IMG/VR virus record: IMGVR_UViG_3300038829_000024
Location: 1-48,938 of that record
Length of the DNA stretch: 48,938 nt
Direction: 5' to 3' (one strand)
From: a virus
Part shown: in pieces, positions 1 to 48,938 of the stretch
How positions within the stretch are numbered: the first letter of the stretch is position 1
Layout of the letters: each line of letters opens with the position of its first letter
Program-made: the position numbers and the translations under genes
The notes under the pieces: model-generated
Seen by the model: only the letters and a program-made list of their open reading frames with translations
Database searches by the model: none
Told to the model about the DNA's origin: nothing

Positions 1-127
1 CTAGAACCAGAAGCACTATCGCTTGCGTATACACCACTAGTTACGTTGTCAAAGGCATTAGGTATACTAGTGTAGTCGCCAATAGTCGTTCCTGTCAAGT
101 AGGAGATAAGTACGTCAGAGCTAGTAG
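1..127. repeat. Terminal overlap, identical to 48812-48938 (circular-contig closure)
   Basis: Direct comparison of the first and last 127 bases shows they are identical. The repeat lies inside a continuous ORF. Confidence 0.9.
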
Positions 128-1046
128 ACAGAGTAAGAGTATACCCAGCGGTAGTGAGAGCATTGTAGCGATCAGCTTGGCCAACCTTAAGGATGAAGTG
201 ACCCTTAGGAGCAGGAGTATTACCTTGATTGAAAGCATCTACGTTAGCCACATCAAAGGGGTCTGTGTTACTGGCTCTAAAGAACTGTACAGCATCTGCA
301 TTGCTAGGCATAAGGCCTGCAACTACACCGGCTGCTGCGTCCCACTGACCTAAGGCACTGGTTGCGTTGGGACTACCACCAGTGATACCTCCCTGCCACC
401 AACCCTGGTTAAGCAGGTTATAGAAGTGCAGACCACCATTAGCATCAGCCTTCATAGCTGCGATGTCAGCAAATGAGGGTCTACTGTCGAGGCTAAAGTT
501 ATCTTGTACTCCAATAAAATCTCTATAATTGATAGAGATCTGAGTAGCGGAGATAGCCTCTGTGTCTACGTTGTAAGACACGTAGAAGGGTTCACATGCT
601 CTGTTAACAACGATGAGAACACCGTTGCCTTGAGAATACTGGCACCTAAACTCGACAGGGTTAAGAACAGTATCTACTGCTAAGAAAGAAACAATATTCA
701 CTGTACTAGATAGAAGGTTAGTTCCCACATCTGTTACAGAAGATACATCGTAGAAGTAGAGGGTTCCTCCCTTCTGAACAGCCAAGAAACTCTTGGTCCC
801 TAAACCAGCTACGTCAGTCCACAAGAACTCAGTATAAGCTTGAGAGACATCCCCTGAAACAGGAGAGGGCAGAGTGAACACCTCTTCGATGTCCAGACCT
901 GCCCTCTTACTCACCCGTCCTGTTTCGTCAAAGACACAGTTCACTGCATCAGTAGCAGCATTGGCTGGAAAGTTAAGCGCAGTGTTCTCAGTGATGAGAC
1001 CTGCAATAAAGTTATTCTCTACTAATGCGCCTTGGTTTCTAGCCAT
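1..1046 (-). CDS. Tail tubular protein B-like (T7 gp12-like), N-terminal 348 codons; continues in frame at 48811 across the circular junction
   Basis: ATG (rc) at 1046-1044 gives MARNQGALVENNFIAGL... and the frame stays open to base 1. The phase matches ORF 47170..48909, so the joined ORF is about 895 aa. It follows the tail-tube-A-like gene. Confidence 0.6.
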   Translation of the reverse strand, partial: MARNQGALVENNFIAGLITENTALNFPANAATDAVNCVFDETGRVSKRAGLDIEEVFTLPSPVSGDVSQAYTEFLWTDVAGLGTKSFLAVQKGGTLYFYDVSSVTDVGTNLLSSTVNIVSFLAVDTVLNPVEFRCQYSQGNGVLIVVNRACEPFYVSYNVDTEAISATQISINYRDFIGVQDNFSLDSRPSFADIAAMKADANGGLHFYNLLNQGWWQGGITGGSPNATSALGQWDAAAGVVAGLMPSNADAVQFFRASNTDPFDVANVDAFNQGNTPAPKGHFILKVGQADRYNALTTAGYTLTLSTSSDVLISYLTGTTIGDYTSIPNAFDNVTSGVYASDSASGS

Positions 1047-1057
1047 ACTCTTAACCT

Positions 1058-1363
1058 TTAGACCGCTTCTTCAAAGAACTCTGATACTGGAACTCGACGC
1101 TTACCCCCCTTGCCATCTGTCGAGAGGATGGTCTTTTCTTTAGGGATAGGCTTTGCATTCTCATACGCCTGCACTGCTTTCCACAACAGCTCAATATTAT
1201 TGTATGAGCCACGCAGATCTTCTGCTACACTACCTTCTACGTGCCAGAAACCATAAGGATCGGTGCATCGGGCCTGGTACTTACGACCATTGATAATCTT
1301 GGAACGAACACGTTGGTCACGTTCATTAAGTTCGTCGAAGAAATTGTCTTCCTTCATTAGCAT
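1058..1363 (-). CDS. Hypothetical protein (101 aa) between the tail-tube-like genes
   Basis: Track ORF, tightly packed between 1364..2125 and the ORF starting at 1046. Confidence 0.6.
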   Translation of the reverse strand: MLMKEDNFFDELNERDQRVRSKIINGRKYQARCTDPYGFWHVEGSVAEDLRGSYNNIELLWKAVQAYENAKPIPKEKTILSTDGKGGKRRVPVSEFFEEAV

Positions 1364-2125
1364 TTATCTTCCATATCTAGCGTGTTTAAATACTTCAGCA
1401 ACGTCTTCGGTCTTCCTCTTACGTTCCTGAACAATTACTTTCTGACGTCTTGCCTCACCATTGGCTTCTTGGTTAAGGGTCTGTTTAAACTCAAAGTGTG
1501 CCCTAACCTTAGCCTTCTGCAGAAGCAATGGGAATTGAGTAGGGTCTAGGTCAGGAACAAAGGTATCAGTAAGAGAGAAGACCTGATAAGTATTACCTGA
1601 ACAAAGGGTCTTAGATTTCTGCAGTGTAGTATCTATAGCACTGTCATAAGAGTCAAACAACAACTGCTGATCATCTGCTGTAGTGTAGAAGCTGGGGTGC
1701 TTGTTAGTACGAAAAAGGAATGTAAAGGTTTCTCCATTATGAGTAACAGTCATACTACTTACACCTGTCTCATCTTCTCTTAGAGACTGAGTACGGCTAA
1801 GAAAGTCACCAAAACCAATATATTCAACAGACTTATAATCAGGATAGACGTCTCCTGTTTCTCTCTTATCATACTTAACATCCCTGATCTTAGTTACGTT
1901 AGTAGGTGCTGACATCAAGCAAGGCTTTGTATTGTCACCTGATGCGTTAAGTTGAAAGAGTGTTTCATGCTCAGGCAGGTTAAGCTCGACACTCATATCG
2001 TAGAAGGTTTCACGGATCAACTCAGCAACAGCCAACGCTTCTTCAGTGTCTGTGATGGAGTTGATCTGATCGGACTCCAGGCTACGAAGAATAGCCGAAG
2101 TCATTTCATTAAGCGTGTAGCGCAT
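1364..2125 (-). CDS. Tail tubular protein A / adaptor-like (T7 gp11-like)
   Basis: 253 aa. The N-terminus LNEMTSAILRSLESDQINSITDTEEALAVAELIRETF resembles the gp11 N-terminal pattern. It lies just upstream of the gp12-like ORF. Confidence 0.5.
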   Translation of the reverse strand: MRYTLNEMTSAILRSLESDQINSITDTEEALAVAELIRETFYDMSVELNLPEHETLFQLNASGDNTKPCLMSAPTNVTKIRDVKYDKRETGDVYPDYKSVEYIGFGDFLSRTQSLREDETGVSSMTVTHNGETFTFLFRTNKHPSFYTTADDQQLLFDSYDSAIDTTLQKSKTLCSGNTYQVFSLTDTFVPDLDPTQFPLLLQKAKVRAHFEFKQTLNQEANGEARRQKVIVQERKRKTEDVAEVFKHARYGR

Positions 2126-2372
2126 CAGCTTGCCTCTTATCGTAGTTCTCTGCTAGCCTATTTAAACAAGCTGAAATAGAAACAAGCTGAGACTTGATAA
2201 CAGCCAACTCTTGTTTCATCTCTCGGAAGTCTCTAACTTCCAACTTCAACTCTTCATCTGCCTTTTCTAATTGAGAAAGCCTCGTCCATATAATACCACC
2301 AAAGGTTCCAAGAGTAACAAATTGAACACCTAGATTAACAAGGATATCGTAGTCCATTACCGGCTCCACCAA
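2109..2372 (-). CDS. Small membrane protein with coiled-coil tail (lysis accessory, spanin- or holin-like)
   Basis: 87 aa with a hydrophobic stretch ILVNLGVQFVTLGTFGGIIW followed by a charged helical tail. It overlaps both neighbours by 16-17 nt in the lysis cluster. Confidence 0.45.
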   Translation of the reverse strand: MVEPVMDYDILVNLGVQFVTLGTFGGIIWTRLSQLEKADEELKLEVRDFREMKQELAVIKSQLVSISACLNRLAENYDKRQADALHA

Positions 2373-2692
2373 TCTAAAGGATGGGTGAAGATCTGTTTCT
2401 CTTGCTTCTTTGAGGGATTATACTTTGAGGAGACACTAGGCTTCTCAATGATAGTAGGTGTCTTATCTAGGTAACCATAGAGATAGGCTATTCCTGCGAC
2501 AGTAGCAACAAAGACAAGACTAGAGCTATTATCAAGCATATCCATTGCACCGTCCCATATAGTCCTGAGATAGGCAATAAGACCATCGATAATTCCTTTA
2601 AGGATAGAGGCCACGATGGGAATAAGGTGAGGAGCAACTAAAGCAAGTACACCGTAGCTTACTAATCCTCCCCCAAGTATCCAGGATAGCAT
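2357..2692 (-). CDS. Holin-like membrane protein
   Basis: 111 aa with hydrophobic segments (WILGGGLVSYGVLALVAPHLIPIVASIL and LVFVATVAGIAYLYGYL) and a charged C-terminus. It lies directly downstream of the endolysin. Confidence 0.5.
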   Translation of the reverse strand: MLSWILGGGLVSYGVLALVAPHLIPIVASILKGIIDGLIAYLRTIWDGAMDMLDNSSSLVFVATVAGIAYLYGYLDKTPTIIEKPSVSSKYNPSKKQEKQIFTHPLDWWSR

Positions 2693-2695
2693 ATG

Positions 2696-3406
2696 TTACT
2701 CCCACTGTTTCTTGGGTTGGTAACGTCCTTCTCTGTATTCACGAATGCTCATAGACTTAAGAAGACGAAGAGACAGCCAACCAAGAGCGATAACAGAGAG
2801 TATAACGACGCCTGCATTATCACGGAGTAGGGCGAGGGCTTCATTGTAGTACGTACAGACGGCAGTGAAAGCGGCAGCTCCAACTGCATAGGCTCGTTCG
2901 AGCCAAGTCTGTGTCTTAAGCCTGCGAGAGTCATTGGTGATCTCCTTAGAAGATTTGTCAACTTCTTTTTCTTCAGGTTTAGTGAAACCAAGGAACCTAC
3001 TGCGTGGGTAGGAAACAACTGAAACACTGTTGTTCTGATTGCCACCAAGGAGCCATACGCGTTCAGCATCAAACTTAACTACATAGCCAACGTGGCCTTC
3101 CCACGAACTGTTACCACGAGACATAACACCTATGGCGAACATCTCTGGCTTCTTACCAAGACGCTTACCGTAGTTCAGGTAATCTCGCGCAAGAAGGGTA
3201 CCAGTACTGGGTTTGTTAGCTCGTGCTAGACAGGCACCTACGAATGCAGCGCACCAGGGTACTTCATCATTCTTAACCTCAGGATGGCCTGCATCTGCAT
3301 AGAGATCTAAGACATCCTTATTATTTAGTTTACCTGCTCCTTCTTTTAAACCAAGGAGCTTATAAGCTTCTTCAATATATTTAGGCCGCATTAAAGTTAA
3401 CTCCAA
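2696..3406 (-). CDS. TIGR02594-type NlpC/P60 (CHAP-like) peptidoglycan hydrolase with a hydrophobic C-terminal region (endolysin)
   Basis: Motifs DEVPWCAAFVGACL (Cys), EGHVGYVV (His) and LLGGNQNNSVS. The C-terminus carries AYAVGAAAFTAVC and GVVILSVIALGWLSLRLL. Confidence 0.8.
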   Translation of the reverse strand: MELTLMRPKYIEEAYKLLGLKEGAGKLNNKDVLDLYADAGHPEVKNDEVPWCAAFVGACLARANKPSTGTLLARDYLNYGKRLGKKPEMFAIGVMSRGNSSWEGHVGYVVKFDAERVWLLGGNQNNSVSVVSYPRSRFLGFTKPEEKEVDKSSKEITNDSRRLKTQTWLERAYAVGAAAFTAVCTYYNEALALLRDNAGVVILSVIALGWLSLRLLKSMSIREYREGRYQPKKQWE

Positions 3407-4857
3407 GCTCCAACTGTCGTGACAGTTCCAGAACCGATAGGTGAGAATTTAATAAATGAGTTGGTTCGAACAACAGCTGCTGCAGCAGTAGTAAGACCGA
3501 TAGAAGGGATCAAAGTACCAGCTGCATTGACTCGCACAACACCTCTAATGTGAGCAACTAAGTTAGTATTGACCGCTGCAACTGCAAGAGTAGGTGAGTC
3601 GTTGTCTTCTGAAAGGCCAAGTCCTCCAGCAGCAGTAGTAATGGCCGGAGCAGTGCCTGCTGCATCAAGGCCAGAGAAGATGAACTTAGTGCTGGTTAGA
3701 GTTGCAGTGCCTGCACCCAAGAGATTGAATGTTGCGTTACCAGAGGTAGCACTCATTCCAGTTACATGAAGCATAGCTTCAAAAGCATACGTAGTATCAG
3801 CCTGAAGTGTTACAGCACCGGCCGCCGTTGCATTAAACAGCTTCTGATCTGTAGTAGTACTCGTCAGAGTATAATCTGCATTAAGGATACACCACTGCTC
3901 TGCGGGAACAACTCCACGATTAGAGTCAGCTGGAGTAGCATAAAAGACCTTACCATCGTATTCAACAACACCTGTCGTTGCAGTGGTTAGGTTTGTTCCT
4001 GCAGTTAGTTTAAGGGGGTGAACAGAAGCAGTACCTGCGGCTAAGTTCAAGCTGCCTGAAGAGAATGTATAGTTACCTGCAGTATGTACTACGTTACCGT
4101 TAGTTAGAGTAAGGTTACCAGTATCTACGATAACATCACCACCAGATGAAAGTTGGATGTCTCCACTACCTGCAACAGTTAGCTTATCAGCACTGTGGGT
4201 GATTGTTACATCACCGTTATTGAAATTAATTACAGCCCCATTAGCTAGAAACAGATCACTCCAAGAAGCAGTAGCTGAACCAAGAGCACCAGCATCATTT
4301 GCAGTGGGGATGAGACCTGCGCTAAAGAGATAACCTGAAGAGGCTCCTGCAAAGGTAAGTAGATTAGCTCCGTGGGTAACAGTAACATTACCACTATCAA
4401 AATTAACTACAGCACCACTGTCAAGGAAGAGATCACTCCAATTGAGTGCACTGGTACCAAGACTGCCTACATCCGTGGTTGCCGGAGATAGGTTTGCTGA
4501 CGAGTCGATAAGAACAGCACTATAACCGATTAGTCCCGCACTTGCTACACGAAGTACTTTACTAACATCGCCGGCACCTGCGCTGGGAAGAAGAGTAGAG
4601 GTTCCATTCAACTGAGTAATATAGGCAGCGATATCTGCTACACGAAGAGGCTCAGTACTTGTTCCAGGTGCTGGAAGATTGAGGATGTTATTATTGTTCA
4701 TGTCTAAATCGGCAGACATGGAGTTGGGAGAAGAGCCATCTCGAGAAAGAGTATTCTCCATGGCCGTTTCTACAGCCGTGAAGTTATTATTGATTGTCGT
4801 AACGGCAGAAGCTTCGTTCTGCAAGTTAGACAGGTCGGATGTAGTAAGCTTAGCCAT
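3397..4857 (-). CDS. Tail fibre protein 2
   Basis: 486 aa. The N-terminal approx 75 aa (ENTLSRDGSSPNSMSADLDMNNNNILNLP) are paralogous to ORF 5890..7623. The rest is Gly/Ala/Thr/Ser-rich with internal repeats (NWSDLFLDSGAVVNF / SWSDLFLANGAVINF). Confidence 0.75.
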   Translation of the reverse strand: MAKLTTSDLSNLQNEASAVTTINNNFTAVETAMENTLSRDGSSPNSMSADLDMNNNNILNLPAPGTSTEPLRVADIAAYITQLNGTSTLLPSAGAGDVSKVLRVASAGLIGYSAVLIDSSANLSPATTDVGSLGTSALNWSDLFLDSGAVVNFDSGNVTVTHGANLLTFAGASSGYLFSAGLIPTANDAGALGSATASWSDLFLANGAVINFNNGDVTITHSADKLTVAGSGDIQLSSGGDVIVDTGNLTLTNGNVVHTAGNYTFSSGSLNLAAGTASVHPLKLTAGTNLTTATTGVVEYDGKVFYATPADSNRGVVPAEQWCILNADYTLTSTTTDQKLFNATAAGAVTLQADTTYAFEAMLHVTGMSATSGNATFNLLGAGTATLTSTKFIFSGLDAAGTAPAITTAAGGLGLSEDNDSPTLAVAAVNTNLVAHIRGVVRVNAAGTLIPSIGLTTAAAAVVRTNSFIKFSPIGSGTVTTVGAWS

Positions 4858-5414
4858 TAAAATCCGTCCGTTTCTATATCAGAAAGCATGTATGTTCTGG
4901 CCACAAAGGCCCACCCAGAAGAAGCATCCACTACATCTGCTTCATCAGTTGTTGTTAAGCTATATACAGAGCCGGTGGCTACATATCTAAAAGCGTCCAC
5001 AGATGCGTTATCAAAAAACATAGATACTACAATATCACTGGTCTTATTCCAGGCAAAGTTGCACCAGTCAGATACATTAACAGAAGAAGCTGTTGCTGTT
5101 AGAGCAGCAGACCCTGACCACAGTATTTGAGTTGGCGTTGATGCAAAATCATACGCATCTCCAGACGCTGCCTTATGTCCTATGTATGTTTTTGATATAG
5201 AACACGACCCTAGTGTAGACCCCCTAACTGTGATACGAGCCTGCGTTGGGTTGAACGTAGGGACATTCGTTGGTGTAACAACGTTACGTCTAGTGGCTAC
5301 TGCAATATTAGATCCATTAGTGTTTAACGTTACTGAAAAGATAGTACCAGTTACATCGCTTGTACTTGTGATAATCTGTGGTTTATTCATTCCTATTAAC
5401 ATTAGACAGGCCAC
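4857..5414 (-). CDS. Hypothetical virion or fibre-associated protein (185 aa)
   Basis: Track ORF lying between the two fibre genes, with beta-rich Ser/Thr composition. Confidence 0.55.
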   Translation of the reverse strand: MACLMLIGMNKPQIITSTSDVTGTIFSVTLNTNGSNIAVATRRNVVTPTNVPTFNPTQARITVRGSTLGSCSISKTYIGHKAASGDAYDFASTPTQILWSGSAALTATASSVNVSDWCNFAWNKTSDIVVSMFFDNASVDAFRYVATGSVYSLTTTDEADVVDASSGWAFVARTYMLSDIETDGF

Positions 5415-5890
5415 CTATACGACTCGTTGTAGTCGGAAGGGATTGGATCCATTTTTTTTATCACCCAAGCAGCCTCGTAAATAGATTGCACCCTTTGCGC
5501 GACCTTAGACCCAAGCTCTATCATTAAACTTGGTGTTAGGTTATACTCTACGTCGTCTGTTCCTCTGAAAATGATAGTGGCGTTGGGTTGATTTATTATT
5601 GTATAAACTATGGCTTGTGAAACTAACCCATTAATGTTTCTGAAGTCAGTCTCATTTCTAGTTTGAACAGGTATACTCAACCCAGAACTAAGAGTTATAG
5701 TAGCTCCCTCAGAAATCCTGCTGTCCCTAGCTTTCGAAACGTCTTTAGAGCTTACTGGAATTTCTCGCTTCTCTAATCCAATCTGAGAGAGCTCTTCAGT
5801 AGAAAAGATTTCATTAATGTTCTTTGGGTAAAGGATGCCATTAATACGTTCACCGAACCACTGAACATTAGTCCCGATATAGAATAGCAT
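5402..5890 (-). CDS. Hypothetical protein, possible fibre assembly or accessory factor (162 aa)
   Basis: Its start abuts the stop of fibre 1. The function is inferred from position only. Confidence 0.5.
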   Translation of the reverse strand: MLFYIGTNVQWFGERINGILYPKNINEIFSTEELSQIGLEKREIPVSSKDVSKARDSRISEGATITLSSGLSIPVQTRNETDFRNINGLVSQAIVYTIINQPNATIIFRGTDDVEYNLTPSLMIELGSKVAQRVQSIYEAAWVIKKMDPIPSDYNESYRWPV

Positions 5891-7623
5891 TATGCAAGAG
5901 CCTTTTGAATACCTGTGATAATAATAGATGTAGAGGATTGAACCCAGTAGTATAGGATATCTTTTGTGGAAGCAACAGTGCTTAGTGTAACGGCTGTTCC
6001 CCCAGCAAACTCCCAGTTAGAAGAGTAAGCTAATGTTCTACTTCCTGTAACATCTTGAGTTACCACTATACAACCAGTCTGCCCTACCTTTGTGTTAGTG
6101 GGGTTTCCTAGTGTTCTATTTCCACCAAGGGTTACAGAAAAATTTATACCAGTGCTCATATCAACAGCGATAGTGACGGCATCTGTTAAAGCTGTTAGAG
6201 CACCAGCACCCCACACCTGATCTACAACAAGCGATCTTGTTGCATCAGTGCCTGTAATATATTCGGCAGTAGTTGCAAATTCAGATCTACCTGATGTCGT
6301 GGTGCTGGCTGCTGAAATAACGGCAGTTGCCTCTGCAGCAGACAGGTTCTCGTAGGCACCGGCAACATCGTCCCACCCAAAGATAGCATTAGCGCCAGCG
6401 TCAGCAAGTGTTACAGTTCGCCCCTGGATAGACGTCAGGTTAACTAGCGTGTCAATAGCAGCTTCGATAGTTATCTCAGTTGTGGCATCCAAAGCATCAA
6501 TGTTGCTAAGAGTGGTTGTGCCTACACTATCATCAAGGATAGTTACAGCCCCAAAAGCAATCTTTCCAGACGCTGCTACTGCAAGCGTATCTGTAGTTGT
6601 GTCGAACGTAAGGGAGGTGTCTCCCTCAATGGTTGTAGCATCTGTCCATACAGCAAGCTGGTTATTAACAGGAATACCAGTATTTGATACGTTACCACCA
6701 CCAGCGGCAGTAGCCCACTTTAGACCAGTTACCTCTGCACTGTCTGCAGTAAGTACCTGACCATTGGTGCCTACGCCTAACCGGGCAGCAGTATCTGCAC
6801 CTGTGCCTACAGCAAGGTCACCTTTAGCGTCGAAGATAGTATCAGTTGCGACAGAGCCGCCTCCACCAGAAGCAGCAATAGTAATACTATCTGTGCCTGC
6901 GTTAGTTGTGATAGTAATATTAGAACCAGCAACAAGAGTCAGAGTATCTGTGGCTGAGTCTGCTACTACATCCGACTGGCCAGAAACAGAGATAGTCTGA
7001 AAGATGTTCTGGTCACCTGTATTGGTTCCAGAAGAGGTGCCTGAGAATGTACCTGATTGTGTAGCAAGGGTTCCTAGGCCAAGAGTTGTTCTCTGTGCAC
7101 TAGCATCTGCATCATCAAGAAGAGCCTTACCTGCAGTGGTAATATCACCACCCAGCTTGGCTGTGGTTACAGCACTATTGTCGATAGTCCAAACAGTGCC
7201 TGTAGAGGACACCGTAATATCCCCCTTGTCTCCATCGCTTACACCACCACCGCCACCAGTATCTGCGTCAGTTCCGTTAACCCAATTAGTGCCGTTATAT
7301 TTAAGAACCTGGTTAGTTGTAGGAGACGTAATTACAACGTCAGACAAATCATCAAGTGTTGAGACAACAGAAAGTTCAGCATCCTCAATCGCCTGATCCA
7401 GGTCTTGCTTACGAACAACATCCGTAGGATCAACTGGAGTAGGAAGGTTAAGGATCTGATTATCGTTCATGTCGAGGTCGGCCTCCATAGCATTAGGAGA
7501 TGTGCCGTCTCGACTTAGAGTATTCTCTAAGGCTGCCTCAATGGCAGAGTTATTAGTGTTGATCGTGGACGAGAAGGACGTTAAGGTCCCACCAGCCACA
7601 TCATTAAGAATAAGTTTTGCCAT
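5890..7623 (-). CDS. Tail fibre protein 1
   Basis: 577 aa. N-terminus ENTLSRDGTSPNAMEADLDMNDNQILNLP, followed by a long Gly/Thr/Ala/Ser-rich repetitive body. Confidence 0.75.
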   Translation of the reverse strand: MAKLILNDVAGGTLTSFSSTINTNNSAIEAALENTLSRDGTSPNAMEADLDMNDNQILNLPTPVDPTDVVRKQDLDQAIEDAELSVVSTLDDLSDVVITSPTTNQVLKYNGTNWVNGTDADTGGGGGVSDGDKGDITVSSTGTVWTIDNSAVTTAKLGGDITTAGKALLDDADASAQRTTLGLGTLATQSGTFSGTSSGTNTGDQNIFQTISVSGQSDVVADSATDTLTLVAGSNITITTNAGTDSITIAASGGGGSVATDTIFDAKGDLAVGTGADTAARLGVGTNGQVLTADSAEVTGLKWATAAGGGNVSNTGIPVNNQLAVWTDATTIEGDTSLTFDTTTDTLAVAASGKIAFGAVTILDDSVGTTTLSNIDALDATTEITIEAAIDTLVNLTSIQGRTVTLADAGANAIFGWDDVAGAYENLSAAEATAVISAASTTTSGRSEFATTAEYITGTDATRSLVVDQVWGAGALTALTDAVTIAVDMSTGINFSVTLGGNRTLGNPTNTKVGQTGCIVVTQDVTGSRTLAYSSNWEFAGGTAVTLSTVASTKDILYYWVQSSTSIIITGIQKALA

Positions 7624-7641
7624 TGAGGTTTACCTATCGTC

Positions 7642-7860
7642 TTACGAAGACTTCATAAGACCATGCTCCTCGAGGATATCGAGGACAGCATTGATCTTAA
7701 CACCAAGTGCATTGAGAGCAGCTTCAGCTTCCGTATCACTGAACACAGCGTTCAATGCGTGGGCAACTGATGCATCTGACACTAGAGTCTGAGCATTCCC
7801 AATAAGGGGACGATCAGTAGCATCAGCAAACAATGCATTCTGTTTAGAAGGATTAGCCAT
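7642..7860 (-). CDS. Hypothetical small protein (72 aa)
   Basis: Track ORF in the structural operon. Confidence 0.5.
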   Translation of the reverse strand: MANPSKQNALFADATDRPLIGNAQTLVSDASVAHALNAVFSDTEAEAALNALGVKINAVLDILEEHGLMKSS

Positions 7861-7878
7861 TTAAGTTACTCCCTCTAA

Positions 7879-8391
7879 TTAGCCGGTGGTCTGCGGATTG
7901 TAGTAGTAGATGCGGATGACAACTTTACCGGCCGTATAGGCGGCAGCGTTGAAAGACGCAACGAGATAGCCAGGACTAGAGGTAGTAGTGCCAACAAGGG
8001 CACCAGCGCCAGTAGAACCAACTCGCAGTACGTTCTTCTCACCAGCTGCATCGATAGCAGTCAGTGCAAGAGCGACAACGAAACCATCATCGTCAATGAG
8101 AGTAGTATGGTCAGTATCGATGAGACCGATATCAAGGGTAGCAGCACCACCGGACGTAGCCGCTGTCTCTGCAACAACCTCAATCTCTTCAATGCGAATA
8201 CCGCCAGGAAGCAGCACACCAGCCGAACCCGTCGCACCGACAATAGCGGCAGTCGAGGTAAGATCCGTGAGATCAACCTTGATCTCCGTGCACTGCAGGG
8301 CACCAAGGGTGGAATAAGTCCCACCCTTAGCCTTTGCGCCCTCTTCCTGAGCGAACTTCACAAGAAGTCCGTCAACATTAAGCCAAGTCAT
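7879..8391 (-). CDS. Ala/Gly/Thr-rich structural protein downstream of the capsid gene (possible decoration or minor capsid protein)
   Basis: 170 aa, directly after the major capsid gene. The functional guess rests on position alone. Confidence 0.45.
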   Translation of the reverse strand: MTWLNVDGLLVKFAQEEGAKAKGGTYSTLGALQCTEIKVDLTDLTSTAAIVGATGSAGVLLPGGIRIEEIEVVAETAATSGGAATLDIGLIDTDHTTLIDDDGFVVALALTAIDAAGEKNVLRVGSTGAGALVGTTTSSPGYLVASFNAAAYTAGKVVIRIYYYNPQTTG

Positions 8392-8417
8392 TATGATTAT
8401 CCTTCTGCTGTTATGGA

Positions 8418-9374
8418 TTACGAGTAGACACGAGAAGTGTCAGACAGACAGACAACCATGTTCTCAGGACGATAGAGCTTAAAGCCCCAACGTGCCGTGG
8501 TCACATACTCATCGCGCTGCAGATCCTTATTGTACGAGCTGTCAACCTTGGGGGGCTGACGAACGTGTCCAATGAGAGGGATCACATCACCAGCAGCAGA
8601 GAAGAACAGATTAGCTGCACCGTTAGTAACGGCAGTAGCAGATACAGTTTCACTGATGCTCGTGGGCAGGAACTGCGAGACATACACATCGAAGCCATAG
8701 ACAGACTTCGAGAAGCGCATACCCGAGGCCTTGAGGCCCGTAGTAACAACACCATCCCACGTCGGGTTATTGCTCATGTTGACGAGGTTCGTCAGCGTGT
8801 TCAACGTGAACTCAACGGAGGGGTGAACGATTGCAATGCGGTTCTGCATGGGGACAGCAGCCATGTCAAGTGCATGGGCAGCCTTAGCAAAGTCAGCGAT
8901 TGTGATCACCTGGTTAGTACCAGCAGCAACAAAACGATGACGTGCATTGTTAATCGTATTGGGATCCGAAGCGGTCTGGCCAGCGTTGGCCTTAGAGAAC
9001 ATATCCGTCTCCATGCGAGCCATGATAGCACGCGACTGCTTAGGCACGAAAGCGCTCTCAACTTCACTGAGATAGAACGTGTCCTGCTTCATCTTATTAG
9101 TGATGAACGTAGCAGACGACACGTAATCCGTGATCGAGAACTGGAAGTTGCCGGTATCCATTGCGGTATAACGGACAGCCTGGCCCTCATCATAGTCCTG
9201 CAACTCTGCAGTACCGATGCTGGGGATATTAATCGTATCACCATCCGGGAAATCGGAAAGCATACGAACGTAACCAAGACCCATCAGGTCGTGTTCGAGG
9301 ACGTCTTTAACTTCAGTAGACCAGACGCTCGACCGAATAAGATGGTCGTTGGTTGCAGTACTAAAACCTGACAT
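8418..9374 (-). CDS. Major capsid protein (HK97-fold type)
   Basis: 318 aa, follows the scaffold-like gene. Size, position and sequence character (MSGFSTATNDHLIRSSVWSTEVKDVL...) are typical of podoviral major capsid proteins. Confidence 0.8.
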   Translation of the reverse strand: MSGFSTATNDHLIRSSVWSTEVKDVLEHDLMGLGYVRMLSDFPDGDTINIPSIGTAELQDYDEGQAVRYTAMDTGNFQFSITDYVSSATFITNKMKQDTFYLSEVESAFVPKQSRAIMARMETDMFSKANAGQTASDPNTINNARHRFVAAGTNQVITIADFAKAAHALDMAAVPMQNRIAIVHPSVEFTLNTLTNLVNMSNNPTWDGVVTTGLKASGMRFSKSVYGFDVYVSQFLPTSISETVSATAVTNGAANLFFSAAGDVIPLIGHVRQPPKVDSSYNKDLQRDEYVTTARWGFKLYRPENMVVCLSDTSRVYS

Positions 9375-9393
9375 GGTTTAGTAGTTCCTATAA

Positions 9394-10164
9394 TTATTCA
9401 AAGTAACGCGTACCGAGTTTCTTGGCATCTGCCATTCGCATCTCAGTAGATCGTGTAGAGAAGTACTCATCCTTATTAGTGCGCTTAAGGTCCTGCCACT
9501 GCTTGTAGGTTTTGACCCCACCGTTATTAGGAACATCTGAAAGAGAACCTGCTCTATTAGACGACGGTGGGAGACTACCAAAGTCTGTCGATTTAGCAGG
9601 AGCAAAGAGATTGATGAAAGCCTTGGGACTAGACGCCGCCAACTCATTCATCTGTTCCTTTGTCAGACCAAGTTCTTCAGCCTTGTTAGCAAGCTTAGCA
9701 GCAAGGTTATTAGCGCCGTAAGTCTTGATGAGTTCATTCTGTACCTGAGCAATGTTCTGCTCTCGGGTTTGGTTCTTTGAAGTTTCTTTGATGGTATCCT
9801 TGACGAGAGCCTTAACGGCCTCCAAGTCTACCGGTGATTTAGACTGGTTGTCACTGATGTTATTGGAGTTAGGCTTTTCCTCGTGCGATTGGTTAGGCAC
9901 TGTACTTTGCTTTCCTTTAATCTCTTCCAAGAAATCTTGCAAGGTGACGCTATTCTCAAGCCGACGCCTATACTCTTCAAGCTCGCGGTTACGGGCTCCA
10001 ACAGTTTCGTCTGCTTCCAACTTAGCCTTCAGAAGTTCACCGACTGACTTAAATCGTTTACCTTCTCCAACGTGGGCTGTTACAAGAGCATCAAGATTGT
10101 CATCTGAACTCTTTGTCTCTGCTTCCAACTTGTCAGCGGGAATATCAAATACATCTTTGGTCAA
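9394..10164 (-). CDS. Scaffolding protein
   Basis: 256 aa, highly charged and helical (many E/K/L), located between portal and capsid. Confidence 0.6.
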   Translation of the reverse strand: MTKDVFDIPADKLEAETKSSDDNLDALVTAHVGEGKRFKSVGELLKAKLEADETVGARNRELEEYRRRLENSVTLQDFLEEIKGKQSTVPNQSHEEKPNSNNISDNQSKSPVDLEAVKALVKDTIKETSKNQTREQNIAQVQNELIKTYGANNLAAKLANKAEELGLTKEQMNELAASSPKAFINLFAPAKSTDFGSLPPSSNRAGSLSDVPNNGGVKTYKQWQDLKRTNKDEYFSTRSTEMRMADAKKLGTRYFE

Positions 10165-10496
10165 GTGGTATTTCCTTTGGTTGAACTCGTAGTGGTTTCT
10201 ACGAATGACAGAAGTTTAAGGACTCTTTCAAGAGACTGCTTCTGTCCGTTTATGTGTGCCTGCTTATGAGACCAGCTAGGGGAATCATAAGCAGTTGTCG
10301 TTAACTGTTTATCATTTAGAGAGCGTAAGTCTGCTTCAAGAATGAGAACTAGTTGTTTTAGTAATACTAGCTTAGAGTTGCCATAAAGATGTTCCTTGAA
10401 TGCCTGTGCATCAGGTACACCGTTAAGCCAGTCCAGGGGGAGCTGCTGCTCCTTGCGTTGGGGTAACGAAGTCTTCGTCACCTTGCGTAATGCCAT
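10161..10496 (-). CDS. Hypothetical protein (111 aa); start uncertain
   Basis: The track ORF overlaps the portal 3' end by 74 nt. It fills an otherwise uncovered stretch 10165-10422. Confidence 0.35.
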   Translation of the reverse strand: MALRKVTKTSLPQRKEQQLPLDWLNGVPDAQAFKEHLYGNSKLVLLKQLVLILEADLRSLNDKQLTTTAYDSPSWSHKQAHINGQKQSLERVLKLLSFVETTTSSTKGNTT

Positions 10497-12258
10497 CTGG
10501 TGTTAGTCCTTCCATGACGACCTGCTGTTGGTGAACTTGAGCCTGTCGCTCTTGTTCAGCCTGCTCTGTCAATCTAACGTATGGTTCAATCAGATTATAA
10601 TCTTCAACCTCTAGCAGATACTCCCAAAGCTCTGCAAGCTTGATACTAGAGAAGTGTTGCAGGACTGTAGGATCAGATCCAGCTGAGCTATTGAAGAACC
10701 CTGTGAGGTTCTGTACAGCCTGGGCCTGTTCAGCAAAGTGCCGAGCACCCATAGGCTTAATGCGACCGTTACCGGTGATGTCATAAGAAGTCAACGACAA
10801 GAAGTCATTGATCTTAAGTACCGGGTCGAAGACACGGATAGTGGTTAAAGTCATATTACGCCTAGCTAGTTCAAGCATGGCGTTCAGAGCATTCTCTACA
10901 ATCTGTCTCTCGAAGTAAGCAATCTTATTCTGGAAGACTCGACCGGCTGCGTTCTCTAAAGACTGTACTTCATACTTAGTCTTTTCACCAGGAGTACGGA
11001 AACCCATGGCTTCTTTAGGAGAGCCTGCCATCTCCTCCATCTTAGCTTCTACAGAAGCAATCTCTGTGTTGGCAGTGAGGGCATTGACATCAGGAGACAT
11101 CATCTGTACATCCCCATCGTCACCTACAACAATGCGCTCCATAGGGCCCCACTTAAAGTCGTGGACAAACCCTTTAATTTTCAGAGGAGGGTATGCTGTA
11201 AGATCAAAGCAGTCTGCCTTCATGTTCTCTAAGTGGCAGATACGATACTGCATTCCTACCAGATTATCGAGAGGGCCTTGTGCCCAAAGGTTGTCTGGCC
11301 TAAGACGCCAACCACAATGAAAGATTGGAGCAGTACCAAAATAAGATACATTAGGTTTCTTATAAATAACTTTATGTCTATCGACGACTTTGATAACATA
11401 GTTCTTAAGTAGCTCGTCTTTCTCTTCGTCGTAGAAGTCACCATAGAAAGTCAGAACCTCAGCTTCATTGGACTGTAGATAAATAACAAAGCTATCAAAT
11501 CCTGCGATCTGATAAGCGTTATTACGAACACTCCAAGCTCCATCGTATACAGTTACTTGGTTACGAATATCTTTAAGGTAGTCGTAAAGTTCCTGGGCAA
11601 TCAGCTTTTCATCTTCATCTGCAGAGTCCTGCATCATCATAAGTTTAACCTCACCAAGTGAGATCATAGAACGTACGATTTTAGGAGACTGTTCGAAGGA
11701 GGGAGCAGCTGGGTTGAAGACAACATCGAGAGGAGAGATGCGTCTAACCTCTGGCCCAACATAACCTACTTGTTCTTTGGGTGTTGAACCTACGGTCGGG
11801 GTGGTTTTGTTAGTACCATCATACCAACCAACAGAGGCAAACACATTACCGTAATCAATGTAATCGAGAACAAGGCGAGAGACAGTATCGTAGTACTGAT
11901 TACGATCTGTAGCCCAAGACATATAAGACTCAATAAACTCGACCTTGGCTTTATCGTCTGCGGCTTCGTCATCCGGTCTCCAGGACAGCCACTTCCTTTT
12001 AGGGAACAGAGCAGCCATATAGTTGGCGTGAAGGTTATCACGTATCTGACAGAGCTTGGGGATAACAGTCTTGTTAGACCATGGAAGTTTGCTATTAGGT
12101 GTATCGTCTGTCGTGGTTGCAAAGACGTACTGCTGCAGCTCTTTCCAGTCTGCTATACGTTTTTGTTTAGCAGTATCCCAAGTTACCCACTTGTTTGCGA
12201 TGCCATGAGCAACACAATCAGGAGTAAGAATATTAGAGATGTCTAGAGTCTTTGACAT
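10423..12258 (-). CDS. Portal (head-tail connector) protein
   Basis: 611 aa, directly downstream of the large terminase and upstream of scaffold and capsid. It is preceded by the 72-nt leader element. Confidence 0.75.
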   Translation of the reverse strand: MSKTLDISNILTPDCVAHGIANKWVTWDTAKQKRIADWKELQQYVFATTTDDTPNSKLPWSNKTVIPKLCQIRDNLHANYMAALFPKRKWLSWRPDDEAADDKAKVEFIESYMSWATDRNQYYDTVSRLVLDYIDYGNVFASVGWYDGTNKTTPTVGSTPKEQVGYVGPEVRRISPLDVVFNPAAPSFEQSPKIVRSMISLGEVKLMMMQDSADEDEKLIAQELYDYLKDIRNQVTVYDGAWSVRNNAYQIAGFDSFVIYLQSNEAEVLTFYGDFYDEEKDELLKNYVIKVVDRHKVIYKKPNVSYFGTAPIFHCGWRLRPDNLWAQGPLDNLVGMQYRICHLENMKADCFDLTAYPPLKIKGFVHDFKWGPMERIVVGDDGDVQMMSPDVNALTANTEIASVEAKMEEMAGSPKEAMGFRTPGEKTKYEVQSLENAAGRVFQNKIAYFERQIVENALNAMLELARRNMTLTTIRVFDPVLKINDFLSLTSYDITGNGRIKPMGARHFAEQAQAVQNLTGFFNSSAGSDPTVLQHFSSIKLAELWEYLLEVEDYNLIEPYVRLTEQAEQERQAQVHQQQVVMEGLTPDGITQGDEDFVTPTQGAAAPPGLA

Positions 12259-12327
12259 TAGATCAACTCCTTAGTTGATATGCTATACAGAGATCTAATG
12301 ACCACTTCACTTCGTTGCGTTAGCATT
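12256..12327 (-). promoter_or_regulatory. 72-nt conserved leader element, copy 1 (contains SD and the ATG of portal)
   Basis: Read on the minus strand: aatgctaacgcaacgaagtgaagtggtcattagatctctgtatagcatatcaactaaggagttgatctaatg. Near-identical copies lie at 46539-46610 and 20392-20463, with a diverged copy at 41643-41714. Confidence 0.8.
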
Positions 12328-12333
12328 AAGAAA

Positions 12334-13860
12334 TTAACCTATGCCGCCAAACTTCTTATTATAAATTGATAACCCTACTTCTTTGGTAGAAGCACCCATC
12401 CCCATGAATGAGGGCGGGACAGCGATCTCAACGGCCGATGCAAGAGCATCCTTTATGTCGTCGTGCTGCGGGTTTTGATAAACTAATTCTTCTTCCAATG
12501 TTGAAGTATGTCCACCTTGGTAGTGCCACATTTGTTGATTGGCATATCTAGGTTGAAGGACAGCTTCTATACGATCTTCTTTTTTCTTAGTAGGACGTTG
12601 CTCATCGATAGAGAGAGCGAGACCATTAGGTCTAATGTAATCTGCTTTAAGAGACTCGACAATGGCCGCCTGTGCAGCAGTTACCTCGGCTCTAATCTTT
12701 CTAAAGTCCCACCTGGCGTGTAGCTTAAGAATATGATCGAAGTAGTCTGAGATGGCCTTGGTCTTAAAGCGATCTATGTCTAAGATGTAGATGTTAGACT
12801 TAGCATCTATTCCTACAACAACCACAGCAGTGTAGTCGGCATCCTTGGTGGTTGAGTACGCAAAGTCAACAGACGCTACTACGTTTAGTCTTGAACCCTT
12901 GTAATACCAGTAACCAGACTCCCTGTGAAGAAGCTCTCTGTTATAGTACTGGAAGTATTCCGGTCTGATGTTAGCACTAGAGACATCGTTAGGGTCGTTG
13001 TAGTACTGGGCTCTAAACTTAGTTAGATCGCTGTACTGGGCCTTCTTCTTAGCTAAGACAGTCTTATCAAAGCCAAACCAACGACCATCTCCTCTTTGTT
13101 CCCTGGGCCATAGAAATGATCCACTAACTTCTACTGGCCTCTCATAGATCTCATAGAGATGTTCTGAAAACTCTATCTCCCCAGTATCATCGATGATCTC
13201 TACTATCTGATTTTTTAGATCGTTGTATAGATCGTTAGGGTGATATCTAGTTCCTACAACCCACTGTACAGCATCTGTGCCTGCAATAGACGAGAGGTAT
13301 GATACTTGATCTGCAACCTTACTTCTGCCTTCTGGGGAGTAAGCAGAGCTGTCTACAACTACGTCATCCAATACAGCAATGTCACAATGCATACCAACTA
13401 TGTTGGTTGTTAGACCTGCTGTGAAGATTGAAGGATCTCGTACTGCCTCTGCTTTACGCTTAGGGTGGTCTAAGGAGATCTCTTCGGTTGTCCACTTCTC
13501 TCTGCTATTAGCGTCTTCATTGACCATCTCTGGCCATAGCTGTCTATAGTTGTGAGAGAGGAAGATGTCCTGTATAAACTTAAGCTGCTTGGTTGCTAGA
13601 TTGATAGTTGAAGAGATGTAGAGAACTCTGAGAGCAGGATTCTTAGTTAATTCAAATGCTACACGATAGGCTACTAGAGCACTCTTCTGATGATCTCGGG
13701 GGAAGAGGAGTAGCTGGTGGGTCTTAGCTTGCGGCCTGTACCACCATTTGATTAGATCCTTATGTGCTTGTCCTAATACACGTCCTGGATGAATAAGCTT
13801 GATGAATAGCTCAAGGTCTGAAAGAGCTAGTTCTCTAATTTGGTCTTTGCTTAAACTCAT
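12334..13860 (-). CDS. terL: Terminase large subunit
   Basis: 508 aa. ATPase-like motifs LFPRDHQKSALV and IAVLDDVVVD, with a C-terminal nuclease-like region (VASVDFAYS, HDDIKDALA). Confidence 0.9.
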   Translation of the reverse strand: MSLSKDQIRELALSDLELFIKLIHPGRVLGQAHKDLIKWWYRPQAKTHQLLLFPRDHQKSALVAYRVAFELTKNPALRVLYISSTINLATKQLKFIQDIFLSHNYRQLWPEMVNEDANSREKWTTEEISLDHPKRKAEAVRDPSIFTAGLTTNIVGMHCDIAVLDDVVVDSSAYSPEGRSKVADQVSYLSSIAGTDAVQWVVGTRYHPNDLYNDLKNQIVEIIDDTGEIEFSEHLYEIYERPVEVSGSFLWPREQRGDGRWFGFDKTVLAKKKAQYSDLTKFRAQYYNDPNDVSSANIRPEYFQYYNRELLHRESGYWYYKGSRLNVVASVDFAYSTTKDADYTAVVVVGIDAKSNIYILDIDRFKTKAISDYFDHILKLHARWDFRKIRAEVTAAQAAIVESLKADYIRPNGLALSIDEQRPTKKKEDRIEAVLQPRYANQQMWHYQGGHTSTLEEELVYQNPQHDDIKDALASAVEIAVPPSFMGMGASTKEVGLSIYNKKFGGIG

Positions 13861-14434
13861 ACTTACTTAACTTGGCTTGAGGTTCATGGTTCTCAATGGT
13901 CTTGAGGAATTCGTTTAGGACATCCTGAGAGTCTGGCTTAAGCTTAAATTCCTTGGTAGGTCTGCCTCGGCTATTCTTAGCCTTCTTCTCTTCTTCAGTT
14001 TCCTTCGGGACAAACACGTTCCAACCGTGGTCATTGAGGAACTTATTTGCCTGGTAGTAGTGCTTGGAGTCTTCCTGTTCTGCTAGGTCTCTGATCTTGA
14101 CGACTGCCTTGGATTTAATAGCAGCTGCAAGCTCTGATCTCATTTCCCGTAGGGTATCCTTAAACCACTTACAGGCACAGAGCCGATCCCACTGCTTCCA
14201 GCTAACCAGGTGCTGCTTGACAAAGGAATAGTCTGTGGGATCGTTAACTTCTACGTAGAGACGAATAATAGATGGAACGACTCTGCCAAGGTCTTGGCTA
14301 TAGACGTCCTTGTTGGACATGGTAAACTTAATGGCTTCAGGCTCTGCCTTATCCCAAGCAGACAAGAACTCAAGGAACAGCTTTTTGGTTCGCTGCTCTT
14401 CAGCCATTAGTTGTCTACGGTCGCTTACCTGCAT
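13835..14434 (-). CDS. Putative terminase small subunit
   Basis: 199 aa. It is the first gene of the minus arm and overlaps the terL start by 26 nt. The call is by position only. Confidence 0.4.
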   Translation of the reverse strand: MQVSDRRQLMAEEQRTKKLFLEFLSAWDKAEPEAIKFTMSNKDVYSQDLGRVVPSIIRLYVEVNDPTDYSFVKQHLVSWKQWDRLCACKWFKDTLREMRSELAAAIKSKAVVKIRDLAEQEDSKHYYQANKFLNDHGWNVFVPKETEEEKKAKNSRGRPTKEFKLKPDSQDVLNEFLKTIENHEPQAKLSKYEFKQRPN

Positions 14435-14570
14435 GTTATTTCTCTAAGGTGAGTTTAGTGAGTTACCTTCGTTTAACGTCTTCGGAGTTCCTGTTAAAGG
14501 GTTTAACCATACTCGCTTGCTTAGGGCTTTTCTGGTCCGACGACTGGTAATACCTTTAATATTACTTAAA

Positions 14571-14606
14571 GTATACCTTAAAGTATACCTTAAGGTATCT
14601 TAAGGA
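14571..14606. repeat. Three tandem approx 12-bp units (gtataccttaaa / gtataccttaag / gtatcttaagga) within an AT-rich GGTAT/ATACC-motif array (14551-14690)
   Basis: Read directly. The palindrome ATACCTTAAGGTAT is embedded, and related copies occur at 14651-14690. Confidence 0.7.
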
Positions 14607-14686
14607 GATCTTTAATAGGTACCAAAGGTAATCTACTAAATCTACCTTAGAGTATACTTAAGGTATCTTATCAGGATACCTATAGG

Positions 14687-14720
14687 TATATTCTATACAC
14701 AAGGTAAGGCATTTGTCAAG
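14687..14720 (-). promoter_or_regulatory. Sigma70-like promoter facing the structural (minus) arm; inverted copy of 27730-27763
   Basis: The reverse complement is cTTGACAaatgccttaccttgtgtaTAGAATata. TTGACA is a perfect -35, and TAGAAT sits 18 nt away (TATAGA at 16 nt). All 34 bp are identical to 27730-27763. Confidence 0.65.
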
Positions 14721-14857
14721 AGAAATCGTACATGAATCCTAAACTATTTTATAAGTCCTTGATTATAAAGGAAACTATTTTATGTCTGAGACAGGGTTTT
14801 AGGTGGCTTAGACCACTTCTACGAAGAGTTCAACCCCTCCCCGGGGACCTTTTTAAT

Positions 14858-14879
14858 CGCAAAGACATGACTATTGCTC
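14858..14879 (+). repeat. 22-bp direct repeat cgcaaagacatgactattgctc (partner at 17198-17219)
   Basis: Exact match read in both places, with looser similarity extending about 11 bp upstream (acctttttaat / acctttactac). Confidence 0.8.
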
Positions 14880-15213
14880 AACCCTAGAATTTCTCTTAGG
14901 GATTTTTAGAGGGTAATTCCTCTCCACCCCCCACCCCCCGGGTCCCCTATACAACCCAGGAAGGTTGCTCATACACCCTAGGGGGGGTTGGTTGTATGTG
15001 GTACCTGGCTACCGTGTTGAATATACAGTGAAAAAAGTGTGTTACCCCACCCTATACAACGTAACTACTTAACACATTGGTAACATTAACACATTCTTAA
15101 CCCTGTCGTTGCGTAGCAACCTTGTATATGAGACCTTAATAATTCGTGCTTTAGCCAGCCATGTTAGGGGTTCATTAACACTTCTATGCTAGGGTGTAGA
15201 TCGGATACAAGTC

Positions 15214-15471
15214 TTGTCTGTGTCCTCGGCAATGGTGCCATTGAGAAAGGTTAAGACCATGCAACTAATGCTTGTAAAGGCAACTGACAAGCCGGGAAGC
15301 TCCCGGATCAAGTTGCCCGTATCTGCCACTGTAGGCGTAATCAACATGTTGGCACTAGCCGAGCCCGGCACTAGCCGGGTAGACCTGTTTAAGTTGCTCA
15401 AGAGGGGCAGTGCACTGGCCGTGCGTAATGGCTATGTGAGGGCTATCCCTGCCCTACGTGTGATCGAGTGA
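15214..15471 (+). CDS. Hypothetical small protein; start uncertain
   Basis: Track ORF with a non-ATG start. It lies immediately upstream of 15479..15799 in a GC-richer segment. Confidence 0.3.
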   Translation: MSVSSAMVPLRKVKTMQLMLVKATDKPGSSRIKLPVSATVGVINMLALAEPGTSRVDLFKLLKRGSALAVRNGYVRAIPALRVIE

Positions 15472-15478
15472 GGGTGCC

Positions 15479-15799
15479 ATGAGAAAGCCAGTCTGGAGTC
15501 AATACGGCCCCAAGGGTGCCCGTGTCTTTGGTGCCCCCGATGCCGGTATCTTGAGAGACAACCGCAAGGCTGAAGTCAAGGCTCAGCAAGGTAGTAGATC
15601 GCCTATCGACCACTGTCGAGACAAGGCCCACACTAAGGGCTGTCACGTTGGCCCCGGTGTAGGGCACGGTGAGGTTAAGCCTCATCGCAAACAGGTAGCC
15701 AAGGCGCTACCCGAACAGATAGCCTTCGAGAAGTCTGGTCTCTCTAAGCATGTATGGAGAATCAGCGGCAAGGCTAAGAAGTTCAACAACGTAGGCTAG
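15479..15799 (+). CDS. Hypothetical basic protein (106 aa)
   Basis: ATG preceded by gagggtgcc (SD-like). The stop is followed at once by a hairpin terminator. Confidence 0.45.
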   Translation: MRKPVWSQYGPKGARVFGAPDAGILRDNRKAEVKAQQGSRSPIDHCRDKAHTKGCHVGPGVGHGEVKPHRKQVAKALPEQIAFEKSGLSKHVWRISGKAKKFNNVG

Positions 15800-15802
15800 T
15801 GG

Positions 15803-15828
15803 GAAAGGGGAGCAATCCCCTTTTCTTA
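15803..15828 (+). terminator. Rho-independent terminator
   Basis: gaaagggga-gcaa-tcccctttt followed by ctt. It has a GC-rich stem, a GNRA loop and a T-rich tail. Confidence 0.7.
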
Positions 15829-15839
15829 CCTACTTTAGT

Positions 15840-16460
15840 TGTATGTAGTAGTTCGTGAGGTATGTTACAATCTTGAAACATTATGTTACTTCCATTCGTT
15901 GCCTACCTATGTTAGTGTCTATCCATTGCCTGCGGACATGCTCTTGCGTGTCTCCCCTTGGGGACGAGGCAACTACGGTCCAACCGGGCAGCGTTCATGC
16001 GCTGTGTCTCGCGGGCAGTGGACCAAGCTGCAAATTCCCTAGCTATCGGGTTAGCCTAGTGCGACCACGCTTTGGAAAATAGACAAGTCATCCCGCGAGT
16101 GCAGGGGATGGGTCCGCAAGGAGATCCTTGCCAGCCAACGGCCGTATAGCATATGATTGCATCATATGTAGCCCATGCCAGGGTAAGCGGAAACCGGATG
16201 AATGGGGAGTTGGACGGTAACATAGGCCAAGGCTTGTGTTATTTTGAGCGGTCCAACAGTGAACCCAGAACGCCTTGCTTGACCATGACACTATGGTCTA
16301 TTAGCTTGGTAAGTATGGGAGTAGCAGCTTGACCAGAGACTCCCCTTCATCTATTAATATTTCCATAGTTCTCTTCCTATCTTTCGGGCAGCGACTAGGC
16401 TACCTTAACATGGTGTTAAGGCGGTATCTCTAGCCGTTGCCTTCAAGGTAGGATGATTTA
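15840..16460 (+). ncRNA. Candidate structured RNA or long structured 5' leader of gene 16463 (unclassified)
   Basis: About 620 nt with only short, mutually overlapping ORFs on both strands. Perfect hairpins are dense: catatgat-tgc-atcatatg, gcaagg-agat-ccttgc, catccc-N9-gggatg, gaccat-N6-atggtc, ccttaaca-tgg-tgttaagg, gttggac-N34-gtccaac. Confidence 0.3.
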
Positions 16461-16462
16461 TC

Positions 16463-17098
16463 ATGACTAAAGTTTCGAAGAAGCATAGCACCAAGGCGGT
16501 CGTCAATGTGGTCAACACCACTAACGTCACGTCTGATGGTGCTGTTGTTGGTCGCATGGTGGACAACACCATCGCAGCGGCCAAGGCATTGGCACCGGCA
16601 CTGCACACAACTGTGTGCTCAACATGCTTGCACGTCCTGGTTCACGGCGACCCCATCCACATGAACCGCTTGTTCCAGAACATTGGTGGTGGCTTCCGTC
16701 GTGAAGCCATGGCCAAGTTCATGATCAAGTTCGGTGGCGTGAAGTACGTCAAGGGCAACAAGGACAAGGGCACTGAAGAGCAGATGTCCGTTGATCCCGA
16801 TGCTCGGGCCGTGCTCAAGGCGGAGTATGAGAAGGATGCTAGCGCATTCGTCAGCAAGCTCACGGCCAAGCCCTTCTGGGATGTCACCAAAGAAGTTCTA
16901 TTCCGTGAGTATGATCTGCTCAAGGTCATCGAACGGGAAGTGAAGAAGGCAACGGCCTTCGCCAAGGGTGTCAAACCCAGCGGCGAGACCCTGACCGAGG
17001 AAGAGCAGGCTATGGTTGACGTCACCGGGCTCAGCGTCATCGCTGATGCCTTGAAGCGTGCCAAGGTCGGCCTGCCTGCTCTCTCTGCACTGCACTAG
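16463..17098 (+). CDS. Hypothetical early protein (211 aa)
   Basis: Track ORF with ATG preceded by aggtaggatg. Sequence looks clearly protein-like. The antisense shadow ORF was ignored. Confidence 0.7.
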   Translation: MTKVSKKHSTKAVVNVVNTTNVTSDGAVVGRMVDNTIAAAKALAPALHTTVCSTCLHVLVHGDPIHMNRLFQNIGGGFRREAMAKFMIKFGGVKYVKGNKDKGTEEQMSVDPDARAVLKAEYEKDASAFVSKLTAKPFWDVTKEVLFREYDLLKVIEREVKKATAFAKGVKPSGETLTEEEQAMVDVTGLSVIADALKRAKVGLPALSALH

Positions 17099-17197
17099 GT
17101 AGATAAAGGGAGCTTAAGCTCTCATTGTTTATCTAGTGCTGCACTAGGTAGCCACCACGGGTCCTGAGCATGACTGTAAACTGCTCACCTTTACTAC

Positions 17198-17219
17198 CGC
17201 AAAGACATGACTATTGCTC
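17198..17219 (+). repeat. 22-bp direct repeat (partner at 14858-14879)
   Basis: Exact match cgcaaagacatgactattgctc. Confidence 0.8.
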
Positions 17220-17332
17220 TATTAGCAACGGCAAGCGGGGCGTTGCTGATCGCTGTCTCTAACGAGACTCAAGACCACGTGCGTTAAGCGTTGGCACCAT
17301 CTTACGAAGGCAACCGTATTCTTTAGTAGAGG

Positions 17333-17560
17333 ATGGACCATATGACCCTTGCATACGCTGAGTTCTTAGCTGAATGGGTGGGTGGCATCCTCTACTATCT
17401 CCTTGAGAGGGGTGGGTGGGACCTCTCTGTCTCCCTATTCCTGACGCATTTGGGATCTGCTATGGTTGGTATGTCCTTCGCCTTAGAAATAGTGCGCAGG
17501 CATACGTTAGTCGTGGTTAACAAACAGAAGGAAGAAGAATATGACTGGTCCGAAGGATAA
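17333..17560 (+). CDS. Small membrane protein (75 aa)
   Basis: ATG preceded by tagaggatgg. Hydrophobic segments WVGGILYYLL and FLTHLGSAMVGMSFAL. Confidence 0.55.
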   Translation: MDHMTLAYAEFLAEWVGGILYYLLERGGWDLSVSLFLTHLGSAMVGMSFALEIVRRHTLVVVNKQKEEEYDWSEG

Positions 17561-17837
17561 ACTTAACTTCACCACCCTTCGTGATCTGAAGTGGCTAGTG
17601 AAGAAGGCACAGGAGAAAGGCAATGGGGATAGCATGAGCTATGCTTTCCTTAAGGCTGGTCTTTCTAAGATGATGGACGTGAACAGCAAGATCAAGTCTC
17701 TTGAGTCCTCAGTTGTGACTGTTCATGCCAACGAGTCCTTACGAGTGAAGAGCGTAAGCCTCAAGAGCGTAAGTCTCATCGAATACATCGACTTCACCAT
17801 CAAGTACAACGCTTCACGTGAGGTGAGCTGTGGATAA
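17541..17837 (+). CDS. Hypothetical protein (98 aa); contains a copy of the 33-nt hairpin repeat
   Basis: Track ORF, ATG preceded by aggaagaagaat. Confidence 0.5.
   Translation: MTGPKDKLNFTTLRDLKWLVKKAQEKGNGDSMSYAFLKAGLSKMMDVNSKIKSLESSVVTVHANESLRVKSVSLKSVSLIEYIDFTIKYNASREVSCG
17730..17777 (+). repeat. 33-nt hairpin repeat, copy 1, plus a 15-nt partial copy
   Basis: aacgagtccttacgagtgaagagcgtaagcctc followed by aagagcgtaagtctc. Core is CTTACG-N9-CGTAAG. Confidence 0.8.
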
Positions 17838-17879
17838 AGCAAAACTTGTTGATTGCATCGACCATCCGGAGGACTATAC

Positions 17880-18251
17880 ATGACAATCTTGGACATACTT
17901 ATACCGTTAGCGGTAGCTTCACCCCTGTTTGTATGCCTTTTCATAGAGCTTAAATGTAGTAGGTGTCTTCACCCCCACAAGAAGAACGAGAAGCGCAAGT
18001 GCTGGATACCTGGCCCTCTCTACCTCCCTCCTTGGGAGAATACAATGTACGATCCTGACAAGAACGACTACAGGGTAGTACAGATGGCAGGCATCATCGA
18101 CGACGCTTTAGGTTGGTATGTGAAGTGCGATGGGGAAGACTACGCGATGGGGTATGTGAAGGCGGCTGAGTTGTGGTGGCATCTCGAAAAGCAAGAGCCG
18201 GGCAGGTACTGTTTGAGGCACCTAACACCGACCGCCTACTCCTACAACTGA
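17880..18251 (+). CDS. Hypothetical protein with N-terminal TM segment (123 aa from the ATG at 17880)
   Basis: GGAGG at 17868-17872 lies 7 nt before the ATG at 17880. The track start at 17853 is non-ATG. Confidence 0.55.
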   Translation: MTILDILIPLAVASPLFVCLFIELKCSRCLHPHKKNEKRKCWIPGPLYLPPWENTMYDPDKNDYRVVQMAGIIDDALGWYVKCDGEDYAMGYVKAAELWWHLEKQEPGRYCLRHLTPTAYSYN

Positions 18252-18282
18252 AGTTTACTAAGCACTAACCAAAGGAGACTAC

Positions 18283-18645
18283 ATGTCTAGCATTCGCACT
18301 AAGATTGCCGAGACCATCAGCTCTATTGCTCCTGATGTGGAAGAGAAGATCATCGAAGCGTTCGTCAACCGTGAGGTGAACAAGCGTAGCGATGCCGTCG
18401 TCAATGCACTTGACCTTCTCTCTCGTGCCGAGAATGATCTTCGCAAGATCAAGCCTGACCTCATCGCCCTAGACGGGGATGGCAAGGAGTTGTCGGCAAC
18501 CTTCAGCAAGGCTAAGTATGAGGAGCTGAAGAAGAGCAAGGAAGCCATCGTCAAGATCAACAAGGCAATCGGCAATGCCCTCGACAACAGCGATTATTCC
18601 CTCGTCTATGACCTCATCTCTTCCAAGGATAAGGGCCAAGGCTGA
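18283..18645 (+). CDS. Hypothetical helical protein (120 aa)
   Basis: ATG preceded by aaaggagactac. Confidence 0.7.
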   Translation: MSSIRTKIAETISSIAPDVEEKIIEAFVNREVNKRSDAVVNALDLLSRAENDLRKIKPDLIALDGDGKELSATFSKAKYEELKKSKEAIVKINKAIGNALDNSDYSLVYDLISSKDKGQG

Positions 18646-18853
18646 GGAAAGAATTCGTGCAGGAGTTATTGATCGCATCCTATCTAAGTCTGTTAATCTT
18701 CATGCAAAGCATGGCTGGAAGATGGGATGTGACTGTAACTTCTGCACGAGTAAGCGTCAGTGGACAAATAGGATAAACCTATGTAGCTGGCGTGAACGAC
18801 AGGAGCTGAAGGCAAGGGCTAGGTCCCAGCTTAGGCAACTGAAAGACGACTAA
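18575..18853 (+). CDS. Hypothetical protein; start uncertain
   Basis: The track ORF overlaps the previous gene by 71 nt. There are later in-frame ATGs at 18608 (SSMTSS) and in KMGCDCNFC. Confidence 0.35.
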   Translation: MPSTTAIIPSSMTSSLPRIRAKAEERIRAGVIDRILSKSVNLHAKHGWKMGCDCNFCTSKRQWTNRINLCSWRERQELKARARSQLRQLKDD

Positions 18854-18901
18854 CCATAAACAAAGGGCAGACACGACTTGCCCACAAAACGGAGAACTAC
18901 C

Positions 18902-19300
18902 ATGTCTACTACAGCAACTAACGTACTCCTCATGGACCACGTACACCATGTCAAGGAGCAGATCAAGTTCACCATCCTCAATACCCTGTACACAGCAGGT
19001 CTCATGGATGAAGGGTACAATCCCAGCCATGACGCCTATGAGTACATGGTACCGGGCTTCACCTACAAGAAGCTGACCTTCGATCAGCCGATACCCTACA
19101 AGGCCGCCAAGATCCCGTCCCCTACTCTGTACCGTGTACGGGTGGATGGGTTCGACAACAAGTGCTACGTCGCTCACGGTGTCAGTGAGTTGGCGTGGAT
19201 CATCGGCCGTGCCATTCGCCGGGCCAGCGTGTATCTCGAAATCGAGAACGCGAAGACCGGCAAGCGCACCAATAGGTTCTTGAACCAGACACGTTCTTAA
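18902..19300 (+). CDS. Hypothetical protein (132 aa)
   Basis: GGAG at 18891-18894 followed by the ATG at 18902. The track start at 18878 is non-ATG. Confidence 0.65.
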   Translation: MSTTATNVLLMDHVHHVKEQIKFTILNTLYTAGLMDEGYNPSHDAYEYMVPGFTYKKLTFDQPIPYKAAKIPSPTLYRVRVDGFDNKCYVAHGVSELAWIIGRAIRRASVYLEIENAKTGKRTNRFLNQTRS

Positions 19301-19310
19301 GTCTCAATTA

Positions 19311-19441
19311 CCCAACCACTGATGTGATAGGAACAAAAGGCTTGTTTTCGCTGCTATCTCGTTATGCCTTGTTGAGGCGATACCTCGTAGTAGAGAACTC
19401 AGAGATGAGCTCCAGTCCTTCAGTGGTTGGGTTTTTCTTTT
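19311..19441 (+). terminator. Terminator-like element: 12-bp closing helix around a 97-nt insert, followed by a T-tract (possible small RNA)
   Basis: cccaaccactga (19311-19322) is perfectly complementary to tcagtggttggg (19420-19431), followed by tttttctttt. It starts 11 nt after the stop of 18902..19300. Confidence 0.5.
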
Positions 19442-20034
19442 ACTACGCAGTATTACCTCTTGTTGTATGAGAGACACTAATACTGTGAGTAAGTAAACTA
19501 CGCTAAACTAGAGCAGGTTCGAGACCTCTAGCCTAGAAACGGTAGGGCTGCTAGAAAGCGTGGATACGTGGGGTTAAATTCCTCCGCCTAAAGGGGTAGT
19601 GTCCCTTGAGTGGGCTCGTTCCGTAGGTAGTAAGACATGCTGGAAATGAGTAGCTGTTCCTAAACAGTCAGCACTTCTCTGTATCCTAGTGACCTATAGA
19701 GGTCGGGGTATAGACCCAGCGACACGGCGTAGGTCCACTCTTTAGTGGGTAGCCTATAGCTAAACGTACAGCAGTAGAGGTACTGCAACTCTAGTAGCAT
19801 AGCGCTCGGCTGGTTCCAACGAACGAAGTGAAGTGACTAACGTCAGCTCCTCCAAAGAGCGTGTTCGTTAGAACACTCGCTACGCTCGTTACAACCCAGT
19901 GGCGGAAGGGTGTGAAAGAGTTACCTTCATTACATTCGTTAGAAGGTCCTAGTTAAGATGATGAGAGAGTGTCCTCTCTGACTCAGCTGACGCATGTCTT
20001 ACTAACTACACCTTAAAACAACTGGAGTACAACT
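19442..20034 (+). ncRNA. ORF-free region, candidate structured RNA or inverted-repeat-bounded element (unclassified)
   Basis: About 590 nt with no track ORF on either strand. A 13-bp perfect long-range complement joins 19628-19640 (tagtaagacatgc) to 19992-20004 (gcatgtcttacta). Local hairpins are numerous. Confidence 0.3.
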
Positions 20035-20322
20035 ATGAAGATTAAGTCGGAAGAGTTGAAGCCCGGTATGGTTGTTGTTCTGCCTAAGGGTAAGAGGGCC
20101 AAGGTCTTGACTGTCGAGGTCAAGGACGTACCCATTCCTCGCAGTGTCAAGACAACTGTCATATCGTATAAGCTAGATGATGAGGAAGACGAAGGTGCTA
20201 TCTTCGATAGACACTTGGCAGGTTCTGCTAGGGTCGAAGTTGAACCGCCGTCTCTCTGGCAGGTCTTCACTAAGTGGGCAACCGCTAAGAACCATGAACA
20301 CATTGAACATACTGGTACGTAG
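20035..20322 (+). CDS. Hypothetical protein (95 aa)
   Basis: GGAG at 20023-20026 followed by the ATG at 20035. A strong terminator follows the ORF. Confidence 0.65.
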   Translation: MKIKSEELKPGMVVVLPKGKRAKVLTVEVKDVPIPRSVKTTVISYKLDDEEDEGAIFDRHLAGSARVEVEPPSLWQVFTKWATAKNHEHIEHTGT

Positions 20323-20348
20323 TTCTCCTCCGTCTACGTATCACAACT

Positions 20349-20380
20349 GGGGTGGTGGGTAATTCTACCACCCCTTTTTT
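20349..20380 (+). terminator. Rho-independent terminator
   Basis: ggggtggt-N10-accacccc followed by tttttt. Confidence 0.8.
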
Positions 20381-20391
20381 ATGGAACCACC

Positions 20392-20463
20392 AATGCTAAC
20401 GAAGCGAAGCGTAGTGTTCATTAGATCTCTGTATAGCATATCAACTAAGGAGTTGATCTAATG
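20392..20463 (+). promoter_or_regulatory. 72-nt conserved leader element, copy 4 (the only plus-strand copy; contains SD and the ATG of 20461)
   Basis: aatgctaacgaagcgaagcgtagtgttcattagatctctgtatagcatatcaactaaggagttgatctaatg. The 3' 45 nt are identical to the copy before portal. Confidence 0.8.
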
Positions 20464-21321
20464 AGTAAGTCACCTAAAGAATTATTCTTATCTTGCATAC
20501 CAGATTACTTCGGCTCTAAGGAAGGGGCCTGCTCTGTTCTTTTCATCAATCAAGACGACACGCAAATATGGCTGCCTAATAATGGGTGCCATGCAGTCGT
20601 TCTTAGAAAGGCCAGAGCAACCAAGTCCTTCTACTCTAGCCTGTGGTGCAGGTACGAGGAGCTGTTTGATGCAGCTCAGGACTATTGGAACTTCCTTCTC
20701 TCCCCCGCTATAAGCCCCTATCGTGCTGTTCTATCCAGTGTTGAGATCGTTCGTGATGATAAAGGTAGGCCTCTTGCCTTTGGACTGCACGATAACTCAG
20801 CCTCTTGGACACAGTGTGTATCTCTTGCCATACAATGCCGTGTGCCCCAAGAAAGCAGCAACAAGCTGCGGTCTTACTGGTGGTGGCGTAAGAATGGGTT
20901 TACCCCTGCTGCTTCTATATACATAAGTGAACTGCTGTACCTGCACATCGACGGATCTCTATCTGTTATAACAGAGTCATATGTACATAGCATTGATCCT
21001 CAACAGGGATTTAACCTTGCTGCCTTTACGGATGGAACGCCTAAGAAGCCAGACTACAATAATGGTGTTATGAAGAACGCTGATTCATATAGTTCCCCAA
21101 CTGGACAGTGGTTCGATGACTTAACTAAGCCGACTATACCACAGCTTGTGGCTGGTAAACCTAAGTATTGTGGTCTCTTTAAGAAAGTGTTTCTCTCTAC
21201 TGAGAACAAGACAGGGGTGTTTGAGGCCGGTGGTTGTGTCTCTAAGGAAGAGGCAGTCACCCTTCTCAAAGAAAAGATTAATCAGTGGGCTAAGAATGTA
21301 AAGGTATTAGAGGGATCATGA
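20461..21321 (+). CDS. Hypothetical protein, first gene of the amidoligase cassette (286 aa)
   Basis: ATG within the leader element. Its stop overlaps the next start (ATGA). Confidence 0.7.
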   Translation: MSKSPKELFLSCIPDYFGSKEGACSVLFINQDDTQIWLPNNGCHAVVLRKARATKSFYSSLWCRYEELFDAAQDYWNFLLSPAISPYRAVLSSVEIVRDDKGRPLAFGLHDNSASWTQCVSLAIQCRVPQESSNKLRSYWWWRKNGFTPAASIYISELLYLHIDGSLSVITESYVHSIDPQQGFNLAAFTDGTPKKPDYNNGVMKNADSYSSPTGQWFDDLTKPTIPQLVAGKPKYCGLFKKVFLSTENKTGVFEAGGCVSKEEAVTLLKEKINQWAKNVKVLEGS

Positions 21322-21941
21322 AAGCATTCATCTCTAACAATGATCACAATGTAAAGGCTGTGTTCAAGAAGTATGGATATGACGTGGTTAGTACCACAGA
21401 GGAAGCAGAGCTACTAGTCTTCACTGGTGGGTCTGACATTACGCCCTCACTCTACGGTGAGAGGTTAATCACAGGCACATATCCATGTTTCTCTCGTGAC
21501 CTACAAGAGATAAGACAGTGGAAGTCTAAGCCACCTTATCAACCTCGTGTTGGTATCTGTAGAGGTGCACAGCTAGGCAATGTGCTGTGCGGCGGTACGC
21601 TATGGCAGGATGTGGATAAACACGACAAGGGGTTTCATCCTATTAAGTGGAGAGATCCTGAAGGTAGAGTACATACTGGAAAGGTTAACTCTATCCACCA
21701 TCAGATGTGTAGGTTGACAGAAGAGTCTGTCCTTCTAGCCACAGCATCCCTGTCTACTAAGAAGACTAGTGAATACGAGTATCGTACATTCACAGACAAC
21801 TCTCCTAACAGGGAGGATGATGTTGAAGCATTCTACTATCCAAACTTCAACTTCTTCGGAGCACAGTGGCATCCTGAATATGGTGGTGAAGACTCCACTG
21901 AACTGTTCTTTAAGTTAATGGAACGCTATCATCACAATTAA
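21318..21941 (+). CDS. Class-I glutamine amidotransferase-like / peptidase C26 gamma-glutamyl hydrolase (PuuD-like)
   Basis: Motifs TGGSDITPSLYGE, RDLQE, GICRGAQLGNVLCGGTLWQDV, NSIHHQ and GAQWHPE. Confidence 0.8.
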   Translation: MKAFISNNDHNVKAVFKKYGYDVVSTTEEAELLVFTGGSDITPSLYGERLITGTYPCFSRDLQEIRQWKSKPPYQPRVGICRGAQLGNVLCGGTLWQDVDKHDKGFHPIKWRDPEGRVHTGKVNSIHHQMCRLTEESVLLATASLSTKKTSEYEYRTFTDNSPNREDDVEAFYYPNFNFFGAQWHPEYGGEDSTELFFKLMERYHHN

Positions 21942-21981
21942 GGGCTGCTTACGAGGCGGCAACAACATAGGAGTACGTGCC

Positions 21982-22995
21982 ATCTGTGGTCTTTGGGGAG
22001 GCTTGTCCTATTCTCTCTCTGATAAGGACGTGTTTATCATTAAGTCCCTAGCAACAGTATCTCAGTTGAGGGGTACTGATAGTACGGGTCTATTTGCAGC
22101 AATCCACGATAATAAGCGAGCGCTGTCTACTCACTATAAAGCTGCTGAGTCAGCGACGGAGTTCCTCAGGAATCCTAACACAATGAATATCCTGAGTCAT
22201 CAGGATGTGTTTATGATTGCCGGTCATAACAGGTCAGCAACCATAGGTGAAATCAGTTGTGATAACGCCCACCCATTCAAGGAGGGGCATATCATGGGTG
22301 AACATAACGGTCACATACCTGAAATGCAAGGGACTATTAATGGAATAGTAGTTCCAGATAGCCGTGTCTTATTCAAGAAGCTGAGTGAGGTTGGGCCTGA
22401 TGCTGCTCTAAGACAGGCAGACTCGGGTGCTTATGCAGTGGTGTATCTGAATGCAAAAGATGGTACACTTAACTTCTCTCGTAATGATAAGCGTACTCTA
22501 TACTTCATGGAAACGCAAGATGCTCTGTTCTGGGCAAGTGAGTGGCAGTTCCTTGATCTCGTAAAGAACAGGGATGGTAGTTCAATTACCAAGTATAAAC
22601 CCATACAGACACTAAAGCCCTACTCTCTGCTCTCTTACAATCTTTTATCTTTGTCCAAGACTGAGAGAGATCTTGAGAAGAAGGTTGTTCCTCCCTCCAG
22701 TGTGCCGTTCATACCAAGGGCAACCCCTAAAGAAGAAAGTAAAGTAGCTACAATCAAACGCAAGCCCGGGTACTATGGGTATAAGGGCAAGAACATGAAC
22801 ATCAAGAAGGCTAAGCAGCTCATAAGTAAGGGGTGTGCCTTCAACAGAGATCATCACTTGACGATTGATGACTCAGTACACTGGATCAATAATAAAGACT
22901 GCTTGTGTGAAGAGTGTGCTACCAACAAGGCTGTGCTTTCCTTTATGGGGGTCTCCCGTTCTTGGGAGGGTGTGTATGAAAAGGGGAATAAATGA
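21982..22995 (+). CDS. Class-II (Ntn) glutamine amidotransferase-like protein; proposed non-canonical ATC start so that Cys is residue 2
   Basis: The open frame begins at 21919. It encodes ..ICGLWGG.., RGTDSTGLF, AGHNRSATIG, DNAHPF and EHNGHIPE. AGGAG at 21969-21973 lies 8 nt before ATC-TGT (21982). The track start (TTG 22003) would remove the nucleophile Cys. Confidence 0.65.
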   Translation: MCGLWGGLSYSLSDKDVFIIKSLATVSQLRGTDSTGLFAAIHDNKRALSTHYKAAESATEFLRNPNTMNILSHQDVFMIAGHNRSATIGEISCDNAHPFKEGHIMGEHNGHIPEMQGTINGIVVPDSRVLFKKLSEVGPDAALRQADSGAYAVVYLNAKDGTLNFSRNDKRTLYFMETQDALFWASEWQFLDLVKNRDGSSITKYKPIQTLKPYSLLSYNLLSLSKTERDLEKKVVPPSSVPFIPRATPKEESKVATIKRKPGYYGYKGKNMNIKKAKQLISKGCAFNRDHHLTIDDSVHWINNKDCLCEECATNKAVLSFMGVSRSWEGVYEKGNK

Positions 22996-24014
22996 CTGAG
23001 TTCTTGCTTGGAGCTGACCCTGAGTTCAGCCTGATTGATACTGAAGTAATGCGTACTACTAGTGCCCATGATCTAGTGCCTGGAACCAAGGCTAACCCCC
23101 AGAAAATCACTGGTGGTTGGGTTCAGGCAGATGGAACTATGGTGGAGTACAACATACCCCCGGCTAAGTCTGCTAAAGAGTTTGTTGATAACAATGCCGA
23201 GGTCCTGAAGTCTCTTCGTGAGATGATCCCTGAGAAGTATGTCTTCTCATTCAGACCGACTGTTCACTATGACCCTTATTACTTCTCACACGTACCGCAC
23301 GTAGCCAAGGAGTTGGGCTGCTCTGCCGATTACAATGCGTGGAAGGGTGGTGGTATTAACCCGAGACCGCAGCCACCTCTTGATAGGTTGGACATGCGCA
23401 CTTGCTCAGGCCACCTGCATTTGGGGTTTACAAAAGACCAGGACCCTGATAACATGAGCCACAGGTGGGACTGTTGTCAGCTAGTCAAGCTTCTTGAGGT
23501 TGCTATCTGTCCGTACATGCCTTTATGGGACTCAGACACACAACGGCAGGTACTATATGGCAGGCCCGGTGCATTCCGTCCGAAGTCTTATGGTGTTGAG
23601 TGGCGGGTACCTAGTAATGCCTGGCTTAACTACCCTGAAATTCAAGGGTGGTTGTTTGATGCGTGCAAGTCTGTCTTCTTAACCATGAAGGCCGGTCATT
23701 ATCCTCTAGTTAAACTCCAGTCAACTGTAGATTACAGTTCTAGAAACGTTGAGTGGGGTCTTAATAGAACTCGTAAGGATGTATTAAAAGACTTCCCTGA
23801 TTTTAATGGTGGTTGGAGGGAGTCAATTGAGAAGAAGAACCAAGAACTGAGGGATAAGCATGGTGTTCCTAAGCCTATTCACCGAGGTGTCCGAGTGGCT
23901 TCTTCTAGTTACACTGTAAACTACGATCTTGATCTTGATATCAAAGGAGAAGATCGAAAGTATGCTTCTCCTTACACTATCAAACCCTTGACTATCGATG
24001 ATGTAATCAATTGA
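22992..24014 (+). CDS. COOH-NH2 ligase, phage phiEco32-like type 2 (glutamine-synthetase/GCS-fold amidoligase)
   Basis: N-terminus MTEFLLGADPEFSLID..., then GTMVEYNIPP and HLHLGF. ATGA overlap with the previous gene. Confidence 0.6.
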   Translation: MTEFLLGADPEFSLIDTEVMRTTSAHDLVPGTKANPQKITGGWVQADGTMVEYNIPPAKSAKEFVDNNAEVLKSLREMIPEKYVFSFRPTVHYDPYYFSHVPHVAKELGCSADYNAWKGGGINPRPQPPLDRLDMRTCSGHLHLGFTKDQDPDNMSHRWDCCQLVKLLEVAICPYMPLWDSDTQRQVLYGRPGAFRPKSYGVEWRVPSNAWLNYPEIQGWLFDACKSVFLTMKAGHYPLVKLQSTVDYSSRNVEWGLNRTRKDVLKDFPDFNGGWRESIEKKNQELRDKHGVPKPIHRGVRVASSSYTVNYDLDLDIKGEDRKYASPYTIKPLTIDDVIN

Positions 24015-24021
24015 GGTTAAT

Positions 24022-24720
24022 ATGGCTGCGCTTATCACTGACTCTAACCAGAGAATGAAGTTGCTTCATAATACAATTGTGAAGTACCGTGGTATATGGT
24101 GCTACTCTAACCAGACCTTAGATGAACCGGTAAGTCTTGCAGTTAAGGGTAGCCTAACCGCAATTCAGACTCTCAATAAAGATAAAATGTACCTTATTAT
24201 GGGTGCAAATAAAGATAGTAAGGGTGCATCGCTTAAGATTAATTACTATGGGTTCCACGCAGTTGACTACACAACTGACGACTTCATCATTCCAGACAAA
24301 TTGACTGTCGGTTACATGAATGACAACACCGATACTAAATATCTTTATATGAATTCTTCTAACGAAGCACCTAATGCTTCTGGCAGGCTATATTGTATAC
24401 TACCTAATTCAGGTCAGAGTCGCAGAGCGGATATTTATAATCGTGTAGCACTAGAGAACACACTTGAAGGCAACTATCCAACCCTGCAGAAGGCGCTGGA
24501 GCGGATAAGCAGGGGTGAAAGCACCTCTATAGCCTTCGACAGAGAGTTCGCCTTGTCAGGCCACATGACTGGCTTGGTCTATAGTGTTGACTATCGTGTA
24601 ACCCCCATCTTGTACAAGTATAAAGATAGTACAAAGTATAGGGTGATAAATAAGAAGTCGGTTGGTCTCTTGAAAGCAGCGCTAAACAAAGCAGGATTTC
24701 CTTATGAAAACATTGAGTAG
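24022..24720 (+). CDS. Hypothetical protein within the amidoligase cassette (232 aa)
   Basis: Track ORF, tightly packed in the operon. Confidence 0.65.
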   Translation: MAALITDSNQRMKLLHNTIVKYRGIWCYSNQTLDEPVSLAVKGSLTAIQTLNKDKMYLIMGANKDSKGASLKINYYGFHAVDYTTDDFIIPDKLTVGYMNDNTDTKYLYMNSSNEAPNASGRLYCILPNSGQSRRADIYNRVALENTLEGNYPTLQKALERISRGESTSIAFDREFALSGHMTGLVYSVDYRVTPILYKYKDSTKYRVINKKSVGLLKAALNKAGFPYENIE

Positions 24721-25693
24721 TTTTTATCCGGGCCCGGTTCCTAGTGGAGATGTTGCGCTAGAGGTCGAGGTTGAGTTCAAGTACAACCCAGCAACTCACA
24801 AGGTCTTTAACTCTATAGACCCTAACGTAAACACGGCTGTGCCAGACAAGCAGCCGGGTGGTGTCTGGTTGAGCAAGAGGGATGGGTCTTTGATGTGCGG
24901 TGTCGAGTACGTAATGCGCAATCCGGTCAAGTGCAACAAAGCAAAGAGAGAGAAGATCAAAGTTCTCACTGACTTTCTCTTTAATACACCTAATAAGAGG
25001 TGGACAGTTGATACACAGAGCACGAATGCTGGTATACACTGCCACGTGAACGCTGGTAACTTGACTCCCCTACAAATCTGGACGGCAACTGTACTCTATT
25101 GGTTGGTTGAAGACCCTATCATGAAATTCTGTGGTTCTTCTAGAATGTCTAATCAGTATTGTCACCGTAACAGAGAGGCACAAAATACCTGCTTCGATGC
25201 TCTTTATGATATCAAGAATAATGCAGTCCCATTCAAGAACTTCAACTACGAGACACAAAATCATAAGAGGTATTCCTCTTTGAACTTGGTAGCAGCCACC
25301 AAATACAGGTCTCTTGAGTTCAGAGGTATGGGGGCTAAGTACGATCTAGATGTCTTGGATGGGTGGTCTTCTGCTTTGCATGAACTGGTCCATAACTATG
25401 CTGCTCGATTTAAAGACCCTGCTGATGTTATGGATAGGTACATTGACTGTTCTAAGGACGACTTCCTTGATTATGCCTTACCCCCATTTCTGGTTAATGC
25501 AATCAGACAGACCCAAGGCTATGCTGCTGACATCAATACTGATGTGGTTCCCATTGGTCTTGTCGCTTATGCCAATGATGATTGGAGTGAGTGGGCTGCT
25601 AAGAAAGACGCCTATAACACTGACAATCCTCCTATTCCTATGCAATCTAATGCACACCCTATCGAAGAAGACTATGATACTCTTGAAGACTGA
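24704..25693 (+). CDS. Putative amidoligase (Amidoligase_2-like)
   Basis: Motifs VALEVEVEF, KRDGSLMCGVEYVMRNP, NAGIHCHVN and YRSLEFRGMG. Confidence 0.55.
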   Translation: MKTLSSFYPGPVPSGDVALEVEVEFKYNPATHKVFNSIDPNVNTAVPDKQPGGVWLSKRDGSLMCGVEYVMRNPVKCNKAKREKIKVLTDFLFNTPNKRWTVDTQSTNAGIHCHVNAGNLTPLQIWTATVLYWLVEDPIMKFCGSSRMSNQYCHRNREAQNTCFDALYDIKNNAVPFKNFNYETQNHKRYSSLNLVAATKYRSLEFRGMGAKYDLDVLDGWSSALHELVHNYAARFKDPADVMDRYIDCSKDDFLDYALPPFLVNAIRQTQGYAADINTDVVPIGLVAYANDDWSEWAAKKDAYNTDNPPIPMQSNAHPIEEDYDTLED

Positions 25694-25704
25694 AAGGAAG
25701 GACC

Positions 25705-26466
25705 ATGCGTAATGTTTATATTTACTCTTACAAACCTAGCTCAGAGGGGGCTAATGCCCTAGCTGACAATCTTGGTGTTCCCTTAATAGATAAGGATGTA
25801 AATCTTACTCGTTATGACAATAAGACTATTATCTTCAACTGGGGAATGGGAAGCTCAAATGATATCTTAAGTAAGTGTAGGGTCTTTAACAGGTACTCTA
25901 ACGTAGCGGCATGTGTCAACAAGATAGAAACCTTCAGGGCTCTATCATTGGCTGGCGTTTCTCACGTCCCCTTTACTACGGACTATGCTATCGCCCGGGA
26001 CTGGCAGCACTTTGGCTACCCTGTCTGTGTTCGTGCTTTAGCAGAAGGCGCTGATGGTGCCGGGCTGACCATTGTCAGGAGTAACCTGGAACCCATCCCT
26101 CATGCCCCTCTCTACACTAAGTTCATCAAGGCCAAGGCAGAGTACCGTGTCAACGTCTGCAACGATACGACCATGGCTGTCCAGCTGAAGGTTCCTCTTC
26201 GTAGTGATCAAAGCACAGAGATCCGTACTACTGCTGGTGGCTGGGGCTTTAGGTTGCTTGATGAGAACGAGATACCTATTGGCCTGCGCCCTGTTGCTCG
26301 TGCTGCCACTAAGGCCTTGGGCCTGGACTACGCAGGAGTTGATATGATCCATGGAGAGGATGGTAAGTTCTATGTCTTGGAGCTCAATTCTGCTCCTCAC
26401 CTTACGCCAGCTGTGGCAACCAGGTTCGCTAAAGAGTTCAAGAAAATGGTGGAGACCTATGAGTGA
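25705..26466 (+). CDS. ATP-grasp ligase (RimK-like)
   Basis: 253 aa. Motifs EYRVNV and DYAGVDMIHGEDGKFYVLELNSAPHL, the typical C-terminal ATP-grasp motif. Confidence 0.7.
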   Translation: MRNVYIYSYKPSSEGANALADNLGVPLIDKDVNLTRYDNKTIIFNWGMGSSNDILSKCRVFNRYSNVAACVNKIETFRALSLAGVSHVPFTTDYAIARDWQHFGYPVCVRALAEGADGAGLTIVRSNLEPIPHAPLYTKFIKAKAEYRVNVCNDTTMAVQLKVPLRSDQSTEIRTTAGGWGFRLLDENEIPIGLRPVARAATKALGLDYAGVDMIHGEDGKFYVLELNSAPHLTPAVATRFAKEFKKMVETYE

Positions 26467-27058
26467 GGCAAGGGGTTATAAGTTAGCTGGCTTTCTGAAA
26501 TCAGATAACCACACTACAATCCATGATACGCCAGCAGGTCAACTTCTTCTGGTCACCCACTGTGACAACTGTAAGAAGTGTGAGGTCCCCGTCAAGGAAC
26601 TACAGAAGGGGGGTATCTCCCCCAGATACTTCACCTGTGGTCCCTGTAAGGGTGGCTGTAAGTTCTCTGGGATCTATCGTACCAGTACCTATGGTAAGGT
26701 ACAGGACTCTGAACCCTCCACTATCCTGTATGTAAAACCTAAACCTATAGTCAAAACCTACCCCTTCCCAATTGATGGTACTATTGGGGAGTATACAGCA
26801 TCCTTAATTGAGGACGTAGACCCTGCAGCCCTGCCACCCTTCCATGGCTGTCCCTCCGTAGACCACGACCTTTATGACCAGGATGACCCCCTTCTAGGGG
26901 GATACACCCCTGCTTCCTCCCTGTCCTGTGCCTATAAACGAGTTCTTACGAGTGAAGAGCGTAAGCCTCCTGAGGACCTAGCCTCTAAGATTGCCCTTAG
27001 GATAATCAAGGACAATGAACGGAGGGATAGGTTGATGAAGGGGGATATCCCATTCTGA
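26459..27058 (+). CDS. Cys-rich protein (199 aa), last gene of the cassette; contains a 33-nt hairpin repeat copy
   Basis: The ATG at 26459 overlaps the ATP-grasp stop by 8 nt. Cys cluster HCDNCKKCEVP...FTCGPCKGGCKF. The track start at 26351 would lie inside the ATP-grasp gene. Confidence 0.55.
   Translation: MSEARGYKLAGFLKSDNHTTIHDTPAGQLLLVTHCDNCKKCEVPVKELQKGGISPRYFTCGPCKGGCKFSGIYRTSTYGKVQDSEPSTILYVKPKPIVKTYPFPIDGTIGEYTASLIEDVDPAALPPFHGCPSVDHDLYDQDDPLLGGYTPASSLSCAYKRVLTSEERKPPEDLASKIALRIIKDNERRDRLMKGDIPF
26937..26969 (+). repeat. 33-nt hairpin repeat, copy 2
   Basis: aacgagttcttacgagtgaagagcgtaagcctc. Confidence 0.8.
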
Positions 27059-27235
27059 GACCTCCCATCCCCTCTAGATAGGTGTTTAAAGCCTCTAGGA
27101 TGAGGCAGGAGGGCCTTGGCGTAGGGGGGCAGCCACCCATTAGCCACTCACCCTAGAAACCCGTCCTACCCCCCTTAGAATGCGTTTAAATGCCTATCAT
27201 TGAAATCATTGGATAATTTAGGATTGGGACCATTA

Positions 27236-27280
27236 GGGGGGCCGCGCCATTGGGGGTTAAGGGGGTCCAAGGGGAGGGGG
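27236..27280 (+). other. Cluster of five G-runs (G6, G5, G5, G4, G5), G-quadruplex-prone
   Basis: gggggg ccgcgccatt ggggg ttaa ggggg tccaa gggg a ggggg, read directly in an ORF-free spacer. Confidence 0.5.
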
Positions 27281-27309
27281 AGACAACCTCTGAAGATAAG
27301 AAAGGTATA

Positions 27310-27373
27310 AAGAAAGAGAAGTAAGAAAGGTAAGATGATTATAAGTGAAGTAAGAAAGAGAAGTAAGAAGGTA
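27310..27373 (+). repeat. Purine-rich direct repeats (aagaaagagaagtaagaa[a]ggta x2)
   Basis: 27310-27332 and 27352-27373 match apart from one missing a. CTTAAGG/GGTAA motifs follow at 27375-27425. Confidence 0.7.
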
Positions 27374-27431
27374 TACCCTTAAGGTTACCACTAAGGTAAC
27401 CATTAATCAACAACCACTAAGGATTAATCTA

Positions 27432-27734
27432 TTGGCTTCATGTGTTATCTGTTTAAGTACTTATGATCTAAGGGGTATTAAAGGTTCCCTTAAGGATACC
27501 TGCCCCAGGTGCCGGGCTGTGATCCATGAGGAAGCCCCGGGCATGCCGCTGTACACATCGTCCATCTCGGCCTGGACCCACCTCCAAGCAGCAGTAGAAG
27601 AACTAGAACGTAGGATACCTGGTTTGTTCTCAGGACCAGAGTGCCCCCTTACGTTTGAGAACGGTGTTGGGTGCTCTTGCACATACGAGGAGGGCTGTAA
27701 GGCCTTGAAAGATAAGGTTAATAAAAACACTTGA
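27432..27734 (+). CDS. Hypothetical Cys-rich protein (100 aa); weak call
   Basis: TTG start. Contains CVIC...CPRC. The 3' end overlaps the promoter copy. Confidence 0.3.
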   Translation: MASCVICLSTYDLRGIKGSLKDTCPRCRAVIHEEAPGMPLYTSSISAWTHLQAAVEELERRIPGLFSGPECPLTFENGVGCSCTYEEGCKALKDKVNKNT

Positions 27735-27763
27735 CAAATGCCTTACCTTGTGTATAGAATATA
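27730..27763 (+). promoter_or_regulatory. Sigma70-like promoter facing the replication genes; inverted copy of 14687-14720
   Basis: cTTGACAaatgccttaccttgtgtaTAGAATata. Confidence 0.65.
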
Positions 27764-27766
27764 TGG

Positions 27767-27994
27767 ATGGTAATGAATGAATTAGACCTCAAGATCTACA
27801 CTAAGGCCACAGAACTGGCAAAGCTTGTAAAGGTTAACAAGGAGACTTGGCAAGCAATACAGGCCCTTGAGAAGGAACTAAAGGTTCTAAGAAAAAGAAA
27901 GAAGCAGGAGACACTGCTCGATAAATGGAAGTCCGTGAACAACCACTACGTACTCATCAGCCCTGTCCAGACTGTGGTAGTTCAGACGCCTTAA
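27767..27994 (+). CDS. Small coiled-coil protein (75 aa)
   Basis: ATG 4 nt after the promoter repeat. The 3' 70 nt overlap the primase start. Confidence 0.4.
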   Translation: MVMNELDLKIYTKATELAKLVKVNKETWQAIQALEKELKVLRKRKKQETLLDKWKSVNNHYVLISPVQTVVVQTP

Positions 27995-30444
27995 GCGTCT
28001 ACTCAGACCACACGTTCTGCTTCAGCTGTAAAGCATACAACAAAGCACTGGATCAACCAGTGTATCGGAGAAGTAACCTGCCCGACATTCCTTACACATC
28101 ACAGGTCCTCTCTTGGAGAGGGCTGACAGCTTCATCGTTCAGTGCCTATGGCGTTCACTTCAAGGTGGATAGCTTTGGCAAACCCCATTCTGTTGTCTTC
28201 CCTTACGTGTCTTCAACAGGGGAAGCAGCTACCAAGGAAAGGAAGTATGACAGCAAAGAGTTCTGGTCAACAGGGGCTATGCATGAAAGCTCTCTTTTCG
28301 GCATGGATAAGTTCTCTGCCGGGTCTGCGAAAGCAATCACCGTCACAGAAGGGGAGCTGGACGCTATTTCCGTCTACCAGATGCTTGGCAGTAAATATCC
28401 CTCTGTCTCAGTCAGAGGTGCAAGCTCTGCAAGAAGGGATTGCGAAAGAGCAAGAGACTATCTCAATTCATTTGACCGTATTTACATCTGCTTCGATAAC
28501 GACGAACCAGGACAAAAGGCAGTCAAAGAAGTAAGTCAACTCTTCGACGTCAATAAGGTTGTTCACGTACAGTTAACCAAGTATAAGGATGCCAATGAAT
28601 ATCTACAACAAGGGGCTGAGAAGGAGTGGGTCTCTGTCTGGTGGAATTCTAAGCCTTATATGCCTAAGGGCATCATCAATGATTACTCTGCTATTGAGGA
28701 AATCCTTCTAACAGAGAGCGAGCAAGCTGTGGCTCACTTCCCTTTCCCTACCCTTGATGCAATGACCTATGGTATACGTCTCGGTGAGGTTCTCCTTTTC
28801 ACTGCTCAAGAGAAGGTCGGGAAACAGATATCGCTTGCGACACTTTTACCAACACCTACCGGCTGGACTGCTGTAAAGAATTTGAAAGTCGGTGACAAAC
28901 TGTTTGCAGCAGATGGGTCTGTCACTGAGGTTACATTCATAACAGAGCCCCATACTCGACCATATTTTGATGTTGTGATGAGCGATGGAACTAAGATTGA
29001 AGCTAGTGACAATCATCGCTGGACTGTTCGTGATCTGCAAAATCGTGTAGATGTTAAGACCACTCAAGAGATGTTTGATACAGAAGGTGGTATTATTGCT
29101 AAGGGTTCTAAAGCAAAGTTCGTAGTACCTCAACACCCCGGAGTTGAACTACCTGAAGCCGACTTAGAAATAGACCCTTTTCTTCTTGGTGTATGGTTGG
29201 CAGATGGTAACTCTTGGTCTGATAATGTCTGTCTGTCAAAGAGCAAGTTAGAAAGATGCTCTGGCTATGAGCTAGTGAAGTGTCGTCCTTTAACTGGTGA
29301 CAGATACGATGTGCGTCTAGAAGGATTACATCATAGTGTTCTTAAGGGACTAGGTCTCTACCGTAACAAGCACATTCCATCTATATACATTAGATCTTCC
29401 TATGAACAAAGAGAACAATTATTTAAAGGTCTTCTCTTTGATGGTTGGTCTGCAAACGGAAAGAACGGTAAGCAAGAGAACGAGTTTTACTCAAGCAATA
29501 AAAAACTCTTCGATCAAACCGTAGAACTTGCTCGTTCCCTAGGTTACATAGTGTCTTGTAGAAGTAGACAAGGACGGTACAAGAAAGATGGTATATGGGT
29601 CAATTGTAAAACTGCTTACTCATTCAGGTATCGTACATCTAAATGGAAAGCCATTAGGGAGATCAAGCCTATTGGTAATATGGAAGGTAGGTGTCTAACA
29701 GTCGATCATCCTTCTCATCTCTTTGCTGCGGGTGAAGGGTGGACCTTGACACATAATACGGAAGTAATGAGAGCGATGCAGTATCATCTGCTCAAGACTA
29801 CTGATGATAACATCGGTATCATCCACTTAGAAGAGGAAGAGAAGCGCAGTGTGCAAGGTTTGGTTGGCTACGAACTGGGCGTTGCTGCTCACCTCCCTGA
29901 TAGTGGTCTTTCAGTTGAGGACCAGCTCAAGGCATATAAGTCTCTTACGAAGAAAGACGGAAGGGTACACTTCTATTCGCACTTTGGCAGCGATGATCCT
30001 AATACGATATTGGATATTATTCGCTACCTCGCTACTGCTTGTAGCTGTAAGTATATCTTCCTTGATCACATCACCATGTTGGTAACTGGCTTCGAAGGTG
30101 ACGACGAGAGAAAGAAACTCGATTACCTCTCTACTAAGCTAGCTATGTTAACTCGTGAGCTCGACTTTACCTTGTTCCTTGTGTCTCATGTTAATGATGA
30201 TGGAAAGACTAGAGGCAGTAGGAACATAGCCAAGGTTGCAGACCTCATTGTCAGCTTGAATAGAGATGTTGAGGCAGCAACTATTGAAGAGCGGAACAGA
30301 ACTTATCTTACTGTCAAAGGCAGTAGATATGCAGGACTTAGTGGACCAGCAGGTGTACTAGTCTTCGATCAGAAGTCCTTCACACTAAAGGAGATGACAT
30401 TCGATGAGCACACAAACACAGAGCCATTTGACCCGGGGTTCTAA
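27925..30444 (+). CDS. Bifunctional primase-helicase (T7 gp4-like) interrupted by an intein
   Basis: Zn ribbon CPDCGSSDALSVYSDHTFCFSC, TOPRIM ITVTEGELDAISV and ICFDNDEPG. Walker A is split as AQEKVGK / TEVM. Helicase motifs FLDHITML and VSHVNDDGKTRGS. The host protein is 528 aa without the 311-aa insert. Confidence 0.9.
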   Translation: MEVREQPLRTHQPCPDCGSSDALSVYSDHTFCFSCKAYNKALDQPVYRRSNLPDIPYTSQVLSWRGLTASSFSAYGVHFKVDSFGKPHSVVFPYVSSTGEAATKERKYDSKEFWSTGAMHESSLFGMDKFSAGSAKAITVTEGELDAISVYQMLGSKYPSVSVRGASSARRDCERARDYLNSFDRIYICFDNDEPGQKAVKEVSQLFDVNKVVHVQLTKYKDANEYLQQGAEKEWVSVWWNSKPYMPKGIINDYSAIEEILLTESEQAVAHFPFPTLDAMTYGIRLGEVLLFTAQEKVGKQISLATLLPTPTGWTAVKNLKVGDKLFAADGSVTEVTFITEPHTRPYFDVVMSDGTKIEASDNHRWTVRDLQNRVDVKTTQEMFDTEGGIIAKGSKAKFVVPQHPGVELPEADLEIDPFLLGVWLADGNSWSDNVCLSKSKLERCSGYELVKCRPLTGDRYDVRLEGLHHSVLKGLGLYRNKHIPSIYIRSSYEQREQLFKGLLFDGWSANGKNGKQENEFYSSNKKLFDQTVELARSLGYIVSCRSRQGRYKKDGIWVNCKTAYSFRYRTSKWKAIREIKPIGNMEGRCLTVDHPSHLFAAGEGWTLTHNTEVMRAMQYHLLKTTDDNIGIIHLEEEEKRSVQGLVGYELGVAAHLPDSGLSVEDQLKAYKSLTKKDGRVHFYSHFGSDDPNTILDIIRYLATACSCKYIFLDHITMLVTGFEGDDERKKLDYLSTKLAMLTRELDFTLFLVSHVNDDGKTRGSRNIAKVADLIVSLNRDVEAATIEERNRTYLTVKGSRYAGLSGPAGVLVFDQKSFTLKEMTFDEHTNTEPFDPGF
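28825..29757 (+). mobile_element. Intein (311 aa) with LAGLIDADG homing-endonuclease domain and a class-3-like signature
   Basis: Starts with Gln (QISLATLLPTPTGW...) and ends ...GWTLTHN followed by Thr. Block B is SDNHRW (Trp codon 29020), block F is EGRCLTVDH (Cys codon 29692), block G is LTHN (Thr codon 29749). LAGLIDADG motifs are LLGVWLADGN and LFKGLLFDGW. Confidence 0.8.
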
Positions 30445-31079
30445 TGGATTGGAGTGACCTTAAGTTCTGGAAATTAGATAAATGGCGTAAGCTCGATCAG
30501 ATAGGTGGTATTCCACCTCGTGCTGCTCGAATGCGGGCACTAGATCTTACGCCATTTAATTCTGTCAAGGCTGTCATCATAGGGCAAGACCCTTACCATA
30601 GAAAGGGACAGGCAAATGGATTGTGCTTCTCCGTTAACCCTCACGTTAAGCCTCTTCCTGCTAGCCTCCGTAACATTCTTGCTGAGTATAGTAGTGATCT
30701 GGGCGTGCCGATGCCTAAGACAGGAGATCTCTCACTGTGGGCCGAACGGGGAATACTTCTACTCAATTCAGTATTATCCGTTGAACCTGGAAAACCAAAC
30801 AGTCACAAGAACAGAGGATGGGAGCAACTAACATATGAGATCGTGTCTACATTGTCATACCGCAGGGAAGGCATTGTATGGATGCTGTGGGGCAACGAAG
30901 CCCAGCAGTTCATGGGTGCCATCGACCAAGATAAGCATTGCGTTATCTGTAGTGCTCATCCCAGCCCTCTGGCTCGCAGTGCACCTAACCCTTTCCTAGG
31001 GTCCAAGCCTTTCTCACGATGCAACGACTACCTGAAGTCTAAGAACATAGAGCCTATTGATTGGAGATTAAGAGAATGA
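30444..31079 (+). CDS. ung: Uracil-DNA glycosylase, family 1
   Basis: Motifs GQDPYH, GLCFSV, LLLNSVLSV and SAHPSPLA. TAATG overlap with the helicase stop. Confidence 0.9.
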   Translation: MDWSDLKFWKLDKWRKLDQIGGIPPRAARMRALDLTPFNSVKAVIIGQDPYHRKGQANGLCFSVNPHVKPLPASLRNILAEYSSDLGVPMPKTGDLSLWAERGILLLNSVLSVEPGKPNSHKNRGWEQLTYEIVSTLSYRREGIVWMLWGNEAQQFMGAIDQDKHCVICSAHPSPLARSAPNPFLGSKPFSRCNDYLKSKNIEPIDWRLRE

Positions 31080-31327
31080 AAAAGGGAACTGTATTTATCC
31101 TCTACGACAATGAGTCTCATGATGAGTCTGTACCGCTGTTCGCCATGGTAGATATAGATATGCAGGTTATCAAGGACCTCATGAAGTCTCAAGACGACTT
31201 CGCACCATTCGATGTCTACGACATACAGTGTCTTCTTACTCACAACAAGTATGCTATCGTTGATGATAGTGTTGTGCGTTTCAATGTGACTGACATTCTG
31301 GATGAGGTACATAATGAAAGCACTTAA
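31061..31327 (+). CDS. Hypothetical acidic protein (88 aa)
   Basis: Track ORF within the operon. Confidence 0.55.
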   Translation: MEIKRMKKGTVFILYDNESHDESVPLFAMVDIDMQVIKDLMKSQDDFAPFDVYDIQCLLTHNKYAIVDDSVVRFNVTDILDEVHNEST

Positions 31328-31823
31328 TCTCCATGAGTTTCCTGCTTGCTGCGGTATTAAGGTCTTGACTCGTTGGGGGTGGGCTAAGGGTACTGCATCT
31401 GGCCAAGAACCAGTTCCTTATGAAGTTCTCGAGGCAGACCTTAAAGAGTTTGTTGGTAAGCTTGAGACATATCATGGACTTACTCTTGTTGCCCTAGAGC
31501 CCCAGCAGACAGAGCAGGTAGAATACTTGCTTAAGCAGTATAAGTTCTTCCCTTTGGTTAAGAACTTCTATAACCCCAACATGAAGTCTACCTTGACACT
31601 GTACGGTAGAATTCAGAATGAGAATTATGAACCCCTAGAAGTAGGTCATTTGAAGTATGGGAAAGATGAAAAACCTAGCGACGAAACTCGAAGAAAGGTT
31701 TCGGCTGGGGACAAGAAGTTCAAGGAACCACCGGCCAGTGTCAGTGGGGCGTTTAATTCCACTGTCATCTCAGGAACTCCATTATATACTGGCGTGTACT
31801 GGTCTAACGTCATCTTTGACTAA
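31314..31823 (+). CDS. Hypothetical protein (169 aa from the ATG at 31314)
   Basis: GAGG at 31304-31307 precedes the ATG at 31314. The track start is at 31302. Confidence 0.6.
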   Translation: MKALNLHEFPACCGIKVLTRWGWAKGTASGQEPVPYEVLEADLKEFVGKLETYHGLTLVALEPQQTEQVEYLLKQYKFFPLVKNFYNPNMKSTLTLYGRIQNENYEPLEVGHLKYGKDEKPSDETRRKVSAGDKKFKEPPASVSGAFNSTVISGTPLYTGVYWSNVIFD

Positions 31824-31889
31824 CGAGTTCTTACGAGTGAAGAGCGTAAGTCTCAACGAGTTCTTACGAAGTGAAGAGGCGTAAGCCTC
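31822..31889 (+). repeat. 33-nt hairpin repeat, copies 3 and 4 in tandem, ending 1 nt before the DNA polymerase ATG
   Basis: aacgagttcttacgagtgaagagcgtaagtctc plus aacgagttcttacgaagtgaagaggcgtaagcctc. The CTTACG/CGTAAG stem is kept and the loop is 2 nt longer in copy 4. Confidence 0.8.
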
Positions 31890-31890
31890 A

Positions 31891-34071
31891 ATGAGAGTAG
31901 TCTTCGACGTTGAGACTGATGCCCTTATCAATCCGACTACTATTCACTGTATTGTAGCTAAGGACCTAGACACACAAGAGATCAGTAAGTTCTATGGAGA
32001 GGGGCTTGCTACATTCCCAAACTATCATAGTAAAGTGACTGAATACGTAGGTCATAATATCTTATCATTTGATGTTCCAGTTTTGTGGCTGTTGATGGGA
32101 CTATCTTGTGATGATAAGAAACTTACTGATACTCTTGTGTTGTCTCGTCTTCTGAAGTACGGCATAGATGGTGGTCATTCTTTAGAAGCCTGGGGTAATA
32201 GGCTGGGTATACAGAAGAAAGGTCTTGATGTATCTTTCTCTGAGTTCTCTCAAGAGTTGTTAGATAGATGTATCTCGGACGTAGAGATCAACTACAAACT
32301 CTACCTTCTCCTCAAGAAGAAATTGATTGATCGTAAGGATTTTGATAAGGCGATTGAAGTTGAACATGCTGTGGCAAAAATATGCCTAGGCATGAAAGCA
32401 GATGGTTTTAAGTTTGATCTTGATAAAGCCACCTCCATTCATAAGACATTAGACACCAGGATTGCTGAGCTAGACGCAGAGCTATTATCTGCTTTCCCCT
32501 CTAAAGCTAAACTACATAGGGTGGTAACGCCTAAGGAAACAGTACATGGAACAATCTCAAGAGTCGGTTTCCCAAGAGACTGGGATGATCTTACCACCGT
32601 CTCAGTGGGCTGTCCTTTTTCTCTTGTTACTTGGGAACCTTTCAACCCGGCATCCCCGCCCCAAATTGTCGAAAGACTCAATAGATTTGGCTGGTCCCCA
32701 ACAGACAAAACCAAGGGCCACCAGGACGCAGTTGCCTCAAAGAATAAGGAAGCTTTGGCCAAGTTTAAAGAAACTGGATGGAAGGTAAACGAAACTAACC
32801 TTAGTTCTCTACCTGATAGTGCCCCGCAGGCAGCACACTCTCTCGTAGAGAGACTATTACTAGATGGAAGAAGGAGGTCTATAACAGAGTGGATTAACAA
32901 TTGCCGTATAAAGATAAAGATAAAAGAAACGCATTCTCAAGAGAGTGGCGCAAAAGAAATAGAAGTAAGGCAACCAGGTACGAGAGCGGCCCAGGAAAAC
33001 TTAAAAGAAGAGCAGCAGACCTTAAAAGAAAATACGGAATTACTCTTGACGACTATAGCAGAATGTCTACAGAACAAGGACATTGCTGTAAAATTTGTCT
33101 CAGAGAAACCAAACTCTTCGTCGATCATTGTCACACCACAGGGAAGGTTCGTGGACTTCTCTGTATCAGATGTAATTCAAGTCTCGGATGGTTCGAAAAA
33201 TGTCATATCTCAGTTGTCCAATACTTGTAAAGTTCATGGTACTTTCAATGGCATTGGAACCTGGTCTCATCGTCTGTCACACACCCACCCCAACCTTGGC
33301 AATGTGGCTGCACCAAAGTCTATTAAGTATAAGCATCCCAAGCTGGCGGACCTTGCAACTCTACTCGGAAAAGAGATGCGCAGTCTTTGGACCGTCAGTA
33401 ACCGAGACTGGTGGCTCGTGGGCACCGATGCCGTTGGTATCCAACTAAGGATCTTTGCTCACTACATCAATGATGAAGGTTTTACTCATGCCGTCACGCA
33501 AGGAACATCGAAGAATGGGGATGACCCCCATACCCTCAATTCCAAACTTCTTGGTTGCAATCGTGACACTGCCAAAACGTTTATCTACGCTTTTCTCTTG
33601 GGGGCGGGAGATGCAAAGATGGCCGAGATACTCGGTCTTAACAAAAGAGGAGGTCGAGAGGCTAGAACAGCTTTTATTGAAAGCTACCCAGGACTTGCGA
33701 GACTGCGAAAAGACATTATCCCAGCTGATGCAAGACGTGGGTATTTCAAAAGCTTCGACGGAAGGTTAGTTGTTTGCGAGAGTGAACACCTAATGATGGC
33801 AGGTTATCTCCAGACAGGAGAAGCCTGTGTTATGAAGACAGCTAACGTATTATGGAGAAAAGAACTTGACAGAGAACAATCTCGATACATCCAAAGAAAC
33901 TTCGTGCACGATGAGTGGCAAACAGAGTCCTGCTCCTCAGACAGAAGAGATGCAGAACGAATTGGAGAAGTCCAACGAAGAAGTATCAGAACAGCCGGAG
34001 AGTCCTTCAACTTAAGATGTCCTATGGACGGTGACACACGCATAGGAAAGAACTGGTATGATACGCACTAG
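31891..34071 (+). CDS. Family-A DNA polymerase (T7 gp5-like) carrying a 107-codon in-frame insertion
   Basis: Exonuclease motifs FDVETD and GHNILSFDV. Polymerase motifs KVHGTFNGIGTWSHRLSHTHPNL, LVGTDAVGIQLRIFAH, RDTAKTFIYAFLLGAG and FVHDEW. The insertion sits between WINN and (T)CKVHG. Confidence 0.9.
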   Translation: MRVVFDVETDALINPTTIHCIVAKDLDTQEISKFYGEGLATFPNYHSKVTEYVGHNILSFDVPVLWLLMGLSCDDKKLTDTLVLSRLLKYGIDGGHSLEAWGNRLGIQKKGLDVSFSEFSQELLDRCISDVEINYKLYLLLKKKLIDRKDFDKAIEVEHAVAKICLGMKADGFKFDLDKATSIHKTLDTRIAELDAELLSAFPSKAKLHRVVTPKETVHGTISRVGFPRDWDDLTTVSVGCPFSLVTWEPFNPASPPQIVERLNRFGWSPTDKTKGHQDAVASKNKEALAKFKETGWKVNETNLSSLPDSAPQAAHSLVERLLLDGRRRSITEWINNCRIKIKIKETHSQESGAKEIEVRQPGTRAAQENLKEEQQTLKENTELLLTTIAECLQNKDIAVKFVSEKPNSSSIIVTPQGRFVDFSVSDVIQVSDGSKNVISQLSNTCKVHGTFNGIGTWSHRLSHTHPNLGNVAAPKSIKYKHPKLADLATLLGKEMRSLWTVSNRDWWLVGTDAVGIQLRIFAHYINDEGFTHAVTQGTSKNGDDPHTLNSKLLGCNRDTAKTFIYAFLLGAGDAKMAEILGLNKRGGREARTAFIESYPGLARLRKDIIPADARRGYFKSFDGRLVVCESEHLMMAGYLQTGEACVMKTANVLWRKELDREQSRYIQRNFVHDEWQTESCSSDRRDAERIGEVQRRSIRTAGESFNLRCPMDGDTRIGKNWYDTH
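32901..33230 (+). CDS. Endonuclease VII-type HNH nuclease, nested in the polymerase gene in a different reading frame
   Basis: TTG start 3 nt after an in-frame TAA. Motif CCKICLRETKLFVDHCHTTGKVRGLLCIRCNSSLG. The stop TAA (33228-33230) overlaps polymerase codons TGT-AAA. Confidence 0.75.
   Translation: MPYKDKDKRNAFSREWRKRNRSKATRYESGPGKLKRRAADLKRKYGITLDDYSRMSTEQGHCCKICLRETKLFVDHCHTTGKVRGLLCIRCNSSLGWFEKCHISVVQYL
32902..33222 (+). mobile_element. 321-nt insertion in the polymerase gene, flanked by CAAT direct repeats and coextensive with the endonuclease VII ORF
   Basis: CAAT occurs at 32898-32901 and 33219-33222. T7 gp5 has only about 7 residues between the W and KIHG equivalents. Confidence 0.55.
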
Positions 34072-34118
34072 CGGATTATACGTTGTATGATACGCACTAA
34101 CAACAAGAAAGAAAAATA

Positions 34119-34352
34119 ATGGTAGACAATACCAAGAAGACTTATTACGCATTCGTTCAGTTCTCTGAGCCTCGTAAGATGGTTTGTCCTGTGGATGCAG
34201 GCAGCGAGGAAGAGGCTATTAAGATCGTGACAGACGCTATTGGCAAGGCTCCTGGTTTTCAGATTGACAAGATCACAGATGAGATGCCCAACATCGTTGA
34301 TGGTGTAGTCTCTGATGAAGATGCTGGCTTAGTCAAGCCAACTATTAATTGA
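34119..34352 (+). CDS. Hypothetical acidic protein (77 aa)
   Basis: Track ORF, ATG preceded by gaaagaaaaataatg. Confidence 0.6.
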   Translation: MVDNTKKTYYAFVQFSEPRKMVCPVDAGSEEEAIKIVTDAIGKAPGFQIDKITDEMPNIVDGVVSDEDAGLVKPTIN

Positions 34353-34361
34353 GGATAAAAG

Positions 34362-34802
34362 ATGACAACTAATATCATTTACTTCTCTGGTGAAGCTATG
34401 TGGGCTAAGGTCTTCGAGCCTGACACTGACTATGACAAGACCAAGAAGTCTTATAAGATTGATCTGTATATGGACGACAAGTCTTGGCAGTTGTTTGAAG
34501 AGTCAGGTCTCCAACTCAAGGTAAGGGAAAACGCAGAAGGTAAGGAGTACGTTACCTTTAAGCGCCCCTCTGAGAAGGTTCGTAAAGGACAGCTTATTGC
34601 ATTTGATAAGCCTACCGTCTTGGATGCGAACGGAGACGAGACCACTGACAGGATTGGTAATGGCTCTGAAGTGATCGTGAAAGTCTCTGTCTATGATGGT
34701 AATCGTGGTAAGGGGCATACTCTTGAAGCAGTGAAGGTGACTAAGCTTGTACCTTATAATGAGGTTAAGAAGATTGCTGCTGAAGGGGTTGTTCCCTTTT
34801 AA
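34362..34802 (+). CDS. ssDNA-binding protein (T7 gp2.5-like)
   Basis: GEAMWAKVFEPD..YKIDLYM and IGNGSEVIVKVSVY parallel gp2.5 motifs. The C-terminal residue is Phe. Located next to polymerase and nuclease genes. Confidence 0.6.
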   Translation: MTTNIIYFSGEAMWAKVFEPDTDYDKTKKSYKIDLYMDDKSWQLFEESGLQLKVRENAEGKEYVTFKRPSEKVRKGQLIAFDKPTVLDANGDETTDRIGNGSEVIVKVSVYDGNRGKGHTLEAVKVTKLVPYNEVKKIAAEGVVPF

Positions 34803-35659
34803 TGAGTATTGATAATCTAGTACCAGACATTTATGCTCTCCTAGAGAAAGATGTACCGCTTTCCGAGGGGCAGGTGCAGGACCTTACGTCCAAACTTCAC
34901 GAGACGCTCCTCCGTGAACTAGCATCTGCCCCTCAGAAGAGGGCCTCAGTCTCTATGTCTAACCTAGGCGAGAAGTGTCTGCGTAAGTTGTGGTATCGAG
35001 AACACATGCCACAACTTGCTGAGAAGATGAAGCCGTGGGAGAGGATCAAACTTCTCTATGGCCACATCCTAGAAGATTTACTACTGTGTCTTGTTAAGTG
35101 TACCGGCAAGCATACAGTTACAGGAGAACAAACTACCCTGGATGTAGAGGGTATTAAGGGACACAGAGATGCTGTTATTGATGGTATGGTTATCGACGTT
35201 AAGTCAGCTAACTCTCGTAGCTTTGAGAAGTTTAAGAACCACGAGCTAGAGTTTAATGATCCGTTTAACTATGTCACACAGTTGTCAGCTTATGTAGAAG
35301 GCAGTAAGAAAGATGATCTTGTCACTGAAAAAGAAACTGCAGGGTTCCTGGCAGTCGATAAAGAACTGGGACATGTGGTCCTCGACACCTATCGAGTACA
35401 ACCCATCGACTTCCCTGCAAGAGTTGAACAGGTTAAACGAGCAGTTGAATGTAATGAACCTCCTACTCGCTACTATAGTTCTGTTGCAGATGGTAAATCT
35501 GGTAACGAAGTAATATGTACACAATGCAGATACTGTCCCTACAAGAAAGAATGTTGGAAGGATAGTAACAATGGTAGGGGTCTCCGTACATTCATCTACT
35601 CTAATGGACCTAGATGGTTAACTAAGGTAGTAAGGACTCCTGATGTGCAAGAGTTGTGA
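34802..35659 (+). CDS. PD-(D/E)XK exonuclease, Cas4/RecB-like with a 4-Cys cluster
   Basis: HRDAVIDGMVIDVKS (D...D-x-K). Cys residues at GEKCLRKLWY and CTQCRYCPYKKEC. Confidence 0.7.
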   Translation: MSIDNLVPDIYALLEKDVPLSEGQVQDLTSKLHETLLRELASAPQKRASVSMSNLGEKCLRKLWYREHMPQLAEKMKPWERIKLLYGHILEDLLLCLVKCTGKHTVTGEQTTLDVEGIKGHRDAVIDGMVIDVKSANSRSFEKFKNHELEFNDPFNYVTQLSAYVEGSKKDDLVTEKETAGFLAVDKELGHVVLDTYRVQPIDFPARVEQVKRAVECNEPPTRYYSSVADGKSGNEVICTQCRYCPYKKECWKDSNNGRGLRTFIYSNGPRWLTKVVRTPDVQEL

Positions 35660-35740
35660 GTCAGCATACCTTGCTGGGTAGTGTTAATAAGAAGAGGGCT
35701 ACATTAGATATGACCCTCCGCACACTAAAGAAAGTCCAAT

Positions 35741-36115
35741 TTGAAATTCAACAATCAACGACAGGGAAAATACCGGTCCCTGCTGGAGGCAAGAGTTGCC
35801 AAGAGCATTCCAAAGAAGCCAGGCATAAAGGTTGAGTACGAGAAAGTCTCCGTCCCATATGTAATCGAAGGACAATATTTACCAGACTTCGTAGTTACAT
35901 TGGGACGACAGACCTCATTCATAATCGAGGCTAAGGGCTTCTTCCGTGTTGAAGATAAGAGAAAGATGGTTGCTGTAAGGAAAGCAAACCCACACCTAGA
36001 TATTAGGTTTGTCTTCTCCTCTTCATCTAAAAGAAACAAGAGATGGTGCGAGAAGTATGGCTTCGGCTATGCTGTTGGAACACCCCCTAAGGAGTGGTTT
36101 AGTTTAAATGAGTAA
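35741..36115 (+). CDS. Endonuclease I (T7 gene 3-like Holliday junction resolvase)
   Basis: YRSLLEARV, IKVEYEKVSVPYVI, YLPDFVV, IIEAKGFF, EDKRK, PHLDIRFVFSSSS and WCEKYGF parallel T7 endonuclease I almost motif for motif. TTG start. Confidence 0.9.
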   Translation: MKFNNQRQGKYRSLLEARVAKSIPKKPGIKVEYEKVSVPYVIEGQYLPDFVVTLGRQTSFIIEAKGFFRVEDKRKMVAVRKANPHLDIRFVFSSSSKRNKRWCEKYGFGYAVGTPPKEWFSLNE

Positions 36116-36869
36116 GACCCACCTAGTGGTGCCCGATCAGCACGCACACTTTGAACACCATAACAAAAGGGCAGAATGGCTTGGTTCATTAATCCTAGAC
36201 ATTAAACCTGATGTTGTCATCATGATGGGTGATGCTTGTGACTTCCCATCTCTATGCTCTTATGACAAGGGAAAGAAGTCCTTTGAAGGAAGGACTTATA
36301 AGAAGGACATAGAAGCTCACTCTGATTTCCAAGACAGACTGTGGTCAACTGTTCGTCGAGGAAAAAAGAAAATGCCCATGAGAGTAAGTCTCATAGGCAA
36401 TCATGAACAGCGCATAAGCCGAGCTATAGAAGTACAACCAGAGCTAGATGGAGTAATATCTTATGATGATCTCGAGCTTGACCGGTACTATGACTGTGTT
36501 GTCCCTTACACTGGCAGCACTCCTGGCAGCATCAACATTGACGGGATCACTTACGCACACTACCTCGTTAGCGGCACCTCAGGGCGTCCGATCTCAGGTG
36601 AACATCATGCTTATTCCCTTCTTGCCAAGAGGTTTTCCTCCTGTACGGTCGCGCACTCGCATACCATGGACATATGTGTAAGGACTAAGGCTGACGGCAA
36701 GAAGATCTTTGGCCTAGTTGCTGGTGTATATCAAGACTATGATCCTCCCTTTGCTGGCGATGCCTCTAGTTTATGGTGGAGGGGGGTTGTTCTGAAACGC
36801 AACGTTGAAGAAGGTGTGTACGACCCACAGTTTATCAGCCTTGATGCAATTAAGAAGAACTATAGTTAA
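36108..36869 (+). CDS. Calcineurin-like metallophosphoesterase
   Basis: Motifs VVPDQHAH, MMGDACD, IGNHE and VAHSHT. Confidence 0.8.
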   Translation: MSKTHLVVPDQHAHFEHHNKRAEWLGSLILDIKPDVVIMMGDACDFPSLCSYDKGKKSFEGRTYKKDIEAHSDFQDRLWSTVRRGKKKMPMRVSLIGNHEQRISRAIEVQPELDGVISYDDLELDRYYDCVVPYTGSTPGSINIDGITYAHYLVSGTSGRPISGEHHAYSLLAKRFSSCTVAHSHTMDICVRTKADGKKIFGLVAGVYQDYDPPFAGDASSLWWRGVVLKRNVEEGVYDPQFISLDAIKKNYS

Positions 36870-36880
36870 GGACCACTACA

Positions 36881-36979
36881 ATGCTTGTGTCACTGCTGCT
36901 TATTACCCCACTCATTATCATAGTAGCCTGGCTTGTTAGGGAGTGTCTATTCGACAGTTGGTGGGGTACTGGAAAATGA
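36881..36979 (+). CDS. Possible 32-aa membrane peptide (not in the ORF track)
   Basis: AAGGA at 36868-36872 precedes the ATG at 36881. Encodes MLVSLLLITPLIIIVAWLVRECLFDSWWGTGK. Its stop overlaps the next ATG (ATGA). Confidence 0.3.
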   Translation: MLVSLLLITPLIIIVAWLVRECLFDSWWGTGK

Positions 36980-37143
36980 GTCTACTCCACGGAGTTGACA
37001 TCGACGAGATGCTAGAGATGTTCTCCTTGGAGGATATCTTTGAGCAGTGTGATCTCGATCCTGCTGAAGCCATAGAAGTTTTAGTTATGTCTGGTCATCT
37101 TAAGTTACCTGATTATCTAAAGAGAGGGCGACATGGCAAGTAA
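36976..37143 (+). CDS. Hypothetical acidic protein (55 aa from the ATG at 36976; track start 36943 is non-ATG)
   Basis: ATGA coupling with the upstream mini-ORF. Confidence 0.5.
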   Translation: MSLLHGVDIDEMLEMFSLEDIFEQCDLDPAEAIEVLVMSGHLKLPDYLKRGRHGK

Positions 37144-37357
37144 GAAAAGGGGTAAGAGAAGTGTTGAAGCTAAAGAACTTTCTTCCAGGAAGTATCGACA
37201 GAGGATCGTACTACCAAAGAAAAAGCGAGAGACAGGAAGAAAACCTAAAGTATCTGTACGCAGCGTCGAGCGTCTACATCCTAATGACGATTGGGACTCT
37301 ATTCATCGTCATCTTAAACATCTGGAGTCTGTGAATGAAACCTCCCAAGAAGATTAA
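37133..37357 (+). CDS. Hypothetical very basic protein (74 aa)
   Basis: Track ORF, Lys/Arg-rich N-terminal half. Confidence 0.55.
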   Translation: MASKKRGKRSVEAKELSSRKYRQRIVLPKKKRETGRKPKVSVRSVERLHPNDDWDSIHRHLKHLESVNETSQED

Positions 37358-37670
37358 AGTAGGGGGACATTACTATACTATCGTTTTAAAGGAAGAGGAG
37401 TTTGCCTCTTCAAGCCATGAAGATACGATTCTAGTTGGTGAACATGTTCCGATGAACAGTCAGATTAGGTTGTGCATTAAGGGGAGCAATCAGTTTATTG
37501 CTAGAATTCTTCTTCATGAAACTCTTCACGCTATCTTTGATCACCAGGGTATTGATCTTCCAGTTAAGGAAGAAGAAGATTTGGTGAATAGGATAACGTG
37601 GGGTTTATCTACTGTGATTGCAGACAATCCTGTCTTTGTTAAGTATCTACAAACCAACCTGAAAGGATAA
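37335..37670 (+). CDS. Small HExxH-motif protein (putative Zn-metallopeptidase-like)
   Basis: LLHETLHAIFDH. The function is otherwise unknown. Confidence 0.45.
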   Translation: MKPPKKIKVGGHYYTIVLKEEEFASSSHEDTILVGEHVPMNSQIRLCIKGSNQFIARILLHETLHAIFDHQGIDLPVKEEEDLVNRITWGLSTVIADNPVFVKYLQTNLKG

Positions 37671-37674
37671 ATAC

Positions 37675-37923
37675 ATGACTGTTAAGAATATGGTTTCTAG
37701 TCGTAAGGTCGTCGCAAGCACTCTCGTTGAAGTGAGGGACTGGCTCTCTAAGCAGACTGATGAAGAGTTCTCTAGCATCACTTCTTTTGGTGTTAGCAAG
37801 CACAATGTCTATGACAAAGAAACTAAGAAGTATGTCGATAAGGGATATGTTGTGAACATTTACTACGACGCTCTTGGGGGTCCTGTTGGAACAGCTGTCC
37901 TTGACGACTACGAGAGTATTTGA
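37675..37923 (+). CDS. Hypothetical protein (82 aa)
   Basis: Track ORF, ATG preceded by aaaggataaatac. Confidence 0.6.
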   Translation: MTVKNMVSSRKVVASTLVEVRDWLSKQTDEEFSSITSFGVSKHNVYDKETKKYVDKGYVVNIYYDALGGPVGTAVLDDYESI

Positions 37924-38260
37924 GACTGGTGCCTCTCGTGATCTAGACATTAATAAACTAGATTACGAGGGGTTCCTCTCGCCCTCAGTACTCAGGCGAT
38001 ATGCTGAGTATATGAGCAAGCACCGCATAATGGTAGATGGATCTGTTAGGGACAGTGACAACTGGCAGAAGGGCATGCCACAAGATGTATATGTGAAGTC
38101 CCTGCTGCGTCACGTAATGGATGTATGGCTATTTAACCGTGGCCTTACTCCTAACGAACCTATAGATGAAGCCCTATGTGCTGTTATCTTTAACTCAATG
38201 GGTTTACTAAATGAACGACTCAAAGGAAGTGTCAGTGCCAGAGCGACAGAGGTCCTGTAA
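37874..38260 (+). CDS. dATP/dGTP diphosphohydrolase N-terminal-domain-like protein; start uncertain
   Basis: FETGASRD..KLDYEGFLSPSVLRRYAEYMSKHR...DSDNWQKGMP...SLLRHV resembles that phage family as I recall it. Only TTG or CTG start candidates are present. Confidence 0.45.
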   Translation: MGVLLEQLSLTTTRVFETGASRDLDINKLDYEGFLSPSVLRRYAEYMSKHRIMVDGSVRDSDNWQKGMPQDVYVKSLLRHVMDVWLFNRGLTPNEPIDEALCAVIFNSMGLLNERLKGSVSARATEVL

Positions 38261-38465
38261 GAACTGTAAGTTCTCTTGGTTCAATATGATACCTAGATAT
38301 CATCAGTTAGATCTCGATCGTAACTTAACGACTTGTGATTTCAATGGTGGTAGATACTCATTAGATTATGTTTGTGGCTGGTGGAAGAAGGTGACAGATG
38401 TCCAATTGTTGCGAGCTAAAGACAAAACGCAAGAGCTTTCTGGAGTACATAAAGAAACCCGCTAG
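38211..38465 (+). CDS. Small 4-Cys protein (84 aa)
   Basis: SCKNCKFSWF...TCDF...VCGWW. Confidence 0.5.
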   Translation: MNDSKEVSVPERQRSCKNCKFSWFNMIPRYHQLDLDRNLTTCDFNGGRYSLDYVCGWWKKVTDVQLLRAKDKTQELSGVHKETR

Positions 38466-38703
38466 TCGTTCGACTAACGGGTGCTTTACTTGTCGCTTCT
38501 GGAGAAAGAATACTGAGAAGGTAATTTCCAGCTCAGATAAGAACATCTCTTTGTGTAAGAAGCTAGGAGTGTTCACTAGGGGAGATAGTAAGTGTGGATA
38601 CTTCGATAGGATACTCTCTGCAAGGACTAAGTTCCGGGACTATACTAGAGGTGGTAACGACTACCGAGAGGTAGACGAAGACCTATTTCCCGAGGACTAC
38701 TAA
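38398..38703 (+). CDS. Small 4-Cys protein, paralog of 38211..38465 (101 aa); start uncertain
   Basis: GCFTCRFWRK...LCKK...KCGYF. The 3' end overlaps the convergent minus-strand gene by 21 nt. Confidence 0.5.
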   Translation: MSNCCELKTKRKSFLEYIKKPASRSTNGCFTCRFWRKNTEKVISSSDKNISLCKKLGVFTRGDSKCGYFDRILSARTKFRDYTRGGNDYREVDEDLFPEDY

Positions 38704-39270
38704 GTGGATAGGAACCACCCCAGCAGCCGTCATCCCGACAGCCCTAGCCGCGGCCAAGGACAAATCAATCACTCGTCCAGCCACATAAGGCCCTCTGTCG
38801 TTAATTGTAACTACTGTGGACTGGCCATTTTTAAGGTTGGTTACTACTACTTTTGTCCCGAAAGGAAGCGTCTTGTGAGCTGCTGTCATGGCCTGGGGGT
38901 TAAACCAGCCCCCTGAAGCCACCCTCTGACCCTGCCAGTAATAGCTGGCCAACCCTGAGGTAGCCTGGGGATAGGCGTTTAAAGCCCTCAGGTTGACCGC
39001 TGGCTGGCGTTTAGCTACCCCGCTAGGGTAGGTGCTGCCACCCCCCACAGAGCCCTGTACGGGCTTCCTAGGGGCTTTAAACGCTATTCTAGCCTTTGAC
39101 TGCCCTACGGACCCCTTCAGGTACTGCCCTGCGGGGGTCTTTTCGTATTGGCTTGGCACTAGTCCCGTCTGTACCGTTGGCACTAGTCCCGTCTGTACCG
39201 TTGGGGTTATTTGAGCCAGGGAGGGGGTTGGAAGAAGGGTTAAAACTAGGATTAGAGGTAGAAATTTCAT
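38683..39270 (-). CDS. RlpA-like double-psi beta-barrel lytic transglycosylase with N-terminal signal peptide
   Basis: Signal-like MKFLPLILVLTLLPTPSLAQ. DPBB motifs GLASYYWQGQRVASGG, TAAHKTLPFGTKVVVTNLKNGQSTVVTINDRGPYVAGRVIDLS. Confidence 0.8.
   Translation of the reverse strand: MKFLPLILVLTLLPTPSLAQITPTVQTGLVPTVQTGLVPSQYEKTPAGQYLKGSVGQSKARIAFKAPRKPVQGSVGGGSTYPSGVAKRQPAVNLRALNAYPQATSGLASYYWQGQRVASGGWFNPQAMTAAHKTLPFGTKVVVTNLKNGQSTVVTINDRGPYVAGRVIDLSLAAARAVGMTAAGVVPIHLVVLGK
39153..39200. repeat. Perfect 24-bp tandem duplication inside the RlpA-like gene
   Basis: ttggcactagtcccgtctgtaccg x2, encoding VQTGLVPT x2. Confidence 0.85.
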
Positions 39271-39323
39271 TAAGCATCTCTTCTGTTAGGTCGGATAGTT
39301 TAATCCAGGTGTTCTTCATTGAT

Positions 39324-41645
39324 TTAGATTCCAGGTCTAAGGCCAAGGGCAGGCTTTACACCCCTGGTGGTCTGCTCAAGAAGTCTCTGCCTGATGGTAG
39401 ACACTACCTCCTGGTAGTCTGTTACCCTCTTGGCGTACTCTTCGAAGTTCTCTGCAGTAGGGGTAGTCTCCTGGATATACTTCAATCCCTCATCTCTAAG
39501 AGAGATTAGTTCTCTAGTCTCCAGATCCTCTCCCTGCTCTGCGGTAACCTGTGTTAGATCGAATGCTCCGATATTAATGTTCTGAGTGTTTTCTCCTCTA
39601 CGGGCTGTTCCCGTGAAGCGAGTAGTATCTCCAGGTTCAAATGTAAAGGCACCGCCTTCTAGGTTATTACCAGAAGGGTCAGGAGTAAAGAATAATCCAG
39701 GTACCCCAGGGACACTACCTGTTGCCAACCTCTTCACCGCTTCATTAATGAAAAGCTTAGAGTCACCAGCATCTTCATCAATGATATGACTGGTGTTCTT
39801 AATGGCATTATTCAAACGACCAACAGCTTCGAAGATAGGATCTGTCCTTTCTGCATTCTCCCGCTGTTGTGCAGGTGTAGAAGGAACACGAGCAAGAGGA
39901 TTGGGGTTTCTAATACGGAACCTCTGGATCTCTGGATCATAGCTGATCTTATAGCTATCTCCTGCAGAAGAGATCTTCATGAAAGACTCACGAAAGAGAG
40001 TACCAAACCCTGCCTTAGTATAGTCAACAAAGTTCTTCCAGCGCCCAGGATCAGTAGACTTAACCCCCTTCATTGAGGCGAGTGTCTCTTCACTAGTGCT
40101 CTTAAAGAAGTAGTCTGCCCTACGCTTACCGTCAACAACACCAGTAATTCTATTGAGCATCAAGGGAATATTACTTAGGAACTTATCGTTACTGGGTCCA
40201 TATAGATTATCAATAGCCCTGTTCTTTAGAGCAGGATCAATGTTCTTAGAGTTAATATCTGCCATGGTGGTGTCGAAAGCTTGATCGAAGAGCTTAGGAT
40301 TAGAGACACCCTGAGAAGTTGCTTGCTGGAAGACTAGATCAAGAGTCTTCTGCTTCTCACCATAAAGACCAAACATCATTTGCTGAGCAGCTATACGTTC
40401 TTCATCTGTCTTAGCACCCATCATTGCAGTATTGATACGGGTGTTGGCTACACTATCTCCCATCATACGTCTAGTAGCAGCTAGATCTGCTCTATAGGGA
40501 TCAGAGAGAAACTGATAGTCACCTTTCTTCTCTGCTTGGTCTACACCATTCTTCCAGATTGCAAGTCCAGGATAATCCAGAGTAGTAACAAGCTTCTCTA
40601 AAGAGTCCATCTCACTTGTGACAAGACTAAGGTGATTGTCAATCCTCTCTTTACTAAGATTGAAACCAGCATAGTTAGTGAAGACTAGAGACCTGGCATT
40701 CGACTCTACGTTAGCTCGTAGTATCTTGAACTTCTCTAAGACCCCTGCTCGCTCTTGTGCTGTAGCAGAGTCACCTGCTGTATTAAGTCTTTGGATCTCG
40801 TTCTTCAGATCTTCAGTTGTCTTACCAAGGTTAGAAGACACACTATGTAGGTTAACTGTTAGGAACTGCTTAAGGTCTGACTGTATATCATCATCAATAC
40901 GTTGATCAGACAGTTCACGACTGCCCTTAAGCTCTTCTCTCTGTGCTTTACGAAGGTCCATATCCCCCTTCATCTTATAGCGAGGAGATAAAGCCTTTAA
41001 GGTCTCTACATAGCTAGCTCCAGCAAGAGCATCTACTTCCTCCTGAGAGACTAGCCCCTGAGAGATGCCCTGCTCTATGTACTGAAACTTCTGCTTCTCG
41101 AAGTACGAATTGTTATCGGTAGAGGCCTTGAATAGGTCTTCCTGTTCTTTGAATACACGTTCTCGTACACTATTCATAGGATCTACTCCAGTATAGCGAG
41201 AGATCATACTATCGATAGTGTTACGAAGATCAGGTGTATCATACTTTGAACGCAGGCCCTTAGCATAAGAGGTTACCTTGGCGTCGAACCCCTTAGCAGA
41301 TATAACTCCACGATCACGGGCCTTCTGCATCCTATTTAGGAACTGCTCTGCTTCTTGAATATCTTTAGGAGTGCTAGCATTCTGACCATTAATAGTAATG
41401 GAGGCATCTACACCTTCTTCTCTATTAAACACATCTGCTTGCTGCCTGATCTGTTCCTCGATAGACTGTTTAACAATCTTATCCCCTGCTTCTGCAAGCA
41501 CAGGTACAAGATTAGCTGCAGTATCTACGACACTTCCAAAGGTACTATTAGTTCCAACCTTTCGAGCTTCAGGAGGAGTAAACCCCTGAGATCTTCCCAA
41601 GAAGTTAGGAGCCTCAGAGTCTCTGATGCTGGGATTAAGGGGCAT
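39324..41645 (-). CDS. Internal virion / ejection protein (gp15-like by size and position, 773 aa)
   Basis: Large ORF in the run after the tail-tube B-like gene. It is preceded by the diverged 72-nt leader copy. Confidence 0.5.
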   Translation of the reverse strand: MPLNPSIRDSEAPNFLGRSQGFTPPEARKVGTNSTFGSVVDTAANLVPVLAEAGDKIVKQSIEEQIRQQADVFNREEGVDASITINGQNASTPKDIQEAEQFLNRMQKARDRGVISAKGFDAKVTSYAKGLRSKYDTPDLRNTIDSMISRYTGVDPMNSVRERVFKEQEDLFKASTDNNSYFEKQKFQYIEQGISQGLVSQEEVDALAGASYVETLKALSPRYKMKGDMDLRKAQREELKGSRELSDQRIDDDIQSDLKQFLTVNLHSVSSNLGKTTEDLKNEIQRLNTAGDSATAQERAGVLEKFKILRANVESNARSLVFTNYAGFNLSKERIDNHLSLVTSEMDSLEKLVTTLDYPGLAIWKNGVDQAEKKGDYQFLSDPYRADLAATRRMMGDSVANTRINTAMMGAKTDEERIAAQQMMFGLYGEKQKTLDLVFQQATSQGVSNPKLFDQAFDTTMADINSKNIDPALKNRAIDNLYGPSNDKFLSNIPLMLNRITGVVDGKRRADYFFKSTSEETLASMKGVKSTDPGRWKNFVDYTKAGFGTLFRESFMKISSAGDSYKISYDPEIQRFRIRNPNPLARVPSTPAQQRENAERTDPIFEAVGRLNNAIKNTSHIIDEDAGDSKLFINEAVKRLATGSVPGVPGLFFTPDPSGNNLEGGAFTFEPGDTTRFTGTARRGENTQNINIGAFDLTQVTAEQGEDLETRELISLRDEGLKYIQETTPTAENFEEYAKRVTDYQEVVSTIRQRLLEQTTRGVKPALGLRPGI

Positions 41646-41714
41646 TAGATCAAATCCTTATTTGATTGGCTATACAGAGATCTAATGAACACTTCTCTTC
41701 GTTCAGTTAGCATT
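41643..41714 (-). promoter_or_regulatory. 72-nt conserved leader element, copy 2 (diverged, with compensatory stem changes)
   Basis: Minus-strand read: ...cattagatctctgtatagccaatcaaataaggatttgatctaatg. The inner stem is ATCAAAT/ATTTGAT here, versus ATCAACT/AGTTGAT in the other copies. Confidence 0.75.
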
Positions 41715-44700
41715 AGATTTCAATTCCTTTTCAATGTATTCACGATACTTAGGCATGGAGCCATTCTTAATCTGCTCATCCAATCTCTGTAGCTTTGACT
41801 TATTGAGACCAGAGAAAGACTCAGAGAATATACTATTACGTTGTTCTAGAGTAAAGAGACCTCGATCAAGATAGAACGCAGCTTTCTTTTGGTAAGAAGC
41901 TTTATCCTCTGGAGATGTAGTATCATCAACCATCAACCTAAAGTATCTGATTGCTTCCTTCTTCATCTTAGCTTGGAAGTCAATACGGTCCTTGTTAGAC
42001 TCCGATGAGCCATAATAATCTATGACCTCTTGCGGGAGAACACCAAGTAGACCAGTGTACAGTGCATCGAACTTACCGAAGTCATCATCAATAACAGATA
42101 GACCATCCTTAGTGAAGTACTGACCTACTGAATAGGCAAGCCAAGCTCTTTCCCCCTGCTTGAATGTAGCGAACTGCTCAAGGACAGGGATAAAGTCTTC
42201 CTTGGTAAAGTTATAACTGTTGCCTTGGATAGAGGCAATGATACCAGTAGCGAGAGGCTCAGTGGCAACTATGGTGTTTTGTAGAGACGTACCTACAGCA
42301 CCACCAATGAGTTCTATCCATGACTTCTCTCCTTCCATAAGGTCCTTGATGATAGATAGACCACCTGGACCGTAGGTTTCACCAAAGGCAGGATCTGCTT
42401 CACCATTAGACAGGGCACCGAGAGCAACCTGTCCTAGACCATCCATACCAATCTTAACTAGGACATTATCATCGTAATCAACACCAGCATCATTCAACTC
42501 TTCACGCAGCTTATTGTGCCACGGGTAAAGGCCAAGGGTTGTACCAGCCACACCAGTAGGTATACCATAGAGCAGGGAGTTAGCTGCAAGCAACCTAGCC
42601 CTCTGAGCAGTAGACAACCTACGGCCTGCCATAAGGTCAAATAGCCTGGCTTGGTAACCCCAGAACTGCGTAGGAAGGGAGAGGAAGCCTCTTTGCCACC
42701 CAGCAGAAGATGCTCTGGTCATATTAGCAGTAGCGTTATCAGCCCTCTGTAGAAGGTTGGCTACTATGACATCATCCATTTTAATAAGAGGATTAGCAGT
42801 ACGCCAGTTCTGGTAGGAAGCAAGGAATGCCGTTACACGGTTAACTCGTTCACCTTCTTTAAAGGGGAACAAGGTCTTGTCTGCTACCTGTCGGAACCTG
42901 CTAAAGCTGGATCCCACGACATAAGAAGTATCTGCAAACTCCTCACCTACTTCATAGAACCTAGTCCTACGAAGAGCATTGAAGGCTTCTCTGAAGTGTT
43001 CTGGTTCCCAGCCGATAGCCCTGGCTCGTTCAGCCACGCCATCTAAGACCGTAGTTCTGCCATTAAGCAGTAGGCCACGCATTAGGTAGCCACCAGCCAT
43101 GCCCTTAGCAGCGTTCTCCACACCTTCTAGAGCACCAGCAATAACTACACCTTGGGCCTGCAGGAAGAACTGCTTAGGAGAGAAGAGACCCATGTGGGGA
43201 AGGAACCCCAGCCAGTAGCGAAGGAAGTCAGAAGGATTGGACGTAGAGACAAACTCAAGTACGTCACCTACTCGTCCTCTACTGTTCCGCACTCCTAGGG
43301 TTCTATCCAGCACTTGCTGCCAGTGGTTGAGATCAATCAACTCTTTATCTTGGAAACCTAGAAGCTCTTTAGTGGCTCTCTGGTAGTTCTTAGCGCGAGC
43401 CACGTCAGCTGCCCTAGACTTACCCTTAGCAGGGTCGAAGGTTGCTGTAGCAATAGCAGCAATAGGGTTATTACGGTGATCCTCTAGGTTACCTGCTAGT
43501 AGGTCACCGAACTCAGTAACAAATCTTTCAGCAGACTTGATCTTGAGATCGTCTACATACCTGGCACTAGACACGTTAGACCAACCCTGAAGCACAGCCT
43601 CATAGGGATCTAACACTCTAGCATCATTAAGAGCCCAGACAGGGGCAGCATCTGATCCTTGGTTGACTACAGTAGATAGCTGTGTATTACGTTGAGTGGC
43701 GTAGCGGAAGAGAGCCTCACCCTTATAGATGTTATGCTCACTGTTCCTTACATCATTGAACGTACCTATTTCATAACGAGTGACTAGCTTATGCTGATCA
43801 TTAAGGGACTGTCCTGATCTACGAGCAAGGAATGGTTGATTGACATCAAAGATAGCGGACCTACCTCTAAACAACCTAACGAAGTTAGCATAAGAGACAG
43901 GAAGATTGGCATTCACGTAAGCTCTTGTAGCCTGCAGATCTCCTGAAGCATACAGCAGTCTGGCCTGATCAATACGATTAGCACGATCTACGGCTTCATC
44001 CCAAGTACGAGCAGCCCATAGGTTAAGGTCATCATAGTAGTCATGGCTTATCGTACCATCACGTAAGTTGGTGGTCCTGACTACCGGCTGAGAGATAAAG
44101 AAGTCATCACGATAGATCAAATGCCCACCTGGCCTACGGGGAATATGAAGGAAGCCAAGAGGAGCAGACCTGATCTGATGAGATACTACAAATGTAGGTC
44201 TTGCATCATCTAGTCCTTGGATTCCATTACGTGTAGCCCATGCAGCGATAGACCTAGACCCCTCAGGGGATAGGTGTACGGCTTTATATCCTTGATGGTT
44301 TATTAGATCTTCGATGTTATTACGGCCAAGACCACGGGCTGTAGCACCAGCAGTAGACGCCCTCTTAGATGCTATGGAGGTTGACCCATCACGATTGATA
44401 ACCATCACAGAGAAGTTGTCGGCAGAGTCAAATGGAATTCTATTGATAGCCTTTCCTTCGATATCTGGTTTACCCTTAAAGGTTACACCCTTGACTGGGA
44501 AGTCAAAGGTCTCCAATCCAACTCTCTGCTTAAGCTTAGTAGCAGATAGATTGTTAATGAACAGCTCTGCGTGATTGACCTGCTGCTGAACGAAGTAGGC
44601 TTTGATCTCTTCATCGTCAGGCAGTCTACCAATTACAGTGTTGAAGTCGCGTTCAAACTGTCCAATAGTTCTAGATGTACGCTCGTTGTCTCTCTCATGC

Positions 44701-46541
44701 TCAAGGAAAGTAATCATATTCTGCCTAGAGGTTCCACGCCACTTAGGCAACTTACTATAAGCATCAGCAATAATAGACTTACCGAGATTGCTAAGATTAA
44801 TACTTCCTAGAGTAGATACTTTATTAACGGCATTGATCTCGTCAGGAAGGATCTCATCAAGAGTCCTTACATTTCCAAACAAGTAGTTCAACCTACCTGC
44901 AGGTGTAGCATTATTAGCCTGTACAAGTTGTCCTCGTACTGATGGGAGAGTCTCATCCACTGTTTGAGTGATCTGGATAAAGTAACCATCAGCATCATTA
45001 CCTACAACCTTATAGCCTGCCCTTAGTCCCAGGTTCTTTGCTTCGTCCTTGACACTAATAAGGTTGGGTAACCGCAGACCAATACGATCACCAATAGTGA
45101 CCTGAATATGGTCAGTGTTAGTAAGAGCATTATCAACCGATCTAACAGGTTTGATATTACTAATACGTCCCCGTATAGTAGGATACTTAGTATAGAGTGT
45201 TTCTTGAGCCTGCACCAAGGCTTCAGCATAGGCAGGAGAGCCTGGTTGTAGCCTAGCTATATTGATAGGATCTGTTACTCCAGAACGGAGGACCTCAGAG
45301 GATACACCTCTCAGGAGATCACGTACACCATTAGCAAAGCCCATTGACCTGCTACCAGGATCAGCTAGGATTGAATTGGGATTAGCAATCTCAGGAACTT
45401 CATTCAACAGTCTATCGTAATCTGAGAGTGTACTACCAGAGTCAGACACCTTAGAGCGCAACTGTCTGTGGACATCAAGGAACTCAGCCTCAGCCTCACG
45501 ACCAGAGTCAGCAAGAACACGGCTGAGCCTACCACCACGCATAGTTCCACGAGTAGCAGAAGCAAGGGCACGTACTGTACGAGATCCTGCAATAGTTAAC
45601 AGAGGGTCTGCGATAGTCAGTGCATCGTCTAAGAAAGCTTCTGAGTCTGAATACTCAATGAACTTACTAAGAGCAATCTGTGCTAAGACAGGATTCTTTT
45701 CGTAGAGTTCATTAACCATGCCGCGCAGAGCAACCTCCTTCTGACCAGAAGGAAGAGAGCCGTAGTAGTATTGGATCTGTTCAAGGAAGTTACTACCAAG
45801 AAGATACGAGTTAGTCTCTGCTCCTGGAAGGGCGTCGTTCAGTTTGATCTCAGTATAGCTGGGGATCAACAACTTACCAAAGCCAATAGCCTTATCAGCT
45901 AGTCCAAGTTGAGAGTACCGATCATCGAGATCTTGCTTAACACGATAGAGAATTTCTCTATCACGGATAGCATCTTTGGTAACCCTTATAGCATCCTGCT
46001 CTTCCTTAGAGGGAGGCAACCCTTCATGAAGATCATCAGAGAATTCAGAAGGTAGGTTGTTGTAAGAAACTAAACCAGGGGGGTTCTCATCCTGTACACT
46101 GTAGGGATCATGTGTTCCCCTGAACTCGAGAGCCTGGGAGACAACCTTCTTAGCAAAGGCTTCTTCAATATAGGTAGCTGGGTCGATCTTCTCATCAATG
46201 GTTAGAGGATCGAGCATAGTACGGAATGAGGCTACATCATCTAGGGAGAAGGGTTTACCGATAGTACGGCTCTCCTCTTCCTTCTGGACCATAAGCTTCT
46301 GTACTTCCTGGTTGTACTTAGAACGAGCTATGTAGGCTTCACGACGCCTGATCTCTGCATCACTACCAGCTATAAGCTCATCGTGGAACTGCTGTGCAGA
46401 CCCACCAGTAGCCAAGGCATAGCGGTTAGACCTGAAGTCAGCTGTTTCCTTAGACACAGTAGGAGCAGTTGGTGCCTCTTCCGGCCCAATAGAGTAGGTA
46501 TAGCCTTCTTCTACGGTATCTGCGATATTATATGTTAGCAT
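41703..46541 (-). CDS. Giant internal virion / ejection protein (gp16-like by size and position, 1612 aa)
   Basis: It is the largest ORF, lies in the internal-protein run and is preceded by a leader copy. I recognised no catalytic motif. Confidence 0.5.
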   Translation of the reverse strand: MLTYNIADTVEEGYTYSIGPEEAPTAPTVSKETADFRSNRYALATGGSAQQFHDELIAGSDAEIRRREAYIARSKYNQEVQKLMVQKEEESRTIGKPFSLDDVASFRTMLDPLTIDEKIDPATYIEEAFAKKVVSQALEFRGTHDPYSVQDENPPGLVSYNNLPSEFSDDLHEGLPPSKEEQDAIRVTKDAIRDREILYRVKQDLDDRYSQLGLADKAIGFGKLLIPSYTEIKLNDALPGAETNSYLLGSNFLEQIQYYYGSLPSGQKEVALRGMVNELYEKNPVLAQIALSKFIEYSDSEAFLDDALTIADPLLTIAGSRTVRALASATRGTMRGGRLSRVLADSGREAEAEFLDVHRQLRSKVSDSGSTLSDYDRLLNEVPEIANPNSILADPGSRSMGFANGVRDLLRGVSSEVLRSGVTDPINIARLQPGSPAYAEALVQAQETLYTKYPTIRGRISNIKPVRSVDNALTNTDHIQVTIGDRIGLRLPNLISVKDEAKNLGLRAGYKVVGNDADGYFIQITQTVDETLPSVRGQLVQANNATPAGRLNYLFGNVRTLDEILPDEINAVNKVSTLGSINLSNLGKSIIADAYSKLPKWRGTSRQNMITFLEHERDNERTSRTIGQFERDFNTVIGRLPDDEEIKAYFVQQQVNHAELFINNLSATKLKQRVGLETFDFPVKGVTFKGKPDIEGKAINRIPFDSADNFSVMVINRDGSTSIASKRASTAGATARGLGRNNIEDLINHQGYKAVHLSPEGSRSIAAWATRNGIQGLDDARPTFVVSHQIRSAPLGFLHIPRRPGGHLIYRDDFFISQPVVRTTNLRDGTISHDYYDDLNLWAARTWDEAVDRANRIDQARLLYASGDLQATRAYVNANLPVSYANFVRLFRGRSAIFDVNQPFLARRSGQSLNDQHKLVTRYEIGTFNDVRNSEHNIYKGEALFRYATQRNTQLSTVVNQGSDAAPVWALNDARVLDPYEAVLQGWSNVSSARYVDDLKIKSAERFVTEFGDLLAGNLEDHRNNPIAAIATATFDPAKGKSRAADVARAKNYQRATKELLGFQDKELIDLNHWQQVLDRTLGVRNSRGRVGDVLEFVSTSNPSDFLRYWLGFLPHMGLFSPKQFFLQAQGVVIAGALEGVENAAKGMAGGYLMRGLLLNGRTTVLDGVAERARAIGWEPEHFREAFNALRRTRFYEVGEEFADTSYVVGSSFSRFRQVADKTLFPFKEGERVNRVTAFLASYQNWRTANPLIKMDDVIVANLLQRADNATANMTRASSAGWQRGFLSLPTQFWGYQARLFDLMAGRRLSTAQRARLLAANSLLYGIPTGVAGTTLGLYPWHNKLREELNDAGVDYDDNVLVKIGMDGLGQVALGALSNGEADPAFGETYGPGGLSIIKDLMEGEKSWIELIGGAVGTSLQNTIVATEPLATGIIASIQGNSYNFTKEDFIPVLEQFATFKQGERAWLAYSVGQYFTKDGLSVIDDDFGKFDALYTGLLGVLPQEVIDYYGSSESNKDRIDFQAKMKKEAIRYFRLMVDDTTSPEDKASYQKKAAFYLDRGLFTLEQRNSIFSESFSGLNKSKLQRLDEQIKNGSMPKYREYIEKELKSNAN

Positions 46542-46610
46542 TAGATCAACTCCTTAGTTGATATGCTGTACAGAGATCTAATGACCACTTCACTTCGTTG
46601 CGTTAGCATT
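46539..46610 (-). promoter_or_regulatory. 72-nt conserved leader element, copy 3
   Basis: Differs from copy 1 at a single position (gctgtacag versus gctatacag). Confidence 0.8.
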
Positions 46611-47157
46611 ACTGGGGACCCAATGCGTTACGGATACCTGAGAATGTGTTACCGATCTGTGTAGAATTGCCTATTACAGAGGTTCCTAGTTTGAATAGAG
46701 CGTTACCGTCGTTGATATCACGCTGTACACGATTAGATTGACCACCAAGTACATTGATCTGACCTTGTAACCTAGATGCTTCAGCGTTGATCTTGAATAT
46801 CTGTTGCCCACGGGCAAAGTTACCACGAAGATCGCCTAGTTGCTGAGATACTTGACCTGCAATCTGCCCTACAGCACCACCAAAGGTTGATCCCTGTGTT
46901 CCTACACCCTGTGTAGTAGCATTAGAGAGTGCCAAGGACCTGGCTGCTTGAGCCTCTTGGATAATACGTAGCTGTGCCGATCTAAAGTCCGATCTAGCTT
47001 GTGCATTACGTACTGCCTCAGCTCTCTGGCTCTGTGCTGAGATCTGTTGGGATAACCTGAACTGTTTATTCTGAATGTTGGCCTGCTTCTGGCCACCAAC
47101 AATAGATTGAATAGCACCAGCAACAGCAAGACCACCACCAATAGCTTCGATTAACAT
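46609..47157 (-). CDS. Gln/Gly/Ala-rich internal virion protein (gp14-like by position, 182 aa)
   Basis: N-terminal hydrophobic segment, then Q-rich coiled-coil-like sequence. It follows the tail-tube B-like gene. Confidence 0.45.
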   Translation of the reverse strand: MLIEAIGGGLAVAGAIQSIVGGQKQANIQNKQFRLSQQISAQSQRAEAVRNAQARSDFRSAQLRIIQEAQAARSLALSNATTQGVGTQGSTFGGAVGQIAGQVSQQLGDLRGNFARGQQIFKINAEASRLQGQINVLGGQSNRVQRDINDGNALFKLGTSVIGNSTQIGNTFSGIRNALGPQ

Positions 47158-47169
47158 TAAACCAGTCCC

Positions 47170-48938
47170 TTATACGCTTGCATTCTGGGTTAGCCACATA
47201 GACCACCCGAGTAGTGTGAAAGGTTTACCTGCTTCTGCAGTGAACTTCATCTGCATAGCCCTTCCCTTGCCTCTCATCTTCAATCTACGAGAATGAACAT
47301 CTCGATTGGTTAAGCCATCATTATAGATCTGTTGTTTAGAACTCCACTTACCTGAGTTGCCAGAGTTAGTGAAGTCAAAGACTGACTGAACGAAACAAGA
47401 TGCATTGGTTTCATTCTCTAAGTAGAAAACGACATAAGGAGATTGTACATATCGTTGTGCTTCTCCATCTAGTCGATAACCAGAGAAGAAGTAAGCATCA
47501 TAACTGTTAGCTGTACCAAGTGTTTGAGTTGCAGCATTAGTCCAGTCTGAATAGGTAGGTGTTGTTCTCTCCTGCTCACCAAAGATCAGATAATCAGTAG
47601 AGCCTGTCACTGCCTTAGTTAGCGTGAACTTTATTTTAGGCTCAGAGACCCCAATAGAGTCTTCTACGTAGGAGATACCACGGATATCTGGACCAGTAGT
47701 AGAGAACTCCCAAGGCATGAAAGCTTTACTAATTGTATTATAAACTAGACATGCATCGTAATCAAACAACACATTATTAGCCAAGTTGTTAGGATCAGAT
47801 GTTAACTTATACAACCAATATACCAGTGACTCCTGTGCGTCATAGGCAGCCTTGACATAGTTACGATTAATCACAGGTATATCAAGGAAGAACCTACGTA
47901 TCGTTTCATTAGACAGGCTCTTAACACTGTACGTCTCAAACTGAGGATTGAACTCCATCTGTAGGATATCATGTTCGCCCCACCAGATAGGTAGACCATC
48001 TACTGTAGTAAAGCTATCAGGAGACTGCGTACCGTAAGAACTGATCTTACGTACGTTGAACTCAGTAGCTTTGAAGCCGTTGTTCCTATCACCAGCAATA
48101 AGCCATACACCATTAGTAGCAAAGATGAAGAGTACAGTTTGGTAGTCAATCATCTTAACCACTCGACCAAGCTCAGGGATTTTGATCACTCCTCCATCGC
48201 TAGGGAGTAGATCAGAGAAGAGTTCAGAAGTTGGATCATTCTGCTGGTAGCACTTTCCATAGTCGTCGTTCTTCTCAATAATCTTAGAGAAGTAGATGTT
48301 ATTAGAGACACCCTCTGACTGGATACCAGAGTACCATGCACGACCTGCGAAGAACGCAGTGCACAAGGGCCTGTCAGTGGTGAAGTCTTCTGCTAGGAGA
48401 CCAGCTGCAGCAACAACCTCTCTCTTAAAGAACTGTACTTCAAACACTCTGCTTGTTACAGTAAGTGTATTACCACCAGAACCATTTATCGTATAGGTTA
48501 CTGCTAAACTGAAGCTAATCCATACATGATCCCATACTGTTACAGTATCAGAAGAGGAAACCGTTATGGTTGTCGTTCCAACACTGACTGTCGATGTACC
48601 TAGCAGTGTACCATCAGTAAGTGATGAAGGGGCTGAACCATTCTTAGCGTAGAGTTTAGCGGTTCTTGTTCCACCTCCGCCTGAGAAGTTCGTGCCGGTG
48701 ATTGAGAAAGTAAAGTAGTTATAAACAACAGCTTTACCGACAGTCGTCCCAGGTGAATATGTTTTTCCAATATACCCAGACGAGGTTACGGTTAGTGTAC
48801 CTGGAGAACTCCTAGAACCAGAAGCACTATCGCTTGCGTATACACCACTAGTTACGTTGTCAAAGGCATTAGGTATACTAGTGTAGTCGCCAATAGTCGT
48901 TCCTGTCAAGTAGGAGATAAGTACGTCAGAGCTAGTAG
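47170..48938 (-). CDS. Tail tubular protein B-like, C-terminal part of the ORF that starts at 1046 (wraps the junction)
   Basis: The track ORF 47170..48909 has a pseudo-start (TTG = Leu in ..SYLTGTTIGDY..). The frame stays open to the window end and is in phase with 1..1046. Confidence 0.6.
   Translation of the reverse strand, partial: TSSDVLISYLTGTTIGDYTSIPNAFDNVTSGVYASDSASGSRSSPGTLTVTSSGYIGKTYSPGTTVGKAVVYNYFTFSITGTNFSGGGGTRTAKLYAKNGSAPSSLTDGTLLGTSTVSVGTTTITVSSSDTVTVWDHVWISFSLAVTYTINGSGGNTLTVTSRVFEVQFFKREVVAAAGLLAEDFTTDRPLCTAFFAGRAWYSGIQSEGVSNNIYFSKIIEKNDDYGKCYQQNDPTSELFSDLLPSDGGVIKIPELGRVVKMIDYQTVLFIFATNGVWLIAGDRNNGFKATEFNVRKISSYGTQSPDSFTTVDGLPIWWGEHDILQMEFNPQFETYSVKSLSNETIRRFFLDIPVINRNYVKAAYDAQESLVYWLYKLTSDPNNLANNVLFDYDACLVYNTISKAFMPWEFSTTGPDIRGISYVEDSIGVSEPKIKFTLTKAVTGSTDYLIFGEQERTTPTYSDWTNAATQTLGTANSYDAYFFSGYRLDGEAQRYVQSPYVVFYLENETNASCFVQSVFDFTNSGNSGKWSSKQQIYNDGLTNRDVHSRRLKMRGKGRAMQMKFTAEAGKPFTLLGWSMWLTQNASV
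48812..48938. repeat. Terminal overlap, identical to 1-127
   Basis: Direct comparison. Confidence 0.9.

Follow-up and report, generated by a model that had tools for sequence, protein, structure and literature searches.

A cassette of the kind considered here has been noted in podo phages since 2009–2013 (Iyer et al. 2009; Hardies et al. 2013) and has been described for RIO-1/PSA-HP1, phiEco32, 7-11, PA11/TC6, CW02, and LUZ24/PaP3/tf. It has been published as a "peptidoglycan modification cassette" and as an "operon metabolizing gamma-glutamyl amide linkages", with a proposal that combines the cell wall and gamma-glutamyl chemistry (PMC5498523, PMC11945000, PMC10580990, PMC4819975), and the published candidate acceptor is the peptidoglycan stem-peptide precursor, with three free carboxylates and unusual linkages. 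In the literature searched, we found no biochemical, genetic, or muropeptide evidence on any cassette member and no paper giving a substrate or product for a phage cassette. A preliminary description of the DNA analyzed here was correct in stating that surveys comparing genomes had already pointed to operons of this kind in phages, and it likewise gave no defined substrate or product for any phage cassette.

The stretch under study (hereafter, the window) comprises 48,938 nucleotides of a virus record from IMG/VR (IMGVR_UViG_3300038829_000024). We are confident that its ORF1 to ORF7 form a divergent, complete version of the phage-restricted seven-gene cassette, located in the usual slot of an uncultured marine Zobellviridae-like phage. 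The cassette is already known and named in several papers, and the window adds a divergent copy.

Cassette layout and relatives

The ORF scan of the window revealed eight tightly spaced ORFs on the plus strand (20461–27058), overlapping or abutting as first described. ORF1/ORF2 and ORF3/ORF4 share ATGA overlaps, ORF5/ORF6 and ORF7/ORF8 overlap by 17 and 8 nt, and gaps of 40, 7, and 11 nt separate ORF2/ORF3, ORF4/ORF5, and ORF6/ORF7, respectively. Upstream, the early-gene block is closed by an intrinsic-terminator-like element on the plus strand (20349–20380), in which an 11-pair stem (7 G-C pairs) with a loop of 4 (20349–20374) is followed by the T-run TTTTTTAT. Downstream, a spacer with G-runs and purine-rich short tandem repeats (27059–27431) contains no plus-strand ORF of at least 50 aa, and both flanks are thus as the preliminary description had them. 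Beyond the spacer come a small ORF and a strong sigma-70-like promoter (27731–27760) heading the replication genes; the cassette is flanked by the early genes on one side and the primase/helicase-UDG-PolA block on the other.

Comparison of gene neighborhoods in related phages showed that the order of ORF1 to ORF7 is identical in the window and at least 15 other loci; it occurs in Zobellviridae (PA11/TC6, CW02, CVT22), phiM6, and many metagenomic phages, with a rearranged order in LUZ24-like phages. Carriers include Zobellviridae, phiM6, and RIO-1-like, phiEco32-like, and LUZ24-like podoviruses, and their listed cultured hosts are all Gram-negative Proteobacteria. A tblastn search with ORF4 matched 318 GenBank phage records. 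The 185,579 species genomes of GTDB yielded 30 matches, all on MAG contigs and none from isolate genomes; roughly half of the contigs have the size of a phage genome (42–54 kb) and most others are short fragments. Profile scans of the window ORFs detected no GGCT gene, which many other versions of the cassette have, indicating that the pathway is not identical across carriers.

The eight-ORF cassette originally proposed holds for ORF1 to ORF7, which are conserved together elsewhere, but not for ORF8 (26459–27058, plus strand), a Cys-rich protein of 199 aa whose start overlaps the ORF7 stop. A phmmer search of 1.84e9 representative proteins retrieved only ORF8 itself and two marginal Cys-repeat matches, and relatives have unrelated small ORFs in what is a variable slot. 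As judged by these comparisons, ORF8 is a lineage-specific orphan outside the conserved cassette. ORF8 also contains a copy of the D3 hairpin repeat (26926–26974).

Enzymes and conserved proteins of the cassette

Profile-HMM searches backed all five enzyme assignments made initially from motifs, and the resulting tally of three ATP-dependent carboxylate-amine ligases and two glutamine-type amidohydrolases with a Cys nucleophile holds. Catalytic motifs are kept across 34–43 unique homologues in each of the five families. ORF2 (21318–21941, plus strand; 207 aa) is a PuuD-like class-I GATase/Peptidase C26 by HMMs and motifs, with a Cys-His-Glu triad in GICRG, HHQ, and WHPE. It matches Pfam PF07722 (4.6e-17), PF00117 (7e-6), and phrog_7218 (2.7e-34), it matches 3fij in the PDB (6e-11), and by both profile and PDB matches it is nearest to gamma-glutamyl hydrolases of the PuuD/SpuA type. 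ORF3 (21982–22995, plus strand; 337 aa) combines, by HMMs and alignment, an Ntn class-II GATase domain (PF13522, 4e-10; phrog_4736, 3e-46) with a C-terminal Cys cluster, and matches EgtC weakly in an NCBIfam-type profile search. It retains the GHNR, NAHP, HNG, and DS motifs, which in GlmS/EgtC bind a free alpha-amino-acid glutamyl moiety. It is the shortest of its family, and the middle domain of ~100 aa seen in the TC6/CW02 type is missing. No ATG, GTG, or TTG lies upstream of its catalytic Cys codon, and an automated ORF call takes TTG 22003 as the start and so drops this Cys. Homologues begin M/V/L-C-G in the alignment, which places the start at 21982, where the codon directly before the Cys is ATC, with GGAG 8 nt upstream. 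The Ntn amidotransferase gene thus appears to start at ATC. The catalytic Cys is conserved in both amidohydrolases: the ORF2 triad motifs, including the GxCRG Cys, are kept in 35 of 36 unique homologues, and the Ntn Cys1 of ORF3 in 38 of 40.

The ligases were likewise assigned with HMMs. ORF4 (22992–24014, plus strand; 340 aa) is a phiEco32-type COOH-NH2 ligase (GCS/GS-like) that matches PF14395 weakly (1.6e-3, under the gathering score) and phrog_3815 at 3.5e-53; 38 columns are invariant across 12 homologues, and its C-terminal extension is common only to the closest metagenomic relatives. ORF6 (24704–25693, plus strand; 329 aa) belongs to Amidoligase_2 (GS/GCS-like; PF12224, 1.9e-7; phrog_7469, 2.5e-32), has an acidic C-terminal tail, and shares the motifs ExEVE, DGSL, EYV, HxHxN, and EFR, kept among 7 phages. 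ORF7 (25705–26466, plus strand; 253 aa) is a RimK-family ATP-grasp ligase with conserved motifs, among them Y.LE.N.AP. It matches PF08443 over the gathering score (3.8e-5), phrog_2599 at 6e-42, and TIGR00768 rimK_fam at 3.2e-9, the last far under the curated cut-off of 143 bits, and its best NCBIfam neighbors are the RimK family and MptN, alpha-L-glutamate ligases.

The preliminary description had suggested that the three unassigned proteins could be substrate or scaffold, which the comparisons do not favor: ORF8 is the orphan discussed above, and ORF1 and ORF5 are, from homologues and synteny, conserved core members of the cassette. ORF1 (20461–21321, plus strand; 286 aa) is its conserved first gene, and every homologue (36–44% identical) heads the same cassette. 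The invariant motifs NGCH, YSSLWCR, and QCRVPQE make ORF1 look enzyme-like. Profile searches gave no Pfam or PHROG match. The AF2 model (pLDDT 80, pTM 0.82) has no fold match in the PDB at E<1e-3, but matches proteins of CVT22, CW02, and GAP52 in BFVD at E~1e-6, and hhalign against TC6/CVT22-type first genes gave E 2e-4 with a probability of 47%. ORF5 (24022–24720, plus strand; 232 aa) evolves rapidly and keeps a constant position, in every case flanked by the two GS-like ligases; this synteny holds in at least 20 loci recovered with a purpose-built HMM. It is 11–22% identical to its positional homologues and matches phrog_11055 weakly (2.7e-4); its AF2 model is unusable (pLDDT 43). Alignment of these homologues showed a variable C-terminus without the terminal Glu/Gln of LysW, S6, or Pup.

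Leader element and timing of expression

The claim of a four-copy, 72-nt leader with a sole plus-strand copy ahead of the cassette was borne out. This copy (20392–20463) contains the Shine-Dalgarno sequence AAGGAG, and its last three nucleotides are the ORF1 ATG. The other three are on the minus strand. One separates the stop codon of the large terminase gene from the start codon of the portal gene (12256–12328), another lies between the genes of the 1612-aa internal virion protein and a 773-aa protein (41643–41715), and the third lies between the gene of a gp14-like protein of 182 aa and that of the 1612-aa protein (46539–46611). All four copies terminate in the start codon of the next gene. 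The minus-strand copies are 89–99% identical to each other, and the plus-strand copy is 88–93% complementary to them. That these copies precede the portal and two internal-virion genes stands for the portal and the 1612-aa protein, but for the 773-aa protein only by gene order, as it has no PHROG family and no significant Pfam match. In the plus-strand leader, a 9-nt arm, CATTAGATC, is predicted to be able to pair with GATCTAATG, ATG included, and the copy at 41643–41715 has a paired C>A/G>T change in the inner hairpin. Leader folding is a prediction, with RNA-fold z-scores of just −0.4 to −1.9.

The co-regulation with virion proteins that had been deduced from the leader is not supported. Scans of two public collections, the viral contigs of IMG/VR and the metagenome contigs of JGI, did not recover the leader, and the nearest relatives have a different element upstream of ORF1. 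In PaP3, the block with the homologous cassette belongs to the middle genes, grouped with the replication genes (PMC4707531). With the leader confined to this genome in the scans and the PaP3 block in the middle class, a regulatory link to the virion is unproven. Since the virion-gene copies are intercistronic and begin at or just past the preceding stop codon (the first TAA of the copy at 46539–46611 is itself that stop, and the TGA of the preceding gene falls within the copy at 41643–41715), the four copies may share translation-level control rather than a virion link. The module would probably be transcribed as its own unit in mid-infection, a terminator-like hairpin preceding ORF1 both in this phage and in relatives, although the leader that it has in common with late structural genes here does not sit well with an exclusively middle-gene role.

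Proposed pathway, alternatives, and comparison with known systems

We propose that ORF4 and ORF6 (GS/GCS-like) and ORF7 (RimK-like) would each use ATP to activate a carboxylate and then link it to an amine, so that the three ligases could create as many as three amide bonds, including one or more of the glutamyl type. ORF2 and ORF3 would either split glutamine to supply ammonia for carboxylate amidation or trim gamma-glutamyl groups. ORF1 is probably an additional enzyme, and ORF5 probably serves both flanking ligases as an adaptor or specificity subunit. The seven proteins are predicted to be soluble and cytoplasmic, none of the products having a transmembrane segment, and the ATP dependence also implies a cytoplasmic location. 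The acceptor would most likely be a low-molecular-weight, peptide-type substrate of host origin. The peptidoglycan idea rests on ligase counting and analogy, and neither a Mur-ligase fold nor a peptidoglycan-binding domain is present in any cassette protein. As a whole, comprising the cassette identity, the amide-ligase mechanism, the peptide-type target, and the mid-infection unit, this explanation is tentative, and we rate it at somewhat below an even chance.

Gamma-glutamyl metabolism of free small molecules (PuuA/PuuD, EgtA/EgtC, BtrJ/BtrG) is an equally good fit for the enzyme families. A soluble gamma-glutamyl compound, e.g., a gamma-glutamyl polyamine, a glutathione-like peptide, or an anti-defense or signaling molecule, might be made or consumed for the benefit of the phage with no cell-wall role. 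The PuuD/SpuA affinity of ORF2, the EgtC match of ORF3, the cytoplasmic location of every product, and the add-and-remove logic of GS/GCS-like ligases with such hydrolases (and GGCT in other versions) all agree with this, but the cassette has no transporter and, unless it is ORF1, no recognized oxidase, decarboxylase, or other tailoring enzyme, and no such metabolite is reported in the literature; we consider it unlikely. Similarly unlikely is a protein-modifying role, in which the ligases would tag a phage or host protein with glutamate or short peptides in a RimK-, TTL-, or PafA-like manner, with the hydrolases as editors of the tag. ORF7 is similar to RimK, which, like LysX and PafA, targets carboxylates or lysines of proteins, and ORF5 is conserved between two GS-like ligases without enzyme signatures. 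Low-copy virion proteins could then be the targets here, explaining the leader that the portal and internal virion protein genes share with the cassette. The variable ORF5 C-terminus, the restriction of the leader to this genome, and the middle class of the PaP3 block argue against it, and in a keyword search, the virion mass-spectrometry paper on phiRIO-1 named the operon in introductory passages only, as a gamma-glutamyl-amide operon.

Two further explanations have a much lower probability. Amidoligase and amidotransferase domains have been associated with thymidine-hypermodification clusters on viral contigs (Lee et al., PMC8989533), and the cassette might add amino-acid-derived groups to a modified phage base; the scan of the window ORFs, however, found no dUMP/dCMP hydroxymethylase, 5-HMUDK kinase, aGPT-Pplase, TET/JBP, or DpdA-like gene, and a family-1-like UDG adjoins the polymerase, which leaves this the least probable reading. 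The cassette might also be decaying, with ORF3 a null allele (ATG mutated to ATC) and the pathway incomplete in this genome. With no canonical start codon before its catalytic Cys, ORF3, also the shortest family version, could be poorly expressed or dead here. Against decay, the frame is unbroken with every catalytic motif present, and at least four other loci (L007, L014, L033, and L016; the last two clearly independent of the window) have ATC or ATT at the equivalent position with a correctly spaced Shine-Dalgarno sequence and no canonical in-frame start further upstream, making a null allele very improbable.

The closest known system is the podovirus cassette itself, with which the window copy shares five enzyme families and two conserved uncharacterized proteins, the order found in TC6, CW02, CVT22, phiM6, and oyster-metagenome Zobellviridae, and the location upstream of primase/helicase. 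It differs by an amino-acid identity of at most ~40–45% to any known member, the lack of a GGCT gene, the shortest ORF3 with an apparent ATC start and no TC6/CW02 middle domain, the C-terminal extension of ORF4 otherwise seen only in its closest metagenomic relatives, and the leader also found on virion genes. A small, poorly ordered protein between two GS-like carboxylate-amine ligase paralogues also recalls PafA/Dop/Pup, but we rejected this Pup-ligase system, as ORF5 has no conserved C-terminal Gln/Glu and no HMM relationship to Pup_ligase was found. MurT/GatD (a class-I GATase with a ligase) and AsnB1/LtsA (class-II GATase) carry out cytoplasmic, ATP-dependent amidation of stem-peptide carboxylates; by analogy, the cassette would resemble them in having both GATase classes and ATP-driven carboxylate activation, but it has GS/GCS-like and RimK-like folds instead of a Mur-ligase or asparagine-synthetase domain. 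PuuA/PuuD (putrescine), EgtA/EgtC (ergothioneine), and BtrJ/BtrG (butirosin) are gamma-glutamyl add-and-remove pathways, which likewise pair a GS/GCS-like or ATP-grasp ligase with a glutamyl-removing C26, Ntn, or GGCT enzyme, ORF2 resembling Peptidase_C26/PuuD-like structures and ORF3, weakly, EgtC. Unlike these pathways, the cassette has no recognized tailoring enzyme between the add and remove steps, contains three ligases rather than one, and belongs to a phage-restricted family.

Gene content and relatives of the cassette

We detected in the window a new, divergent copy of a known phage cassette. Eight plus-strand ORFs (ORF1–ORF8) run from 20461 to 27058, either overlapping or separated by gaps of at most 40 nt. 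A terminator-like hairpin lies upstream at 20349–20380 (11 pairs, 7 of them G-C, with a T-run), and an ORF-free, G-rich spacer with tandem repeats lies downstream at 27059–27431, so that the layout given in the preliminary description holds in these respects. No membrane-spanning segments were found in any of the eight products, and their predicted location is cytoplasmic.

The ligase and amidotransferase functions previously assigned from motifs are supported by profile matches to Pfam and PHROG families in all five ORFs concerned. ORF2 (21318–21941) belongs to the Peptidase_C26/class-I GATases (PF07722, 4.6e-17; PDB 3fij, 6e-11) and ORF3 (21982–22995) to GATase_6, i.e., Ntn class II (PF13522, 4e-10; phrog_4736, 3e-46). 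ORF4 (22992–24014) is a phiEco32-type COOH-NH2 ligase (phrog_3815, 3.5e-53), its match to PF14395 being weak and below the gathering score (1.6e-3). ORF6 (24704–25693) is an Amidoligase_2 protein (PF12224, 1.9e-7, above the gathering score; phrog_7469, 2.5e-32), and ORF7 (25705–26466) is a RimK-family ATP-grasp protein (PF08443, 3.8e-5, above the gathering score; TIGR00768, 3.2e-9; phrog_2599, 6e-42).

The catalytic residues are conserved as well. The Cys-His-Glu triad of ORF2 lies in GICRG, HHQ and WHPE, a set of motifs that is complete in 35 of 36 unique homologous sequences. The catalytic Cys of ORF3 is kept in 38 of 40, and GHNRSAT, NAHPF, HNGHI and PDSRV align with columns invariant in four homologues (the glutamine-binding/oxyanion motifs GHxR, NAHP, HNG and DS). 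The ligase families hold many residues invariant among homologues, with 38 invariant columns in ORF4 and its 11 homologues. Considering this conservation of the catalytic motifs, the reading of these ORFs as ligases and amidotransferases stands. The amidoligases of the window's clade also end in a short acidic tail (...EEDYDTLED, ...DETID, ...SEFED and ...EYNDLD in ORF6 and its homologues at the metagenomic loci L004, L006 and L007), which is absent or different in TC6/CW02-type proteins.

By megablast, the complete cassette had no match in 50,697 phage records, and tblastn with ORF4 gave 318 phage records at no more than ~42% identity. The annotated regions of TC6, CW02, CVT22, phiM6 and a Zobellviridae phage from an oyster metagenome have the gene order of the window (i.e., unknown protein, C26, class-II GATase, COOH-NH2 ligase, unknown protein of ~190 aa, amidoligase, ATP-grasp, small genes, primase/helicase), whereas the LUZ24-like phage PhiCHU carries a rearranged version. 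With HMMs built from our own alignments, the families of ORF1–ORF7 (F1–F7) were found in this order in the window and at least 15 loci, and in the order F2-F4-F6-F3-F7 in another group of loci. The closest metagenomic relatives have the same seven genes, with ORF1 identities of 36–44%. The window thus has the features of membership in the seven-gene gamma-glutamyl/amide ("peptidoglycan modification") cassette of podoviruses: a phiEco32-type COOH-NH2 ligase, an Amidoligase_2 and a RimK-like ATP-grasp gene in one operon, both class-I/C26 and class-II (Ntn) genes, and, in a podovirus genome, the conserved order with both unknown proteins, placed ahead of the primase/helicase. No match to GGCT/GGACT was found in any window ORF scanned. 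A GGCT (AIG2) gene is present in many versions, among them CW02, phiM6, PhiCHU and locus L011, and none was marked by Pfam in L004, L006 and L007; since its presence varies among carriers, we treat this gene as accessory to the cassette and not as defining it.

A scan of the GTDB species genomes for the COOH-NH2 ligase, made with two peptide patterns only and of limited sensitivity, gave 30 matches, all on MAG contigs and none in an isolate. About half of these contigs have the size of a phage genome, the others being mostly short fragments, so the matches provide no informative bacterial context. The ligase family appears to be phage-restricted in these genomes. The cassette has been described in similar terms before (PMC11945000, PMC10580990, PMC6209634, PMC3890496), and its proposal, according to published descriptions, goes back to Iyer et al. 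2009.

Core members and the start of the ORF3 gene

The preliminary description had left three ORFs without assignment. Two of them, ORF1 (20461–21321) and ORF5 (24022–24720), are confirmed as core members of the cassette, while the third, ORF8 (26459–27058), is an orphan without relatives among 1.84 billion representatives. Since ORF8 is an orphan and its slot is filled by unrelated small genes in other phages, the conserved unit consists of ORF1–ORF7.

NGCH, YSSLWCR, QCRVPQE and Y.H are invariant in ten homologues of ORF1, and its AlphaFold model is confident (pLDDT 80, pTM 0.82). A search of the PDB with this model gave no match at E<1e-3; kinases, which formed the top rows, were rejected as fold relatives, their TM of ~0.18 being noise. 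In BFVD, the model matched uncharacterised proteins of CVT22, CW02, Cronobacter phage GAP52, an Aeromonas phage and a Proteus phage (E 1e-6 to 1e-4). When its profile was aligned with that of the genes heading the cassettes in TC6, CVT22, phiM6 and PhiCHU, E was 2e-4 at a probability of only 47%, and the ORF1 family had no match in Pfam or PHROGs. ORF5 is conserved in position in at least 20 loci and evolves fast (11–22% identity); its profile search gathered only six proteins, and its model is unusable (pLDDT 43). A role of ORF5 as a carrier or tag of the LysW, S6 or Pup kind was rejected because the C-terminus of its family is not conserved.

In Ntn class-II amidotransferases, the catalytic Cys becomes the first residue once the initiator Met has been removed. 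Inspection by hand of 13 homologues showed that the codon of this Cys directly follows an ATG, GTG or TTG start. In the window, this Cys is preceded not by a canonical start but by ATC (at 21982; ATC-TGY at 21982–21987), with GGAG 8 nt upstream and no canonical in-frame start back to the previous stop. ATC-TGY was also found at two homologous loci, L007 (6909–6914) and L014 (6450–6455), and ATT-TGY, without an upstream canonical start, in L033 (10460–10465) and L016 (2298–2303), while in L030 (610–615) the codon is ATT and the Shine-Dalgarno sequence is well placed. The ATC/ATT loci, including the window, have a Shine-Dalgarno sequence 7–9 nt upstream, and five of the six have no upstream canonical in-frame start. 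Over ~36 unique loci, the codons at the start position are ATG (23), TTG (4), GTG (2), ATC (3) and ATT (2, or 3 with L016). The recurrence across loci and the Shine-Dalgarno spacing argue, at the level of sequence, for ATC/ATT as a real, weak initiation codon of this gene and against both a sequencing error and a dead allele. As weak or non-canonical codons recur at the start position, gene callers truncate the Ntn nucleophile, and the catalytic Cys was cut off both in the mechanical ORF list of the window and in the deposited gene call of L007.

The phage genome and the leader

At ~48.8 kb, the window represents a complete podovirus genome, as indicated by its identical ends (1–127 and 48812–48938, 127 nt), which represent either a terminal direct repeat or an overlap from circular assembly. 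The large terminase (TerL) shares ~59% identity with its counterparts in cobaviruses, SIO1 and P12053L. Virion-side genes encode a T7-type portal, a gp14-like protein and a 1612-aa internal virion protein, and the other genes include those for a primase/helicase, UDG, PolA, a Cas4-like exonuclease and a metallophosphoesterase. Protein sequences identical to those of the window are recorded in the EMBL metagenome WGS set CXWL01. Based on the TerL match, the gene content and this metagenome record, the window is an uncultured Zobellviridae-like phage.

Rfam and tRNA scans of the window gave no match. The spacer at 27059–27431, which has runs of 5–6 G and purine-rich 9–13-nt tandem repeats (27293–27406), sits just upstream of the replication genes and may act as an origin or in regulation. 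An identical (100%) 34-nt sequence holding a near-consensus sigma-70 promoter (TTGACA-N18-TAGAAT) occurs twice in opposite orientations, heading the terminase/structural operon at 14687–14720 (−) and the primase/helicase replication block at 27730–27763 (+); L004 has a comparable inverted pair (2427–2491 and 16533–16597). The primase/helicase (27925–30444, +) has 839 aa, compared with 473–529 aa in relatives, and its insertion at about residues 290–600, between the Toprim and DnaB_C parts and with a homing-endonuclease domain (PF05204) at 484–569, is very probably an intein. Between this gene and PolA lies a UDG-superfamily gene (30444–31079, +) with a GQDPYH motif (PF03167, 2e-14), the position of which is kept in L004, L006 and L007.

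The 72-nt leader is present in four copies, as had been described, each with the ATG of the gene that follows at its 3' end. The plus-strand copy (20392–20463) begins 11 nt past the terminator, and the minus-strand copies are followed by the genes of the portal (copy at 12256–12328), a 773-aa protein (41643–41715) and the 1612-aa internal virion protein (46539–46611). Among themselves, the minus-strand copies have identities of 89–99%; the complementarity of the plus-strand copy to them is 88–93%. The minus-strand copies fill the entire intergenic gap, beginning at or just after the preceding stop or enclosing it. A 9-nt arm of the leader, CATTAGATC, can pair with GATCTAATG, which contains the ATG, and an alternative inner hairpin has the Shine-Dalgarno sequence in its loop, one copy showing one paired C>A/G>T change. 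The fold statistics are weak (z-scores of -0.4 to -1.9, and a consensus fold without a compensatory pair), and an RNA structure of the leader is not statistically supported. No sigma-70 promoter was found in the leader by consensus scan, and no candidate -10 hexamer is conserved from copy to copy.

The leader had been taken to argue for co-regulation of the cassette with virion proteins, which our results do not bear out. Searches of IMG/VR viral contigs and JGI metagenome contigs gave no match to the leader core, and upstream of ORF1 the nearest relatives carry another conserved element, which includes a hairpin and a T-run. Besides, the block around the primase/helicase of PaP3, in which the homologous cassette lies (cassette gene numbers per PMC3890496), is of the middle class by microarray and inhibitor data (PMC4707531). 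The leader is real, but it does not show the cassette acting on virions; on one reading, it may be a translation-limiting intercistronic element for low-copy products.

A hairpin repeat, CTTACG-AGTGAAGAG-CGTAAG, was also found on the coding strand close to the 3' ends of genes, at 17719–17767, 26926–26974 (inside ORF8) and 31811–31859, with an extra tandem copy at ~31844–31890. This repeat and the leader have a common core, ACGA(A)GTGAAG (also at 19823–19835), and the 13-mer ACGAAGTGAAGTG is found without mismatch at 19823, 12305 and 46588. The core may be a phage-specific regulatory motif.

Possible targets and comparison with known systems

Based on the enzyme families, the ligases of the cassette would carry out three ATP-dependent amide-bond formations, while the two Cys enzymes would deliver glutamine-derived ammonia or trim gamma-glutamyl groups. 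The target would be a host acceptor of low molecular weight and peptide type, for which the peptidoglycan stem-peptide precursor, a published candidate, is slightly favoured. The modification of peptidoglycan peptides by the cassette is a published hypothesis, and no substrate, product, knockout or peptidoglycan-modification experiment is reported for the cassette in the literature searched.

This cassette ranks with the most widespread of the conserved phage operons that have a predictable enzymology, and identifying its product, a question since 2009, would show a new route by which lytic podoviruses rewire host chemistry. The window is no easier a test case, as the phage is uncultured; cultured carriers with tractable hosts exist (TC6/PA11, CW02, LUZ24/PaP3 and phiEco32) and are better suited to working out the function. 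What we add here is modest, namely the core status of ORF1 and ORF5, a confident ORF1 model without a PDB match, the apparent phage restriction of the ligase and the truncated Ntn calls.

The same enzymes could also deal in a free gamma-glutamyl metabolite, which is a rival to a peptide-type acceptor. It is rather improbable that the cassette has been recruited through the leader to the late programme, where it would glutamylate or peptide-modify low-copy virion proteins (portal and ejected internal proteins) or another macromolecule, with ORF1 as a new kind of enzyme in the pathway.

Protein tagging is a further rival to the favoured stem-peptide precursor; in Pup/LysW-type systems, the small partner has a conserved C-terminal Glu/Gln, which is missing from the ORF5 family. 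DNA hypermodification is unlikely because its partner enzymes are all missing from the window, where Pfam and PHROGs gave no dUMP hydroxymethylase, TET/JBP, 5-HMUDK kinase or aGPT-Pplase among the ORFs. In this respect, the window differs from the thymidine-hypermodification clusters (Lee et al. 2018/2021), in which a hydroxymethylase or TET/JBP forms a set with 5-HMUDK and aGPT-Pplase.
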